Shown here one piece after another: positions 1 through 64,000 of a DNA stretch of 64,000 bases. The notes under the pieces were generated by a model. That model ran no database searches. It worked only from the letters and a program-made list of their open reading frames with translations, and was not told where the DNA came from. Made by a program: the position numbers and the translations under genes. Location: contig OZ025806.1 in the NCBI GenBank assembly GCA_964019425.1, positions 1 through 64,000 on the forward strand. The letters run 5' to 3'. This DNA comes from Flectonema sp. DT1601. Its lineage: Eukaryota. Positions within the stretch are counted from its first letter, which is position 1. Each line of letters starts with the position of its first letter.

Positions 1-3000
1 GGTTTGCGGGTTTGCGGGTTTGCGGGTTTGCGGGTTTGCGGGTTTGCGGGTTTGCGGGTTTGCGGGTTTGCGGGTTTGCGGGTTTGCGGGTTTGCGGGTT
101 TGCGGGTTTGCGGGTTTGCGGGTTTGCGGGTTTGCGGGTTTGCGGGTTTGCGGGTTTGCGGGTTTAGCGGGTTTGCGGGTTTGCGGGTTTGCGGGTTTGC
201 GGGTTTGCGGGTTTGCGGGTTTGCGGGTTTGCGGGTTTGCGGGTTTGCGGGTTTGCGGGTTTGCGGGTTTGCGGGTTTGCGGGTTTGCGGGTTTGCGGGT
301 TTGCGGGTTTGCGGGTTTGCGGGTTTGCGGGTTTGCGGGTTTGCGGGTTTGCGGGTTTGCGGGTTTGCGGGTTTGCGGGTTTGCGGGTTTGCGGGTTTGC
401 GGGTTTGCGGGTTTGCGGGTTTGCGGGTTTGCGGGTTTGCGGGTTTGCGGGTTTGCGGGTTTGCGGGTTTGCGGGTTTGCGGGTTTGCGGGTTTGCGGGT
501 TTGCGGGTTTGCGGGTTTGCGGGTTTGCGGGTTTGCGGGTTTGCGGGTTTGCGGGTTTGCGGGTTTGCGGGTTTGCGGGTTTGCGGGTTTGCGGGTTTGC
601 GGGTTTGCGGGTTTGCGGGTTTGCGGGTTTGCGGGTTTGCGGGTTTGCGGGTTTGCGGGTTTGCGGGTTTGCGGGTTTGCGGGTTTGCGGGTTTGCGGGT
701 TTGCGGGTTTGCGGGTTTGCGGGTTTGCGGGTTTGCGGGTTTGCGGGTTTGCGGGTTTGCGGGTTTGCGGGTTTGCGGGTTTGCGGGTTTGCGGGTTTGC
801 GGGTTTGCGGGTTTGCGGGTTTGCGGGTTTGCGGGTTTGCGGGTTTGCGGGTTTGCGGGTTTGCGGGTTTGCGGGTTTGCGGGTTTGCGGGTTTGCGGGT
901 TTGCGGGTTTGCGGGTTTGCGGGTTTGCGGGTTTGCGGGTTTGCGGGTTTGCGGGTTTGCGGGTTTGCGGGTTTGCGGGTTTGCGGGTTTGCGGGTTTGC
1001 GGGTTTGCGGGTTTGCGGGTTTGCGGGTTTGCGGGTTTGCGGGTTTGCGGGTTTGCGGGTTTGCGGGTTTGCGGGTTTGCGGGTTTGCGGGTTTGCGGGT
1101 TTGCGGGTTTGCGGGTTTGCGGGTTTGCGGGTTTGCGGGTTTGCGGGTTTGCGGGTTTGCGGGTTTGCGGGTTTGCGGGTTTGCGGGTTTGCGGGTTTGC
1201 GGGTTTGCGGGTTTGCGGGTTTGCGGGTTTGCGGGTTTGCGGGTTTGCGGGTTTGCGGGTTTGCGGGTTTGCGGGTTTGCGGGTTTGCGGGTTTGCGGGT
1301 TTGCGGGTTTGCGGGTTTGCGGGTTTGCGGGTTTGCGGGTTTGCGGGTTTGCGGGTTTGCGGGTTTGCGGGTTTGCGGGTTTGCGGGTTTGCGGGTTTGC
1401 GGGTTTGCGGGTTTGCGGGTTTGCGGGTTTGCGGGTTTGCGGGTTTGCGGGTTTGCGGGTTTGCGGGTTTGCGGGTTTGCGGGTTTGCGGGTTTGCGGGT
1501 TTGCGGGTTTGCGGGTTTGCGGGTTTGCGGGTTTGCGGGTTTGCGGGTTTGCGGGTTTGCGGGTTTGCGGGTTTGCGGGTTTGCGGGTTTGCGGGTTTGC
1601 GGGTTTGCGGGTTTGCGGGTTTGCGGGTTTGCGGGTTTGCGGGTTTGCGGGTTTGCGGGTTTGCGGGTTTGCGGGTTTGCGGGTTTGCGGGTTTGCGGGT
1701 TTGCGGGTTTGCGGGTTTGCGGGTTTGCGGGTTTGCGGGTTTGCGGGTTTGCGGGTTTGCGGGTTTGCGGGTTTGCGGGTTTGCGGGTTTGCGGGTTTGC
1801 GGGTTTGCGGGTTTGCGGGTTTGCGGGTTTGCGGGTTTGCGGGTTTGCGGGTTTGCGGGTTTGCGGGTTTGCGGGTTTGCGGGTTTGCGGGTTTGCGGGT
1901 TTGCGGGTTTGCGGGTTTGCGGGTTTGCGGGTTTGCGGGTTTGCGGGTTTGCGGGTTTGCGGGTTTGCGGGTTTGCGGGTTTGCGGGTTTGCGGGTTTGC
2001 GGGTTTGCGGGTTTGCGGGTTTGCGGGTTTGCGGGTTTGCGGGTTTGCGGGTTTGCGGGTTTGCGGGTTTGCGGGTTTGCGGGTTTGCGGGTTTGCGGGT
2101 TTGCGGGTTTGCGGGTTTGCGGGTTTGCGGGTTTGCGGGTTTGCGGGTTTGCGGGTTTGCGGGTTTGCGGGTTTGCGGGTTTGCGGGTTTGCGGGTTTGC
2201 GGGTTTGCGGGTTTGCGGGTTTGCGGGTTTGCGGGTTTGCGGGTTTGCGGGTTTGCGGGTTTGCGGGTTTGCGGGTTTGCGGGTTTGCGGGTTTGCGGGT
2301 TTGCGGGTTTGCGGGTTTGCGGGTTTGCGGGTTTGCGGGTTTGCGGGTTTGCGGGTTTGCGGGTTTGCGGGTTTGCGGGTTTGCGGGTTTGCGGGTTTGC
2401 GGGTTTGCGGGTTTGCGGGTTTGCGGGTTTGCGGGTTTGCGGGTTTGCGGGTTTGCGGGTTTGCGGGTTTGCGGGTTTGCGGGTTTGCGGGTTTGCGGGT
2501 TTGCGGGTTTGCGGGTTTGCGGGTTTGCGGGTTTGCGGGTTTGCGGGTTTGCGGGTTTGCGGGTTTGCGGGTTTGCGGGTTTGCGGGTTTGCGGGTTTGC
2601 GGGTTTGCGGGTTTGCGGGTTTGCGGGTTTGCGGGTTTGCGGGTTTGCGGGTTTGCGGGTTTGCGGGTTTGCGGGTTTGCGGGTTTGCGGGTTTGCGGGT
2701 TTGCGGGTTTGCGGGTTTGCGGGTTTGCGGGTTTGCGGGTTTGCGGGTTTGCGGGTTTGCGGGTTTGCGGGTTTGCGGGTTTGCGGGTTTGCGGGTTTGC
2801 GGGTTTGCGGGTTTGCGGGTTTGCGGGTTTGCGGGTTTGCGGGTTTGCGGGTTTGCGGGTTTGCGGGTTTGCGGGTTTGCGGGTTTGCGGGTTTGCGGGT
2901 TTGCGGGTTTGCGGGTTTGCGGGTTTGCGGGTTTGCGGGTTTGCGGGTTTGCGGGTTTGCGGGTTTGCGGGTTTGCGGGTTTGCGGGTTTGCGGGTTTGC

Positions 3001-6000
3001 GGGTTTGCGGGTTTGCGGGTTTGCGGGTTTGCGGGTTTGCGGGTTTGCGGGTTTGCGGGTTTGCGGGTTTGCGGGTTTGCGGGTTTGCGGGTTTGCGGGT
3101 TTGCGGGTTTGCGGGTTTGCGGGTTTGCGGGTTTGCGGGTTTGCGGGTTTGCGGGTTTGCGGGTTTGCGGGTTTGCGGGTTTGCGGGTTTGCGGGTTTGC
3201 GGGTTTGCGGGTTTGCGGGTTTGCGGGTTTGCGGGTTTGCGGGTTTGCGGGTTTGCGGGTTTGCGGGTTTGCGGGTTTGCGGGTTTGCGGGTTTGCGGGT
3301 TTGCGGGTTTGCGGGTTTGCGGGTTTGCGGGTTTGCGGGTTTGCGGGTTTGCGGGTTTGCGGGTTTGCGGGTTTGCGGGTTTGCGGGTTTGCGGGTTTGC
3401 GGGTTTGCGGGTTTGCGGGTTTGCGGGTTTGCGGGTTTGCGGGTTTGCGGGTTTGCGGGTTTGCGGGTTTGCGGGTTTGCGGGTTTGCGGGTTTGCGGGT
3501 TTGCGGGTTTGCGGGTTTGCGGGTTTGCGGGTTTGCGGGTTTGCGGGTTTGCGGGTTTGCGGGTTTGCGGGTTTGCGGGTTTGCGGGTTTGCGGGTTTGC
3601 GGGTTTGCGGGTTTGCGGGTTTGCGGGTTTGCGGGTTTGCGGGTTTGCGGGTTTGCGGGTTTGCGGGTTTGCGGGTTTGCGGGTTTGCGGGTTTGCGGGT
3701 TTGCGGGTTTGCGGGTTTGCGGGTTTGCGGGTTTGCGGGTTTGCGGGTTTGCGGGTTTGCGGGTTTGCGGGTTTGCGGGTTTGCGGGTTTGCGGGTTTGC
3801 GGGTTTGCGGGTTTGCGGGTTTGCGGGTTTGCGGGTTTGCGGGTTTGCGGGTTTGCGGGTTTGCGGGTTTGCGGGTTTGCGGGTTTGCGGGTTTGCGGGT
3901 TTGCGGGTTTGCGGGTTTGCGGGTTTGCGGGTTTGCGGGTTTGCGGGTTTGCGGGTTTGCGGGTTTGCGGGTTTGCGGGTTTGCGGGTTTGCGGGTTTGC
4001 GGGTTTGCGGGTTTGCGGGTTTGCGGGTTTGCGGGTTTGCGGGTTTGCGGGTTTGCGGGTTTGCGGGTTTGCGGGTTTGCGGGTTTGCGGGTTTGCGGGT
4101 TTGCGGGTTTGCGGGTTTGCGGGTTTGCGGGTTTGCGGGTTTGCGGGTTTGCGGGTTTGCGGGTTTGCGGGTTTGCGGGTTTGCGGGTTTGCGGGTTTGC
4201 GGGTTTGCGGGTTTGCGGGTTTGCGGGTTTGCGGGTTTGCGGGTTTGCGGGTTTGCGGGTTTGCGGGTTTGCGGGTTTGCGGGTTTGCGGGTTTGCGGGT
4301 TTGCGGGTTTGCGGGTTTGCGGGTTTGCGGGTTTGCGGGTTTGCGGGTTTGCGGGTTTGCGGGTTTGCGGGTTTGCGGGTTTGCGGGTTTGCGGGTTTGC
4401 GGGTTTGCGGGTTTGCGGGTTTGCGGGTTTGCGGGTTTGCGGGTTTGCGGGTTTGCGGGTTTGCGGGTTTGCGGGTTTGCGGGTTTGCGGGTTTGCGGGT
4501 TTGCGGGTTTGCGGGTTTGCGGGTTTGCGGGTTTGCGGGTTTGCGGGTTTGCGGGTTTGCGGGTTTGCGGGTTTGCGGGTTTGCGGGTTTGCGGGTTTGC
4601 GGGTTTGCGGGTTTGCGGGTTTGCGGGTTTGCGGGTTTGCGGGTTTGCGGGTTTGCGGGTTTGCGGGTTTGCGGGTTTGCGGGTTTGCGGGTTTGCGGGT
4701 TTGCGGGTTTGCGGGTTTGCGGGTTTGCGGGTTTGCGGGTTTGCGGGTTTGCGGGTTTGCGGGTTTGCGGGTTTGCGGGTTTGCGGGTTTGCGGGTTTGC
4801 GGGTTTGCGGGTTTGCGGGTTTGCGGGTTTGCGGGTTTGCGGGTTTGCGGGTTTGCGGGTTTGCGGGTTTGCGGGTTTGCGGGTTTGCGGGTTTGCGGGT
4901 TTGCGGGTTTGCGGGTTTGCGGGTTTGCGGGTTTGCGGGTTTGCGGGTTTGCGGGTTTGCGGGTTTGCGGGTTTGCGGGTTTGCGGGTTTGCGGGTTTGC
5001 GGGTTTGCGGGTTTGCGGGTTTGCGGGTTTGCGGGTTTGCGGGTTTGCGGGTTTGCGGGTTTGCGGGTTTGCGGGTTTGCGGGTTTGCGGGTTTGCGGGT
5101 TTGCGGGTTTGCGGGTTTGCGGGTTTGCGGGTTTGCGGGTTTGCGGGTTTGCGGGTTTGCGGGTTTGCGGGTTTGCGGGTTTGCGGGTTTGCGGGTTTGC
5201 GGGTTTGCGGGTTTGCGGGTTTGCGGGTTTGCGGGTTTGCGGGTTTGCGGGTTTGCGGGTTTGCGGGTTTGCGGGTTTGCGGGTTTGCGGGTTTGCGGGT
5301 TTGCGGGTTTGCGGGTTTGCGGGTTTGCGGGTTTGCGGGTTTGCGGGTTTGCGGGTTTGCGGGTTTGCGGGTTTGCGGGTTTGCGGGTTTGCGGGTTTGC
5401 GGGTTTGCGGGTTTGCGGGTTTGCGGGTTTGCGGGTTTGCGGGTTTGCGGGTTTGCGGGTTTGCGGGTTTGCGGGTTTGCGGGTTTGCGGGTTTGCGGGT
5501 TTGCGGGTTTGCGGGTTTGCGGGTTTGCGGGTTTGCGGGTTTGCGGGTTTGCGGGTTTGCGGGTTTGCGGGTTTGCGGGTTTGCGGGTTTGCGGGTTTGC
5601 GGGTTTGCGGGTTTGCGGGTTTGCGGGTTTGCGGGTTTGCGGGTTTGCGGGTTTGCGGGTTTGCGGGTTTGCGGGTTTGCGGGTTTGCGGGTTTGCGGGT
5701 TTGCGGGTTTGCGGGTTTGCGGGTTTGCGGGTTTGCGGGTTTGCGGGTTTGCGGGTTTGCGGGTTTGCGGGTTTGCGGGTTTGCGGGTTTGCGGGTTTGC
5801 GGGTTTGCGGGTTTGCGGGTTTGCGGGTTTGCGGGTTTGCGGGTTTGCGGGTTTGCGGGTTTGCGGGTTTGCGGGTTTGCGGGTTTGCGGGTTTGCGGGT
5901 TTGCGGGTTTGCGGGTTTGCGGGTTTGCGGGTTTGCGGGTTTGCGGGTTTGCGGGTTTGCGGGTTTGCGGGTTTGCGGGTTTGCGGGTTTGCGGGTTTGC

Positions 6001-9000
6001 GGGTTTGCGGGTTTGCGGGTTTGCGGGTTTGCGGGTTTGCGGGTTTGCGGGTTTGCGGGTTTGCGGGTTTGCGGGTTTGCGGGTTTGCGGGTTTGCGGGT
6101 TTGCGGGTTTGCGGGTTTGCGGGTTTGCGGGTTTGCGGGTTTGCGGGTTTGCGGGTTTGCGGGTTTGCGGGTTTGCGGGTTTGCGGGTTTGCGGGTTTGC
6201 GGGTTTGCGGGTTTGCGGGTTTGCGGGTTTGCGGGTTTGCGGGTTTGCGGGTTTGCGGGTTTGCGGGTTTGCGGGTTTGCGGGTTTGCGGGTTTGCGGGT
6301 TTGCGGGTTTGCGGGTTTGCGGGTTTGCGGGTTTGCGGGTTTGCGGGTTTGCGGGTTTGCGGGTTTGCGGGTTTGCGGGTTTGCGGGTTTGCGGGTTTGC
6401 GGGTTTGCGGGTTTGCGGGTTTGCGGGTTTGCGGGTTTGCGGGTTTGCGGGTTTGCGGGTTTGCGGGTTTGCGGGTTTGCGGGTTTGCGGGTTTGCGGGT
6501 TTGCGGGTTTGCGGGTTTGCGGGTTTGCGGGTTTGCGGGTTTGCGGGTTTGCGGGTTTGCGGGTTTGCGGGTTTGCGGGTTTGCGGGTTTGCGGGTTTGC
6601 GGGTTTGCGGGTTTGCGGGTTTGCGGGTTTGCGGGTTTGCGGGTTTGCGGGTTTGCGGGTTTGCGGGTTTGCGGGTTTGCGGGTTTGCGGGTTTGCGGGT
6701 TTGCGGGTTTGCGGGTTTGCGGGTTTGCGGGTTTGCGGGTTTGCGGGTTTGCGGGTTTGCGGGTTTGCGGGTTTGCGGGTTTGCGGGTTTGCGGGTTTGC
6801 GGGTTTGCGGGTTTGCGGGTTTGCGGGTTTGCGGGTTTGCGGGTTTGCGGGTTTGCGGGTTTGCGGGTTTGCGGGTTTGCGGGTTTGCGGGTTTGCGGGT
6901 TTGCGGGTTTGCGGGTTTGCGGGTTTGCGGGTTTGCGGGTTTGCGGGTTTGCGGGTTTGCGGGTTTGCGGGTTTGCGGGTTTGCGGGTTTGCGGGTTTGC
7001 GGGTTTGCGGGTTTGCGGGTTTGCGGGTTTGCGGGTTTGCGGGTTTGCGGGTTTGCGGGTTTGCGGGTTTGCGGGTTTGCGGGTTTGCGGGTTTGCGGGT
7101 TTGCGGGTTTGCGGGTTTGCGGGTTTGCGGGTTTGCGGGTTTGCGGGTTTGCGGGTTTGCGGGTTTGCGGGTTTGCGGGTTTGCGGGTTTGCGGGTTTGC
7201 GGGTTTGCGGGTTTGCGGGTTTGCGGGTTTGCGGGTTTGCGGGTTTGCGGGTTTGCGGGTTTGCGGGTTTGCGGGTTTGCGGGTTTGCGGGTTTGCGGGT
7301 TTGCGGGTTTGCGGGTTTGCGGGTTTGCGGGTTTGCGGGTTTGCGGGTTTGCGGGTTTGCGGGTTTGCGGGTTTGCGGGTTTGCGGGTTTGCGGGTTTGC
7401 GGGTTTGCGGGTTTGCGGGTTTGCGGGTTTGCGGGTTTGCGGGTTTGCGGGTTTGCGGGTTTGCGGGTTTGCGGGTTTGCGGGTTTGCGGGTTTGCGGGT
7501 TTGCGGGTTTGCGGGTTTGCGGGTTTGCGGGTTTGCGGGTTTGCGGGTTTGCGGGTTTGCGGGTTTGCGGGTTTGCGGGTTTGCGGGTTTGCGGGTTTGC
7601 GGGTTTGCGGGTTTGCGGGTTTGCGGGTTTGCGGGTTTGCGGGTTTGCGGGTTTGCGGGTTTGCGGGTTTGCGGGTTTGCGGGTTTGCGGGTTTGCGGGT
7701 TTGCGGGTTTGCGGGTTTGCGGGTTTGCGGGTTTGCGGGTTTGCGGGTTTGCGGGTTTGCGGGTTTGCGGGTTTGCGGGTTTGCGGGTTTGCGGGTTTGC
7801 GGGTTTGCGGGTTTGCGGGTTTGCGGGTTTGCGGGTTTGCGGGTTTGCGGGTTTGCGGGTTTGCGGGTTTGCGGGTTTGCGGGTTTGCGGGTTTGCGGGT
7901 TTGCGGGTTTGCGGGTTTGCGGGTTTGCGGGTTTGCGGGTTTGCGGGTTTGCGGGTTTGCGGGTTTGCGGGTTTGCGGGTTTGCGGGTTTGCGGGTTTGC
8001 GGGTTTGCGGGTTTGCGGGTTTGCGGGTTTGCGGGTTTGCGGGTTTGCGGGTTTGCGGGTTTGCGGGTTTGCGGGTTTGCGGGTTTGCGGGTTTGCGGGT
8101 TTGCGGGTTTGCGGGTTTGCGGGTTTGCGGGTTTGCGGGTTTGCGGGTTTGCGGGTTTGCGGGTTTGCGGGTTTGCGGGTTTGCGGGTTTGCGGGTTTGC
8201 GGGTTTGCGGGTTTGCGGGTTTGCGGGTTTGCGGGTTTGCGGGTTTGCGGGTTTGCGGGTTTGCGGGTTTGCGGGTTTGCGGGTTTGCGGGTTTGCGGGT
8301 TTGCGGGTTTGCGGGTTTGCGGGTTTGCGGGTTTGCGGGTTTGCGGGTTTGCGGGTTTGCGGGTTTGCGGGTTTGCGGGTTTGCGGGTTTGCGGGTTTGC
8401 GGGTTTGCGGGTTTGCGGGTTTGCGGGTTTGCGGGTTTGCGGGTTTGCGGGTTTGCGGGTTTGCGGGTTTGCGGGTTTGCGGGTTTGCGGGTTTGCGGGT
8501 TTGCGGGTTTGCGGGTTTGCGGGTTTGCGGGTTTGCGGGTTTGCGGGTTTGCGGGTTTGCGGGTTTGCGGGTTTGCGGGTTTGCGGGTTTGCGGGTTTGC
8601 GGGTTTGCGGGTTTGCGGGTTTGCGGGTTTGCGGGTTTGCGGGTTTGCGGGTTTGCGGGTTTGCGGGTTTGCGGGTTTGCGGGTTTGCGGGTTTGCGGGT
8701 TTGCGGGTTTGCGGGTTTGCGGGTTTGCGGGTTTGCGGGTTTGCGGGTTTGCGGGTTTGCGGGTTTGCGGGTTTGCGGGTTTGCGGGTTTGCGGGTTTGC
8801 GGGTTTGCGGGTTTGCGGGTTTGCGGGTTTGCGGGTTTGCGGGTTTGCGGGTTTGCGGGTTTGCGGGTTTGCGGGTTTGCGGGTTTGCGGGTTTGCGGGT
8901 TTGCGGGTTTGCGGGTTTGCGGGTTTGCGGGTTTGCGGGTTTGCGGGTTTGCGGGTTTGCGGGTTTGCGGGTTTGCGGGTTTGCGGGTTTGCGGGTTTGC

Positions 9001-11262
9001 GGGTTTGCGGGTTTGCGGGTTTGCGGGTTTGCGGGTTTGCGGGTTTGCGGGTTTGCGGGTTTGCGGGTTTGCGGGTTTGCGGGTTTGCGGGTTTGCGGGT
9101 TTGCGGGTTTGCGGGTTTGCGGGTTTGCGGGTTTGCGGGTTTGCGGGTTTGCGGGTTTGCGGGTTTGCGGGTTTGCGGGTTTGCGGGTTTGCGGGTTTGC
9201 GGGTTTGCGGGTTTGCGGGTTTGCGGGTTTGCGGGTTTGCGGGTTTGCGGGTTTGCGGGTTTGCGGGTTTGCGGGTTTGCGGGTTTGCGGGTTTGCGGGT
9301 TTGCGGGTTTGCGGGTTTGCGGGTTTGCGGGTTTGCGGGTTTGCGGGTTTGCGGGTTTGCGGGTTTGCGGGTTTGCGGGTTTGCGGGTTTGCGGGTTTGC
9401 GGGTTTGCGGGTTTGCGGGTTTGCGGGTTTGCGGGTTTGCGGGTTTGCGGGTTTGCGGGTTTGCGGGTTTGCGGGTTTGCGGGTTTGCGGGTTTGCGGGT
9501 TTGCGGGTTTGCGGGTTTGCGGGTTTGCGGGTTTGCGGGTTTGCGGGTTTGCGGGTTTGCGGGTTTGCGGGTTTGCGGGTTTGCGGGTTTGCGGGTTTGC
9601 GGGTTTGCGGGTTTGCGGGTTTGCGGGTTTGCGGGTTTGCGGGTTTGCGGGTTTGCGGGTTTGCGGGTTTGCGGGTTTGCGGGTTTGCGGGTTTGCGGGT
9701 TTGCGGGTTTGCGGGTTTGCGGGTTTGCGGGTTTGCGGGTTTGCGGGTTTGCGGGTTTGCGGGTTTGCGGGTTTGCGGGTTTGCGGGTTTGCGGGTTTGC
9801 GGGTTTGCGGGTTTGCGGGTTTGCGGGTTTGCGGGTTTGCGGGTTTGCGGGTTTGCGGGTTTGCGGGTTTGCGGGTTTGCGGGTTTGCGGGTTTGCGGGT
9901 TTGCGGGTTTGCGGGTTTGCGGGTTTGCGGGTTTGCGGGTTTGCGGGTTTGCGGGTTTGCGGGTTTGCGGGTTTGCGGGTTTGCGGGTTTGCGGGTTTGC
10001 GGGTTTGCGGGTTTGCGGGTTTGCGGGTTTGCGGGTTTGCGGGTTTGCGGGTTTGCGGGTTTGCGGGTTTGCGGGTTTGCGGGTTTGCGGGTTTGCGGGT
10101 TTGCGGGTTTGCGGGTTTGCGGGTTTGCGGGTTTGCGGGTTTGCGGGTTTGCGGGTTTGCGGGTTTGCGGGTTTGCGGGTTTGCGGGTTTGCGGGTTTGC
10201 GGGTTTGCGGGTTTGCGGGTTTGCGGGTTTGCGGGTTTGCGGGTTTGCGGGTTTGCGGGTTTGCGGGTTTGCGGGTTTGCGGGTTTGCGGGTTTGCGGGT
10301 TTGCGGGTTTGCGGGTTTGCGGGTTTGCGGGTTTGCGGGTTTGCGGGTTTGCGGGTTTGCGGGTTTGCGGGTTTGCGGGTTTGCGGGTTTGCGGGTTTGC
10401 GGGTTTGCGGGTTTGCGGGTTTGCGGGTTTGCGGGTTTGCGGGTTTGCGGGTTTGCGGGTTTGCGGGTTTGCGGGTTTGCGGGTTTGCGGGTTTGCGGGT
10501 TTGCGGGTTTGCGGGTTTGCGGGTTTGCGGGTTTGCGGGTTTGCGGGTTTGCGGGTTTGCGGGTTTGCGGGTTTGCGGGTTTGCGGGTTTGCGGGTTTGC
10601 GGGTTTGCGGGTTTGCGGGTTTGCGGGTTTGCGGGTTTGCGGGTTTGCGGGTTTGCGGGTTTGCGGGTTTGCGGGTTTGCGGGTTTGCGGGTTTGCGGGT
10701 TTGCGGGTTTGCGGGTTTGCGGGTTTGCGGGTTTGCGGGTTTGCGGGTTTGCGGGTTTGCGGGTTTGCGGGTTTGCGGGTTTGCGGGTTTGCGGGTTTGC
10801 GGGTTTGCGGGTTTGCGGGTTTGCGGGTTTGCGGGTTTGCGGGTTTGCGGGTTTGCGGGTTTGCGGGTTTGCGGGTTTGCGGGTTTGCGGGTTTGCGGGT
10901 TTGCGGGTTTGCGGGTTTGCGGGTTTGCGGGTTTGCGGGTTTGCGGGTTTGCGGGTTTGCGGGTTTGCGGGTTTGCGGGTTTGCGGGTTTGCGGGTTTGC
11001 GGGTTTGCGGGTTTGCGGGTTTGCGGGTTTGCGGGTTTGCGGGTTTGCGGGTTTGCGGGTTTGCGGGTTTGCGGGTTTGCGGGTTTGCGGGTTTGCGGGT
11101 TTGCGGGTTTGCGGGTTTGCGGGTTTGCGGGTTTGCGGGTTTGCGGGTTTGCGGGTTTGCGGGTTTGCGGGTTTGCGGGTTTGCGGGTTTGCGGGTTTGC
11201 GGGTTTGCGGGTTTGCGGGTTTGCGGGTTTGCGGGTTTGCGGGTTTGCGGGTTTGCGGGTTT
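1..11262 (+). repeat. (GGGTTTGC)n tandem array, ~1,400 copies; telomere-like satellite, open at window start
   Basis: Continuous 8-mer repeat; the only variant seen is an inserted A at 166 (GGTTTAGCGG). Ends GCGGGTTT|TCCACCACG. Confidence 0.99.
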
Positions 11263-11407
11263 TCCACCACGAAAAAAAATTCGCAGAAAAGATTTAGTAG
11301 CAGAGTGGGGCTGGGGCTCGGTCTTAGCTTTAACGTTAACATAGGAGCGGCGAAAATTACGTCTTTCGGGGTGAAAAGCCAAAAAAAAAAATACATTAAT
11401 AATATAT

Positions 11408-13741
11408 GAGGATGTGCAGAAACCCCCCCCCCCCCAATTTTTACCAGGCTATCCTGTGGGCACCTAACCCCTAATCCGAGCCCACCACCCCACGAAAATA
11501 CTATCCAAAAAACTCAAATCCGGTACTGGGGCACCCTTTTACTGCCCACCAGTTTAAAAACTTCACTTTTTTGACTGTTTCTAGTAACAATTGCCTTGTA
11601 AGCTGTGTAACACTGTGGTAGAAAGTATGTTCATAAATTGTTTTTCCTGAAGGCGCTCAGAAATTGTATAAAAGAATAGATACAACTTGTACTTATTATT
11701 ATGCATATTTCAGCTTTTTTCCTTTCAAACTGTGGGGGTGTTCATCCCGCTTAAGCTTTTTTTTTTTCTTCTCTTTCTCTTGTTTTTCTGATTCCAGTTT
11801 CCTGGCCTTTAACTCCTCGAATAAGTTTTGTTTTCTCTCTCTTGCCCGTGCAAGAGTCCGAGTAAGACTGCCATGCTCTTCTTCAACAGGTTCAGGAGCA
11901 GGTTTATCATCATCACTGCTGAGATCATCGTCGTAATGCGGGTCATTCATCGGGAGCTTGTTGCTAATTTTAGGGACAAAGGTAAGCTTCCTTTGCTTCT
12001 CTTTAAGTTGAAGTTCAAAGCAATCCTCAGGATCTGAACCTGAAAGGGGGCTCACAAAGATCTTATCGTTGATCCTTTGAAAACAGCTGATGGAAGTGAT
12101 GTCTCGGATGTCATATTCTCCGACTGTAAAGTCTTGTTTGCGGAATCGAGTGTACAATGCAGTAGTGTTTGCGATCATAGGCTCGATTGCCGCTTTGACA
12201 TCTTGGAGCGTACAGATTTTCCGCGACTTGGACGCGAGTGTCAGTGCAGATGTGACATTGCCGAAGTGACGGTCACACTCAGACTTGCCATGCCGACCAG
12301 GGAAAAAGTTAACCGAGCTGATTAACTTATTCTGCAGAAGAGAACTGATGACGGTTTTATTCTCAAAGTGTTTACCGGCATCAGCCCAAAAATGAATCAT
12401 CTTGTCCTTCCCATGCATCAAGAAGAACTTCTTCAGAACCAGATAAGTCACTGCGGCACCCTGGTTGATGTGTGGGAGGAGAAAGTCGATATGGTTTCGC
12501 TGAACCTCAGTTCCAAGCTGCTCATGTAGTACACATCCAAGTAGACTGTATTTCCCCTGTTGATAGAAAAGAGAATTTGGCTCTTCTGGCATCAGTGGAA
12601 GCTTCCCCTTCTCTTTGTAATCCAGGGTCATAATTATATGATCACCGGGATTAGATGTGTGTTCACGATACACCTGACACTGCTCCCTTGCTTCGTCGAT
12701 GTGGGAATCTATCTCGATAATTCCTTTGATATACTTCTCAGCTTCAGGCTTGTCGCGCCGTGGAAGGCTGTCCCGCTGATGTAGAAGGCTCCAAAGACCC
12801 CACCCATTACGCCGACCAGCATCCCAGATACATGTGGTGAAGACTGAAGACGTTAGGCGGGCAAGCTTGTTACGGAGACCCTTGCCTGTGAGACAGTAGT
12901 TGCACACATCTGTACGGCGTCGTAACTGCTGAAACTCTACTCCACGTAGAGAACGGTACTGTGTGTATGAGATGGTGTCTTTTAGAGGGGGGTAATCGTA
13001 GACTAGTTGATACGAGGTCATCATGTTTTCAACAGTAACTGCCTCTCCCCTTCTTTTTGATTCGCGGATGAGTTTCTTGCTGGTACTACTAGAGGCCGCA
13101 AGGTGTTCATCTCGAACCTGATTTTTCATGTCGGGTGTTACAACTGATGGGCGACCACCGACATCCACCACCTTGGCTTTGTTCTTCCATAAATCTTTTC
13201 CTACTTTTATCCCAGTCTTGTTCACTTCTGCCATTCCCCAGCCACTGGAACATAGAGCCTGTAGCAGTGCCCTCTGATGAAGCAGCTCTAGATTCTCGAA
13301 AAACTCTGGTAATCCCAAGGGTGTACTTGTTTTGAGCAGCATTGCTTGACCCATCACTGCCAGCAAGAGTGACCCAGGATTACCACCCGATATCGTACTC
13401 AGCAGTTCTCTCACGGACTGTATTATTCTCCATGTCTCACCATTACTTGTCCTATCATTCCAGTTCTCAAAGGAACTCAGAGTTCTAACAAATTTCTGCA
13501 ATGTAGTTCCTAAGCTCATTTTTGAGTATTTTAGGGGTAACTAACAGAGGTATAAGGCAAATGTTACTAGAAACAGTCAAAAAAGTGAAATTTTTAAACT
13601 GGTGGGCAGTAAAAGGGTGCCCCAGTACCGGATTTGAGTTTTTTGGATAGTATTTTCGTGGGGTGGTGGGCTCGGATTGGGTGTTAGGTGCCCACGGGAT
13701 AGCCTGGTAAAAATTGGGGGGGGGGGTTTCTGCACCGCCTC
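11408..13741 (-). mobile_element. Sola2-like DNA transposon, apparently intact
   Basis: ~190-bp TIRs (11408-11600 / 13551-13741) with GAG...CTC termini. ATAT 4-bp TSD (11404-11407, 13742-13745) is confirmed against the empty site in spacer copy 2. Confidence 0.85.
11699..13519 (-). CDS. Sola2-type DDD transposase, 606 aa
   Basis: ATG ORF inside the TIRs. DVCNYC, IMTLDYKEK, FWADAGKHFEN and FFPGRHGKSECDRHFG resemble Sola2 catalytic motifs; K-rich NLS-like tail. Confidence 0.8.
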   Translation of the reverse strand: MSLGTTLQKFVRTLSSFENWNDRTSNGETWRIIQSVRELLSTISGGNPGSLLLAVMGQAMLLKTSTPLGLPEFFENLELLHQRALLQALCSSGWGMAEVNKTGIKVGKDLWKNKAKVVDVGGRPSVVTPDMKNQVRDEHLAASSSTSKKLIRESKRRGEAVTVENMMTSYQLVYDYPPLKDTISYTQYRSLRGVEFQQLRRRTDVCNYCLTGKGLRNKLARLTSSVFTTCIWDAGRRNGWGLWSLLHQRDSLPRRDKPEAEKYIKGIIEIDSHIDEAREQCQVYREHTSNPGDHIIMTLDYKEKGKLPLMPEEPNSLFYQQGKYSLLGCVLHEQLGTEVQRNHIDFLLPHINQGAAVTYLVLKKFFLMHGKDKMIHFWADAGKHFENKTVISSLLQNKLISSVNFFPGRHGKSECDRHFGNVTSALTLASKSRKICTLQDVKAAIEPMIANTTALYTRFRKQDFTVGEYDIRDITSISCFQRINDKIFVSPLSGSDPEDCFELQLKEKQRKLTFVPKISNKLPMNDPHYDDDLSSDDDKPAPEPVEEEHGSLTRTLARARERKQNLFEELKARKLESEKQEKEKKKKKLKRDEHPHSLKGKKLKYA

Positions 13742-13827
13742 ATATATTAAGATTTTTACGTAAGCACGGTAAGTTTTCATACATTTTCTTCTGCTTGGCA
13801 AACAGAGGTGTACAGGCAATAAAAAAA

Positions 13828-13938
13828 CCCCAAAAGAAGAGAATTCTTCCTAAGAGGTTAGCTAAATATTCTAAGCAAGCTTAGATATTGAGACTGTACC
13901 AATAAAGTACAGAAACTGTAGCTTTAGAATCGTTGGTT
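13828..13938 (-). ncRNA. Spliced-leader RNA gene (39-nt exon 13938-13900; intron starts GTACAG)
   Basis: Minus strand reads AACCAACGATTCTAAAGCTACAGTTTCTGTACTTTATTG|GTACAG, a euglenozoan (diplonemid-type) SL; ends at a T7 tract (13821-13827). Confidence 0.95.
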
Positions 13939-14046
13939 AACCTTAAAAAGTAATTACCCCAGGTAATTAGAAATTGCGTGGCTTTTAGAACTACTAGCTA
14001 GTAGTAGCAGAAATGCTTGCTTGCGGGTAGGGAAGCAAGATAAAAA

Positions 14047-14165
14047 GCCTGCAAGCACCCGGGGTTCCCACGTGATCACTCACCGCAGTACTAACCAGGC
14101 CTGCTGGTGCTTAACTTCCCAAATCGGGCGGGATGGGGTGCATTCACCAGAGTATGGCCGCAGGC
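14047..14165 (-). rRNA. 5S rRNA gene
   Basis: 119 nt GCCTGCGGCCATAC...GAAGTTAAGC...GGTTAGTACT...GCAGGC with complementary ends, followed by a T5 Pol III terminator. Confidence 0.96.
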
Positions 14166-14178
14166 AATAGCAGATTTC

Positions 14179-15830
14179 TTTTTTTTTTTTTTTTTTGGTT
14201 ACACTCGTCTGTGCTTCCAGACTCTTTGTTTTTGTTCTTTTCACTTCTTTGTTTTGTCTTTCTTTTATACTTTCTTTTGGTTTAAGTCTGACAAATTGGA
14301 AAACACGGGAAACATAGGTAGGCTCCGCCTGAGGACGTAAGAAGAGCGGCAACGGAAAAGAATAAATGGTCACGCGTCCTTGAAATTGGACACATGAAGC
14401 CAATTCGGTTGCCATTCCTACCATCGATAAGGAAAACAAAGAGTCGAGCATATAACTAGAGCGGTGGTCAAAGACCACTTGAACAGCCCGAAGGGCTGCC
14501 CTCAAGAGAAATTTATAAGGAGAATAGGAGAAGAAGGAGACAGGAGTGTTGGAAGAGACACTGCGACAACACCGAAGGTGATGTGCAGTTACCCAACCAG
14601 GAGATGATTGGTAATGATGAAAATACTAAATATTGATAAAACACTTAAATGGCGACTACGTGTCACCTACACAATTCCAAAGTCTCAGGTTGGATGCTTG
14701 TTCCATCCACCTGATCAACATCGCTACTGAAGGAAGCCAGCTGGTGGCAAAGATTGCGCCAAGACTGGCAGGAGTGCCGTTGATGAGGATTAGATCACTT
14801 GATCGGTCCCATTTGCCTGTCAATGTAGAAAAGCCAAGGATTTCATATCTGGCTGCATCGAGTTTCTGTGATGGACAGCCTACGAGTAGGTGGAGTTGGT
14901 TGGATGGAGCGCTATGGCAGAATGGACATTTGATGGCTTTCCGCCAGTTTTGCATCAGTGGATGACACCCCGTTCTGAAATTCGCAATTCTGATTTCATC
15001 GCTCCTTTTCATGCCGGGAGGATATTTTATCGCGGCACCTTTGACGGTGTTTTTATAGCAGGTGTAACCAATTCTGTTCCAAATGTCCTTCGTGATCCCC
15101 CTCCTCACTCGGGATTTGTGATAGAAGAAGGATCCTCGGATTGGGATTTGAGGGAGGTATCTGTTGTGAGCCGACTTCTTAGCAAGTTCATCAACTTCGT
15201 CGTGTGCTTCTATCCCCATGTGAGAAGGGATGAATTGAAGATGTACTTTCATACCGCAGTTCCGTAGGTTCTCGAGGATGCCGAGGGATCTGGTGTTTCT
15301 CTGTTTACACCTGCCACCCTTCAACTCGTCCAACAATGATTTTGAGTCGGTATAGATTCTGACTGACTTAGTTAACCCGTCTTTCTGTACCTTCCAGTTT
15401 AAGTAGTTTGCCGCATTTTTCAAGGCATGTTGCTCAGTTCTATAGCTGCAATCCGCACGCACTAATCTGGTCGCATGAGCACGTTTCTTTCCGTCTCGTG
15501 ACTTAGCAATGGGAGCCGCGCCTGACGCACTCGAAGAGTATGAACCGTCACAGTTGATCACCATGTCCACCGGAGGAAGTGTCGCGTTGTAGGTAAGGAA
15601 TTTCTCCCTGTCCACTGCGGGATCAGGGGATTTTATAAAACCGCAGCTGTTGCTGATTTGAACATTGCCCGAAGCAATCCAAGGTTTGATAGAGTCAGGT
15701 TGAACGATCCCCACGCTTTCTAGTTGACCTTCAGTACGGGGAATGAGGCCACCCCAGAAGCTTCGAGGCGATGCGAGTGAGTTGGTGTCCGGCACCCAGG
15801 TCATGGCTTTGTACCTGAAATAGGCGATTT
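14179..15830 (-). mobile_element. 5'-truncated Ingi/I-group non-LTR retrotransposon (copy A, diverged subfamily)
   Basis: Poly(A) at 14179-14196; 3' UTR nearly identical to copies B and C. Candidate TSD AAGAAAT (plus strand ATTTCTT at 14174-14180 and 15840-15846). Confidence 0.92.
14656..15830 (-). pseudogene. C-terminal part of ORF2 (RNase H + CCHC), truncated
   Basis: NCDGS, YTDS, FIPSHMGI..HDEVDELAK, CPFC..HLLVGC; collinear with the end of the full-length ORF2. Confidence 0.9.
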
Positions 15831-16001
15831 TTATTTTTTATTTCTTGGGAGTTCAGTGGGATGACCCACCACGAAAAAAAATTCGCAGAAAAGATTTAGT
15901 AGCAGAGTGGGGCTGGGGCTCGGTCTTAGCTTTAACGTTAACATAGGAGCGGCGAAAATTACGTCTTTCGGGGTGAAAAGCCAAAAAAAAAAATACATTA
16001 A

Positions 16002-17718
16002 CCCTTTAATAAGAGGCTGAAAACCCTGTTTTTGAGAAAAATCGAAAAATTTGACAAAGGGGAAAAGGGGTGTGGGGAAAAATACAAAAAAATTACAGGG
16101 TGAAAGACACCCCCCCGCGCATTGAAAAAAAACTGAGGTCAGCCCGCAAGGGGGCCAAAATAACTTGAGAAAATGCAACAACAGCCTAAAAAAACACTGT
16201 TGCTTAGGATCCCTGGGTTCGCTTTGATTTTGGCAATGTTGTAGGAGTAGAGTGCTTCCGTTTCATGTTTTTCGGTGGGATATGATTGTGTGTAGCAAAG
16301 GTATGGTTGTTGCAAACAGGGGCTGAATACTTGTCAATATTTTCGTGATATTGTTCGAAGCAGGGATCCACGCATAAGAAAACCTCGCTTTTTGAACAAG
16401 AAGTCGATGACCTTACTTTTTTTGAGAACAAATCCGTGAACTGCAGTCCCCAAAAATATCAAATTTTCGTAGGTAGTGACATTTTGTGTGAGTTTGGTGT
16501 GTTCCATGATCAATAAGTTGAGAACATGGCCTTTTTTTGAACTGAGCATATGTCCCGACGTCTTTTTCAGACTTCTTTTGGAGGGTGAAAACATTGAAGA
16601 TAGAAATCCCTAACAAGTAGTGAAAGACTTTCAGGGTCCAGCGTTTTGTCATCAGAGTTCTTCTTGCCTTCCCCCTGATACCGTCTACGAGGTCAACACC
16701 ACCCATTAGTTTGTTGTACTGATGGATCTGTACCGGTAAGTCGATGGTCACTTTTTGATGGATTTCCTTATTTTAGTCCATCACGTGGCTGTCTCATAAT
16801 TCTCCTCGAGAGGCAATGTGCTGAGGACATGTACTTCTTTTGGATTGCCCCTGAATTTATGTGATGCACATTGTGCTAGGACTGAAAGTACGAGGCAGAG
16901 AACTTCTCCACCCGTCCCTGCGCCTCCGCCTTATTGATCTCGGACCATTTGGGAACTATTGTTTCCCAAAAGCTGCGGATTTTGTAGAGCTTGTCAGCAG
17001 GTACGGGGTTGGTGACAGTGTAAAACTTTAGATAGGTTCGAATTTAGAGGAACCGATCTCAGGAAGCGAAGTGGGGTGTGTATGCTGGGTCTGATGTACC
17101 GTTCCTGTAATCTGAGATATTTGGTTTATTACAGAGACCCACGAGGATATTGAGTCCTAAAGAGAGTTTGAGTTCAGCTACGTTAAGATTGAGTGCCTAG
17201 TTGTTGCTGCAGTGCGAAATCATCTCATCACCTTTGGGGTGAACACAAGTTCAAATTTCTGCAGTTCCTTCATCAATTTCAGGTCTGACATGTTCTGCAA
17301 GGACCGCCGAAACGTGCGTCGTTTTACCTTGGTGATTTTCTTGCTCCATTTCAGAGGGGAAATGCTTGGCTCTATTGTACTCTTTTCATCGCTCGAAGAA
17401 GACTCAGGAGCACCCAAATCTGGGATAGGTGACCCTACTGAATCATTTTCGATGGAAATAGTTTTAGGGATTTTATTTTTTGGCCGAAAACATGGGATAG
17501 TCATGGGCAACCTGGCTAAGACTGTTCCCAGTGCAGAAAAAAAAAAATGAATTTTTTCTCAGAAAAAGCTGGTGATTTTTGCAGCACGATCCCACATAAA
17601 ATTTGTCGTTTTTTGGCAGCTCTGGCTCCACCCTTGTACTCACAAGGTACATTTTTCCCCTTTGTCAAAAAAAAAAAAACGCGAAAGGCCACTATAGTGG
17701 CCTTCAGGGCTTAAAGGG
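16002..17718 (-). mobile_element. piggyBac transposon with decayed transposase
   Basis: TTAA TSDs (15998-16001, 17719-17722) and CCCTTTAA...TTAAAGGG ends. Broken frames carry YNKLMGGVDLVD...KRWTLKVFHYLL and Cys-rich LCVDPCFEQYH. Confidence 0.9.
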
Positions 17719-17769
17719 TTAATAATATATATTAAGATTTTTACGTAAGCACGGTAAGTTTTCATACAA

Positions 17770-17948
17770 TCTTATTTAAGGGCAAGCGCCGACGTAAGTG
17801 GAAGACCTCTTCACCAGAATCTCTAAAATCAAAAGGCAGTCACCTGAAAGACCAACTGAAGAAGGGGAACAGCTTTAACTTCGCCTTCAAGAAGATTAAA
17901 GAACTCCAACAGGACGCTGGTAAGGACATCAGCGTATCAAATATATCA
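17770..17948 (+). pseudogene. Inverted internal fragment of a related retrotransposon ORF2
   Basis: Translates LFKGKRRRKWKTSSPESLKSKGSHLKDQLKKGNSFNFAFKKIKELQQDAGKDISVSNIS, matching ORF2 LFKGKRGRKWKTSTPDS...FAFKKIKELQQDAGKDISVNNIS. Confidence 0.85.
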
Positions 17949-18149
17949 TCAAATCCTACTTTCAAAACTACAAAGAATGGGCATCCAGCACTCTCATCGT
18001 GAGAGTCAAAACCCTCCTTCTCTTTTCTTCTCCTGCTAGCCCTTTCTCCACTTCTTGTACTAGCCGCATCACATCCAAAAGCAGCTCCTTACAACTGTCA
18101 AAATTCCATTTAGGTAATTTGCCACCGAAACTGAGCACCAAACAAAAAC

Positions 18150-18222
18150 CGCCGTCAGCGGGTTTTGAACCCTCGACCGCCATTCTTGCAGACCGGCGTT
18201 CTATCAATTGAGCTATGTAGCC
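18150..18222 (-). tRNA. Degenerate tRNA-like Pol III gene or pseudogene (isotype uncertain)
   Basis: GGCTACATAGCTCAATTGATAGAACG...GGTCGAGGGTTCAAAACCCGCTGACGGC, with A box, B box, ~73 nt length and a T5 downstream. Acceptor and anticodon stems are mismatched. Confidence 0.65.
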
Positions 18223-18238
18223 ACATAATCGACATTCC

Positions 18239-18904
18239 TTTTTTTTTTTTTTTTTGGTTACACTCGTCTGTGCTACCAAACTCTTTGTTTTTGTTCTTTT
18301 CACTTCTATGTTTTGTCTTTCTTTTATACTTTCTTTTTTGACTTAAGTCTGACAAATTGGAAAACACGGGAAACATAGGTAGGCTCCGCCTGAGGACGTA
18401 AGAAGAGCGGCAACGGAAAAAATAAATGGTCACGCGTCCTTGAAATTGGACACACGAAGCTAATTCGGTTACCATTCCTACCATCGATAAGGAAAACAAA
18501 GAATCGAGCATATAACTTGAGCGGTGGTCAAAGACCACTTGAACAGCCCGAAGGCCTGCCCTCAAGAGAAATTAATAAGGAGAATAGGAGAAGAAGGAGA
18601 AAGGAGTATTGGAAGGGACACTGAGACAACACCGAAGGTGATGTGCAGTTACCCAACCAGGAGATGATTGATAATGATGAACATACTAAAAATAATAACA
18701 AGTTGATATTGGCGACTACATGTCACCTACTTTACTTCCAAAGTCTAAGGTTAGATGTTTGTTCCATCCACCTTATGATCAACGCGAGTGATGGAAGCCA
18801 CGCCAAAGTGAAGAGAGCTTCAAGGTTAGGAATTTCGTTGGCAATAATAAGTTCTCGATCGCGATCCCACTTGCCGGTCAGTGTTGAGAAGCCCAGGATT
18901 TTGA
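18239..18904 (-). mobile_element. Short 5'-truncated retrotransposon (copy B)
   Basis: Poly(A), 3' UTR and the last ~56 codons of ORF2; bounded by ATTCCTTTT at 18234-18242 and 18905-18913. Confidence 0.92.
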
Positions 18905-19395
18905 ATTCCTTTTTTTTTTTTTCGGTTACACTCGTCTGTGCTTCCAGACTCTTTGTTTTTGTTCTTTTCACTTCTTTGTTTTGTCTTTCTTTTATACTTT
19001 CTTTTGGTTTAAGTCTGACAAATTGGAAAACACGGGAAACATAGGTAGGCCCCGCCTGAGGACGTAAGAAGAGCGGCAACGGAAAAATAAATGGTCACGC
19101 GTCCTTGAAATTGGACACATGAAGCTAATTCAGTTACCATTCCTACCATCGATAAGGAAAACAAAGAATCGAGCATATAACTAGAGCGGTGGTCAAAGAC
19201 CACTTGAACAGCCCGAAGGCCTGCCCTCAAGAGAAATTTATAAGGAGAATAGGAGAAGAAGGAGACAGGAGTGTTGGATGAGACACTGCGACAACACCGA
19301 AGGTGATGTGCAGTTACCCAACCAGGAGATGATTGATAATGATGAAAATACTAAAATAATAACAAATTGATATTGGCGACTACATGTCACCTACT

Positions 19396-22300
19396 TTACT
19401 TCCAAAGTCTAAGGTTAGATGTTTGTTCCATCCACCTTATGATCAACGCGAGTGATGGAAGCCACGCCAAAGTGAAGAGAGCTTCAAGGTTAGGAATTTC
19501 GTTGGCAATAATAAGTTCTCGATCGCGATCCCACTTGCCGGTCAGTGTTGAGAAGCCCAGGATTTTGAACCTGGCCGAGTTGAGTTTGGGAGATTGACAT
19601 CCCTGCAGCAGGTGAACCTGTGAGGACGGTTCGCCACAAAATGGGCAGTCGATCGTCTTGCGCCAGTTCTGAATTAGCGGGTGACATCCTGTCCGGAAGT
19701 TCGCTATCCGTATCTCGTCGGCTCTTTCCATCCCAGGAGGGTATTTAACGGAACGGCCTCTGATGAGGTGTTTGTAGCAGGTGTAACCACTCACGTTAAG
19801 CAGATCCTTTTTGATGCAGCGCTTAACATGTGATGATCGCGAGAAGTAAGTGCCTTTGACTAGCACAGGTCGGATGTTCTTGTTGTGCGCTGCTTCCTTT
19901 GCAAGCGCGTCAACTTCATCGTGAAACTCGATTCCAATGTGCGAGGGGATGAATTGCAAATGCACTTTCATTTCACACATGCGCAGGTATTCCAGTATCT
20001 TCAAGGACTCAGTATTCTTCTGTCTGCACCTTCCACCCAGCAGTTCATCCAGAAGGGATTTTGAGTCCGTGAATATCCTTACGGATTTCATTGAACGATC
20101 TTTGCTAAACACCGTTTTCAGATGTCTAGCCGCGTTCTTCAGAGCATGTTGTTCAGTCCTGTAGCTGCAGTCAGCTTGATAAAGCCTAGACGCGTATGCA
20201 GATCGAAGGCCGCTACGTGACTTGGCAATATGAGCCGCACCGGCCGCGCCGGAAGCAGAGTAAGAACCATCGCAGTTGATTACCATGTCGACAGGAGGTA
20301 ACGTTCCAATGTACGACATGAATTTTTCTTTGTCCACCGCAGGGTTCGCGGACTTCGGAAATCCGCAGCTGTTGCTAATCCTAAGGTTCGTCGGAGATAC
20401 CCAGGGTTCCATCGAGTCAGGCTGCACTAAGCACTGGCTTTCACGCTGACTATCAGTGCCAGGGATTAGGCCAGCCCAGTAGCTTTGTGTTGAGGCGAGT
20501 CTGTTTGTATTAGGTATCCAAGTCATGGCTTTATACCTGTAGTACGCAATTTTTGTCTGCTTTTCAATCTGACGTTTAAAAGGATACATGTCAGACTCCC
20601 ACAACAGTAACTCTCTTGGCGTACACTTGCTGCATCCAGTAACCAGTCTGGCGACCTTCCTCAGTTCGAAGTCGATGCTGTCAACGCTGCTGCTTATCAG
20701 CCAACCAAAACTGTCAAGCGCATACGAGATTCTCGCGGTTACATAAAGGTTCTTAACCATGTTAAGAGTCTTGTAGTCCAGTTCGTACGGCTGGAGGCAC
20801 TGCAGAAGTGATATCCCCCTCTTTAATTCTTCGTGAATCTTGCCTACTTGTTTGTGGAAGGTGAGCCTGTCGTCGATGTGAACCCCGAGGTATTTTACTG
20901 AGTCGACTATCGGTAACAGAAAGGCAGTTTTGAATATTGCTCTCACAACCATAATGCTGTCCTCACGAACGACGTATTGCAGCATCAAGTTGTCGAGTTC
21001 TTCTTGTGTCTTGATTGGGATTCCTCCAATTTCAAGAATCGTTTCGCCACTTTGAAGCATGGGTCTGGGTGATTTGAGATTGATATGATTCTCGATGTCA
21101 CCATAGTCAAGTTTAAGCATGCGTTCCTCAACAGATCTAGAGAAAGGCAGTTCGCGATTACACGTATCGTTTAGTACTATGCCCTTCGAGCGAACATTCA
21201 TCTTAAGCGCACAGGTTTTGGAGACTGATAAGGCCATGTCGTTTTCAAAACACCATTGATCCACTTTGTCGAGTACTAACTGAGCATTCGAAAGAGCTTC
21301 TTCCATGTTTGATCCTGACACCACACATGCTGTGTCATCCGCATACAGAGCAGACGTCGTTGTTTCCTTCTCCAGTTCCAAAATCTTGCAGAGGTCATCA
21401 ACGTAGATAAGATAGAGAAGAGGACCCAGGATCGATCCCTGGGGAACCCCCTTAGCCAGAGTACGGAATTCGCTAAAATACCCATTCGCTTCAACTCTAA
21501 CCTTCCTGTTTGTAAGAAAGTCTGTGATCCATCTGATAATAACATTCGGAACACCCATCTTTACTAATTTTAATAAAAGTATCTTATGGTTGATCCTGTC
21601 AAACGCAGCAGTAAAGTCGAATGACAAGAACACTGATCTCTTTTCTTCCATGTGGCTCCTTACGATAGCATCTACTAGAACGGTGATCTGCTCGCAGGTA
21701 TTTCTCCCCTTTCTGAATCCAGCCTGTAGTGGGCTGAGCGACGAATGTTTTGTGAGCCAGTGCATGAGTCGGTCATACACGAGCCTCTCCGCAAGTTTCC
21801 CAACAACCGAGGTGAGCGTTATTGGTCTGAAACTCTTTAGTTCATTACGAGGTTTCCCTGCCTTGAACATGGGCTTGATTAGTCCCTGTTTCCATTGGTA
21901 CGGTACTTTTGAAGTCTTCCAGGAAGTGTTAATAATTCTCAAGAGGTATTCCACTGTTGCCGGAGTGAAGTTTTTGATCATCTCATTGTGAACTCCATCA
22001 GGTCCTGCAGCCTTGCGGGTCTTCAGGTTCTTAATCGCAGCTTTAATTTCAGCCATTGTGAAATCACAGCAAATATCTATTTCATTATCACCTTCTGAGA
22101 GTGCGGGGGCCTCTAGCGATAATATTTCCGATTTCGAGACAAACAGGTCCAAGAATGCTGATGGGAGATCGCAGTCAGAGATGTTGTTGACACTGATATC
22201 CTTACCAGCATCTTGCTGCAGTTCTTTGATCTTCTTAAACGCAAAGGCAAAGTTGTTACCCTTGTCAAGTTGATCACGTAGGTGGACACCCTTCGATTTG

Positions 22301-23307
22301 GTAGAATCAGGGGTTGACGTCTTCCACTTTCGTCCCCGTTTCCCTTTGAAAAGGAGACGTCGACGAATGAATTTAGCCGCCACTTCATGCAGTATGTTGT
22401 TAAAGAGCTTGGCATTCGCAGTTGCATCATCGGAGAGTCTTGATTTTCTAATTCTCTTTTCGAGCATGGTCCCAAAGCAGTTCCAGCCCGTAGACTTGAA
22501 GTCCCATACAACGCGTTTCTTCGAACCTATCGTGGCCCGTGCAAGTTGGCACATGGGATCCAGTACGGTGTAGAGAGGTCGATGATCTGACCCATGTTTA
22601 TTATCTTCTTCAATTGCACTAAATTCTTCAAGAACCATCGAGTTTGAAAAGAATACTACATCTGGCGAGGTACCACCCCCCGGGACGTCAGGAAAAGGCC
22701 TTGTGATTGACCCCATCTTGTTAGCAACCAGTAGATCATTTTGAGCTGCCCATGCATGTAGAGTTGAACCTGCTCTCGTCGATTTAAGTGACCACACCGG
22801 ATGATGGGCATTAAAGTCACCCGCGACGATTGCTTTCGTTGAGACTGGAAGATCTGACTCTCTGATCATGCATCCCGGGGGAGCATAAACATTGATGATG
22901 TCAATCTTTCCACCTATGTTGACCTTCACGACCTCGACATCATTTAAGTGTGGCGGAAGCTCCATGTTCAAACGCTGCTGAGTGTGGCATTTTTTCACCA
23001 TAGAAATAACCCCTCCACCTCGTGTTGCCCTATCATCCCGATAGGTGAAATAGTCCGTGTGCGAAATTACATCATTCGCCCAAGTCTCCTGTAAGCACAG
23101 TACGTCAGGCGCATAGACATTAAGCAGCTTGTGAATATAAGCGCCTTTGTTCCCCATCGATCGACAGTTCCAGCTCAGTAGAGATATGAGAGAGTTGCCA
23201 GGGCCAGGGTTGCGTTCGACGTCGCCTGCCTTTAGCAGCAGTTCACGAGCCGTATCCTTTTCCACAAGTGAGTTGGTCGGACTGAGTTCATCCTCATCGT
23301 CATCTAG
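19396..23307 (-). CDS. ORF2 polyprotein: 2A peptide - AP endonuclease - RT - RNase H - CCHC; no ATG before the first APE motif
   Basis: APE: SWNCRS, CLQET, GDFNAHH, GSDH. RT: KAAGPDG, FRPITLTS, QAGFR, DFTAAFD, GVPQGS, YADD, YLGV. RNase H: NCDGS, FTDS, PSHIG. C-terminal CPFC..HLLQGC. Confidence 0.95.
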   Translation of the reverse strand, partial: LDDDEDELSPTNSLVEKDTARELLLKAGDVERNPGPGNSLISLLSWNCRSMGNKGAYIHKLLNVYAPDVLCLQETWANDVISHTDYFTYRDDRATRGGGVISMVKKCHTQQRLNMELPPHLNDVEVVKVNIGGKIDIINVYAPPGCMIRESDLPVSTKAIVAGDFNAHHPVWSLKSTRAGSTLHAWAAQNDLLVANKMGSITRPFPDVPGGGTSPDVVFFSNSMVLEEFSAIEEDNKHGSDHRPLYTVLDPMCQLARATIGSKKRVVWDFKSTGWNCFGTMLEKRIRKSRLSDDATANAKLFNNILHEVAAKFIRRRLLFKGKRGRKWKTSTPDSTKSKGVHLRDQLDKGNNFAFAFKKIKELQQDAGKDISVNNISDCDLPSAFLDLFVSKSEILSLEAPALSEGDNEIDICCDFTMAEIKAAIKNLKTRKAAGPDGVHNEMIKNFTPATVEYLLRIINTSWKTSKVPYQWKQGLIKPMFKAGKPRNELKSFRPITLTSVVGKLAERLVYDRLMHWLTKHSSLSPLQAGFRKGRNTCEQITVLVDAIVRSHMEEKRSVFLSFDFTAAFDRINHKILLLKLVKMGVPNVIIRWITDFLTNRKVRVEANGYFSEFRTLAKGVPQGSILGPLLYLIYVDDLCKILELEKETTTSALYADDTACVVSGSNMEEALSNAQLVLDKVDQWCFENDMALSVSKTCALKMNVRSKGIVLNDTCNRELPFSRSVEERMLKLDYGDIENHINLKSPRPMLQSGETILEIGGIPIKTQEELDNLMLQYVVREDSIMVVRAIFKTAFLLPIVDSVKYLGVHIDDRLTFHKQVGKIHEELKRGISLLQCLQPYELDYKTLNMVKNLYVTARISYALDSFGWLISSSVDSIDFELRKVARLVTGCSKCTPRELLLWESDMYPFKRQIEKQTKIAYYRYKAMTWIPNTNRLASTQSYWAGLIPGTDSQRESQCLVQPDSMEPWVSPTNLRISNSCGFPKSANPAVDKEKFMSYIGTLPPVDMVINCDGSYSASGAAGAAHIAKSRSGLRSAYASRLYQADCSYRTEQHALKNAARHLKTVFSKDRSMKSVRIFTDSKSLLDELLGGRCRQKNTESLKILEYLRMCEMKVHLQFIPSHIGIEFHDEVDALAKEAAHNKNIRPVLVKGTYFSRSSHVKRCIKKDLLNVSGYTCYKHLIRGRSVKYPPGMERADEIRIANFRTGCHPLIQNWRKTIDCPFCGEPSSQVHLLQGCQSPKLNSARFKILGFSTLTGKWDRDRELIIANEIPNLEALFTLAWLPSLALIIRWMEQTSNLRLWK

Positions 23308-23310
23308 TCA
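23200..23310 (-). other. Recoding cassette: in-frame UGA-CUAG stop followed by a 2A StopGo motif (LLLKAGDVERNPG|P)
   Basis: AAC TGA CTA GAT GAC GAT GAG...; 14 open codons connect the ORF1 stop to the track's ORF2 start in the same frame. Exact DxExNPGP motif. Confidence 0.85.
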
Positions 23311-24957
23311 GTTGAGATCAAAGTCCGAATCGTTACTTTCCATTTCTACGTCACGGTTTTTATCACTACCCTGCTTAGCAGCAGATTCGGTGGGCGGTGT
23401 TGTTGTTTGTGCTGTTGCTGGTGCTGGCGTTGGTGTTGGTGCTGATGGTGCTGGCGCTGGTGTTGGTGCTGATGTCGGCTGCTGAGTTGGCTGTTGTGGT
23501 TGAGGAGTTGTTTTTTGTCTCTTCAGGGTTCCCGTTAGTTTTTGAGCCGCGTCGCCTGGGTTGTAGGTTGGGCCTAGCGGTTTTCTGTCAGTTCGTTTAA
23601 CTTCTTTGTTTATCACAAGGTATTCATTAGTACCTATGCTTACGAAGTTGGGCGGTTGAGATTTCGCAATTGCAACAATTGTAGTACTCCCTCCTTTATG
23701 GAAAGAAGCAACAACTGTGTGTCCCCAGTTGTGTGAGGACTTCAAGAAGTCGCTGATCTGCGCTGTCGAGTACTTACGAATCGCCATCGAATTTATAACA
23801 AACCTGTCGCCCGAGGGCAGTGCAGGCTTGATTGCCGCGTTGAGCTTAATGCTGACCCTGATATTACAGTCAGGGTGGACTCGGAGCCCAAAACAGCTTT
23901 TAAACCTGCACATGTAGAATTTTCCTTTGAATTCATCAAGTGCAGAAGCCTTGGACTTCGCTGCCAGGAAGCCAAGGTCGTTTTTGAATTGCAACGTTGG
24001 CCAAACGTCACTTCCGTTCGACCAACTCGGGTTTCTGAAAAAGACATTCTTGGGTTTGTCAGTTTCGGGTTCGCTGTTGTTGTATTCCAGAACCTCGTGT
24101 ACTTGGTTTCTGGGGACTCTGAAAGCCATCGAGGTGTGGGACTCGTTCTTTCTGTAGCTAAAGGGGTCCGCCTTTATCTTCAATTTCTTTAGAATATCGG
24201 TCGTTTTGACGGTCAATTCTTTCTCAGCTGATTTACCCCCGTCTTGGATGAATAGAACTGGGTTGGGAGTTGGAATCTGGTAGCTAGTTGCTGCTTTAGA
24301 AAAGTCGTCACCAAACACGTGCGTGTAAAATACGCGCCTGATCTCGCAGACGCCACCCTTTTTTATCACCGGTAATGCTACTGGAACGGTGCTCTTTGTG
24401 AGCGGGATTTTGCTGATAGCAGCCCAACGGCCGCTCTTCTTTGTTTGGCGGAGTGCTTCTAAGTCTAGCTTCGAACGAACTAAAACAAGACCAGAGGTAA
24501 GGTTGTTTGTAGCATTAGCTGCTACGTCGTAACTGATGGTGGCCACAGCGCCTGCCCACGCACCGTGAATGTGCCACTCCGGGTAGCTTGCTTTTGCCTT
24601 TCCCTTCGTGGTTTGATTGTCCTTCATTGCTGTCGGTATCGGCAATGAGAACGGCTTCGTACTCGTTTGTTGATTAGAAGCTGTAGATGCTCCTGTAGTT
24701 GGTTGGTTGACACCTGTAGTTGAGGGTGTCGTCGCTTCTGCTGCCGTCGTCGCGGTCGCTTCCGTCCCACCACTCCCATCGAGTGTGTCCGGTGTCCTCC
24801 TCTTCATCTCCGGGTTCCCACCTTCTGACCCAGCTACGAATTGAACGATCCCCATTAGGAGATTTGCCACCCTTCTTTCCTTCTCTTGCTCCGGGATCCC
24901 GTCTTCTCCCACTATCTTCAGGAGGTCCGATACCAACCTCTTCAGGTTGTCTCTCAT
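23308..24957 (-). CDS. Retrotransposon ORF1, 549 aa, no family recognised
   Basis: Starts at the first ATG after the SL relic (MRDNLK). Basic core, T/P/A-rich linkers, acidic end. Confidence 0.85.
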   Translation of the reverse strand: MRDNLKRLVSDLLKIVGEDGIPEQEKERRVANLLMGIVQFVAGSEGGNPEMKRRTPDTLDGSGGTEATATTAAEATTPSTTGVNQPTTGASTASNQQTSTKPFSLPIPTAMKDNQTTKGKAKASYPEWHIHGAWAGAVATISYDVAANATNNLTSGLVLVRSKLDLEALRQTKKSGRWAAISKIPLTKSTVPVALPVIKKGGVCEIRRVFYTHVFGDDFSKAATSYQIPTPNPVLFIQDGGKSAEKELTVKTTDILKKLKIKADPFSYRKNESHTSMAFRVPRNQVHEVLEYNNSEPETDKPKNVFFRNPSWSNGSDVWPTLQFKNDLGFLAAKSKASALDEFKGKFYMCRFKSCFGLRVHPDCNIRVSIKLNAAIKPALPSGDRFVINSMAIRKYSTAQISDFLKSSHNWGHTVVASFHKGGSTTIVAIAKSQPPNFVSIGTNEYLVINKEVKRTDRKPLGPTYNPGDAAQKLTGTLKRQKTTPQPQQPTQQPTSAPTPAPAPSAPTPTPAPATAQTTTPPTESAAKQGSDKNRDVEMESNDSDFDLN

Positions 24958-25015
24958 AATTGCTTTTTCCTGTGAAACGTACCCACTGATTCTTACCAAT
25001 ATTAGGTTGCGAAAT

Positions 25016-25072
25016 CAATAAAGTACAGAAGTACAGAAAAGTACAGAAGTACAGAAGCACAGAAGTACAGAA
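25016..25072 (-). repeat. Stuttered SL relic at element 5' end: six TTCTGTAC-type units, the last continuing into TTTATTG
   Basis: The final 15 nt (TTCTGTACTTTATTG) equal the 3' end of the SL exon at 13914-13900. Confidence 0.9.
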
Positions 25073-25446
25073 TTCCTTTTATTTCTATAAGCCAATGTCT
25101 CTATTAGTTTTCTGACGATATCAAATATTTCTATCCCTTTATCAGTTCTCACACCCCTGTCTTCATCACAAGAAAACTTATATTTAAATTAAGTCCCACC
25201 CACCCTTCCCCCGCCGGTGCCCCGTCGAATCGAAACAGCCCGGTACAACCCCTACGCAGAAGTAATCTGCACCACAGTGTAGATTCTTCTAAGTGATCTC
25301 AGACTTGTTAACTGCATGTTCATTCAATTAAGTATACTTCTCTTTCCCAGGTGCATACAGTATAGGAAGGCTAATTACTCATTATAGTTTTATGTCTGTC
25401 AGAAAACCCGCACAAAATCGACTCTCACCAGGCAATGGTAGGAAAT

Positions 25447-25473
25447 CAATAAAGTACAGAAAGTACAGAAACT
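25447..25473 (-). repeat. Second stuttered SL relic (AGTTTCTGTACTT-TCTGTACTTTATTG-ATTTC)
   Basis: Matches the SL 3' part twice and is followed by the same ATTTC as copy C. Confidence 0.8.
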
Positions 25474-26230
25474 TTTTTTTCCTCCAGTATGGGCTACTCC
25501 TCTAGCAACGAAAATATTTTGTATAAAGTTGGCAGTTTCGGAAACTTTTGTGTTCGGATTAGGTTTTCCCTTTTTTTTTTGAATTTTTTATTTTTTTTTT
25601 TTTTTTCATGAACAACGAAAAAAAAATTTTTTTTTGAGTGTTTCACTACTGTGTTTCTCTTGTTACTACTATAATTGCTTAGGCGCTGCCCTTACTGGGT
25701 GGCTGTTCAATTTTTCGAGACTGGGGGATGCGACACGGAAACTGATTGCGCTGTGAGGCGCGGTGCGTACAGCGGGGTTCGAACCGAGGCCGATTGGGCA
25801 CCACCCCATCCAGGTGCCAAGCTGTCTTTTTGTTACAGTTTAGACAATTTGGGTTTTAATAAATAAATTCATTCACTTTTGCAGTTATTTGCCACTTTGT
25901 TACATCTCACTATTCTGAAAAAGCAATCTTTGATTTCATTTTTTTTTGGGTAAAGGGGTCTTCCTACACAAATAGTTTCAGAACTAACCATTCATTACAA
26001 AATCCAAAATGGCTGTAAACCGTCCAGTTCGATCCTGGGTGAGGGCATTTTTTTTTTTTTTTTCTTGATTTTTTTTTCAGGTTGGACTTTGTACAGGGGA
26101 GGTTGGCTTTTATTAGTGGCTCCCCCAGGTTGGGGGGGGCTTGCGTTCTGCCAAATTCCCCATCCCGTAGTTCTTCTCACATTTCTATTTTATTGAAAAT
26201 AATGTAATGAACGATAACCTTATTAATATA

Positions 26231-26328
26231 CTGTAAAGGGAAATATTCTTTTTTTTCGCGGATTTAGAAAAAATAAAAACTTGTGGGAAAAACGCAGGTT
26301 TTTCCCACAAGAATATTTCCCTTTACAG
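26231..26328. mobile_element. ~100-bp MITE (Tc1/mariner-like, TA TSD)
   Basis: TA-CTGTAAAGGGAAATATTCTT...AAGAATATTTCCCTTTACAG-TA, a perfect 20-bp TIR, plus an internal 14-bp hairpin (26280-26311). Confidence 0.7.
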
Positions 26329-26766
26329 TAACTAAATTCCTATATTTCTATCCCAGGGTCGCACACATTGCAGATACAAGTTCGATAAACCTGTTGTGAA
26401 TTTATAAAATATTTCCAAACCGATAACCTAAGCCACATACCCAATCATCATAAACCTAGCCGTCGTTTTCGTGCTAGCATATTAATATAACAACAACTAC
26501 AAATATCTTTCAGAAAAACAAAAACAATAAATAAAGAATAACCTTATCTTCGTCTATTCTGTGATATGACTTGAAATAGGGTGCAGTGTGCATTTTCAGC
26601 TAAGGGAGGACATTTTTCATTTGTCGTTCCGTTGGGACAGAAAAGTAATAAATAAATAAAAAATTGCGAAAAAAAAAGAAATTGCTTTTTATTTATAAAT
26701 AAAAATTCAGAAAAGTAATAAAAAAATTGTGTGCGAGCAACGCGAGCCTGGAAGGGGTATCTCTAG

Positions 26767-26792
26767 TGCGGGTTTGCGGGTTTGCGGGTTTG
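26767..26792 (+). repeat. Interstitial 3-copy GGGTTTGC seed
   Basis: TGCGGGTTTGCGGGTTTGCGGGTTTG; same unit and strand as the large array. Confidence 0.9.
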
Positions 26793-27367
26793 GTGTTGCT
26801 GTGAAGTAAAAAGAACTGAAGAACAACAAACGTGCGAGGCAAATGTGTTTGCGGTAGAGAGAACGTATTCTTTTTGGTACAAGGTTGGCACACACAACGA
26901 TGACCAAAACAAGTTGCGTTCTTTACAAATAAAAGAAATCAAAGAAAGATCAAAACAAAATCAAAACAAGAAAAAAGAAAACTATTCACCTGATGCGTCA
27001 TACAAATATGCATCAGTAAAAGGGCGTGAACAGTTTTTTGAAGGTGAAACTTGACAATGTCAAAAACAGTAACAATTTTGGGTATTAATAAAAAACTAAC
27101 ATCAAGCAAGAAAAAAAACAGTTTTTGAAACATGGCAGTACCATAACTTCTTTTTTTCGTCGTTCTTTTGAAAACATGGCTTGAATATGCAGCAGACATG
27201 GCAGCGCCGTGGAAGAGTTTTTTTTTTTTTTTCCTTTTTTTCAGCAACGAAAGAGAGGGCCATGCACTTTTTTTTTTTTAGCTGTTGTTGTTTTCATTTG
27301 AGGAAAGGCAAGGGAACTGAAAGATTCCTCAATTAAAACAAATGGGATAAGGGGGGAAGCCATTTAC

Positions 27368-29140
27368 CTACAAAAACCTACACAATCTACGAGGCATGAA
27401 AGCCCGATGCCTGAGCAATGTGCTCGTTGGGAGGTTGGTATGCGCAGTCCAAAATGGAGCAAATGGACCGAAATAACTTTTGAAGTTTCTACTATGCACC
27501 GCACCAAATGTTGCCTCGGGGTTGCATTTTCTCAGAATTCCTTTCCAATCCTTTGGAAGAGTCTTGTTTGTGAAGACCAGATGGACATCACGTGGAGAAA
27601 CTGATGCAGATGTGTTCTTTCTAAGCTCGTCTCTGGAGAGGGTTTTCACATCTCCAGCGTGTTCCTGGAGCTTGCATGACACGCTGAGCGTTTGATCCTC
27701 GCTAAGCCTGTAGAAAACGGCAGCTGACGGAGCACCCTTCCCGTTGATAACACACACATCCGTAGTCAATTCCCTCGAACCGCTACTTGTGTTGATGCTC
27801 CAGTTCCCATTCTTAGCTCCAATGGCTGCAGCCTTCTTCTCGCTTGCTGAGGTAATTCGACGGGAACTCTCAATAACTGTTAAAGGTCTGTTGGTGCACT
27901 TCATGTATCCCTTACCGACCCAGTCAGCCCCGTAGTGCATATCATTGAGGCACGTTGCTCCCTTCGGCCGTACATGTGAACGGATTGCGAGGATCTGAGC
28001 CGCGAACTTTTCGTAGCCCTGATTCTCCACTGAAGCTGACCAGTCCCAGTCTCTGAGGGTGGCGGATCCAAGGTTTCTTTGAAGCGCGAGCCACAGGGGT
28101 GCAATCTCCAAACGCCAGTTGTTAAGCGTCATCAATCCAGAGGCAATTACTGGGTCAAGTTCGAGCGCTTCCTCGTCTGACAAATTCTTGAAGCACATGT
28201 TGAGCAGGTGTGGGACGTTGACATCTGGAGCAATCATGCGGTACCTAACAGAAAGGTTGGTGGCAGCATACTCGCACAATTTCTTGAAGGAACAATGGGG
28301 CTTCTTAACGTCAGCAACCGCCTCGACAGCGCGCGGATGACCAAGTGTTAGAGACATCACAGTCTCAGCATTCTGGGTGATCCCTTCAGGCATTCTAAAC
28401 AGCTTGGGGGGGTGCATTAGAGCTCCACTGACCGTAGCTGAGGCCGCCATTGCTTTGCGAACCGGTTCTGAGACTGTGGCACTTGCCACAGGGAACAGGT
28501 TATATGTGTCTGAAAGCATCACACTTGACAGTGTGTGGAGGATGATCCGCATGTTGCTGTTCTGATATGCATCTCTTTCCGAACCCACATTGTGGACACC
28601 GTCGACAAGCAACAATATGAGTGGGTTGTTGCCTGCAGCATCGTGGATTTTCTGTGCGACCGTCCCGATCGTTGTGCCACGCCAGGTGCTCGTGAATTCA
28701 TGGAAAGTTTTTTCTTTACTTCCTCCTTGACCCTTCAGCTGCCACATCATCCGCACCGCTACTGAACCCACGACAGCAGAATGTGAATCTATATCCTCCG
28801 GTAGCACCGGTGTGCCATTTTCGAAAGAAACGCTGACTACTATAAGCTGGTGTTTTTTGAAGTACTTCGGAAAGAACGTCTTTAGCAACCGCGGCACCTC
28901 CGTCAGAGTGCGGCTCTTCCCAGTGCCCATCCCACCTGCGATGGTTACAAGAGATAGCATCTGTTTCGCACCGATCTTGTCTTGGCAGCTTATGAATGAC
29001 TTGAAAGCTTTCTTAAGTGACTTCAGGTCCTTTTTTGCGTGTTGAAAATTCCAGTTTCTCCCAGTATCACCAGATGCGAGCAGAGGGTACAATTTTCTCC
29101 GCAGATCCTCTGACGTAAGCGTAACTTCCGGTTTGGTTTT
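27368..29140 (-). CDS. Crinkler/RHS-type P-loop NTPase + REase-fold protein, probably a 3' exon
   Basis: Walker A GGMGTGKSR, Walker B LLLVDGVH, GHPRAVE and C-terminal NGKGAPSAAVF..SVSCK. Phase-0 acceptor CACTAATACAAACACAG ends at 29141. Confidence 0.65.
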   Translation of the reverse strand, partial: KTKPEVTLTSEDLRRKLYPLLASGDTGRNWNFQHAKKDLKSLKKAFKSFISCQDKIGAKQMLSLVTIAGGMGTGKSRTLTEVPRLLKTFFPKYFKKHQLIVVSVSFENGTPVLPEDIDSHSAVVGSVAVRMMWQLKGQGGSKEKTFHEFTSTWRGTTIGTVAQKIHDAAGNNPLILLLVDGVHNVGSERDAYQNSNMRIILHTLSSVMLSDTYNLFPVASATVSEPVRKAMAASATVSGALMHPPKLFRMPEGITQNAETVMSLTLGHPRAVEAVADVKKPHCSFKKLCEYAATNLSVRYRMIAPDVNVPHLLNMCFKNLSDEEALELDPVIASGLMTLNNWRLEIAPLWLALQRNLGSATLRDWDWSASVENQGYEKFAAQILAIRSHVRPKGATCLNDMHYGADWVGKGYMKCTNRPLTVIESSRRITSASEKKAAAIGAKNGNWSINTSSGSRELTTDVCVINGKGAPSAAVFYRLSEDQTLSVSCKLQEHAGDVKTLSRDELRKNTSASVSPRDVHLVFTNKTLPKDWKGILRKCNPEATFGAVHSRNFKSYFGPFAPFWTAHTNLPTSTLLRHRAFMPRRLCRFL

Positions 29141-29186
29141 CTGTGTTTGTATTAGTGTTTTTTGGAATTATCTGTATGGAATTATC

Positions 29187-29531
29187 CGTAACCTTTTTAT
29201 TCCCGTTCTTGAAAAATGTACTCTTCCATGAAATACTCGGGTTAACTTGAGCTTTCTTAAAGGGGTCCTTGTTCTTTTTTGGATCAATCTGATAATGTTT
29301 GATCTTTTGAGAGGCGTTAAAGCATGCCTTGTTTCCATTAGTCTTGTGCTCAAAGTCTATGGTTTTTTCCATGATTTTGGAGCCATCTTTAATGAAATGC
29401 CTTTTCGGTATCTTATTAATGTTGTTAGAGTCATACACCTGACACATAAAACCTAACTCGGATAGATCAAAGGACCAGTGCCAGCCTGACTTAGGTTTTT
29501 TCGACCACGGAAAATTACTGAAGTTATGAAG
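29187..29531. repeat. ~340-bp direct repeat of 32108-32449
   Basis: Near-identical CGTAACCTTTTTATTCCC...GAAAATTACTGAAGTTATGAAG at both sites. Confidence 0.92.
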
Positions 29532-29579
29532 TTTTTCTTTTTGTTTATCTTGTTATTAAAATTATTGTTACCATTATTG

Positions 29580-30104
29580 TTACATTGGGATAAGGGAGAT
29601 TTTATTGATCCAGTCTTCAATATCTTGGATTTTCTGTGTATTTGGGATATCAAGCGACCGTAAGCGGCGGCATCGTGCCAGGTGAGAGTGTAAAGCACAT
29701 CTGTGAGGACGTGACGTAAGTTCAACAAGATTTCCATGACGGGTGGGTCCACCGCCAATTACTTTCCATTCAGCATCTCTACAATGCAAAAAGCCCATCT
29801 CCTTTCGATCAAATCGTTTATGACAAGTGTCTTCAGCTGAGTCACGTGTCCCACACAGTATCAGAAAGTTGGAAAAGGTGTCATCAACCCACCGCACATT
29901 AGCTTCGTCACAAAAGTCTGGATTTCTGAAGATATGTGCAACTGTACCGCCATTTCTGCCACACACCATACATTTTTTACCAAGGGTTAAACTCACAGCT
30001 AACTTCAGGTCTGATGGCTTTCCCCCTGATGAACTAAGCTTTTTTGTTGATCCGTATTGTGTAAACTCTGGATCGAAGAAGTTCTCAAATGGTGCGGCTG
30101 CCGC
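29580..30104 (-). CDS. HNH endonuclease exon (HNH_2 / Crinkler-HNH-like)
   Basis: CMVCG..TVAHIF..NFLILC..CHKRFD. The open frame extends to a phase-0 acceptor CACTAACAG ending at 30105. Confidence 0.7.
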   Translation of the reverse strand, partial: AAAAPFENFFDPEFTQYGSTKKLSSSGGKPSDLKLAVSLTLGKKCMVCGRNGGTVAHIFRNPDFCDEANVRWVDDTFSNFLILCGTRDSAEDTCHKRFDRKEMGFLHCRDAEWKVIGGGPTRHGNLVELTSRPHRCALHSHLARCRRLRSLDIPNTQKIQDIEDWINKISLIPM

Positions 30105-30315
30105 CTGTTAGTGTTTAAATGAGTTGCTTTTCAGGTTGTTGTGGGTTACAGGGCCCCCCGTGAAACTTTGACAATGTAAAAACAGTAACAACTTTAGGGT
30201 ATTAAAAACATAATTAATATCAAGTACTTGACTGGTAAATATTTGTAGTTGTTAATCAAAGAAAATTACGTTTAGAAAAAAGAAAACATAAAAAGAGAAA
30301 ACTATATTTTATGTC

Positions 30316-32107
30316 TTACTGCGGTAAATTAGTGTACATGTCACTAAAGTCAAAGGACTTAACATTTCTATAGCTGAGACAAGTGTAGTTAGCTTTAATA
30401 TACTTAGCTACCTCATCAACATTGTCAACTATGAAATATTTCTGTATTCCGGTTTTCCTTTCTTCCTCTTTTTCTATCGTTTTAATTCTAAACGAACGCG
30501 TTTTTTTTAAGATGCCTGACAGCTCTTTTGACATCTCTGTAGTTGCAGTGAGAGGTTTGCCTCTAAACAAACACTTGTCACCTTCCTTTTGAATATCGAA
30601 GTTTGTTTTTGAGGAAGAACCAGCTATGAAACGAAACTTCATCGGTTTCTTGTGAAACTTCGGACTACCATAAAGATATGGTAAGTTGTTTGTGTGTCTG
30701 AAGCCGTGTTTTTTGTTAAGTTTTTCTAACCTAATCATTTCCTCCTTGGTCTCTTCAATGTTGTATTCTTTGTAGACATTACAACCGTTGATTTGGTTGT
30801 TGAGGGTTTGTTGGTACAAATGTCTACAACACAGAGCTAGGTCGTGTGTTGTCTTGTCAATCTGGAGAAAATCCATGTGTTCTTTGATTTTAGTAATCTC
30901 CTTTTGTACCGTTTGTAGTTCATTATTGTTTTGTAATGGTGGCATTTTACTGATGTAACCTCTCAGGGTTGTTTTTAGAAAAATCGCAAGATTAGTAAAC
31001 TTGCTGTGATCATAATGCAATGAGATGAAATCATCAACTGCTGATTCTACTTCTTTGAGGATCTCATCGCTGTTATCATGTAGGCGATAACGGCCACCTT
31101 TGAGAAGTAGGTTTTTGAATCTCTTTGTTGTCAGCAGCTTTGAAGCGTGAATTAGAACGTGAGAGTCTGTTCGTTTATTTTTGTCAACAAAGTTTTGGCA
31201 AGGGCATTCTTTAGCCGATTTCAAATCTGTTTTTTGGAAGAAACCTACTCTCCGTCGCATGATCACAAAGGGTGTCTCTGAGAGTTGTATTGAGTCTACG
31301 AGAGACTTTCATTCTGGTTAGAGGTTCTGTGCTTCCTGCTGCTAGTTCTAAAGCTTCTTTGCAATTAAATATTCCATTGAAAGGAATATTCTCCATGGCA
31401 GGGGGTACAAATTTGACTTTTAACCAGGCTGCTTTTTGTTTGCCCTGTCTTTTTTCTGATTCTTCAGTGAGACATAACAAGCGTTTTTGTAAAGCATTGA
31501 TAATTATATTCATCTTATCAAGTATTTGGTGCTTAGCATCAATATATTGAAAAATTCAACGTACGGAGTATGTCCATTCCGAGGTAATATCTTCATTTAA
31601 AGAATCGAGATTCAGCAGATGGTTGATCTGTCTTCGGACTGAAGCAAATTTCCCTGCATTGGTTTCTATTGTGAGTTTGTAATCCTCCGTATGATACCAG
31701 GTTCTGAGTTGTGATTTGTCACGTTTCTCTTTGGGTCTGTCTCTTTTATCATCAGGGATAATGGGGGGGTTTACCTTCCGTTTTTTCCCTCTCTCGACGT
31801 TCAAATCGATCCATGTTCAAAGGAGCGTTTAGGTGTTTCAGCCAGAAAACTTCGCCCGGGTCTGCAGCTGTTCTAAAAACACTAACAGGTAGTTCCAGGT
31901 TTCAGTTGACTTTTTCAAGTGTAGCTGCATAGAGAGGTCCTCCTCTTCGGAAGAGGTATTTCTGTAGGGTCCTTTTCTTGGAGTACCTTGAAGACCAGTG
32001 CGCAAAGCTGTTTTACTCTTAGGTTTAGTCACATGTTTCTTTTTCAAGTTGACTTTATCTTCGTTGGGTTTATTGGTGACATTCTTTGAAATATTCGAAT
32101 TATCCAT
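30316..32107 (-). pseudogene. Penelope-like element RT remnant (frameshifted, truncated after RT motif A)
   Basis: IDKTTHDLALCCRHLY, LPYLYGSPKFHKKPMKFRFIAGS, KSFDFSDMYTNLPQ; upstream frames are broken. Confidence 0.8.
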
Positions 32108-32591
32108 CGTAACCTTTTTATTCCCATTCTTGAAAAATGTATCCTTCCATTAAATACTCGGGTTAACTTAAGCTTTCTTAAAGGGGTCCTTGTTCTTTTT
32201 TGGATCAATCTGATAATGTTTGATCTTTTGAGAGGCGTTAAAGCCTTGTTTCCATTGGTCTTGTGCTCAAAGTCTATGGTTTTTTTCCATGATTTTGGAG
32301 CCATCTTTAATGAAATGCCTTTTCGGTATCTTATTAATGTTGTTAGAGTCATACACCTGACATATAAAACCTAACTCGGATAGATCAAAGGACCAGTGCC
32401 AGCCTGGCTTAGGTTTTTTCGACCACGGAAAATTACTGAAGTTATGAAGAGGTTATGAAGAGAACTTTGACTGCTGTCACGTAAGAAAACAATCAATCCA
32501 AAGGGCTGTACTGTGACCAATACAAATGGTCAGACCTGTACAGACAGGTTTTCCCCGAAATGTGTTACAAACAATAAATAAAAAGTTATAC

Positions 32592-32912
32592 CTCAGGAGC
32601 ATTTGGCACCTTGTCAAGCAGTGTTCTCTTCTCAGTCTTCAGTTCTTGTAATTCCCTTGTTAGCCTATCGTATTTCCTGTCAGCAACTCTTTCTTCAGGT
32701 GACAGGTCTTCTTCTTTCTCTTTCTTTAGCTCAATTGTGTCGATGTCAATCCCCTGGATCTGGGTTTCCTTCTCATCAATCTTCATTGACACTTTATTTA
32801 GTTCTTCATGCAAATCAAATGCATGTGGCACTGACATCGTTTTGTGCGGGGTATCTATGGTATAAGGAATAAATGCTGTGAACCTGAACTTGATATCACG
32901 GATCTGACTCAT
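32592..32912 (-). CDS. Coiled-coil 5' exon (header); start ATG at 32912 or 32837
   Basis: Charged heptad-like sequence ending PNAPE at a GAG|GTATAA phase-0 donor (32591). Confidence 0.5.
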
Positions 32913-33123
32913 ACTTGTGATTGTCGACGCAAGCTTCCAACTAATAAACTACCACAACGCATGTTGAGAACAAATGCGGATAACTTCAACCCCAGTTACC
33001 GTCATGGTCACTGCCATAATCACCGCCATATTAGCGGTGTAGGTTCTTTTTTTTTTCCCTATGTTCGGTTTCGGAAAAAAAAAAAGGGAAAAAAAAACAC
33101 ATCCCATAATAATATAAAATTAA

Positions 33124-34207
33124 CCCTCTCAAACGAGAGCAGGCTGTATATCTCCAAACATAAAACTTGCCGAAAAACAGTCGGCAGGATTTGAAGAAAA
33201 GACTCGCAAAACTAATAATAACTAATAACTCGGGTTGCCTTTAATTTAGCACAATGACCTTACTATGTATTGCAACGCAATTGTTGGCTGGGAACCAGAT
33301 ATGTGACCAGAAGCAAAAAACCTAATTTTTTAAAATAAATTTGCTCTCGAACTTATTAGCTGCAAGATCCGTATCGCTGGATTAGGAAGAGAAATAAAAA
33401 AGAAAAAGTGCCGATCAAACTACCGTGCAAGTAGACAGGTACACCAAAACGATGGGAGGTGTTAACCTGATGGATAGCGTGAAGGGAAGGGCGAACAGAA
33501 ACCTTCAAACTAAACGATGGCATCTAAAGGTTTTCGACTACTTGCTGAAAGTTTCAATGTTCAACACGTTTACCCTTCAAAAGAAATGCGGTAAGGATAC
33601 TGGCACCTACATACGGTATGTAGAGGAGCTCGCTATGCAACTCGTCAGTGACGGGACGTCGAGAGACAAGACAACCAATACTACATCTACTATTGACTCG
33701 GGTTCGCACTTTTCACACATGTTCAGCACCACTGAGCACTATCCATCAATATTTGGCGCTGCTAAACAATGTAAGTATCACAATACTCGAGTGAGGACTA
33801 CTTATGGATGCCAGGGGTGTAAGGTTTTTATGTGTCCTGCACCCTGTTTTGGCAAATACCACTTAAATCTTACAAAGGGGAGAACTTTTGCGTCCCATAC
33901 CACCACCTCTGTGTCGGGAGGTGCTATTCGGGAAGAATGTACGAAGGGGAAGACCCCTGCACTCACAACAACATCAAAATTGAAGAGGCGCAGGGAGTCA
34001 TAAGAACTGAGCTTATTTTTGTCTTTGGTGGTGTTTTCATTTGTTCTGTTCACCCTTTAGGTGGTGAATGTGTGTGTATTTTTAACGGGCAGGCAATGGC
34101 GGTTCACTTTGTCACATCACCTTTCCGAGCCCCCCTACCCCTTTTCCCCGTTAGCTCTTTTTTCAAAAAAAGTCAAGAAACCGGGTTTTACCCCCGTCCG
34201 TAATGGG
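33124..34207 (+). mobile_element. Internally deleted piggyBac remnant (transposase C-terminus at 33425-34003)
   Basis: YTKTMGGVNLMD..KRWHLKVFDYLL and CQGCKVFMCPAPCFGKYH. Ends are TTAA-CCC (33120) and GGG-TTAA (34205-34211), but the TIR match is poor, so the left end is uncertain. Confidence 0.7.
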
Positions 34208-34609
34208 TTAAGAGCTTTTAAGAGCACAAGGGGAGAACATGCCTCTAGATTCAAAGGTTTAAAGAATAAAGTAACAAGCTAACATTTGGATGACGAATCC
34301 ATAACGTGTTACACATCCTAAGAACATACGCAAGCGTAATGTACTTCGGACAAATCTGCTTGTGTTATTTGTACGTGTACTCTGCTCACAGCGGGTTGTC
34401 GCAAATGCTTCAACCTGGGTACAGAGTCAACACACTTTTTGCTGATCTTGTGCTTGGGCCATGTTGATGCAATCTGTAGAGGAAAATAGTAAATCAGGTG
34501 TTTTTCTGTTTTTAGTATGACTCTGATTCAAATAAAAAAAAAATCAGGTGAGACCCTCATGAGTACTATTTGGTTAACTCATTTAAAGACGGGGGGGGGG
34601 GGGGGGGTA

Positions 34610-36451
34610 GGGGGGGGTACAAGCATCGATTTTACGGAGATTTTGGGCACTTTCGGTTTTTTTCCGGAGAACAAGTTTTTTGGGCACCCAAATTATGAAA
34701 ACTGCAACATATACCCCAAAAATGGGGATTGCGATCCAAAGAAACAGTTCTTCGGCACTTTAGAGCAAGTCTTTGAAAAATCTCAAAAAGTGTGGACCGT
34801 GTGGTACCTGAGGGGGGTGAAAACAAGGGGTGTGTTAGGAGGGCTCACAAAAATTACAAGTAATTCCGTGCATTGAGCAATCCATAACCAGGGCGTCCCT
34901 CTGAGTTGTGTGGGAGATGAAATGGGAACCCAATTTATGATTTTATCGACCCATCTTGAACCTTAATAATATGCTCCACCAGACCGGGCTTGTTAATTCC
35001 CCCATCTTCGATGCTTAGGCTACTGGCCTTCTCTTGAACATCCCATGTGCTCAGCTTTCGAAATTTGGCCCCAAGCTGTGCTTCTTTCTGTACAAGATAG
35101 ACGGAGGACCAATTCTTGGATGCAGATGGCAGATTTGCATTAGACCTTGCTGTCTAGAGGTCTTCCCCGTGAGGACGGGGTGGTACGTTCAGCCCCTGTA
35201 GCGCCTCCTGTTGTGCTTGTTCTTGCCAATCTGAAGAGGGTCGGTGGTCCTGCGTTGATGTGGTAGCCTTTGGAAGCCCATGTGCCTCTGGAATATGTTG
35301 TACATTATCAGTAGGGCAGCATTCACGCCACCGGTTCTGTCAGTTGACCAAGAACTATCAACAACACTGAATAACCTCCCCATCCCTTGAGGGGTGCAGG
35401 ATGACAACGAACACAACGGTTGTTAGCTTCATCCCACGAGCACGACGGGCACTAGAGGAAGTATCATGCTGCAGCGATGTGACGGAGGGTGAGGAGGAAG
35501 CTGCTGCTTCAAGAAGTCAGGACTTAGTTGGATGTCTCTGCGCCGATCCCTTCTTGCCGCAATATCTGCAGTGTTGTTACGACTCCAAGACTCCAGGAGT
35601 ATATCCCCCTCGTTTGGGTACAGTTGCAAGCGGATGTGTCTTCCGTACTTCTTCGTATGCTGCATGTACTGCAGTGTCTTGTATGCCCTGCTAGTGAGCA
35701 TGGTTGGGTCTTAAGTGATGCCTTGAACGGCTTTTTGGATGGAGCATGTTGCCCTATGTCGCTGCTGCTTATCTATGGCACTACTATTTGAGGCACTACC
35801 ACTACAGCTGTCTTGAGGCTTATCCCTGTTTGGGGTACAGACGTGGCGCTTTCTCTATTCTCTGAGCCTTCTGTGATCACGATGCAGATACTGGACGTTT
35901 TTTGAACCCCTTTCTCACGCGTATCCTGTTTCTGACTGTCCAAGTGCTGTTGAGTGACTTCAGGGATGCCTCGGGAGGTGTTTTCATGCACTCTGGGATC
36001 AATGCTCTCCTCCGCAGAATGACTTTGTGAGCTGCCCTGCAGAACGTCGTTTTCCGCTGCGTTATCCTGCCCGTGAGCCGCGCGGCCTCAAGCATGGCCG
36101 CTCGAGAGTGCTACTCTTTTTCGTGGCGTGTTCTTGAAGCGGAAACTGATACGGAAATGGTATATTAGCACACTGCGTGCACAGGGACACACTAAGGTCA
36201 CCTCTTCTCATTGTAAAAAAAAATTATTTGAAGGTGCATTTCACAGGCCTCAAAATTGAACCCCCAGGTACCACACGGTCCACACTTTTTGAGATTTTTC
36301 ATTCCTTTGCCGAAATCAGCCAAATCGAGGTTTTTTCGGCCCCGAAATCACATTTTTGGGGGTTCTGATGGGGTCCTGGGTAATTTTTGCCCCCGGGAAG
36401 GTTATATTTACCAAAATTCGGAAAAAGTACTTTATCGACAGCTTGTACCCC
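34610..36451. mobile_element. TIR DNA element without an intact transposase, inserted at TA between G-runs
   Basis: GGGGTACAAGC/GCTTGTACCCC ends, an inverted ~40-bp subterminal block (34773-34817 vs 36261-36301), and TA on both sides. Confidence 0.7.
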
Positions 36452-36823
36452 TAGGGGGGGGGGGGGGGGGGGGGGGGGGGTCCACTTAAAATATTGTACC
36501 CGCTATTTTGGGGGTTCTTACGGTGGTGTAAGGGTTAAGCTATTTTCCTTTAGCAGTGGATCTACTATTATTTTGTGCACCAAGAATGCTGCTTTTTAAT
36601 ACATTTCTGCCCACATGGGCATGAAAACAGGTCCCTTACTTTTTAATACTGATGAATAAATAACCTGACACGAAACCATAAACAGAAAGAAGGCAGACCG
36701 CTGAAGCAGTCGTTTGATTCACAATTGGTGTACATCACACTTATTAGATATGCTTTAGGAGAATAATTAATTTAATAATTGTATGCAGATAAAGTTACTT
36801 TGGAAAACTCGATGCTACCAGAA

Positions 36824-37110
36824 GGAGCAGCTGATTAGCTGCGTGACGCCGCGTAATATTTTGAAGAGGCTTCTCTTCTTTTCTTATTTTGTGTTGGATG
36901 TGATTTAAGATAAAAATCTGTGGAAATGAAAAGAAGATTAGTAGCAGGTTGCGGACTTTTCATATATTTTTTAAAATACTTCCTTTGTCAGTAGTACTCC
37001 AGAGGTTTGGTTTTATTGGAGAGGAACGAGCGTTGCGTAGGTGTACCAAAACACCATAATTTTTTTTAAGTAGAGGGGAAATGAACCCAATCCCGTTAGT
37101 ACTATCATTA
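36824..37110 (-). pseudogene. 5' stub of a third copy of the RTX-like gene (ATG mutated to ATA)
   Basis: Matches ~52841-53128; TAATATTTTG here versus TAACATTTTG in the intact copy. Confidence 0.8.
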
Positions 37111-38071
37111 AGTTAGTATTAATGGTTATCAGTCAAAAGAAGGGAGGGCGGGAAAATTCAATCGAATGCAAAAGTTCGTAGGTGGTTTCGGGATAAGATA
37201 AAAATCTTTCTTCGGACCATTCCCCTTACAGCGAAGAAAGTAAGGGGGACACCGCGGGCCTGTCCTACTCATAACTAACTAACTTATCATTAAGTTAGTA
37301 TCATTAATTTTAGAACAGAAAAGTGAGAATAAGAAAAGTAGAGATTAGTAAAAGAAAAGTATTCATTTCTGCAGTTTCCTAACATCAAAAGGGTAATAGA
37401 ATATGTAGTTTCAGGAGCCTTAATCTTATACTACTTGTCCCTTTTTAGGTCTTCATCAGTAAGTTCTAAGGGACTTCATTCTATGTTGAAGTTGCTATCG
37501 TATAATTGTTAGTTAGTTCCATCAGACCACCGAGTATCGGTTAGGCTGACACTCAAAGAGTACCGGGTGGCTCTTCTGAGGGTCCCCAATACTGCGGTTG
37601 AAGGAAGAACCTTATCCCGGGGGGATTATTTTGTTAGTATCAGCACAGGGATCAGGAAATCTAGAAACACTTTGCTTCCACCTTGTCGGGTATACTAGCA
37701 GGAAACCACGCAATTAAGTAAGCAACAAAAAAAAAAAAAAAAATTAAGCAGTTTGCAGAAAATCTGCGAAACTGTGTCTCACCAAGTAATAGAACGAGAA
37801 AGGCAAATTGATGAATAGCTGGAAAGGCATAAAAATATTTGAAACGAAAAAAAATAAAAAAAAATAATAATAAACGCTCCGCAGCAACTCGAACATCGAA
37901 TAAGAGTTTTCAGTCCAAAAAAAGAAAACTTTCGGTCGGTGGGTATCGTTATAAGATAGTGCAAAAATAAAAAAAAGAAACGTTTAAACACATTGTTCTG
38001 CTGTTCCATATTACGCTGTTGGAATACGTAGTTTCCTGTCCTTCTTTAGGTATTCATCAGTAAGCTCTGGG

Positions 38072-38396
38072 GACTTACCAATTAGTTTAGGTCAGTTGCA
38101 AAAAAAGCAATCGAACTTCTTAATGTTAAAGGGGCTAGCATATATTTGCTCCTGATCAGGTAGACAGATACAAAGAAAGCGGCCTTCCGATGATACAATA
38201 ATCAAAATAGCGGGACAGTAAAACTTAGTTTCCTGTCGGGGACTTACCAATTAGTTTAGGTTAGTTGCAAAAAAGTTCAATCGAACTTCTTAATGTTAAA
38301 GGGGCTAGCATATATATGCTCCTGATCAGGTAGACAGATACAAAGAAAGCGGCTTTCCAATGATACAATAATCAAAATAGCGGGACAGCAAAACTT
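38072..38396. repeat. ~165-bp local tandem duplication in spacer, single-copy in the second unit
   Basis: GGGACTTACCAATTAGTTTAGG...GCGGGACAG occurs twice here and once near 53475-53630. Confidence 0.8.
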
Positions 38397-39583
38397 CTCC
38401 ACAGAAACGCATGTGAAGTCCATCGTAAAAAAAAGAAATGCAACGGAACAAGTGCGTAGCTCCTATTCAAAAAAACCGAATTAGAATACACCAACGACAC
38501 GAAATAAAGATCTGAACGCAAAAAAGAAAATCCTTCACAAGAAAAACGATGCCGATACTGAAAGTGAATAGAGCAAAAAGAGAATCTAGGTTCGCTCGTT
38601 TACGAGCTTGGGTGGCTAAGCCTGGGAAGGGAAGGAACGAGGAGGAGGCTAGTTGTTTGCACAGAAGTCCATATACCTAGACCGCCATGACGCGACACAG
38701 ACTCCTCAAAAAAAGATATTCCCGTGATGGATGTTATAATTGTTATTAGAGAACGGGAAAGATGTGATTTTTGCAAAATTTAGGATGCCTGCGTTACCAT
38801 CGAAAACAAGTTTCTGGTGTGCAGCAGGTTTTGGATCCCAACTTGGTGTGTCAAAGCATGACATCAACAACTGTTGGTCGACAAAAAGCAGAATCATCTT
38901 CGGGACAAACCAGAACCAAAATTGAAGAAATGAAAACTTCTTTCAGTCCCCTCAGTCCCTTTGAGAGCGTTCCACAGAAAGCTGTCTCATAGCTAACACA
39001 GCTTCAAAGCAGATCGGAATTGCTTTTCCTCCACAGCAAAATAATAGAAAACAAGAAAACGGGAAAGATGTGATTGTTTGTGGTATAAACGAAATCCGAT
39101 TTCATCCGAAGTGACTTGTGCAAACAAACCGGGAAAATAATCTAAGGATTTCAAGATTTCCTTTTTGTAAGTTGAGATGCGAATCGATTCAGGAATCGTT
39201 CTCCTAAGTTCCTACACAAACACTCCTTTTTACGAACACAAAAAGACGGTCGAGCTCATCATGTGTACACAGTACGCGACGTGCTGCTACACAAATCAAA
39301 AGGGTGTCAACTCTTTTTTTTGGAAGGAACTTAGGGAACAAAAAAAAAAAAAAAAAAAAGACACAAAAGAAAGAAAACGAAAACGAGATTGTCACCACTC
39401 GGAATTGTCATCAAGTCCGCCGTTTGTGGTAGTAAAACGCAAAAACAAGAATGTCTGACAAAAGTTATTGGATTGGTTGAAGAGAAAGGTTTGGCAACCG
39501 TTTCCACATTGTGGATCGGTGGCAATGAGGTTACACATTACACGTGCAATCTCAAGTAAAGTTTTTCCGATCGAATGAGGTCG

Positions 39584-42500
39584 CTAGAAACTCCAGCGAT
39601 CCCACCAGTCGTGATGGTCGTCGTTGTCTCCACGCCAACCGTGTGAGTGCCTGCCGTGGTGATGAGAAGAGTGACCGTAACTCCATACGTCATGGTGATA
39701 GTGGTTGTGGTGGTGATAGTCATCATCGTGGTGAAGGTAGTGAAGAGGTCTTCCAAAGTGACCAGTCCATCCGTAACCCCAGAGGTACGCGTGGTAAGAG
39801 TATCTGTTGTAGTAGTTCAACACTCGGTGGTGATGGTTCTTGTAGCGATACAGGTTGCCAAAAGTTCCAATTCCGAACACTCCGTTCCCCCACCAGACTC
39901 TGTAGTAGCGATCGTGAGAGTACAGCGGAGCGTTGATTGCCAGAACTCCATCCAAAGACAACTCGTTCAAGCAGGTTTTGTGAACAGCATCCAAGTACGT
40001 CTGAGCCAGGTGCTCAGCGATGCTGTGGTGGTGGTGTTGGTCGTCCCAGTCATCGTCCCAGTGCCAACCCCATCTCGTGTACACCTTTTTTGTGTCTAGA
40101 ACCGTATCGTCCCTGTCTTTGATAATGATGTCGTGTTGCTCGCCACCCGACAACGTGTTTGCTCCAAACGGGGTGTCCTTGTGACAAGACTTGTAGTGAG
40201 CAACCCTCTTCCAGTGGGAGTGGTGGAACGAGTCGTGGGTGAGGTCGTAAAACTTGTCGTCTGTGACGATGACGGTGTTGGTCAACTTCCAAAGAGTGAT
40301 AACAGTCGCAGCATTCCATCCAACAACAAGGTCGTTGCCACCTTCTCCGTAAAGGAAATCCGACAAAGACAACTCCGACTCCGGTTCCACAACAATGTGA
40401 GCCGGGCTCACGTATCTCGGCTTTGCAGGCGTTTTCTTCCCCTTGTTGTCTTTGTTGTCTTTGTTGTCCTTTTTGTCTTTCTTGTCCCTCTTTTTCCACC
40501 ACTGTGTTTCAGTTCCACGCGACCTGTCTTCGTGGTCCTTGTCCCAATCCCACCAGTCGGTGAAGTCCTTGTTATCTCCGTCGTTGTCGTCGTCGTCGGT
40601 CGACCCCTCGACGAACGTGCCCCTGATGTCGAACCACGTCAGAGACGCCAACCACTCGAAGTCACCGTTTCTGTAAGGAGTGTGGCGGTAGTTACCCTTG
40701 TGCTTCGGATTCACCAGCCTGTCCTCCAACAGCTTCACAATCTTCTGCAAGTGCCCATCCTGCACGTCGCTGATCTTCCTGTGCCTGTTGTGCCCCGAAG
40801 GTCCGAACAGGTAACCGTCAAACGTCGTCACCGATACCAGCGAGTAGTCCACCGATGAGGGAATCGTCTCCGTCCCCACCGTGCGCGGTGTCCGATCCCC
40901 AAGTCGTTTTCGGGAGGAGGTTCCACATCGTGCGATCGTGGATGTTCGGAATCTCAGGTGACGCATCGGAAGTCCGCAACCACGTGATCATGAAGCTGGT
41001 GCGCCATCAGGTGCAGCACATCCGAAAACACGTTTCTCGTGAACAAGGACGGGTCGAACTCTCCTCCGAAACTGTAAGTTGCCACCGATCCCGCCACTCC
41101 CTTCGTCACGAGAACAGACGTGTCACCCGTTATCAAATCATTCCCATCCCCGCCGTTGATCACGTCGTTCGAGAAGTGAATTCGTGCAACGGGGCCCTCT
41201 CTTGGTCTCGCGCAAGTCGTACAACGAAGTGATGATCGAATGGTGCAGCTCGTACAGGAAGTGCGCCGTGTCTACAGCGATGGTTTCGTAGTCGTTGAAG
41301 ATGTACATCAACTGAGTCACGGTGTCCACCATCGAGTCGAACTCGAGATCTCCGAACTGCACGACGTCGATGAACCCTTCCAGCGCGTCTCCGATCAACG
41401 TATCGTTCCCACCGTCACCGTAGATCTGATCGTTTCCAATCCTCGTGACGTTCGGCAGCCCGTACTTTCCCCGTTGGTGCTCCAAAGTACCGGCATCCGC
41501 CGAGATGAGCGCCCAACGGACCTCGATCTCGTCCCACCTCGCAGCAGCCACCTCCCTCAGGGTGACCAACTCCGGAACTTCCAAGTTCAAGAAAGCATGG
41601 TAGAACGCCGTGTCTCCGGTTATCAAGTCGTTGCCAGCTCCTCCGTGGAGCTCGTCCGATCCGAACAATTCGTCAACGTGTCGAGCGGCGTCCGGGATCA
41701 TTGAGACGTGTGGTCGCAGCGACAGCTCCGAGAAGTCGGTCCGAACCAGGTCCCCCACGCCAGCAGCCCCGAGCATCAGCAGATACTCGTCCGCGAAAGT
41801 CGTGGCAATCGCCGAGTCCTCGAAGGCTCGCATCGCGTGTGACCTCGTTACTTGTTCCGGAAGTATCTGCAGAGGGGTGTGGATCACTTCACCGAAGAAG
41901 CCAATCTCAACAGGAAACGCGCTGGCATCGTCGCCTGGCAGAATTCGAAGCGTCTTCAAAACCAACGGCACGCACGAATCGTAGTAGTACGAACTGCTGA
42001 CGTCGTCTCCGTAGATTACATCCTCCCCGTCGTCTCCGAAAATCTTGTCAGCGCCACGCTGTCCGATCAGCCAGTCGTTCCCGTCGCCTCCGTGGATCTC
42101 GTCGTCTCCCGCCTTCACGAGCTCCAGTCCGGCGATCATCGTCTCCCATGCCGTCACGCTGGTCATGTGCTTCGTCCCACTCGTCGTGTTGAACGTTCCA
42201 AACGACACCAAAACATCCAAATTCAAAACCGACAGGGCCTCGTCTTCACTGAACACGTGCGTCTTGGAAGTTTCCGAAATGTACTTCAAGTACGACACGT
42301 CTTCGAGAACGATGTTCCGATGCCAGCTCCCGGTGATGGGGTTCAAACGGGGACGTCCGTTTTCCAAGAACGACCGCAGGATCGAACCCGTGTCTCCCAG
42401 GATCGTATCCTGACCGCCGTCCCCGTGCAGCGTGTCCGACCCGAGCTCTCCGTAAATCTCATCGTCGCCGGCTCCTCCCGAAATGAAATCGTTTCCTCGC

Positions 42501-45500
42501 TGCCCGTGAAGCACATCCTGGCCATCTCCACCGTGAATCTCATCGTCTCCTTCCACCAGGTCGATGTCATCGTACCTCTGAACTGTTCTCAGGATCGAAT
42601 TCAGAGCTTCATACTCGACCTCCATCTCATCGAAGTATCGTGCCCATCTGATCGCGTGGGAGTACGGTGCTCCTGGTGGTCCTACAACTGCAGCATCGCA
42701 GGTCGAAGTCGAAGTCGAAGTCGAAGTCGAAGAAGTCGAAGTGCTGTTCTCAGATGACGGCGACACTTCTATCTGACGCAAGATTCTTCCATTATCTCCC
42801 AAAACGACATCCGAACCGCTCCCTCCGTAGATCACATCCGCAGAGTCAGCTCCGTGAAGCACATCGTGACCACCCGTGATGTCGTCGTCACCGTTCCCTC
42901 CGTTGATGGTATCGGATCCCTGCTGTCCCAAAATTATGTCATCTCCCTCGCCTCCGTTCAGCACATCGTTTCCACCGTTTTCAGATGTCGTGAAAATCGA
43001 TTCGTACTTGTGCTGGTCTGGATGGTCCCTGTCAAACATCCCGTGGTCTCCGAGGATCACGTCCAGACCATTGCCTCCGGAAACAGAGTCCCCACCGTCT
43101 CCTCCGAAGATGTAATCCTCGCCGTCGTCTCCGAAGAGCTCGTCGTTGTTCGCGACCTTCTCGGGAGTTGGGAATACAGAAGCCGCGTAAAGGATCCTTT
43201 CATCAGACGACAAAAGGGCCGCCTCAGCGTGGTCTCCGAAGATCATGTCGTGGCCTCCGTTACCGTTTACCTTGTCCCTACCCTGTTGAGCGACGATGAA
43301 GTCGTTCCCGGCACCTCCGGAGATCACATCGTCGTGCGCAGGTTCGTTCGTAGTCGGCGAGGTCGGCAAGAATCTGCGAGGCTCCGATGAATTAGAAGGG
43401 AGAACGATCACCGCGTTGTCACCGAAGATGAAGTCGTGGCCATCATTCCCGCTCAAGACGTCACCATCGAACCCACCGATCACATAATCATCGCCAGTAC
43501 CGGAGTCAACCGTGTCAGCTCCTCCGGAAGTGAACGCAGACGACGACACCATGCGCATTGTTCGGTTGCTCTCCACAATCCCGTGGTCACCGAGAACCCA
43601 GTCGAGTCCTCCATGCGAGAACACCTGATCCCCATGCTGTCCGGCAATAATGATATCGTCCCCTTCTGAAGTCTCAATGGTATCGGTGCCACCCAGCACC
43701 GGCTCCGTCGAGATCGATTCGATCGACTTGCTGTCGGCGCTGAACCGAACCCTTCCAAAGTCACCAAATACGACATCCGATCCCAGACCGGTTGTGATAA
43801 CGTCGTCCGCAGCACCCCCGAAGATGTGATCTTCACCAACAAGCGTTCGGATGTGGTCCCCACCTCCGTGCTCCGCAGCAGTCGACTCGTAAGTCGTCAG
43901 GGCCGCTGTCACGGTCACCTTACCAAAATCCCCAAACACCACGTTGTCACCGGAACCAGTTGTTGTTATCAGGTCCGACGACTGTCCACCGAATACCACG
44001 TTGTCCCCCTTCGAAGAGGTGATGTTGTCGCTTCCTCCTTCCGAGGACGGTTCGTCCAGCGTCCGCATCACCTTCCCCGCGCCGTCCACCACCACCACCT
44101 CACCAAAATCCCCAAAGATAACATCGTTGCCTGCCCCAGCCGTGAGTATGTAATCCTCCGACTGCCCACCCAGAATGACGTTGTCTCCGTTCGAGGTGGT
44201 GATGCTGTCTCTCCCCCCCTCAGGGAACGGACCACTGTCGAGTCCTTTCGATCCGTTGAGGGTCCGGATTCGGGTTTCCGCCCCGTCTCCGACGATCAAT
44301 AATATCTCACCAAAGTCTCCGAAGATGATGTCGTTGCCTGAGCTGGTTGACACGACGTCGTCGCGAGCACCTCCGAATACCTTCTGAGATCCCGGAGCGA
44401 GGGTCACAATCGAGTCATCCCCTCCCCACTCAGCAAACAGGGTCGCAAACTCGCTGATTCCGACACTCTTGTTGATCATACCAAAGTCGCCGAACACCAC
44501 GTTGTCTCCGGAACCAGCCGCAATGACATCCGACCCTTGCCCACCGAATACCATGTCCGATCCGCCCAACGTCGCAATTTGGTCACCAGAACCCTGTGAA
44601 TCCTCTCCAAAGATAGCCTCCAGGACGGTTTCCCGAGCGTCAATCGTCACCTTCCCATGGTCTCCAAAGATCGTGTTCTCTCCCGAGCTGGCTTCGATCG
44701 TGTCCGACCCTTGACCTCCGAGAATGATGTCCGCCCCCTCCGCCGTCGAAATCGTGTCGTCGCCGCCGTCGCTTTCGTCTCCGAACAGAGACTCCAGTTG
44801 AGTCTCCAACGGGGTCCTCGTGAGGGTTCCGTGGTCTCCGAAAATGATACTCTTCCCCGAAGACGCTGTTATCTGATCCGAACTCGACCCTCCGAATATG
44901 ATGCTGTTCCCGAATGGAGACTCGATCGTATCCTTACCAGCGGTGTACGAAAACAAAGAAGTCATGCTGGTGTACTGGCTCTCCAAGTTTATCTGCATAT
45001 TACCGTTGTCACCGAAAACAAGGTTGTCACCGGAGTGCGTGAATATCTTGTCGTCTCCAGAACCCCCAACCACGTAGTCATTTCCGCTGCCAGTGTGGAT
45101 CCGGTCGTCACCACACAAGAAGTTGTCACCGAACGTCGATGAAAACTCCATCTCCGGGCTCGTCAGGTTGACGAGGATCCACCCGCTGTCACCAAAAACT
45201 ACGTCGTCACCGGTGTCCGAGTCAATCTCGTCGTTGTATCCTCCTCCAAACACCACGTCGTTACCGGCATGTGATTTGATAACATCCGCTCCTCCAGTCA
45301 CTGATAGGGACACGTATGGCGATGAGCTCGTCGCAAGCATCGATTCGCCGGACAAAGTGACGGATCCGTGATCACCAAAGATGGTGTCGTCACCTCTCTT
45401 CCCCTCGATGTAGTCCGGACCTTGGCCTCCGAAAACAAAATCGTCCCCGGTACCTGCGTCGATGCTGTCGTTGCCACCCACCCGGTGGTAGCTCGATTCG

Positions 45501-48500
45501 TACTCGACGGTTCCGATTTCGATCGTCGAGTGCACCCTTCCGTGATCCCCGAAGATCACGTCGCTCCCGGACCCACCGTCCATCCTATCCGCACCCTCGC
45601 ATCCAAATATTTTGTCCGACCCACCCGACGCCACGATGTCGTCGTCGGCATCCTGGTCTACTCCCGCAACGGATTCCATCTCGTAAAAGGAGGTTGCCCT
45701 CCTGTACACCACGCGCCCAAAGTCTCCAAACACCGTATCGTCTCCAAGCCCGGAGTCCACCTCATCGCCTCCCTGTCCCCCGAAGATCACATCGCTCCCG
45801 TCTTCTGAATGGATGATATCCCGGTTACCGTGACCGATCTCGGTGTAATTGGTCGACGTGATAACCGAAGTGGTTCCGTCGAAGGAAATCAATCCGTGGT
45901 CGCCGAAGACGATGTCCGCCCCGTCTCCGGAGTTGATGAGATCCCGTCCGTTCCCTCCGAGAACAGTGTCGTCGCCGTTACCCGACGAGATTTCGTCCTT
46001 CCCCTGAAGAAGTCCCGCAGGGAACGCGTGGATTTCCAAAACCCTCCTGATCCCCGCTACGTATTCCAGTTCCACGCTTCCGTGGTCTCCCAGCACAATG
46101 TCGTCGCCGAGCGTGCTGACGACGTGATCGTCACCTCCTCCAGCGATTATAATATCTTCACTCGAACCCGAAGAGATCACGTCCGACCCGCCAGCTTCAG
46201 CCCCAGACCTCAAAGAAGTGGCCAGCGACTGCTCGTTGAACGACGCGGATCCGCTGTCTCCGAAAATGATGTCCGCACCGATTCCGGTTGTTATCTTGTC
46301 GTCCCCGCCTCCACCGAAGATCACGTCGTGCGACCCGTCGGTCGAGGTGATGACGTCCTTGCCTTCGCCACCCTCTTCGCAAACCGCCTCTCTCAGGAGC
46401 GCAGCGTCACCGCCGCCCGCAGGTGGTGGTGAGTCGAATCCGTGCAAGTTACCCAGCTCGAACGCATCGTTGCCGTATGATGCGAACCCGTTGTCTCCAA
46501 AAACAAGGTCCTCCGACTGCCCAGGAAAGATGGCATCCCCGCCACTCCCTCCCAGAAGCACGAGCGGTATCGTCGTGGACTCAGCGCGAATCACGTCCTC
46601 TCCCGGTCCGGTGTGGCAGGCCATAGTGACACCGCTCTGGAGATCGATATCAACTTCGTCGTTACCCGACCCCGTGTAGAGCGCCGCCACCCCGTCGGCG
46701 TAAATTCCCGATACCGTCACCTTGTCGTCACCCTTTCCAGTCCATATCGCGATACCCCTCGAGAAACTGCTTCCCGTGAACCAGATGTCACCGCTGCCGG
46801 TGAGCCCCTTGATCGACCCGATGGCCTCAACGTTCCCCTTGTCAATGGATGTCACGTGATCGACGTCTACTTCCACAGTCTTCGCGTCTTCTCCCCCGTG
46901 GTCCGATACGAGCAACCTGTTCCGTCCGTCCACTCCGCAATTCAACGTCAGCTTCGCAACCACCGAACTCAGGTCACCGCGAGGCAACTGTGCGGTGTCC
47001 GCATCCGTCTGGGTACCAAGCATCGACCTCGACGAGATCGAGATCGTGTTGTCGCCTATCCCCAACCAAACAGTTGTCGGTATCAACACTCCCTGAACAT
47101 TGACAATGTCGTCGTGCGTCGTCGTCGTCGCAATATCTTCATTCACCACTCCGCGGGTCGTGATTTCTTCCTTCACCACCCCGCGGGTCAAGTCAACCTC
47201 CGATATCTCGAAGTTCAAGAACTCCAAAACCGCTCCGATGGAGGAACCAGCGCCGATCACCTTCGTCTGCGTCATGATGCATGCTTGGTTGTTGCAATCA
47301 CCGGTCATGTGCAGTGTGTCATACCCGGCCCCGGAATCAACTGTTGTGAAACCGTCATCTTGAGAAATTGTCAAAGCGTCATTCCCATCACCCAATGAGA
47401 GCACGCTGTAGTAACTCATGCCAATCAACGTCACGTCGTCAACGAAGTCACCTCCGGTCAGAAGGAATCGAGGAGCTCCTTTCAAAACTGTGAAACTGTT
47501 CGCGTGGTTCTCGGGTAACATTATCGTCACCTCCCCGACAACCGACGCGAATCCCGGAAGCGCCACGCCCGAACCCGTTAGCCCCGTCAGCAAGCTCTGC
47601 TTAAACGACCCCGACACACCCGTCGTCCCTTCGGTGTTGTCCGCCACCAGGTTCACATTGGAAACGTCTCCGTGCAGGCTCACCAATCCACGGACCCTCT
47701 GAGTGTTCCGATTCTTCCCGAGCTTCACGTATTCCGTACTCGAAGTGGAGTAGACATTGATAGGGATGTTCGAATCTTCGATGATTACGTTCTCGCTCTG
47801 TATTTGAGCCAATCTAATTGTCATCTCGTGAATTTGACTGAAGGTCAAAGCCCTGGACGAAACCGCAGGATTGAGCCCCAATACCGACTCCTCGCCGAAG
47901 GGATTCTTCCCGACGACGATGTCTCCCCCTTCGTTGGCTGAATGAATTACGAGTTGCGTCCGGAAGCTTCCCTGAATCTTCATTTCTCCGATGTCCCCGT
48001 TCGAGTAGATCTCGACAATCACCGGAACCACACTGTTGATGGTGAGGTCGAGCTTTGTGTTCTCAGGCAACCCAGTGATTACCAGAGGCGCAGGGTTACT
48101 ACCATGACCGCAAGTCAGTGTTAAATGAGCAGTGTCGACCAACACCAAGCTATCCGATCCGAAACCCGAGAAACCACTTTTTTCAATTCTTCCCGAACAG
48201 GTGTTGTAGGAAAAAGTTTTGTCAGACCTCGCTGGAGGCAGATCTTCTTGAACCTGTCGGATGCCAGTGAACCCCGCTCCGTTTTTGATTTCTGCCGGTG
48301 AGTTTTTGAAGTCTCTGTTCCACTTTCCCTCGTTGATGTTATCCCCAACAGTGTTGGCGTCGTCTATGAAGTCGTCCAGGAACTCGTGCGCCTTTTCAGC
48401 AACAGCAGTCATCTTTTCAACGGCCTCCTTGTGAAGAGAATCGGTGGCGGCATTGATCTCGTCAACCTTGTCGAGGTTCACGGTACGCGCTTGAGATATC

Positions 48501-51016
48501 ACCTCACAGACTCCGTCGAAACTCCATCTCTGTACTCGCAAAATCAGAACTTCGTACGGAATCGATTCGTCGTCTGAGGAATACGTTGGGGGAGAGCAAG
48601 AGATAGCATTCGATGGAGTACCCGCAGGGCATCTCAGCATCTGTGTCTTCGGTGGGCATTGGGAGACCAAGTCCGACACATCACTCACCTTCCCCATGAT
48701 GTTTCGATCAATATTTTTCCTTGCTTTCTTCAAGAACGCTTCTTTCTTTTTCTTGTCGGCGTCCGAGCAGATTCTAAACTTCGTAACCAACTCTTTTAAG
48801 CATTTCGCGAATTTAGAAGCCAGACCACTGATGTGATCTGCGAATTCCGACATCGCTGCGAGCGCCTTCTTGGCAGCAGCGCCAACAGCTTTAGCGACTT
48901 CACCAGCCAACGCGACGATCGCTCCCGATATGTTCTCCGTCATTGAGAAGTCCAAGGAGAACTTCTTTTTGTTGATCCCAACTGTGGCTGATACAGTCCA
49001 AGTTATTAACTTGAGGTCAGTCGTTGCAGAAAATGTTATCTCCGACTTCGAAACCTTGAGCGTAATCTTCACGGAGACAAACATCCTCACCGAAACCTTG
49101 GCGGAGAGAGTGAATGAGGAACCGCTGAGCTCGACACTGATTTGGTTGATTTTCACAATCCCCACGTTAAAATTTTTAATCGAAACCGCAAGTTCCGGTG
49201 CCGAGAGAACAGCCACACCCCTGCTGCTCTCATCATCGAGTTTTGCGATTTCACGATCAGAAGTGGATCCGTACTTGAGCTTGATAGTTGCCTCCGGGTT
49301 GACGATTCCCTTGAAGAAACTCAAGCTCACATCAAACTCTACATACACTCCTCTGATTGAGGTCTTCAGAACTGCTTTGATGTCGGCGCTGATGTGCAAA
49401 GCAGGGATTTCTGCCTTTCCCACAAGGGAGAAATCGAGCTTCGGATTGATGGCACGGACCCCCAGATCAAGAGTTGCGTCGATGGTGAGCACATTCGCAA
49501 TACTGAGGTGTCCAGAAGCCGACAGGTCGACTCCAGTATATGCGCTGCCCGCAACCGAGAAGTCCATGATATTCTGTGAGCCGAAAATGTTGCGAATCGA
49601 TCCCGAAGCTTGCACACCCGACAGCAAACCAGCACTGAAGAACGCTTTGCAATCCGGATCAGTTGCCGACGGACACTTGCCGTCGAACTTCGAGTTCCAC
49701 GACACTTCTAAGTTTCCCAAAAATCCCGGAAGAGTGAACGCGTCGGCGATCGATCCGGGAGGCTTGCCGACCAGCACCTCAACAAAATTCATGGCAATGT
49801 TCATCATACTTTCCAATGACATGCTACTGACTCGCACATCTATTCTGGTCGAAGGCACATCAAACACGTCATAAAACAAATCAACAGACGCGTGAATGCA
49901 CTTACTCGAAACCTTGTCCCACACACCACTGGAAGAGTCGTAGCAGTTATTCTTGTACCCAAGATGGATGCTTCCTGAGATTTCAATGTACGTTGGGACT
50001 AAGGTATTTAAGTTCAGTCCAACGCCAACCACCGGGTCTTCCAGAGTCACAGGGAGTCCCAACAGAGATTCAATCACTCCAAAATACGCCAGCCTTCCCC
50101 GCACTTCCACACCACCCGGCAAGAAAGTCACTCGAAGAGCACCCTCGACCGTGAACTCCTGCCTGCTTGCCCTGTTGCAGTTCTTCAGACAGATCGTCAG
50201 CGGAAGGTACACAGATCCGATCGCCCCATCAGGAAGCGCATGCCCCAAACTCACAACCATTCCACGCTCACCATCAGCCGATGCGATTGAGAAACCATCC
50301 GAAACCTTCACCGGTGGGGTCTTCAAGTCAGCGAAAGTTGCCACCCGGGCCGCGGAAATCTGGGCTTCGAACGCCAAACGCCAACCGTCTCCGAAGAGCG
50401 CGTTCGTGAACGGGACGTCACTTACAACTCGAACAATAACTTCATTCGGTGAAAATGTCAAATACACTTTCGCATTCGTAAGTCCGAAATCCTTTATCTC
50501 ATCAGGAAGTGGTATCAATCCATCTAAAGTAGCTGACACTAATCCAGACAACGTCACTTCCACTTCATCAGCCAATGCAGTTACTCCATCCGCCGAAACA
50601 CACGCCAAGGGGTAGAAGTCTCCATAAATAGCATCTCGACTACTCGGCTTCACACTAGTACTCTCCGGATATCCATTACATTCACCAAAGCAAAGTGTAG
50701 TGTGAGTGTTTAGAAGTACTGCAGTATCCACTAGTAAGTCAATTGCATCCTCCGTGATCGCTAACTCTGCAGCACTCCTCTCGGCAACTGCATCGCTCTG
50801 CACTTCAATGCCTCTTTCCGCAGTACAGCTACTATCAAAAGAGCCACCGAAATTATCGTAAATGGCAATGGCTGGGTAGGCTTGCCAGAAACTGTTTCCA
50901 ATAGTAAGCTGAATTAACAACCAAGTCTTGAATCCAAACCTGGGAGTTTTCGGTTCAGGAGTTATGAGTTCAGGAGTTTGCTGTTTAGGAATTTTATCAT
51001 CGGTCTTTTTCTCTTT
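39584..51016 (-). CDS. Exon 2 of a giant RTX-like (hemolysin-type Ca-binding repeat) protein, copy 1; four 1-bp indels at ~40850-41205
   Basis: Dozens of GGxGxD / DxIFGDxG repeats and a His/Trp/Tyr-rich end. The frame is continuous in copy 2. Confidence 0.9.
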
Positions 51017-51136
51017 CTGTTTTTTTTATTTTTAGTTATGAAAGTAAGTTCTATTAATTGTCAGATAATTTAATCCTTCTTACTGGGTCTTTCAAAGAAA
51101 ACTACAAACATAACAAAAATAAAATAAAAGTCATAC
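51017..51136 (-). other. 120-nt GT-AG phase-0 intron
   Basis: GCT TTT|GTATGA...AAAAAAAACAG|AAA GAG; AT-rich. Splicing joins the 581-aa ORF in frame, via 32 open codons, to the 3260-aa ORF. Confidence 0.8.
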
Positions 51137-52876
51137 AAAAGCAAGTTCCTTCACAAAATTCAACTGCAACACCTTTAATTCAACACCAACAAGTTTTAAT
51201 GATTTGAACCAACCAATCGGATTATCTGTGACGCATTCTAAGCCGGTGTTCGCGAACACAAGTGTGACCGAATCAAACACATTATTGTCCTCCACAAATT
51301 TGAGTGTTCGGCCCCAATAACTGTTTTTCTTCTTTTGTTCCCGTTCTTCCTCCTCTAGTTCCAGTTTTTCCCCGTTTTTTATCTGTTTTCTCCCATCTCG
51401 TTCCTGTTCTTCCCCTTCTTTTATCAGGCTTTCCCCATCTCGTTCCTGTTCTTCCCCTTTTTTTTTTTGGCTTCTCCCATCTCGTTCCTGTTGTTCCCCT
51501 TTTTTTATCAGGCTTTCCCCATCTCGTTCCTGTTGTTCCCCTTTTTTTATCAGGGTTTTCCCATCTAGTTCCTGTTGTTCCCCTTTCTTTATCAGGCTTC
51601 TCCCATCTCGTTCCTGTTGTTCCCCCCGTATCAGGTCCCCTTCTTTTTTAGTTTTTCCTCCCTTTTCTATCAAGTCACCCCCATCTTCTTGCATTTTTCC
51701 CCCATCTAGTTTCTTTTTTTCCCCGTCGTTTATCTTCTGTTTCCCGTCTTTTATCTCTTTTTCCCCTTCTTTTTTATTTTTTCCTCCCTTTTCTATCAAG
51801 TCATCCCCATCTTCTTGCATTTTTCCCCCCTCTAGTTTCTTTTTTTCCCCTTCTTTTTTATTTTTTCCTCCCTTTTCTATCAAGTCACCCCCATCTTCTA
51901 CTTCTTTTCTCCCATCACTTATTTTTTCTCCAAAGTATCTGTCTCGAGCTTTACCAATCTCCATAAACGCATCCCTCTTGAAGTCAATGTTGAGAGCTGA
52001 TCCTCCGAAGTTGCTGGGGTCCCACATGAACCCCAGAGAGAACGATGGGCTAAGTAGCCCTTTCGCAAAGTCTTTTTTAAATTCCTTCTCCTTAATTCCC
52101 TTCTTAATATTCCTTAAACGCTCTTTCACCTTTGCGAAAAAGCTTTTCTTTGGAGGTTTTTCTTCCGGAAGTTTAGGCGTTAGTTTGTCTGCTACAAAGT
52201 CACTAGCAATCGAAGTAATATTAGTCGCAAGTCCCATACCAAAAAACACGTCCCCAGCCTCGCAATTGTCGGCACCCCCCAGATGAAGGGAAAAGTCAAA
52301 GTACTTTAGGATTTCCCAGTCGAGAGCTGCATAAACGAGGGGATGTTTTGGGTTGTTGTATTTGCCATCCCACTCAGGAATATCTTTGCAGATTTTTCTA
52401 CTTCCACTACTTCCACTACTTCCACTGTCTTTGTTACTAGAATTTTCCAATACCTGACTCATTCTGTGAAATACCTGTTCCTCAGTCGACATTGTCTTCG
52501 GGCCATTACCCAACGAAGTGAATTCCGTGTCCGTACATCTGTCTTCAAACAATGCTGCTATAGCTAATGCTTGATCTGTTAACTTAGTAATCTCACCCAT
52601 GAATGGAGGATCTAAATCATCAAGCAAATCAAATGCATCAGCGAGGACTTCAGAGATTGGTTCTGCGTACTGACTGATGTTTAGAACTTCAGTCACACCA
52701 CTCCGGTCAACTAAATCAGTCACCGATTGGATCATAACATCCTTCATTATCTCTGCCATGCTATCCTTTATGGAACCCTCCGACTGACTGTCGATAGTCT
52801 TCTTACTCTCAGCTACCCCAACAGCACCCAACAGGCAGATGGAGCAGCTGATTAGCTGCGTGACGCCGCGTAACAT
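51137..52876 (-). CDS. Exon 1 of the RTX-like protein: signal peptide + 14-aa charged repeats
   Basis: MLRGVTQLISCSICLLGAVGVAES resembles a signal peptide; (EQQERDGxSLIKKG)n encoded by 42-bp repeats. Confidence 0.8.
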
Positions 52877-52934
52877 TTTGAAGAGGCTTCTCTTCTTTTC
52901 TTATTTTGTGTTGGATGTGATTTAAGATAAAAAT

Positions 52935-52960
52935 CTGTGGAAATGAAAAGAAGATTAGTA
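52935..52960 (-). promoter_or_regulatory. Candidate SL trans-splice acceptor
   Basis: TACTAATCTTCTTTTCATTTCCACAG (branch-like motif, pyrimidine tract, AG), 58 nt upstream of the ATG. Confidence 0.5.
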
Positions 52961-54827
52961 GCAGGTTGCGGACTTTTCATATATTTTTTAAAAACACTTC
53001 CTTTGTCAGTAGTACTAACCAGAGGTTTGGTTTTATTGGAGAGGAACGAGTCGGCGTAGGTGTACCAAAACACCTAAAAAATGATTAAATAGAAGAAAAA
53101 TGAACCCAATTCCCGTTAGAACTATCGTTAAGAAGAGGGAGACGCTAATTATTGCAGAAAATCTGCGAAACTGTGTCTCACCAAGTAATAGAACGAGAAA
53201 GGCAAATTGATGAATAGCTGGAAAGGAATAAAAATATTTGAAACGAAAAAAAAAAAAAAAAAAATAATAATAAACGCTCCGCAGCAACTCGAACATCGAA
53301 TAAGAGTTTTCAGTCCAAAAAAAGAGGGCAAACTTTCGGTCGGTGGGTATCGTTATAAGATAGTGCAAAAATAAAAAAAAGAAACGTTTAAACACATTGT
53401 TCTGCTGTTCCATATTACGCTGCTGGAATAAGTAGTTTCCTGTCCTTTTTTTAGGTATTCATCAGTAAGCTCTGGGGACTTACCAATTAGTTTAGGTCAG
53501 TTGCAAAAAAAGCAATCGAACTTCTTAATGTTAAAGGGGCTAGCATATATTTGCTTCTGATCAGGTAGACAGATACAAAGAAAGCGGCCTTCCGATGATA
53601 TAATAATCAAAAATAGCGGAAAGACAGTAAAACTTCTCTCACAGAAACGCATGTGAAGTCCATCGTAAAAAAAAGAAATGCAACGGAACAAGTGCGTAGC
53701 TCCTATTCAAAAAAACCGAATTAGAATACACCAACGACACGAAATAAAGATCTGAACGCAAAAAAGAAAATCCTTCACAAGAAAAACGATGCCGATACTG
53801 AAAGTGAATAGAGCAAAAAGAGAATCTAGGTTCGCTCGTTTACGAGCTTGGGTGGCTAAGCCTGGGAAGGGAAGGAACGAGGAGGAGGCTAGTTGTTTGC
53901 ACAGAAGTCCATATACCTAGACAGCCATGACGCGACACAGACTCCTCAAAAAAAGATATTCCCGTGATGGATGTTATAATTGTTATTAGAGAACGGGAAA
54001 GATGTGATTTTTGCAAAATTTAGGGTGCCTGTGTTACCATCGAAAACAAGTTTCTTTTGTGCAGCAGGTTTTGGATCCCAACTTGGTGTGTCAAAGCATG
54101 ACATCAACAACTGTTGGTCGACAAAAAGCAGAATCATCTTCGGGACAAACCAGAACCAAAATTGAAGAAATGAAAACTTCTTTCAGTCCCCTCAGTCCCT
54201 TTGAGAGCGTTCCACAGAAAGCTGTCTCATAGCTAACACAGCTTCAAAGCAGATCGGAATTGCTTTTCCTCCACAGCAAAATAATTGAAAACAAGAAAAC
54301 GGGAAAGATGTGATTGTTTGTGGTATAAACGAAATCCGATTTCATCCGAAGTGACTTGTGCAAACAAACCGGGAAAATAATCTAAGGATTTCAAGATTTC
54401 CTTTTTGTAAGTTGAGATGCGAATCGATTCAGGAATCGTTCTCCTAAGTTCCTACACAAACACTCTTTTTTACGAACACAAAAAGACGGTCGAGCTCATC
54501 ATGTGTACACAGTACGCGACGTGCTGCTACACAAATCAAAAGGGTGTCAACCCTTTTTTTTTTGGAAGGAACTTAGGGAACAAAAAAAAAAAAAAAATAA
54601 AAGACACAAAAAGAAAGAAAACGAAAACGAGATTGTCACCACTCGGAATTGTCATCAAGTCCGCCGTTTGTGGTAGTAAAACGCAAAAACAAGAATGTCA
54701 GACAAAAGTTATTGGATTGGTTGAAGAGAAAGGTTTGGCAACCGTTTCCACATTGTGGATCGGTGGCAATGAGGTTACACATTACACGTGCAATCTCAAC
54801 TAAAGTTTTTCCGATCGAATGAGGTCG

Positions 54828-57800
54828 CTAGAAACTCCAGCGATCCCACCAGTCGTGATGGTCGTCGTTGTCTCCACGCCAACCGTGTGAGTGCCTGCCG
54901 TGGTGATGAGAAGAGTGACCGTAACTCCATACGTCATGGTGATAGTGGTTGTGGTGGTGATAGTCATCATCGTGGTGAAGGTAGTGAAGAGGTCTTCCAA
55001 AGTGACCAGTCCATCCGTAACCCCAGAGGTACGCGTGGTAAGAGTATCTGTTGTAGTAGTTCAACACTCGGTGGTGATGGTTCTTGTAGCGATACAGGTT
55101 GCCAAAAGTTCCAATTCCGAACACTCCGTTCCCCCACCAGACTCTGTAGTAGCGATCGTGAGAGTACAGCGGAGCGTTGATTGCCAGAACTCCATCCAAA
55201 GACAACTCGTTCAAGCAGGTTTTGTGAACAGCATCCAAGTACGTCTGAGCCAGGTGCTCAGCGATGCTGTGGTGGTGGTGTTGGTCGTCCCAGTCATCGT
55301 CCCAGTGCCAACCCCATCTCGTGTACACCTTTTTTGTGTCTAGAACCGTATCGTCCCTGTCTTTGATAATGATGTCGTGTTGCTCGCCACCCGACAACGT
55401 GTTTGCTCCAAACGGGGTGTCCTTGTGACAAGACTTGTAGTGAGCAACCCTCTTCCAGTGGGAGTGGTGGAACGAGTCGTGGGTGAGGTCGTAAAACTTG
55501 TCGTCTGTGACGATGACGGTGTTGGTCAACTTCCAAAGAGTGATAACAGTCGCAGCATTCCATCCAACAACAAGGTCGTTGCCACCTTCTCCGTAAAGGA
55601 AATCCGACAAAGACAACTCCGACTCCGGTTCCACAACAATGTGAGCCGGGCTCACGTATCTCGGCTTTGCAGGCGTTTTCTTCCCCTTGTTGTCTTTGTT
55701 GTCTTTGTTGTCCTTTTTGTCTTTCTTGTCCCTCTTTTTCCACCACTGTGTTTCAGTTCCACGCGACCTGTCTTCGTGGTCCTTGTCCCAATCCCACCAG
55801 TCGGTGAAGTCCTTGTTATCTCCGTCGTTGTCGTCGTCGTCGGTCGACCCCTCGACGAACGTGCCCCTGATGTCGAACCACGTCAGAGACGCCAACCACT
55901 CGAAGTCACCGTTTCTGTAAGGAGTGTGGCGGTAGTTACCCTTGTGCTTCGGATTCACCAGCCTGTCCTCCAACAGCTTCACAATCTTCTGCAAGTGCCC
56001 ATCCTGCACGTCGCTGATCTTCCTGTGCCTGTTGTGCCCCGAAGGTCCGAACAGGTAACCGTCAAACGTCGTCACCGATACCAGCGAGTAGTCACCGATG
56101 AGGGAATCGTCTCCGTCCCCACCGTGCGCGGTGTCCGATCCCCAAGTCGTTTTCGGGAGGAGGTTCCACATCGTGCGATCGTGGATGTTCGGAATCTCAG
56201 GTGACGCATCGAAGTCCGCAACCACGTGATCATGAAGCTGGTGCGCCATCAGGTGCAGCACATCCGAAAACACGTTTCTCGTGAACAAGGACGGGTCGAA
56301 CTCTCCTCCGAAACTGTAAGTTGCCACCGATCCCGCCACTCCCTTCGTCACGAGAACAGACGTGTCACCCGTTATCAAATCATTCCCATCCCCGCCGTTG
56401 ATCACGTCGTTCGAGAAGTGGAATTCGTGCAACGGGGCCCTCTCTTGGGTCTCGCGCAAGTCGTACAACGAAGTGATGATCGAATGGTGCAGCTCGTACA
56501 GGAAGTGCGCCGTGTCTACAGCGATGGTTTCGTAGTCGTTGAAGATGTACATCAACTGAGTCACGGTGTCCACCATCGAGTCGAACTCGAGATCTCCGAA
56601 CTGCACGACGTCGATGAACCCTTCCAGCGCGTCTCCGATCAACGTATCGTTCCCACCGTCACCGTAGATCTGATCGTTTCCAATCCTCGTGACGTTCGGC
56701 AGCCCGTACTTTCCCCGTTGGTGCTCCAAAGTACCGGCATCCGCCGAGATGAGCGCCCAACGGACCTCGATCTCGTCCCACCTCGCAGCAGCCACCTCCC
56801 TCAGGGTGACCAACTCCGGAACTTCCAAGTTCAAGAAAGCATGGTAGAACGCCGTGTCTCCGGTTATCAAGTCGTTGCCAGCTCCTCCGTGGAGCTCGTC
56901 CGATCCGAACAATTCGTCAACGTGTCGAGCGGCGTCCGGGATCATTGAGACGTGTGGTCGCAGCGACAGCTCCGAGAAGTCGGTCCGAACCAGGTCCCCC
57001 ACGCCAGCAGCCCCGAGCATCAGCAGATACTCGTCCGCGAAAGTCGTGGCAATCGCCGAGTCCTCGAAGGCTCGCATCGCGTGTGACCTCGTTACTTGTT
57101 CCGGAAGTATCTGCAGAGGGGTGTGGATCACTTCACCGAAGAAGCCAATCTCAACAGGAAACGCGCTGGCATCGTCGCCTGGCAGAATTCGAAGCGTCTT
57201 CAAAACCAACGGCACGCACGAATCGTAGTAGTACGAACTGCTGACGTCGTCTCCGTAGATTACATCCTCCCCGTCGTCTCCGAAAATCTTGTCAGCGCCA
57301 CGCTGTCCGATCAGCCAGTCGTTCCCGTCGCCTCCGTGGATCTCGTCGTCTCCCGCCTTCACGAGCTCCAGTCCGGCGATCATCGTCTCCCATGCCGTCA
57401 CGCTGGTCATGTGCTTCGTCCCACTCGTCGTGTTGAACGTTCCAAACGACACCAAAACATCCAAATTCAAAACCGACAGGGCCTCGTCTTCACTGAACAC
57501 GTGCGTCTTGGAAGTTTCCGAAATGTACTTCAAGTACGACACGTCTTCGAGAACGATGTTCCGATGCCAGCTCCCGGTGATGGGGTTCAAACGGGGACGT
57601 CCGTTTTCCAAGAACGACCGCAGGATCGAACCCGTGTCTCCCAGGATCGTATCCTGACCGCCGTCCCCGTGCAGCGTGTCCGACCCGAGCTCTCCGTAAA
57701 TCTCATCGTCGCCGGCTCCTCCCGAAATGAAATCGTTTCCTCGCTGCCCGTGAAGCACATCCTGGCCATCTCCACCGTGAATCTCATCGTCTCCTTCCAC

Positions 57801-60800
57801 CAGGTCGATGTCATCGTACCTCTGAACTGTTCTCAGGATCGAATTCAGAGCTTCATACTCGACCTCCATCTCATCGAAGTATCGTGCCCATCTGATCGCG
57901 TGGGAGTACGGTGCTCCTGGTGGTCCTACAACTGCAGCATCGCAGGTCGAAGTCGAAGTCGAAGTCGAAGTCGAAGAAGTCGAAGTGCTGTTCTCAGATG
58001 ACGGCGACACTTCTATCTGACGCAAGATTCTTCCATTATCTCCCAAAACGACATCCGAACCGCTCCCTCCGTAGATCACATCCGCAGAGTCAGCTCCGTG
58101 AAGCACATCGTGACCACCCGTGATGTCGTCGTCACCGTTCCCTCCGTTGATGGTATCGGATCCCTGCTGTCCCAAAATTATGTCATCTCCCTCGCCTCCG
58201 TTCAGCACATCGTTTCCACCGTTTTCAGATGTCGTGAAAATCGATTCGTACTTGTGCTGGTCTGGATGGTCCCTGTCAAACATCCCGTGGTCTCCGAGGA
58301 TCACGTCCAGACCATTGCCTCCGGAAACAGAGTCCCCACCGTCTCCTCCGAAGATGTAATCCTCGCCGTCGTCTCCGAAGAGCTCGTCGTTGTTCGCGAC
58401 CTTCTCGGGAGTTGGGAATACAGAAGCCGCGTAAAGGATCCTTTCATCAGACGACAAAAGGGCCGCCTCAGCGTGGTCTCCGAAGATCATGTCGTGGCCT
58501 CCGTTACCGTTTACCTTGTCCCTACCCTGTTGAGCGACGATGAAGTCGTTCCCGGCACCTCCGGAGATCACATCGTCGTGCGCAGGTTCGTTCGTAGTCG
58601 GCGAGGTCGGCAAGAATCTGCGAGGCTCCGATGAATTAGAAGGGAGAACGATCACCGCGTTGTCACCGAAGATGAAGTCGTGGCCATCATTCCCGCTCAA
58701 GACGTCACCATCGAACCCACCGATCACATAATCATCGCCAGTACCGGAGTCAACCGTGTCAGCTCCTCCGGAAGTGAACGCAGACGACGACACCATGCGC
58801 ATTGTTCGGTTGCTCTCCACAATCCCGTGGTCACCGAGAACCCAGTCGAGTCCTCCATGCGAGAACACCTGATCCCCATGCTGTCCGGCAATAATGATAT
58901 CGTCCCCTTCTGAAGTCTCAATGGTATCGGTGCCACCCAGCACCGGCTCCGTCGAGATCGATTCGATCGACTTGCTGTCGGCGCTGAACCGAACCCTTCC
59001 AAAGTCACCAAATACGACATCCGATCCCAGACCGGTTGTGATAACGTCGTCCGCAGCACCCCCGAAGATGTGATCTTCACCAACAAGCGTTCGGATGTGG
59101 TCCCCACCTCCGTGCTCCGCAGCAGTCGACTCGTAAGTCGTCAGGGCCGCTGTCACGGTCACCTTACCAAAATCCCCAAACACCACGTTGTCACCGGAAC
59201 CAGTTGTTGTTATCAGGTCCGACGACTGTCCACCGAATACCACGTTGTCCCCCTTCGAAGAGGTGATGTTGTCGCTTCCTCCTTCCGAGGACGGTTCGTC
59301 CAGCGTCCGCATCACCTTCCCCGCGCCGTCCACCACCACCACCTCACCAAAATCCCCAAAGATAACATCGTTGCCTGCCCCAGCCGTGAGTATGTAATCC
59401 TCCGACTGCCCACCCAGAATGACGTTGTCTCCGTTCGAGGTGGTGATGCTGTCTCTCCCCCCCTCAGGGAACGGACCACTGTCGAGTCCTTTCGATCCGT
59501 TGAGGGTCCGGATTCGGGTTTCCGCCCCGTCTCCGACGATCAATAATATCTCACCAAAGTCTCCGAAGATGATGTCGTTGCCTGAGCTGGTTGACACGAC
59601 GTCGTCGCGAGCACCTCCGAATACCTTCTGAGATCCCGGAGCGAGGGTCACAATCGAGTCATCCCCTCCCCACTCAGCAAACAGGGTCGCAAACTCGCTG
59701 ATTCCGACACTCTTGTTGATCATACCAAAGTCGCCGAACACCACGTTGTCTCCGGAACCAGCCGCAATGACATCCGACCCTTGCCCACCGAATACCATGT
59801 CCGATCCGCCCAACGTCGCAATTTGGTCACCAGAACCCTGTGAATCCTCTCCAAAGATAGCCTCCAGGACGGTTTCCCGAGCGTCAATCGTCACCTTCCC
59901 ATGGTCTCCAAAGATCGTGTTCTCTCCCGAGCTGGCTTCGATCGTGTCCGACCCTTGACCTCCGAGAATGATGTCCGCCCCCTCCGCCGTCGAAATCGTG
60001 TCGTCGCCGCCGTCGCTTTCGTCTCCGAACAGAGACTCCAGTTGAGTCTCCAACGGGGTCCTCGTGAGGGTTCCGTGGTCTCCGAAAATGATACTCTTCC
60101 CCGAAGACGCTGTTATCTGATCCGAACTCGACCCTCCGAATATGATGCTGTTCCCGAATGGAGACTCGATCGTATCCTTACCAGCGGTGTACGAAAACAA
60201 AGAAGTCATGCTGGTGTACTGGCTCTCCAAGTTTATCTGCATATTACCGTTGTCACCGAAAACAAGGTTGTCACCGGAGTGCGTGAATATCTTGTCGTCT
60301 CCAGAACCCCCAACCACGTAGTCATTTCCGCTGCCAGTGTGGATCCGGTCGTCACCACACAAGAAGTTGTCACCGAACGTCGATGAAAACTCCATCTCCG
60401 GGCTCGTCAGGTTGACGAGGATCCACCCGCTGTCACCAAAAACTACGTCGTCACCGGTGTCCGAGTCAATCTCGTCGTTGTATCCTCCTCCAAACACCAC
60501 GTCGTTACCGGCATGTGATTTGATAACATCCGCTCCTCCAGTCACTGATAGGGACACGTATGGCGATGAGCTCGTCGCAAGCATCGATTCGCCGGACAAA
60601 GTGACGGATCCGTGATCACCAAAGATGGTGTCGTCACCTCTCTTCCCCTCGATGTAGTCTGGACCTTGGCCTCCGAAAACAAAATCGTCCCCGGTACCTG
60701 CGTCGATGCTGTCGTTGCCACCCACCCGGTGGTAGCTCGATTCGTACTCGACGGTTCCGATTTCGATCGTCGAGTGCACCCTTCCGTGATCCCCGAAGAT

Positions 60801-63800
60801 CACGTCGCTCCCGGACCCACCGTCCATCCTATCCGCACCCTCGCATCCAAATATTTTGTCCGACCCACCCGACGCCACGATGTCGTCGTCGGCATCCTGG
60901 TCTACTCCCGCAACGGATTCCATCTCGTAAAAGGAGGTTGCCCTCCTGTACACCACGCGCCCAAAGTCTCCAAACACCGTATCGTCTCCAAGCCCGGAGT
61001 CCACCTCATCGCCTCCCTGTCCCCCGAAGATCACATCGCTCCCGTCTTCTGAATGGATGATATCCCGGTTACCGTGACCGATCTCGGTGTAATTGGTCGA
61101 CGTGATAACCGAAGTGGTTCCGTCGAAGGAAATCAATCCGTGGTCGCCGAAGACGATGTCCGCCCCGTCTCCGGAGTTGATGAGATCCCGTCCGTTCCCT
61201 CCGAGAACAGTGTCGTCGCCGTTACCCGACGAGATTTCGTCCTTCCCCTGAAGAAGTCCCGCAGGGAACGCGTGGATTTCCAAAACCCTCCTGATCCCCG
61301 CTACGTATTCCAGTTCCACGCTTCCGTGGTCTCCCAGCACAATGTCGTCGCCGAGCGTGCTGACGACGTGATCGTCACCTCCTCCAGCGATTATAATATC
61401 TTCACTCGAACCCGAAGAGATCACGTCCGACCCGCCAGCTTCAGCCCCAGACCTCAAAGAAGTGGCCAGCGACTGCTCGTTGAACGACGCGGATCCGCTG
61501 TCTCCGAAAATGATGTCCGCACCGATTCCGGTTGTTATCTTGTCGTCCCCGCCTCCACCGAAGATCACGTCGTGCGACCCGTCGGTCGAGGTGATGACGT
61601 CCTTGCCTTCGCCACCCTCTTCGCAAACCGCCTCTCTCAGGAGCGCAGCGTCACCGCCGCCCGCAGGTGGTGGTGAGTCGAATCCGTGCAAGTTACCCAG
61701 CTCGAACGCATCGTTGCCGTATGATGCGAACCCGTTGTCTCCAAAAACAAGGTCCTCCGACTGCCCAGGAAAGATGGCATCCCCGCCACTCCCTCCCAGA
61801 AGCACGAGCGGTATCGTCGTGGACTCAGCGCGAATCACGTCCTCTCCCGGTCCGGTGTGGCAGGCCATAGTGACACCGCTCTGGAGATCGATATCAACTT
61901 CGTCGTTACCCGACCCCGTGTAGAGCGCCGCCACCCCGTCGGCGTAAATTCCCGATACCGTCACCTTGTCGTCACCCTTTCCAGTCCATATCGCGATACC
62001 CCTCGAGAAACTGCTTCCCGTGAACCAGATGTCACCGCTGCCGGTGAGCCCCTTGATCGACCCGATGGCCTCAACGTTCCCCTTGTCAATGGATGTCACG
62101 TGATCGACGTCTACTTCCACAGTCTTCGCGTCTTCTCCCCCGTGGTCCGATACGAGCAACCTGTTCCGTCCGTCCACTCCGCAATTCAACGTCAGCTTCG
62201 CAACCACCGAACTCAGGTCACCGCGAGGCAACTGTGCGGTGTCCGCATCCGTCTGGGTACCAAGCATCGACCTCGACGAGATCGAGATCGTGTTGTCGCC
62301 TATCCCCAACCAAACAGTTGTCGGTATCAACACTCCCTGAACATTGACAATGTCGTCGTGCGTCGTCGTCGTCGCAATATCTTCATTCACCACTCCGCGG
62401 GTCGTGATTTCTTCCTTCACCACCCCGCGGGTCAAGTCAACCTCCGATATCTCGAAGTTCAAGAACTCCAAAACCGCTCCGATGGAGGAACCAGCGCCGA
62501 TCACCTTCGTCTGCGTCATGATGCATGCTTGGTTGTTGCAATCACCGGTCATGTGCAGTGTGTCATACCCGGCCCCGGAATCAACTGTTGTGAAACCGTC
62601 ATCTTGAGAAATTGTCAAAGCGTCATTCCCATCACCCAATGAGAGCACGCTGTAGTAACTCATGCCAATCAACGTCACGTCGTCAACGAAGTCACCTCCG
62701 GTCAGAAGGAATCGAGGAGCTCCTTTCAAAACTGTGAAACTGTTCGCGTGGTTCTCGGGTAACATTATCGTCACCTCCCCGACAACCGACGCGAATCCCG
62801 GAAGCGCCACGCCCGAACCCGTTAGCCCCGTCAGCAAGCTCTGCTTAAACGACCCCGACACACCCGTCGTCCCTTCGGTGTTGTCCGCCACCAGGTTCAC
62901 ATTGGAAACGTCTCCGTGCAGGCTCACCAATCCACGGACCCTCTGAGTGTTCCGATTCTTCCCGAGCTTCACGTATTCCGTACTCGAAGTGGAGTAGACA
63001 TTGATAGGGATGTTCGAATCTTCGATGATTACGTTCTCGCTCTGTATTTGAGCCAATCTAATTGTCATCTCGTGAATTTGACTGAAGGTCAAAGCCCTGG
63101 ACGAAACCGCAGGATTGAGCCCCAATACCGACTCCTCGCCGAAGGGATTCTTCCCGACGACGATGTCTCCCCCTTCGTTGGCTGAATGAATTACGAGTTG
63201 CGTCCGGAAGCTTCCCTGAATCTTCATTTCTCCGATGTCCCCGTTCGAGTAGATCTCGACAATCACCGGAACCACACTGTTGATGGTGAGGTCGAGCTTT
63301 GTGTTCTCAGGCAACCCAGTGATTACCAGAGGCGCAGGGTTACTACCATGACCGCAAGTCAGTGTTAAATGAGCAGTGTCGACCAACACCAAGCTATCCG
63401 ATCCGAAACCCGAGAAACCACTTTTTTCAATTCTTCCCGAACAGGTGTTGTAGGAAAAAGTTTTGTCAGACCTCGCTGGAGGCAGATCTTCTTGAACCTG
63501 TCGGATGCCAGTGAACCCCGCTCCGTTTTTGATTTCTGCCGGTGAGTTTTTGAAGTCTCTGTTCCACTTTCCCTCGTTGATGTTATCCCCAACAGTGTTG
63601 GCGTCGTCTATGAAGTCGTCCAGGAACTCGTGCGCCTTTTCAGCAACAGCAGTCATCTTTTCAACGGCCTCCTTGTGAAGAGAATCGGTGGCGGCATTGA
63701 TCTCGTCAACCTTGTCGAGGTTCACGGTACGCGCTTGAGATATCACCTCACAGACTCCGTCGAAACTCCATCTCTGTACTCGCAAAATCAGAACTTCGTA

Positions 63801-64000
63801 CGGAATCGATTCGTCGTCTGAGGAATACGTTGGGGGAGAGCAAGAGATAGCATTCGATGGAGTACCCGCAGGGCATCTCAGCATCTGTGTCTTCGGTGGG
63901 CATTGGGAGACCAAGTCCGACACATCACTCACCTTCCCCATGATGTTTCGATCAATATTTTTCCTTGCTTTCTTCAAGAACGCTTCTTTCTTTTTCTTGT
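54828..64000 (-). CDS. RTX-like protein copy 2 (5' part lies beyond the window)
   Basis: Uninterrupted >3,000-aa frame, nearly identical to copy 1. Confidence 0.92.
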   Translation of the reverse strand, partial: KKKKEAFLKKARKNIDRNIMGKVSDVSDLVSQCPPKTQMLRCPAGTPSNAISCSPPTYSSDDESIPYEVLILRVQRWSFDGVCEVISQARTVNLDKVDEINAATDSLHKEAVEKMTAVAEKAHEFLDDFIDDANTVGDNINEGKWNRDFKNSPAEIKNGAGFTGIRQVQEDLPPARSDKTFSYNTCSGRIEKSGFSGFGSDSLVLVDTAHLTLTCGHGSNPAPLVITGLPENTKLDLTINSVVPVIVEIYSNGDIGEMKIQGSFRTQLVIHSANEGGDIVVGKNPFGEESVLGLNPAVSSRALTFSQIHEMTIRLAQIQSENVIIEDSNIPINVYSTSSTEYVKLGKNRNTQRVRGLVSLHGDVSNVNLVADNTEGTTGVSGSFKQSLLTGLTGSGVALPGFASVVGEVTIMLPENHANSFTVLKGAPRFLLTGGDFVDDVTLIGMSYYSVLSLGDGNDALTISQDDGFTTVDSGAGYDTLHMTGDCNNQACIMTQTKVIGAGSSIGAVLEFLNFEISEVDLTRGVVKEEITTRGVVNEDIATTTTHDDIVNVQGVLIPTTVWLGIGDNTISISSRSMLGTQTDADTAQLPRGDLSSVVAKLTLNCGVDGRNRLLVSDHGGEDAKTVEVDVDHVTSIDKGNVEAIGSIKGLTGSGDIWFTGSSFSRGIAIWTGKGDDKVTVSGIYADGVAALYTGSGNDEVDIDLQSGVTMACHTGPGEDVIRAESTTIPLVLLGGSGGDAIFPGQSEDLVFGDNGFASYGNDAFELGNLHGFDSPPPAGGGDAALLREAVCEEGGEGKDVITSTDGSHDVIFGGGGDDKITTGIGADIIFGDSGSASFNEQSLATSLRSGAEAGGSDVISSGSSEDIIIAGGGDDHVVSTLGDDIVLGDHGSVELEYVAGIRRVLEIHAFPAGLLQGKDEISSGNGDDTVLGGNGRDLINSGDGADIVFGDHGLISFDGTTSVITSTNYTEIGHGNRDIIHSEDGSDVIFGGQGGDEVDSGLGDDTVFGDFGRVVYRRATSFYEMESVAGVDQDADDDIVASGGSDKIFGCEGADRMDGGSGSDVIFGDHGRVHSTIEIGTVEYESSYHRVGGNDSIDAGTGDDFVFGGQGPDYIEGKRGDDTIFGDHGSVTLSGESMLATSSSPYVSLSVTGGADVIKSHAGNDVVFGGGYNDEIDSDTGDDVVFGDSGWILVNLTSPEMEFSSTFGDNFLCGDDRIHTGSGNDYVVGGSGDDKIFTHSGDNLVFGDNGNMQINLESQYTSMTSLFSYTAGKDTIESPFGNSIIFGGSSSDQITASSGKSIIFGDHGTLTRTPLETQLESLFGDESDGGDDTISTAEGADIILGGQGSDTIEASSGENTIFGDHGKVTIDARETVLEAIFGEDSQGSGDQIATLGGSDMVFGGQGSDVIAAGSGDNVVFGDFGMINKSVGISEFATLFAEWGGDDSIVTLAPGSQKVFGGARDDVVSTSSGNDIIFGDFGEILLIVGDGAETRIRTLNGSKGLDSGPFPEGGRDSITTSNGDNVILGGQSEDYILTAGAGNDVIFGDFGEVVVVDGAGKVMRTLDEPSSEGGSDNITSSKGDNVVFGGQSSDLITTTGSGDNVVFGDFGKVTVTAALTTYESTAAEHGGGDHIRTLVGEDHIFGGAADDVITTGLGSDVVFGDFGRVRFSADSKSIESISTEPVLGGTDTIETSEGDDIIIAGQHGDQVFSHGGLDWVLGDHGIVESNRTMRMVSSSAFTSGGADTVDSGTGDDYVIGGFDGDVLSGNDGHDFIFGDNAVIVLPSNSSEPRRFLPTSPTTNEPAHDDVISGGAGNDFIVAQQGRDKVNGNGGHDMIFGDHAEAALLSSDERILYAASVFPTPEKVANNDELFGDDGEDYIFGGDGGDSVSGGNGLDVILGDHGMFDRDHPDQHKYESIFTTSENGGNDVLNGGEGDDIILGQQGSDTINGGNGDDDITGGHDVLHGADSADVIYGGSGSDVVLGDNGRILRQIEVSPSSENSTSTSSTSTSTSTSTCDAAVVGPPGAPYSHAIRWARYFDEMEVEYEALNSILRTVQRYDDIDLVEGDDEIHGGDGQDVLHGQRGNDFISGGAGDDEIYGELGSDTLHGDGGQDTILGDTGSILRSFLENGRPRLNPITGSWHRNIVLEDVSYLKYISETSKTHVFSEDEALSVLNLDVLVSFGTFNTTSGTKHMTSVTAWETMIAGLELVKAGDDEIHGGDGNDWLIGQRGADKIFGDDGEDVIYGDDVSSSYYYDSCVPLVLKTLRILPGDDASAFPVEIGFFGEVIHTPLQILPEQVTRSHAMRAFEDSAIATTFADEYLLMLGAAGVGDLVRTDFSELSLRPHVSMIPDAARHVDELFGSDELHGGAGNDLITGDTAFYHAFLNLEVPELVTLREVAAARWDEIEVRWALISADAGTLEHQRGKYGLPNVTRIGNDQIYGDGGNDTLIGDALEGFIDVVQFGDLEFDSMVDTVTQLMYIFNDYETIAVDTAHFLYELHHSIITSLYDLRETQERAPLHEFHFSNDVINGGDGNDLITGDTSVLVTKGVAGSVATYSFGGEFDPSLFTRNVFSDVLHLMAHQLHDHVVADFDASPEIPNIHDRTMWNLLPKTTWGSDTAHGGDGDDSLIGDYSLVSVTTFDGYLFGPSGHNRHRKISDVQDGHLQKIVKLLEDRLVNPKHKGNYRHTPYRNGDFEWLASLTWFDIRGTFVEGSTDDDDNDGDNKDFTDWWDWDKDHEDRSRGTETQWWKKRDKKDKKDNKDNKDNKGKKTPAKPRYVSPAHIVVEPESELSLSDFLYGEGGNDLVVGWNAATVITLWKLTNTVIVTDDKFYDLTHDSFHHSHWKRVAHYKSCHKDTPFGANTLSGGEQHDIIIKDRDDTVLDTKKVYTRWGWHWDDDWDDQHHHHSIAEHLAQTYLDAVHKTCLNELSLDGVLAINAPLYSHDRYYRVWWGNGVFGIGTFGNLYRYKNHHHRVLNYYNRYSYHAYLWGYGWTGHFGRPLHYLHHDDDYHHHNHYHHDVWSYGHSSHHHGRHSHGWRGDNDDHHDWWDRWSF

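What the first reader, a model, noticed from the sequence alone, without database searches (positions are those of the whole stretch)
14166..25080. Ingi-like retrotransposon appears to target the upstream edge of Pol III genes
Seen: copy A's TSD ends 8 bp before the 5S start. Copies B and C are stacked head-to-tail at one site, with AAAAGGAAT three times, ending 11 bp before a tRNA-like gene. All are co-oriented with the Pol III gene, and the two targets share only an A-rich GRAAT. Known: Pol III-relative targeting exists in yeast Ty3/Ty1 and Dictyostelium TRE elements; I know no such case for Ingi/L1Tc. Inference: position-specific integration, perhaps tethered to TFIIIB/C. Only two loci are visible here.
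Basis: partly seen in the sequence, partly recalled or inferred. Interest (0 to 1): 0.8.

Follow-up and report, generated by a model that had tools for sequence, protein, structure and literature searches.

The report
Diplonemid retrotransposon beside 5S/tRNA gene starts
In a marine flagellate of the diplonemid group, three copies of a LINE-type retrotransposon end 8 to 11 bases in front of a 5S rRNA gene and a decayed tRNA-like gene and point the same way, which likely means the element is steered to RNA polymerase III start sites, a habit that among LINEs has been described only in slime moulds.

Summary
Copy A's 7-bp duplication ends 8 bp before 5S. Copies B and C are stacked with a 9-bp duplication three times, ending 11 bp before a 73-nt tRNA-like gene. 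All are co-oriented. Public contigs show both sites without the element, so these are true insertions. The host is a diplonemid: a spliced-leader (SL) gene follows 5S, and the closest named homologues are from Flectonema. A and B/C belong to two subfamilies (64-67% amino-acid identity), and they sit at two different Pol III promoter types. Only 2 of 18 sites with the shared AAGRAAT motif are occupied, and both are the Pol III-adjacent ones. Position-specific targeting is the best reading (0.62), but it rests on two loci: no genome and no further junction could be obtained. The second target is a degenerate tRNA (Rfam 17 bits, below cut-off). The element is Ingi-like (2A, APE, RT, RNase H) but not a typical ingi/L1Tc. 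It starts with tandem SL fragments instead of Pr77, has an ORF1 joined in frame to ORF2 across one TGA, and ends in CCHC. The closest known behaviour is dictyostelid NLTR-A and TRE5-A.

The parts
13830..13938 (-). SL RNA gene: 39-nt leader exon 13938-13900 followed by a GT donor; the 3' end of the intron part is approximate
   Evidence: 37 of 39 letters equal to the 'Euglenozoa 14' leader in PMC3795323; part of a 5S-SL tandem unit of about 600 bp
14046..14165 (-). 5S rRNA gene (target 1)
   Evidence: Rfam RF00001, 98.7 bits, full length
14174..14180 (-). Target-site duplication of copy A, gene-proximal copy (positions -15 to -9 of 5S)
14181..15839 (-). Copy A: 5'-truncated member of subfamily 2 (RNase H, CCHC, 3' UTR, poly(A))
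   Evidence: Its ORF is identical to P0136 and 97% to P0002, 64% to subfamily 1; PF00075
15840..15846 (-). Target-site duplication of copy A, distal copy
   Evidence: spacing agrees with the empty unit in run X2
17778..17954 (+). Internal remnant of subfamily 2 (ORF2 residues about 326-377), no ends, opposite strand
   Evidence: 92% to P0002 by tblastn
18150..18222 (-). Degenerate tRNA-like gene with A and B boxes, GCA in the anticodon loop, followed by a T run (target 2)
   Evidence: Rfam tRNA model positions 1-71, 17.2 bits, below cut-off; not called by ARAGORN; same sequence with 1 change in run X4
18234..18242 (-). 9-bp duplication, gene-proximal copy (positions -20 to -12 of the tRNA-like gene)
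   Evidence: empty site in X4
18243..18904 (-). Copy B: 5'-truncated member of subfamily 1, about 660 bp
   Evidence: 96.7% to C
18905..18913 (-). 9-bp duplication between C and B
18914..25071 (-). Copy C: full-length element of subfamily 1, about 6.2 kb
19396..23307 (-). ORF2 frame, open from the ORF1 stop: 2A-like peptide, APE, RT, RNase H, CCHC
   Evidence: PF14529, PF03372, PF00078; 2A, CCHC and catalytic motifs
23308..24957 (-). ORF1, 549 aa, same frame as ORF2, ends in one TGA; predicted N-terminal helix pair and three RRM-like domains
   Evidence: no Pfam hit; 5 homologues; low-confidence model, RRM-type matches Z up to 7.1
25016..25071 (-). 5' head of copy C: six tandem 8-10-nt pieces of the SL exon ending in the exact 3' end of the leader
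25072..25080 (-). 9-bp duplication, distal copy
25196..25470 (-). Piece D: a second SL-headed sequence (two SL pieces, then the same five letters as C), body unrelated to C; the 3' limit is approximate
   Evidence: 29 letters shared with C's head

Best explanation
This is a diplonemid clade of APE-RT-RNase H LINEs whose three ended copies here sit co-oriented 8-11 bp upstream of a 5S gene and a tRNA-like gene, and which is likely guided to that position by the assembled Pol III initiation complex rather than by DNA sequence alone. Shown: the positions, orientation, duplications, poly(A) tails and empty sites; two subfamilies at two promoter types; the SL-derived 5' end; ORF1 and ORF2 in one frame across one TGA with a 2A-like peptide. 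Inferred mechanism: the element's RNA is likely made by host Pol II read-through and capped by SL trans-splicing. ORF1 would be translated from the leader, and rare read-through of the TGA followed by the 2A skip would release a small amount of APE-RT-RNase H. The particle would dock at the downstream edge of TFIIIB, the factor common to 5S and tRNA promoters. APE would nick the nearest T-rich spot on the template strand (-15 of 5S, -20 of the tRNA-like gene), and poly(A)-primed reverse transcription would then give a co-oriented copy with a 7-9-bp duplication. Each insertion regenerates the target in front of the gene, which would explain the C-B stack. Slippage of RT between the two U runs of the leader would give the tandem SL pieces.
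For: Exact junctions. Empty sites in runs X4 and X2. A is subfamily 2 and B/C subfamily 1, 64-67% amino-acid identity. The two targets share no sequence beyond AAGRAAT. In the 33,706-bp pre-insertion reconstruction, 18 AAGRAAT sites exist on both strands and the only 2 occupied are the Pol III-adjacent ones (1 in 153 by chance). Under uniform insertion, two hits in a 25-bp sense-strand zone have p about 5e-7. Precedent: TRE5 targets both tRNA and 5S through ORF1-TFIIIB contact, and NLTR-A (APE-RT-RNase H) sits 2-6 bp upstream of tRNA genes (passages of PMC5911963 and PMC5006619). tRNA-like genes with A and B boxes but no cloverleaf are transcribed Pol III elements in trypanosomatids (passages of PMC4950102). 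SL head: motif 3 times in the window against 0.05 expected. No ATG in frame before the first APE motif.
Against: Only two loci and three events out of a family group with 280 stored protein sequences in five clusters. B and C share one site, so they are not independent. The window was picked because of this pattern, and the AAGRAAT motif was derived from the two sites themselves. The tRNA-like gene is degenerate and its transcription is not shown. An opposite-strand remnant of the family lies 200-370 bp downstream of it. Read-through is inferred from one junction. Flectonema ORF2 isoforms P0004 and P0150 are recorded as complete ORFs starting with Met just before their 2A, so read-through need not be general. 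The UGA-CUAG read-through context is recalled and was not found in the review I searched.
Confidence: 0.62

Rival explanations
1. Sequence-specific insertion: the endonuclease recognises an AAGRAAT-like word that happens to be a conserved upstream element of this organism's Pol III genes, so the link to Pol III is indirect.
For: Both duplications contain AAGRAAT. The site was reused although each insertion leaves the word on both sides. L1Tc has an endonuclease-driven site consensus (passage of PMC5814959).
Against: 16 of 18 such words in the window are empty and the two used are the Pol III-adjacent ones. The empty allele in X4 differs at two letters of the word, so it is not strictly conserved upstream of that gene.
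Confidence: 0.15
2. Regional preference only: an ordinary T-rich-nicking LINE is enriched in the nucleosome-free DNA around Pol III genes and repeat arrays, with no tether and no fixed distance.
For: The region is a nest of transposons. Two DNA transposons sit in the same spacer of the 5S-SL unit, and a remnant of this family lies nearby on the other strand.
Against: All three ended copies fall in a 4-bp range of distance (8, 11, 11) on one side and one strand, although much longer A/T tracts lie within 1 kb. Even within one 600-bp array unit a 25-bp sense-strand zone is about 1 position in 50 (arithmetic).
Confidence: 0.15
3. Chance plus selection: insertion is near random, the tRNA-like sequence is a dead pseudogene, and insertions next to multicopy small-RNA genes simply survive.
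For: n = 2 loci in a window chosen for the pattern; the tRNA-like gene is below the Rfam cut-off.
Against: The surrounding DNA is gene-poor and tolerates many other insertions, so selection does not single out these positions. Uniform null p about 5e-7 for two sites. The tRNA-like sequence is nearly unchanged in an independent run.
Confidence: 0.08

Closest known systems
NLTR-A of Dictyostelium purpureum (and NLTR-B of Polysphondylium pallidum)
   Same: Non-LTR element with ORF1 and APE-RT-RNase H; found 2-6 bp upstream of mature tRNA starts in 16 measured copies (passages and table of PMC5006619).
   Different: Different supergroup of host. Distance here is 8-11 bp and includes a 5S gene. NLTR-A's ORFs overlap by 13 bp, whereas these are in frame. 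No SL head or 2A is mentioned in the passages read. Relationship of the two RTs was not tested.
TRE5-A of Dictyostelium discoideum
   Same: LINE that integrates at a fixed distance upstream of tRNA genes and of 5S genes; ORF1 binds TFIIIB (passages of PMC5911963).
   Different: L1 clade, no RNase H. It inserts 40-54 bp upstream and in the opposite orientation; the element here is co-oriented and about five times closer.
ingi / L1Tc of trypanosomatids (INGI clade)
   Same: 2A directly upstream of APE, then RT and RNase H; poly(A) tail; short duplications; euglenozoan host (passages of PMC3708506, PMC12278014, PMC5814959).
   Different: ingi/L1Tc have one ORF and no ORF1, a 77-nt Pr77 promoter/ribozyme giving unspliced RNA, and C2H2 fingers. 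This element has ORF1, an SL-derived head and a CCHC motif. No Pol III-relative targeting is given for ingi/L1Tc in the passages read.
CRE / SLACS / CZAR (SL-RNA-gene-targeted elements of kinetoplastids)
   Same: Euglenozoan non-LTR elements tied to SL sequence and SL arrays.
   Different: They use a restriction-like endonuclease and insert inside the SL gene. Here the endonuclease is APE, the insertion in the 5S-SL unit is upstream of 5S, and the SL sequence is inside the duplication-flanked element.
Ty3 / Tj1 / DGLT-A LTR retrotransposons
   Same: Integration within a few bases of the Pol III start, at tRNA and 5S genes.
   Different: Integrase-based LTR elements, unrelated chemistry.

Membership tests
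ingi/L1Tc (INGI clade) | APE, RT and RNase H in one reading frame, in that order | tested here: met
   APE and RT Pfam hits in C, RNase H hit in A's homologous region; RNase H acidic motifs in C
ingi/L1Tc (INGI clade) | 2A-like peptide directly upstream of APE | tested here: met
   GDVERNPGP in C and subfamily 2, variants in P0004 and P0011; activity not tested
ingi/L1Tc (INGI clade) | Poly(A) tail and target-site duplication | tested here: met
ingi/L1Tc (INGI clade) | Single ORF, no ORF1 | tested here: not met
   549-aa ORF1 ending in TGA; stored full-length subfamily 1 and 2 ORF2 proteins begin after that point; separate ORF1 homologues exist
ingi/L1Tc (INGI clade) | 77-nt Pr77 promoter with HDV-like ribozyme at the 5' end | tested here: not met
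   The first 56 nt of full-length C are SL-exon pieces; no ribozyme family at E up to 10 over 24950-26200. The Pr77 sequence itself was not aligned.
ingi/L1Tc (INGI clade) | C-terminal C2H2 zinc fingers (as in L1Tc) | tested here: not met
   0 C2H2 matches and one CCHC motif in C and in the clade members checked
ingi/L1Tc (INGI clade) | RT phylogeny groups with named Ingi elements | tested here: inconclusive
   No named ingi/L1Tc protein came back. In a quick tree the clade lies in a 21-row group (SH-aLRT 97) with other unnamed 2A-APE-RT-RNase H proteins
Pol III-targeting retroelements (TRE5, NLTR-A type of behaviour) | Most genomic copies at a fixed distance from a Pol III gene | not testable with these tools
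   No genome held; 3 of 3 ended copies in the window fit, at 2 loci; no further junction recovered
Pol III-targeting retroelements (TRE5, NLTR-A type of behaviour) | Fixed orientation to the target gene | tested here: inconclusive
   3 of 3 ended copies co-oriented; one endless remnant on the other strand
Pol III-targeting retroelements (TRE5, NLTR-A type of behaviour) | Targets of different sequence (tRNA-type and 5S-type promoters) | tested here: met
   One 5S and one tRNA-like target; one example each
Pol III-targeting retroelements (TRE5, NLTR-A type of behaviour) | Dependence on B box / TFIIIC and contact of an element protein with TFIIIB | not testable with these tools
   No host TBP, BRF or BDP1 sequence in hand; needs experiments
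CRE/SLACS/CZAR | Restriction-like endonuclease and insertion inside the SL RNA gene | tested here: not met
   APE endonuclease; the SL gene at 13938-13830 is uninterrupted and no duplication contains SL sequence

The most novel reading that the evidence does not exclude
A diplonemid lineage of Ingi-related LINEs has independently evolved TFIIIB-guided, co-oriented integration at the Pol III start edge, the first such non-LTR case outside dictyostelids. It has also given up the ingi promoter/ribozyme for host SL trans-splicing, so that full-length copies carry leader fragments as a record of their RNA. It expresses ORF1 and ORF2 from one frame by stop read-through plus a 2A skip.
Probability: 0.35. 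Interest if true: 0.82.

Novelty: new variant of a known kind. Interest (0 to 1): 0.62.

Why it matters
Pol III-relative integration by LINEs is listed only for dictyostelid amoebae in the 2018 review table. A case in Euglenozoa, in an Ingi-related clade, in the opposite orientation to TRE5 and at the start-site edge, would be another independent origin. It would also give a direct test of whether TFIIIB is the general docking point for target-primed reverse transcription. It can be tested at once on the source assembly, which holds five related subfamilies, and one diplonemid is genetically tractable (abstract listing). A LINE that lands predictably beside multicopy Pol III genes is also of interest as a safe-harbour insertion tool. 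The SL head and the ORF1-stop-2A junction bear on how LINEs are expressed where Pol II transcription is polycistronic, and on the published idea that 2A replaces ORF1: here both are present.

Tried and rejected
No genome is held for the window, so junctions could not be collected. The exact 3'-end pattern found 0 stretches in metagenome contigs and 0 in viral contigs. The search for related loci returned 69 metagenome loci and 23 genome-contig loci, all distant (best segments mostly 25-37% identity), and 0 viral loci. None of these 92 has a tRNA, SL core, 2A motif or match to the 5S, tRNA-like or 3' UTR sequence; they are other families and mostly short contigs, so they say nothing about targeting. 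Sequencing runs: 5 listed, all with small shares, no RNA holder listed. Four of the five (X1-X4) were laid, X5 was not. One X3 contig carries 46 letters beyond the element's 3' end, but the tool dropped loose ends at the T run, so that flank was not seen. Co-occurrence of subfamilies on contigs of equal length: 15 shared pairs among 64 family-contig entries from the 75 members listed. The p value runs from 0.69 to 0.02 for 100 to 200 contigs, and the true number is unknown, so this is inconclusive. A divergent snRNA gene about 104 bp from box A, as in trypanosomatids, was not found: only chance-level Rfam rows over 24950-26200. ORF1: no Pfam hit, unnamed Atlas neighbours at 0.90, no Foldseek match at E 0.001. 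ORF2 structure relatives are L1 and R2 proteins only. The careful tree did not finish; the quick tree was used. No complex was predicted, since no host TFIIIB sequence was available. Four look-ups in earlier findings were empty. TGA read as a sense codon in this genome was considered and rejected: two other long ORFs of the window end in TGA. Supplements of PMC10161547 held as text gave no transposon target data; the supplementary sections on repeats and structural RNAs that its main text cites did not turn up in those searches and could bear on novelty.
Full report
Scope. No genome was held for this window, so the work rests on the window, on homologous proteins, on low-depth public contigs and on papers. 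Papers were seen as search listings and keyword passages only, never whole.

Host. Downstream of the 5S gene (14165-14046, minus strand, Rfam 98.7 bits) lies a 39-nt sequence at 13938-13900 followed by GT. It matches the 'Euglenozoa 14' spliced leader in a table of PMC3795323 at 37 of 39 letters. 5S and SL genes share a repeat unit in Diplonema papillatum (passage of PMC10161547). The named close homologues of ORF2 and ORF1 are from Flectonema neradi (40-49% and 47-48% identity), and a more distant one is from Diplonema japonicum. The host is therefore a diplonemid.

The observation. Copy A has AAGAAAT on both sides and ends 8 bp before 5S. C and B are stacked with AAAAGGAAT three times and end 11 bp before a 73-nt tRNA-like sequence. 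Each copy ends in the same 3' sequence and a poly(A) run. Relative to the gene's first base the duplications span -15 to -9 and -20 to -12.

The second target is not a normal tRNA. ARAGORN genes. The Rfam tRNA model aligns over its full length at 18222-18150 but with 17.2 bits against a cut-off of 29, and 3 of 7 acceptor pairs fail. It keeps a good B box, a near-consensus A box and a downstream T run, and is the only such match on either strand under my own pattern. A contig of run X4 has it with 1 change over 132 bases, so the broken stem is not an assembly error of this window. In trypanosomatids, tRNA-like genes with both boxes and no cloverleaf are transcribed and act as Pol III promoters (passages of PMC4950102). 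That this one binds TFIIIC is inferred.

Empty sites. Five runs hold small shares of the stretch; four were laid. A 418-base contig of X4 covers 18098-18229 and 25076-25194 with 8 letters between, the number expected if B and C are removed; two of those letters differ from the window's duplication. Contigs of X1, X2 and X4 close the 5S-SL region into a tandem unit. The 636-base X2 contig runs from 5S straight into the spacer with 39 letters where the window predicts 41, and its unit of about 606 bp agrees with about 598 bp rebuilt from the window. So A is an insertion in one unit of a 5S-SL array, and C+B is an insertion in front of the tRNA-like gene. These contigs have depths of 2.5 to 15 and could come from related strains.

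Is it more than chance? In a 33,706-bp reconstruction without A, B, C, the satellite and the duplicated gene block, a 25-bp sense-strand zone before either gene is 7.4e-4 of all positions, or 5.5e-7 for two sites. The two duplications share AAGRAAT. That word occurs 18 times on both strands, and the 2 occupied sites are the 2 next to Pol III genes (1 in 153); the looser GRAAT occurs 156 times. Both tests are post hoc: the window was chosen for the pattern, the motif comes from the sites, and B and C share a site. A more cautious figure, conditioning on landing within a 600-bp neighbourhood of each gene, is about 1 in 50 per site (arithmetic). Copy A belongs to a different subfamily than B and C: its ORF is identical to P0136 and 97% to P0002, but 64% to subfamily 1. 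Two subfamilies therefore chose the same relative position at two promoter types. Against the pattern, a 177-bp internal remnant of subfamily 2 lies on the plus strand at 17778-17954; it has no ends, so its original target cannot be read.

No further junction was obtained. The pattern scans were empty, the 92 related loci were distant families, and the one contig with a 3' flank was masked at the T run. Five ENA clusters with 101, 37, 42, 74 and 26 members, on long contigs whose lengths recur across clusters, suggest that one assembly holds enough copies for the decisive test.

Anatomy of the full-length copy C. (1) The 5' end, directly inside the duplication, is six tandem copies of a six-letter piece of the SL exon separated by T runs of 2, 2, 2, 4 and 2, followed by the exact last letters of the leader. 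The 16-letter leader end occurs 3 times in the window against 0.05 expected: in the SL gene, in C, and in a second piece D at 25470-25447, which has two units and continues with the same five letters as C. The leader ends at its splice donor position, which points to a trans-spliced RNA as template at some stage. The uneven T runs fit RT slipping between the two U runs of the leader; this is inference. (2) ORF1 (549 aa) and ORF2 are in one frame with a single TGA between them: the 1,854-codon stretch has stops only at codons 550 and 1,854. Twenty-eight codons after the stop the 2A core GDVERNPGP begins, followed by APE. The first in-frame ATG lies after the first APE motif, so normal initiation would clip the enzyme. 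All 6 ORF1 sequences aligned end in Asn (7% of the 369 stored proteins do), though two are near-copies of C. The bases after the stop, CTAG, match a read-through context that I recall and did not find in the one review searched. Flectonema ORF2 isoforms start with Met before their 2A, which argues against read-through being general. (3) ORF2 has APE, RT, RNase H motifs and one CCHC motif, with no C2H2. (4) ORF1 has only 5 homologues, two from Flectonema and three ENA clusters on long contigs. A weak model (pLDDT 51, pTM 0.28) shows an N-terminal helix pair and three alpha/beta domains whose matches include many RRM proteins, Z up to 7.1, a lead only. (5) Subfamilies 1 and 2 share the 470-nt 3' UTR at 95.6% while their coding DNA is about 65% alike, which implies recent exchange, as could happen between elements stacked at common sites.

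Classification. In a quick RT tree of 77 rows, ten diplonemid-clade rows form one group (SH-aLRT 99) inside a 21-row group (97) that holds other 2A-bearing APE-RT-RNase H proteins. No named ingi or L1Tc protein was retrieved. By the passages read, Ingi elements have 2A directly before APE, encode RNase H and lack ORF1 (PMC3708506, PMC12278014), and L1Tc has Pr77 and C2H2 fingers (PMC5814959). The element works like an Ingi-type LINE in its ORF2 but fails three features of trypanosomatid ingi/L1Tc, so I do not file it as a member.

What is known. The review table in PMC5911963 lists four non-LTR Pol III-targeting families, all dictyostelid: TRE5 (40-54 bp upstream of tRNA, 37-41 bp upstream of 5S, opposite orientation, ORF1 binds TFIIIB), TRE3, NLTR-A (2-6 bp) and NLTR-B. 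NLTR-A and NLTR-B carry RNase H and could not be placed in a known RNase H clade (PMC5006619). The Diplonema genome paper says a rigorous transposon survey is still to be done. Searches for diplonemid, Ingi or euglenozoan elements with such targeting or with an SL head listed no paper on it by title or abstract start; the library lacks most subscription journals and Repbase.

Verdict. The feature is real and the insertions are confirmed by empty sites. Pol III-relative targeting is the most likely explanation (0.62), ahead of a sequence-only rule (0.15), regional openness (0.15) and chance (0.08). The behaviour is a known kind, seen here in a new supergroup, clade, distance and orientation, in an element with an unusual 5' end and ORF junction: a new variant of a known kind, interest 0.62. 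One count on the source assembly would settle it.

Noticed in passing
window 1-11262 and 26767-26792: A nearly perfect array of 1,408 copies of an 8-bp G-rich unit abuts a truncated spacer of the 5S-SL unit. The G-rich strand is on plus at the window's left end, the reverse of what a left telomere would show. Three more units lie at 26767.
   Followed up: no
window 11408-13741 and 16002-17718: Two DNA transposons sit within about 10 bp of each other in paralogous copies of the 5S-SL spacer. One has about 200-bp inverted ends, a 4-bp duplication and a 606-aa ORF with no Pfam hit (Sola-like, label recalled). The other is TTAA-flanked (piggyBac-like, label recalled). A second TTAA-flanked element is at 33124-34207.
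   Followed up: partly
run X1 contig laid on window 13790-15993: A 388-base contig at depth 15 closes into an SL repeat unit that lacks the 5S gene, so SL-only and 5S-SL arrays may both exist in this species or its relatives.
   Followed up: no
window 25196-25470 (minus): Piece D: SL-headed sequence with the same start as C but an unrelated body. It is present in runs X1, X3 and X4, and in X4 it continues differently. It may be the 5' part of another family, a non-autonomous partner or a retrocopy.
   Followed up: partly
run X2 contig laid on window 25021-25057: A 38-base contig made only of the 8-bp SL-derived unit has depth 33.5 against about 3 for the element body, hinting at longer or frequent heads; it could also come from another organism.
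   Followed up: no
window about 26010-26050 (plus): A sequence resembling the 3' half of a tRNA (anticodon loop, T arm) followed by a long T run, with no 5' half; no Rfam match.
   Followed up: partly
window 38238-48756 and 53474-64000: A 10.5-kb block duplicated at 99.7% identity holding giant proteins of about 3,040 aa with 19 RTX calcium-binding repeat stretches each, unusual for a eukaryote.
   Followed up: no
window 27368-28960 and 30316-31260 (minus): A 530-aa ORF starting with a P-loop motif, and a 314-aa piece that looks like a Penelope-type RT (label recalled); neither has a Pfam hit at E 0.01.
   Followed up: no
3' UTR of copies A, B, C (14197-14670, 18256-18731, 18924-19395): Two subfamilies only 64-67% alike in protein share a 3' UTR at 95.6%, with a sharp boundary at the ORF2 stop.
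   Followed up: partly

What the first reader, a model, noticed from the sequence alone, without database searches (positions are those of the whole stretch)
23200..23310. Double recoding: UGA-CUAG readthrough followed by a 2A StopGo couples ORF1 to ORF2
Seen: ORF1 and ORF2 are one frame split by a single TGA followed by CTAG. The acidic tract continues across it (SDFDLN*LDDDEDEL), there is no ATG before the first APE motif, and DVERNPG|P follows 36 codons later, directly before APE. Known: UGA-CUA(G) is a classic leaky stop context (alphaviruses, mammalian readthrough genes), and 2A peptides precede APE in L1Tc/Ingi. Inference: readthrough sets a high ORF1:ORF2 ratio and 2A frees ORF2p from ORF1p. 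I do not know this combination from a non-LTR element.
Basis: partly seen in the sequence, partly recalled or inferred. Interest (0 to 1): 0.9.

Follow-up and report, generated by a model that had tools for sequence, protein, structure and literature searches.

The report
Leaky stop plus 2A in LINE
In a jumping gene of a marine flagellate (likely a diplonemid), the two proteins lie in one reading frame split by a conserved stop codon and a virus-like skipping peptide, so ribosomes likely leak through the stop now and then and likely release the enzyme as a separate protein, a two-step control not found in our literature searches on such elements.

Summary
Observation confirmed. A full-length non-LTR retrotransposon (18910-25071, minus strand) has ORF1 (549 aa, RRM-like folds predicted) and ORF2 (APE-RT-RNase H) in one frame, split by AAC-TGA-CTAG. 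DVERNPG|P follows at codon 36, and the first in-frame ATG lies behind the APE motif SWNCR. The stop is not a private mutation: 21 of 28 listed ORF1 copies of two subfamilies end at SDFDLN, the other 7 break earlier, and none runs on. An independent 82%-identical contig keeps the 17 bases around the stop and changes the spacer mostly conservatively in frame. Six ORF1 lineages end in Asn. Best reading: UGA readthrough, then StopGo (about 0.6); neither step is shown. Against it: sister families have, or may have, an in-frame AUG before the 2A or APE, their junction DNA could not be fetched, and the host SL-trans-splices (the element's own 5' end is SL-derived), so reinitiation or SL addition at CUAG stay open. 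Each part is known; I found the combination in none of the literature searches.

The parts
25072..25080 (-). Upstream copy of a likely 9-bp target-site duplication (AAAAGGAAT)
   Evidence: Same 9-mer at 18905-18913 beside the poly(A); reading as TSD is inferred
25016..25071 (-). Spliced-leader-derived 5' end: last 15 nt of the host SL, preceded by repeats of an 8-nt piece of it
   Evidence: Match to the SL exon at 13938-13900; tandem repeat; P0105 shows the same SL end in another copy
24958..25015 (-). 5' UTR, 58 nt
   Evidence: Between SL end and ORF1 ATG
23311..24957 (-). ORF1, 549 aa: N-terminal helices, RRM/ferredoxin-like domains predicted at about 231-314 and 381-453, disordered acidic tail ending in Asn
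   Evidence: No Pfam hit; AlphaFold mean pLDDT 56.5; VIA Z 6-7 to RRM and ACT domains, none at 8 or more
23304..23313 (-). AAC-TGA-CTAG: last ORF1 codon, stop and leaky-type 3' context
   Evidence: unchanged in the X3 contig
23232..23303 (-). +1-frame mini-ORF (23 codons, three ATGs) that would trap scanning or reinitiating ribosomes
   Evidence: the three ATGs are unchanged in X3
23203..23307 (-). 35-codon spacer ending in the 2A-like peptide ...TARELLLKAGDVERNPG
   Evidence: aligned without gaps to family 2 and a Flectonema family
23200..23202 (-). Pro codon, predicted first residue of free ORF2p after StopGo
   Evidence: activity inferred
22573..23178 (-). APE endonuclease domain
   Evidence: Pfam PF03372 residues 44-242, PF14529 135-245
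21190..21849 (-). Reverse transcriptase domain
   Evidence: PF00078 E 1e-32; best PDB match L1 ORF2p E 5e-30
19890..20290 (-). RNase H-like domain (approximate limits)
   Evidence: CDGS and FTDS motifs; PF00075 passes its cut-off in the family-2 fragment but gave no hit in this copy
18910..19395 (-). 3' UTR (about 470 nt) and poly(A)
13900..13938 (-). Host SL RNA exon (39 nt, followed by GT) next to a 5S rRNA gene; marks the host's expression system
   Evidence: 5S at 14046-14165; SL-5S linkage described in D. papillatum (PMC10161547)

Best explanation
ORF1 and ORF2 of this LINE share one frame split by a conserved AAC-UGA-CUAG stop; most ribosomes likely stop there and give ORF1p, a few likely read through, and the 2A-like peptide 35 codons on is predicted to release an extended ORF1p and a free ORF2p that starts at Pro just before the endonuclease. 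Shown: the anatomy, the conserved stop position, in-frame conservation of the spacer, no in-frame AUG or near-cognate start in codons 1-14 after the stop. Inferred: an SL-capped mRNA read from the ORF1 AUG, readthrough of a few per cent, 2A activity, and a high ORF1p:ORF2p ratio as the purpose. I put 2A activity at about 0.8 and readthrough as the entry route in this family at about 0.7.
For: (1) 13 of 15 listed members of one ORF1 cluster (20 members) and 8 of 13 of a second (73% identical to the window) end in SDFDLN; the other 7 break earlier and none runs on. One of the 13 (P0085) is identical to the window and may be its source. (2) No fused ORF1-ORF2 protein among hits of 716-2281 aa or 962-2745 aa (weak by the tool's own note). 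(3) The one contig that spans the junction (run X3, 151 nt, 25 differences, 16 listed) has none in 23300-23316; chance 0.012 for 17 nt, 0.19 for the 7-mer alone, post hoc. Ten of 16 listed changes are at third positions (p 0.016); after the stop they read D>E, E>D, E>D, L=L, S>N, L=L, V>T with no indel, and the only early GTG is lost. (4) The 27 residues from PT to NPG align without gaps in three families, so ribosomes probably enter the frame by codon 10, yet codons 1-14 hold no AUG or near-cognate start. (5) Three +1-frame ATGs directly behind CTAG would divert scanning or reinitiating ribosomes. (6) UGA-CU(A)(G) alone drives readthrough in a fungus and in HeLa cells (PMC4207609, passages). 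(7) The 2A fits the core (D/G/C/N)(V/I)ExNPGP with an L-rich (A/S/C)G upstream class (PMC12846837 section 10). (8) Control: 0 of 111 other 2A loci with a visible upstream stop have TGA-CTAG (39 have TGA).
Against: No expression, ribosome or reporter data. DNA-level conservation of CTAG rests on one contig of depth 2, from what looks like the sister subfamily. Junction DNA of family 2 and of the Flectonema families was not obtained. Flectonema ORF2 calls have an in-frame Met 31 residues before the skip site (P0003) or just before APE (P0004), so those families need no readthrough. The family-2 call starts MKPTT 34 codons before the skip; this fits TGA-CTA-GTG in frame, but also TGACTAG-ATG with ORF2 in the +1 frame. 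No stable structure follows the stop (z +0.69). UGA-CUAG leakiness is untested in Discoba (nothing in search). Several non-LTR 2As with a good core are inactive (PMC3708506). The terminal Asn is not explained by the known motif.
Confidence: 0.58

Rival explanations
1. Termination-reinitiation: ribosomes stop at UGA and a few restart in the ORF2 frame, at an AUG in sister families and AUG-independently (or at GTG/CTG codons 15-24) in this one, as proposed for L1 and SART1; the 2A then trims the short leader.
For: In-frame Met before the 2A or APE in Flectonema ORF2s and possibly family 2. Gene callers use GTG at codon 15 in P0048, P0057, P0060. SART1 and L1 use reinitiation (PMC5972666; PMC5009743).
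Against: The GTG is changed in X3 (V>T). Codons 3-9 change conservatively in frame. Three +1 AUGs lie nearest the stop. It does not explain CTAG.
Confidence: 0.2
2. The AG of CUAG is a trans-splice acceptor (with CUGAC as a branch-like motif), giving a separate SL-capped ORF2 mRNA.
For: The host has an SL gene and the element's own 5' end is SL-derived. AAC-TGA-C contains YTRAY, the branch motif used in PMC12621601, which could explain part of the terminal Asn. An ATG follows the AG at once and may be in frame in family 2.
Against: In this family that ATG is out of frame in both copies seen. The branch A would be only 4 nt from the splice site. The 25 nt upstream are 60% pyrimidine, rank 47 of 395 AGs in the element, against 72-80% at two putative host acceptors. 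None of 15 listed ORF2 members (of 101) shows an SL-headed start.
Confidence: 0.12
3. ORF2 starts at the +1-frame AUG behind CUAG and shifts into the ORF2 frame before the 2A.
For: That AUG lies 101 nt before the end of the 2A Gly; the family-2 start lies 102 nt before it.
Against: No slippery run or structure is evident. Asp-Asp/Glu codons create such AUGs by themselves. A frame-overlap test on family 2 was not significant (98 of 400 shuffles).
Confidence: 0.05
4. UGA is a sense codon in this host (Trp or Sec), or an intron removes the stop.
For: The frame stays open across the TGA.
Against: A 3296-codon host ORF has 21 TGG and no internal TGA, and two host ORFs end at TGA. No SECIS-like fold in the 3' UTR. 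Spliced RNA would leave stop-less DNA copies; none was found.
Confidence: 0.03
5. Private nonsense mutation or sequencing error in a single ORF1-2A-ORF2 frame.
For: Fused ORF1-2A-ORF2 elements exist (two in Cordylochernes, PMC13405545).
Against: At least 20 other listed copies in two subfamilies stop at the same residue; four further lineages also end in Asn.
Confidence: 0.01

Closest known systems
Ingi/L1Tc non-LTR retrotransposons of trypanosomatids
   Same: 2A directly before APE; APE-RT-RNase H order; euglenozoan host (PMC3708506, PMC3894237).
   Different: They are described as lacking ORF1 and as making unspliced transcripts from the internal Pr77 promoter (PMC1874656, listing only). This element has a 549-aa ORF1, an in-frame stop and an SL-derived 5' end.
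Non-LTR elements with both ORF1 and 2A (CR1-26_BF, CR1-53_BF, CR1-1_LG; fused ORF1p-2A-ORF2p in Cordylochernes scorpioides)
   Same: ORF1 and a 2A-led ORF2 in one element.
   Different: The passages read mention no programmed stop with a readthrough context between ORF1 and 2A.
UGA-CUA(G) readthrough (LDHB, MDH1, OPRL1, fungal TPI1, Sindbis virus)
   Same: Identical stop and 3' context (PMC4207609, PMC13517186).
   Different: There the product stays fused; here a 2A would free it. Not shown in Discoba in the papers found.
Cardiovirus StopGo followed by -1 frameshift
   Same: Two recoding events in series set the ratio of structural to enzymatic protein (PMC5009743).
   Different: Reverse order, frameshift instead of readthrough, a virus.
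StopGo-insulated dual-luciferase readthrough reporters (Loughran 2017)
   Same: Stop readthrough followed by a 2A that frees the downstream protein (cited in PMC5972666; layout recalled).
   Different: Engineered, not natural.
SART1 and L1 ORF2 reinitiation
   Same: Solves the same problem, little ORF2p from a bicistronic RNA.
   Different: Uses an overlapping UAAUG or a spacer, not an in-frame leaky stop.

Membership tests
APE-type non-LTR retrotransposon | APE and RT in ORF2 | tested here: met
   Pfam PF03372, PF14529, PF00078 above cut-off
APE-type non-LTR retrotransposon | Poly(A) tail, target-site duplication, 5'-truncated copies | tested here: met
   truncated copies at 18242-18905 and 14183-15832
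APE-type non-LTR retrotransposon | ORF1p with RRM-type RNA-binding domains | tested here: inconclusive
   Predicted RRM-like topology, best Z 6-7.5, no Foldseek hit at E 0.001
Ingi/L1Tc clade | 2A immediately before APE | tested here: met
Ingi/L1Tc clade | RNase H after RT | tested here: met
   PF00075 in the family-2 fragment and precomputed for P0003, P0004; motifs in this copy
Ingi/L1Tc clade | Single ORF, no ORF1 | tested here: not met
   549-aa ORF1 with homologues against the description in PMC3708506
Ingi/L1Tc clade | Pr77 hallmark / HDV-like ribozyme at the 5' end | tested here: inconclusive
   Rfam E<=1 scan shows none; the 5' end is SL-derived; no Pr77 sequence was on hand to compare
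Ingi/L1Tc clade | RT phylogeny groups with Ingi | not testable with these tools
   No named Ingi/L1Tc sequence was returned by the searches
StopGo/2A (class A) | Core D(V/I)ExNPGP with L-rich upstream helix ending (A/S/C)G | tested here: met
   LLLKAG-DVERNPGP; LLLLAG-DVERNPGP in family 2; LLVTEG-NVEVNPGP in Flectonema
StopGo/2A (class A) | Measured skipping | not testable with these tools
   Needs a reporter
UGA-CUAG programmed readthrough | UGA followed by CUAG, conserved | tested here: met
   Window and one 82%-identical contig; stop position in 21 of 28 listed copies; other families unknown
UGA-CUAG programmed readthrough | Coding-type conservation downstream in frame | tested here: met
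   third-position excess after the stop alone is 6 of 10, p 0.077
UGA-CUAG programmed readthrough | Measured readthrough product | not testable with these tools
   No raw RNA or ribosome data

The most novel reading that the evidence does not exclude
A whole lineage of diplonemid LINEs uses serial double recoding, Asn-UGA-CUAG readthrough followed by StopGo, on an SL-capped mRNA, as a third way to make ORF2p; the invariant Asn before the stop is an unrecognised P-site stimulator, and UGA-CUAG leakiness reaches to Discoba.
Probability: 0.35. Interest if true: 0.88.

Novelty: new variant of a known kind. Interest (0 to 1): 0.72.

Why it matters
How LINEs make a little ORF2p from a bicistronic RNA is a long-open question (PMC3894237). 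This family offers a compact, testable answer: a 110-nt cassette in which stop, context and 2A can each be mutated. If it holds, it is a natural readthrough-then-StopGo switch, a test of whether the UGA-CUAG signal works in Discoba (P. papillatum is transfectable), and a natural series of sister families that may have switched between AUG entry and readthrough. It also goes against the proposal that 2A replaces ORF1 in such elements.

Tried and rejected
No host genome is held. Junction DNA of relatives: ORF1 profile in metagenome and viral contigs and ORF2 profile in GTDB found nothing. A TGACTA-to-2A pattern (gap 66-96) gave 6 viral and 4 GTDB loci, 10 of 10 out of frame. Sequencing runs: 4 listed, shares 0.06-0.15, no RNA holder listed; 1 of 4 runs covers the junction, with one contig. 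A downstream stimulatory hairpin is not supported. A SECIS was not found. My idea that family 2's ORF2 start is a frameshifted echo of its ORF1 tail failed a shuffle test (98 of 400). The ESM Atlas gave no answer. Earlier scan notes: nothing. ARAGORN found no tRNA. Distant ORF1 relatives do not end in Asn: P0125 (NQQ) and the D. papillatum cluster of P0130 (KRS). P0129 is a repeat-driven false hit and was dropped; P0127, P0128 and P0131 are N-terminal fragments and were not counted.

Full report
What is there. The finding sits in a full-length non-LTR retrotransposon on the minus strand, 25071 to 18910. ORF1 runs from ATG 24957 to 23311 (549 aa). TGA 23310-23308 and CTAG follow, then 1303 open codons in the same frame with APE, RT and an RNase H-like domain. 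DVERNPG ends at codon 35 after the stop, Pro is codon 36, LSWNCRS starts at codon 44 and the first in-frame ATG is codon 51. A poly(A) and a likely 9-bp target duplication flank the copy.

Host. A 39-nt SL exon followed by GT lies at 13938-13900 beside a 5S rRNA gene, the arrangement described for Diplonema papillatum (PMC10161547, passages). The closest named proteins are from Flectonema neradi, with a distant ORF1 relative in D. papillatum. The host is therefore most likely a diplonemid. It uses the standard code: a 3296-codon ORF has 21 TGG and no internal TGA. The element's 5' end carries the last 15 nt of the SL, 58 nt before the ORF1 ATG, and P0105 shows the same SL end behind the poly(A) of a preceding copy. 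So the element's RNA is probably SL-capped, which makes the trans-splicing rival a real one.

Is the stop programmed? Yes. Of 15 listed members of the nearest ORF1 cluster (20 in all), 13 end in SDFDLN; of 13 members of a second cluster (73% identical to the window), 8 do. The other 7 break earlier, and none extends past the Asn. P0085 equals the window's ORF1 and may be its source. Nine of 15 listed ORF2 members (of 101) keep the APE start and begin at the codon-15 or codon-51 position; none is longer. No fused protein was found (weak). In family 2 (44% ORF1 identity) 15 of 15 listed ORF1s end in SN. Two more unnamed lineages end in EMN and MEN, and two Flectonema ORF1s in YRN and YSN, although the tails do not align and Asn is 3% of tail residues. 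These lineages are related, so this is not six independent draws. Two more distant relatives do not end in Asn.

Is the context conserved? One contig of run X3 (151 nt, depth 2, 25 differences of which 16 are listed) spans 23227-23366 without indels and has no change in 23300-23316. Random placement gives 0.012 for that block and 0.19 for the 7-mer alone (post hoc). Ten of 16 changes are third-position. After the stop they are D>E, E>D, E>D, L=L, S>N, L=L and V>T, which is how translated sequence changes, and the GTG that gene callers use is lost. The other three runs do not cover the junction.

How do ribosomes enter ORF2? The 27 residues from PT to NPG align without gaps in this family, family 2 and a Flectonema family, so they are probably translated. 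Codons 1-14 after the stop hold no AUG or near-cognate start. The nearest AUGs are three in the +1 frame that end after 23 codons or fewer. Readthrough explains the shared frame, the CUAG, the spacer conservation and the need for a 2A to free the endonuclease from a 549-aa ORF1p. UGA-CU(A)(G) suffices for readthrough in Ustilago and HeLa cells (PMC4207609, passages), and the P-site codon modulates it (PMC13517186, passages), which may bear on the Asn. The 2A matches the core and the L-rich upstream class (PMC12846837, passages and section 10). No downstream structure stands out. All of this is inference; nothing here measures translation.

Results against. The Flectonema ORF2 calls begin at Met 31 residues before the skip site (P0003) or just before APE (P0004). 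The family-2 call begins MKPTT, 102 nt before the end of the 2A Gly. The gene caller also renders GTG as Met (P0048), so this fits TGA-CTA-GTG in frame, but it fits equally TGACTAG-ATG with ORF2 in the +1 frame; the window has an ATG at that place, 101 nt away and out of frame. Protein data cannot decide, and no junction DNA was found. AACTGACTAG also resembles a branch motif plus acceptor, though the spacing is very short and the pyrimidine content ranks 47 of 395 AGs. Some non-LTR 2As with intact cores are inactive (PMC3708506, passages).

Controls. Among 150 2A matches in 149 loci from metagenomes and viruses, 111 show an upstream in-frame stop, 39 of them TGA, 1 TGA-CTA, none TGA-CTAG. A direct TGACTA-to-2A pattern gave 10 hits, all out of frame. 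The arrangement is not a general feature of 2A elements.

Comparison with what is known. 2A before APE is known from L1Tc and Ingi, which are described as lacking ORF1; a few CR1 elements have both (PMC3708506, passages and section 9; PMC3894237, parts 1-2 of 3). Fused ORF1p-2A-ORF2p was reported in a pseudoscorpion (PMC13405545, passages). Serial recoding is known from cardioviruses (PMC5009743, passages). SART1 and L1 use reinitiation (PMC5972666, passages). Searches for readthrough plus 2A, or readthrough between LINE ORF1 and ORF2, listed no such case (also passages of bioRxiv 2026.09.24.754024). The library lacks most subscription papers and Repbase, and I read no supplements; the 2A catalogues in those of PMC13405545 and the bioRxiv paper could hold related peptides. 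The element works like an Ingi-type 2A element with an ORF1 added in front; Ingi membership is not shown and one described feature (no ORF1) is not met.

Verdict. A real, conserved feature. Readthrough then StopGo is the best explanation for this family (0.58); reinitiation (0.2) and SL addition (0.12) remain. New variant of a known kind, interest 0.72.

Noticed in passing
window 14176-14198, 18240-18257, 18910-18922: All three copies end at A-run + G(G/A)AAT. Two sit 13-16 bp upstream of a 5S rRNA gene (14165) and a tRNA-like sequence (about 18150-18222, not called by ARAGORN), same strand; the third is nested in the second's duplication. Sequence- or Pol III gene-directed targeting is possible.
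   Followed up: partly
window 18926-19395 vs 14199-14655: The 3' UTRs of families 1 and 2 are 97.7% identical over 432 nt while the adjacent coding DNA is 67% identical: a recently swapped or strongly constrained 3' end.
   Followed up: partly
window 25016-25071: The SL remnant at the element's 5' end is preceded by about six copies of an 8-nt piece of the SL, perhaps from RT slippage at the capped end or repeated cycles; SL relics are known in dinoflagellate retrogenes (PMC12014239, listing only).
   Followed up: partly
window 25081-25470: A second SL-headed unit of about 367 nt starting ATTTC like the LINE's 5' UTR; no Rfam match; possibly a retroposed RNA or non-autonomous element. P0123 shows its 3' part before a family-2 copy elsewhere.
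   Followed up: no
window 1-11262: 1408 copies of GGTTTGCG, telomere-like but with the G-rich strand on + at the left end; three more units at 26767-26792.
   Followed up: no
window 11400-13749: DNA transposon-like element: 613-codon ORF without Pfam hit, 201-bp terminal inverted repeats 95% alike, and a 129-bp direct repeat at 11271-11399 and 15873-16001.
   Followed up: no
window 38238-48756 and 53474-64000: 10.5-kb duplication at 99.7% identity covering a 3295-codon ORF with 23 RTX-type calcium-binding repeats.
   Followed up: no
window 27368-29167; 30316-31308: An NTPase-like ORF (weak AAA hits; CRN-like by recall) and a degenerate RT-like fragment (Penelope/DIRS-like by recall; no Pfam hit).
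   Followed up: no
L078 1-1245 (minus): An unrelated LINE-like contig with a 239-codon frame, one TGA (context ACGC), 14 codons without ATG, GDVEHNPGP and APE; single copy, so the stop may be decay.
   Followed up: partly

Follow-up and report, generated by a model that had tools for sequence, protein, structure and literature searches.

A full-length LINE in the DNA of Flectonema sp. DT1601 begins with a stuttered relic of the host spliced leader (SL) and, judged from its sequence, probably transposes through an SL-trans-spliced RNA, with extra leader units added by re-priming of the reverse transcriptase (RT), whichever route supplies the splice acceptor. The element, here copy A, lies in the window, by which we mean the whole stretch of 64,000 nucleotides analysed (contig OZ025806.1, positions 1 to 64,000 of the forward strand); it is an APE-RT-RNase H LINE on the minus strand that extends from 25072 as far as a poly(A) near 18910. 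SL nucleotides 25-39 are joined to its first base, likely because the transposing RNA is the SL-trans-spliced mRNA. The features of A, of copies B, C and D, and of the neighbouring host genes are as follows.

13900..13938 (-): exon taken as the host SL, 39 nt, GT donor directly after it
14046..14165 (-): 5S rRNA gene, with the SL exon close by
14174..15837 (-): copy D, 5'-truncated, of another subfamily, 97% to P0002, with a 7-bp candidate target site duplication (TSD)
18022..18096 (-): continuation of copy C ORF1, 25/25 aa identical to P0198
18143..18222 (-): degenerate tRNA-like unit (B-box-like motif, T run), 11 nt past the TSD
18235..18905 (-): copy B, 5'-truncated, subfamily of A and in tandem with it, with poly(A) and third TSD copy
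18906..19395 (-): 3' UTR, poly(A) and second TSD copy of A
19396..23157 (-): ORF2 of A, 1253 aa from the first ATG, with APE, RT, RNase H-like region and C-terminal Cys/His motif
23200..23241 (-): 2A-like StopGo motif (LLLKAGDVERNPGP), directly before the APE domain
23304..23310 (-): in-frame stop TGA CTAG in readthrough-type context, between ORF1 and ORF2
23308..24957 (-): ORF1 of A, 549 aa, no Pfam match
24958..25015 (-): 5' UTR of A, 58 nt
25016..25072 (-): stuttered SL relic of A, five units SL24/25-32/33, then SL25-39
25073..25080 (-): 5' TSD copy of A, AAAAGGAA, a ninth base T being ambiguous
25377..25446 (-): 64-nt 5' UTR and first ORF1 codons of copy C (subfamily 3)
25447..25471 (-): second SL relic, of copy C, one unit SL24-32 plus SL24-39, AG directly before it

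The leader relic and the copies that carry it

Read in order on the minus strand (25072-25016), the relic of A consists of TTCTGTAC, TTCTGTGC, TTCTGTAC, TTCTGTACT, TTTCTGTAC and TTCTGTACTTTATTG, which confirms the six repeat units that the first-pass annotation had placed between the TSD and the 5' UTR; the second unit carries an A>G change. TRF reports a period of 8 with 6.2 copies, and the relic is 75% pyrimidine. Its last 15 nt are identical to SL nt 25-39 of the exon at 13938-13900, and the ORF1 ATG at 24957 lies exactly 58 nt past its final G, so that the claim of a final unit ending at the exact SL 3' end, 58 nt before ORF1, is borne out by the exon itself. The same annotation had the relic beginning next to the SL-internal CAG, which does not hold, as relic A begins at SL25 and the CAG (SL21-23) is missing from A. 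The exact 15-mer SL25-39 is found at three places in the window, namely the SL gene, A and an element head at 25461-25447; with up to two mismatches there are 4 matches against 0.16 expected, a number reached in 0/100 shuffles of the window, and a chance origin of the relic is excluded within the window by this count.

The 39-nt exon is taken as the host SL from its length, its GT donor, its 5S linkage and its likeness to euglenozoan leaders; Rfam gave no SL call for it. Predicted folding gives the exon a hairpin, SL13-23/27-36, with a TTT loop at 24-26. In D. papillatum, a 39-bp SL exon is described in a repeat with 5S in the part of PMC10161547 consulted, the searched supplement files of which hold no mention of trans-splicing.

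The TSD AAAAGGAA occurs three times, at 25080-25073 ahead of A, at 18913-18906 where A meets B, and at 18242-18235 behind B, which follows A head to tail. A contig of run X5 represents the empty target: it matches from 25194 to 25076, then continues directly into the flank behind B, and contains one near-copy of the target motif without any SL repeat. Five runs were listed as matching the window, at shares of 0.05-0.16 and with no RNA run among them, and the contigs aligned to the window leave the SL junction of A uncovered. The three copies together with this empty site show that the TSD of A is real. A repeat at empty target sites had been named in the first-pass annotation as the finding that would count against its reading; since the empty site has none, the SL repeat is part of the element rather than of its target, and a target microsatellite is ruled out as its source. 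Protein P0238 reads across another, uninterrupted copy of A's target and belongs to an insertion in the same flank; it is truncated inside the UTR and is without a relic. Both target sites in the window (2/2) lie 8-11 nt upstream of Pol III-type sequence in the same orientation, as copy D ends 8 nt before the 5S gene within the SL-5S unit, and A and B precede the weak tRNA-like unit, which ARAGORN called at a relaxed threshold only. The P0238 insertion adds to these two Pol III-adjacent sites, few sites in all, and the targets contain an AAAAG motif. Copies are seen stacked head to tail, with A followed by B, and P0220 behind the 3' end of an upstream element. The 5' junctions of A (25072) and B (18905) both read GGAA/TTC on the minus strand, a short palindrome with the target end that may reflect the mode of second-strand joining.

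Copy C is the second relic-bearing copy, and A and B lie inside the block that interrupts it. This patchwork block of about 440 bp, which includes the tRNA-like unit, occupies 25378-25073 and 18234-18097 (-); contigs of three runs stop matching at about 25378, and an inverted RT fragment at 17799-17954 (+), 92% identical to P0002, directly follows C's ORF1 fragment. The C subfamily differs well from that of A, with 44% identity in ORF1 and UTRs that align at 39/65 columns. The same SL39/ATTTC junction is nevertheless found in A, in C and in three copies of a third subfamily, that is, at five junctions in three subfamilies; three of the five junctions were read from peptides (called proteins), so that synonymous changes are possible. 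The ORF1 proteins listed number 43 (15/20, 13/13 and 15/18 cluster members); 28 of these contain the canonical start, and 4 of the 28 were called with an upstream extension. P0220 reads from the 3' end of an upstream element through five lysines, corresponding to poly(A), into FCTLL, which is SL25-39 translated, and then into the UTR, with one unit, and P0213 and P0214 begin at the codon position of SL37-39. The number of units is thus 6, 2 and 1 in the three countable copies (A, C and P0220). AG is missing from relic A and, by translation, from P0220, and is found only before the relic of copy C, where it possibly derives from the target. When shorter proteins were searched for any that cross the junction, a single one was obtained, and it carries no extension; leader read-through was not found among D. 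papillatum ORF1-like proteins.

Coding capacity and possible mode of expression of the element

Pfam matches on ORF2 of A comprise APE at the N-terminus and RVT_1, and an RNase_H match was obtained on copy D, the corresponding A-subfamily region being 65% identical. The cluster that contains ORF2 of A numbers 101 sequences, and at least four more subfamilies occur among ENA proteins; three ENA proteins are identical to window-encoded ones, and the ENA clusters were therefore treated as belonging to the same organism. The nearest named ORF2 relatives are Flectonema neradi transcripts (40-49% identity), and complete ORFs of relatives are found in the Flectonema neradi transcriptome. Together with the 39-nt exon beside a 5S gene, as in D. 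papillatum, these relatives make a diplonemid the most likely host. For ORF1, the predicted fold is a low-confidence model (pLDDT 51) with weak RRM/KH-like matches (best Z 7.6 in the structure search), no Foldseek match at E 0.001 was found, and the ORF1 profile gave no match among viral loci; two short Streptomyces matches to this profile were taken as spurious.

ORF1 and ORF2 of A stand in one frame, in the order ORF1-UGA-CUAG-linker-2A-ORF2, with a single TGA between them (23200-23310). The UGA-CUAG context acts as a readthrough signal in mammalian cells, according to the part of PMC9841425 consulted. We propose as a candidate scheme that ORF1p and ORF2p would both be made from one mRNA, by UGA-CUAG readthrough plus 2A skipping. 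An Asn precedes the stop in 7/7 close ORF1 cluster representatives with intact ends, the tails of which are otherwise unrelated, and is missing in two distant ORF1 representatives.

Probable origin of the stutter and proposed renewal of the 5' end

All stop/realign pairs on the SL with at least 2 bases of microhomology were listed, and the units predicted in this way, TTCTGTAC (stop 25, realign 33), TTTCTGTAC (24, 33) and TTCTGTACT (25, 34), are those observed. All extra units of the two multi-unit copies (6/6) fit a stop at SL24/25, realignment at SL33/34 and a T microhomology of 2-3 nt. It is likely that they were added by RT re-priming between the two T runs of the leader, and the slippage or re-priming within the leader suggested in the first-pass annotation agrees with these unit ends. 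In the predicted structures the stop point, SL24-25, coincides both with the loop of the hairpin that the leader forms by itself and with the base of a helix formed with the UTR. The stutter pattern had 0 matches in viral contigs, as had the junction pattern, and 25 in metagenome contigs, where 0/25 had ORF1 or ORF2 homology; the best metagenome look-alike, L025, is located inside what reads as a bacterial gene. Run X2 holds a 38-nt contig (at 25021-25057) of pure 8-mer repeat with a depth of 33.5, about 10x the element depth. Longer stutters may exist on the evidence of this contig, which is not assignable to the Flectonema host.

Folding of A and C separately predicts a long hairpin across the junction in both, in which UTR nt 24-38 of A pair with SL28-39 plus ATTT. 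A and C share the register of sixteen base pairs, and the four differences are all A/G opposite U and on the UTR strand. When the full leader was placed in front in silico, SL27-32 paired with the UTR at a probability of 0.77 (A) and 0.72 (C), and with its own 5' arm at 0.18 and 0.27, respectively. The 13/13 junction pairs were reached by 13 and 8 of 5000 shuffles, with the geometry borrowed from A and C themselves, and UTR positions are identical between A and C at 19/23 paired and 6/15 unpaired sites (Fisher p 0.013). The duplex of SL25-39 with the UTR was equalled by 289/1000 shuffles and 306/1754 windows for A, which is not significant, and by 39/1000 shuffles and 102/1754 windows for C, which is marginal; folding was equalled by 47/500 (A) and 2/500 (C) shuffles. 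With moderate support, we suggest that the 5' UTR can pair with leader SL28-39 across the junction in both copies. Given that the seven element-encoded positions of the 5' strand are also unchanged, the one-sided change alone is no proof that this strand is supplied by the host.

The proposed cycle would start from a copy transcribed by read-through, to which the capped 39-nt SL would be joined at ATTTC. The resulting mRNA would yield ORF1p and, by readthrough of UGA-CUAG and 2A skipping, ORF2p; the APE would nick A-rich DNA a short way upstream of a Pol III-type gene, and the RT would begin copying at the poly(A). On reaching SL24-25 the RT would halt, the cDNA end (AA or AAA) would slip back to SL33-35, and SL32 to 25 would be copied again, 0 to 5 times, in a telomerase-like manner. 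In the last step, which is the weakest, the new copy would regain a leader, preferably at the TG ending its own relic, where the AG-free and pyrimidine-rich stutter would act as the tract upstream and the nearest AGs would be hidden in the UTR helix.

The main difficulty, not raised in the first-pass annotation, lies in this last step: as the junction dinucleotide is TG, a new copy is without a canonical acceptor at the junction. The nearest AGs are found either inside the predicted helix, 23-30 nt from the start of the UTR, or upstream in the target motif. In T. brucei, TG makes up about 2% of minor acceptors in the part of PMC2916883 consulted. Repeated supply by the host is favoured by the fact that the relics of A (SL25-39) and C (SL24-39) match the SL at every base, whereas the UTRs agree only at 39/65 columns. 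Counted against re-addition is the predicted helix, which would bury the TG junction; counted against an SL-capped intermediate as a whole is that SL1-21 is kept in 0/3 copies with a readable 5' start, and that an AG in the TSD 3 nt before relic A and one directly before relic C would provide a canonical acceptor if the relic were simply inherited. Re-splicing at the relic's own TG is the route that we prefer among all routes, and we hold it only tentatively. A more complete picture can be drawn of a promoterless LINE lineage that would renew its own 5' end in each cycle, with telomerase-like copying of SL25-32 making an AG-free tract, the relic TG acting as acceptor, an anti-leader strand in the UTR aligning the leader, the relic being exchanged for a fresh capped SL and both proteins arising by UGA readthrough and 2A; taken in full, it is rather unlikely.

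Relic-bearing copies might also be mostly dead ends, their source being master copies of one of two kinds: these would have gained a canonical AG before ATTTC, for instance where the element adjoins an AAAAG target motif, or would lie where the exon of an SL RNA gene ends and use the promoter of that gene. In both cases the RNA would be SL-headed. The presence of AAAAG in the targets, the position of copy D in the SL-5S unit and the residence of CRE, SLACS, CZAR and NeSL in SL genes (PMC3636483, in the part consulted) speak for such masters, but all junctions (5/5) are compatible with TG and 0/5 have AG directly before ATTTC, the SL gene in the window is uninterrupted, and the arrangement would have to apply independently to each of three old subfamilies, in which near-intact copies are numerous. 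We regard it as unlikely. Since it overlaps the SL-trans-spliced reading where masters carry a canonical AG, the probabilities that we attach to the different readings do not sum to one.

It is improbable, in our estimate, that the element owns an inherited 5' terminus that goes back to a single capture of a piece of the leader. Trans-splicing or cleavage of the RNA would then take place upstream, the AG of the target motif being one possible site, with the RT stopping within the stutter, and slippage would lengthen the stutter as a disposable buffer against 5' erosion. Such a terminus would need no non-AG acceptor, it would agree with the position of the AGs, one at a distance of 3 nt upstream of relic A and one immediately adjoining relic C on its upstream side, and with the absence of SL1-21 from every copy, and the UTR helix could keep the relic under selection. 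Zero mismatches to the SL over 15-16 nt, at positions outside the helix as well and despite 44% ORF1 identity, are nevertheless hard to reconcile with inheritance, having a probability of about 5e-4 at the UTR's 60% identity if unconstrained, and flank-derived bases or a second complete SL end upstream of the stutter occur in 0/3 readable copies.

A template switch of the RT, away from the element RNA once the relic is reached or entered and onto SL RNA or the leader of any host mRNA, would refresh the relic without splicing of the element RNA. In its favour, each host mRNA matches the relic perfectly over 15 nt, the UTR shows complementarity to SL28-39 and the stutter indicates that the RT re-primes; the switch would not account for how the element RNA is capped and translated, a stop at SL24-25 would be required all the same, and we consider it quite improbable.

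Very improbable as sources of the stutter are dinoflagellate-style recycling at the SL-internal CAG, a target microsatellite and chance, for which an AG directly before SL24 in copy C and similar strings in metagenomes by chance or as microsatellites (25 matches) may be cited: the reuse of the CAG put forward in the first-pass annotation would give 16-nt units ending TTTATTG, seen in 0/6 extra units, the empty site is without a repeat, and the 15-mer count in the window excludes chance.

Relation to known systems and other features of the window

The comparisons in this section draw on excerpts of the papers cited. Element A resembles L1Tc/ingi in its euglenozoan host, its APE, RT and RNase H, its poly(A) and TSD, and in a 2A-like motif directly before the APE (PMC3708506), which in A is predicted from sequence. 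L1Tc/ingi elements, however, have a Pr77 promoter and an HDV-like ribozyme at the 5' end and an unspliced RNA (PMC1874656, PMC4035085), the latter being called general for trypanosomatid LINEs (PMC1874656), whereas A begins with the SL. In addition, Ingi-clade elements are described as being without an ORF1 (PMC3708506), while A has one of 549 aa, in frame via one UGA. No Rfam match to the Pr77/HDV-like ribozyme was found in the window, and a ribozyme descriptor found none in A or C and matched 7/180 background windows, no positive control having been run. In a quick RT tree of 103 rows, a clade of 9 with the Flectonema elements (SH-aLRT 100) has a 2A element of D. japonicum as its sister (94) and stands among rows that bear RNase H; as named ingi or L1Tc elements are not among the rows, A is called Ingi-like and is not assigned as a member.

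In dinoflagellate retrogenes, a truncated leader at the 5' end likewise marks a reverse-transcribed SL-bearing RNA (PMC5585692), and the relics of A and C end exactly at the SL 3' end as relics of that type do. Those retrogenes are host genes with repeats from re-splicing cycles, whereas the present case is an autonomous element with internal SL25-32 units, which we infer to come from one RT event. CRE1/2, SLACS, CZAR and NeSL-1 are also non-LTR elements next to SL sequence, but have a restriction-like endonuclease after the RT and insert into SL genes (PMC3636483); membership of A in this group is ruled out by its N-terminal APE and by a target and 3' flanks without SL. The dictyostelid TRE5 and NLTR-A are APE-type LINEs found shortly upstream of tRNA and 5S genes, TRE5 belonging to the L1 clade and lying 37-54 bp upstream in opposite orientation (PMC5911963), as against 8-11 nt and the same orientation here, in a small sample. 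Re-priming on the leader recalls, as an analogy of mechanism and not of membership, the repeat addition of another RT, with irregular units of 8-9 nt, 0-5 rounds, a position at the element 5' end and a host leader as template setting it apart. That RT is telomerase, which goes several times over a short piece of RNA with a repeated alignment end.

In the literature searched we found no SL-headed LINE from a euglenozoan or a diplonemid, nor a stuttered one, a point on which Repbase and subscription papers may bear. Trypanosomatid LINEs have been described as avoiding trans-splicing, which removes all sequence upstream of the acceptor and would erode copies (PMC1874656), and in the diplonemid lineage the reverse appears to have happened, in three or more old subfamilies with multiple copies. 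The means by which a retroelement preserves its 5' end where every mRNA 5' end is rebuilt thereby becomes a testable question, and the case points to repeat-addition by a LINE RT on host RNA, to a possible guided non-AG acceptor and to an expression scheme for ORF1 and ORF2 that joins readthrough with 2A.

The remainder of the window contains further repeats and genes. An 11.2-kb (GGGTTTGC)n array occupies positions 1-11262, G-rich on the plus strand, which is the reverse of a left telomere, and three more GGGTTTGC units lie at 26767-26792. The segment 11264-11399 is duplicated at 15866-16001. A 606-aa ORF at 11400-13749, without a Pfam match, is located between inverted repeats of about 200 bp, and this region is likely a DNA transposon. 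From their motifs, we take the sequence at about 16000-17720 to be a piggyBac-like relic with TTAA ends and that at 30316-31260 to be a Penelope-like RT fragment. Finally, 39584-63941 on the minus strand holds two giant genes, 99.7% identical over 10.5 kb, with RTX calcium-binding repeats and a His-rich tail, and the copy at 41138-50260 appears frameshifted near its end.
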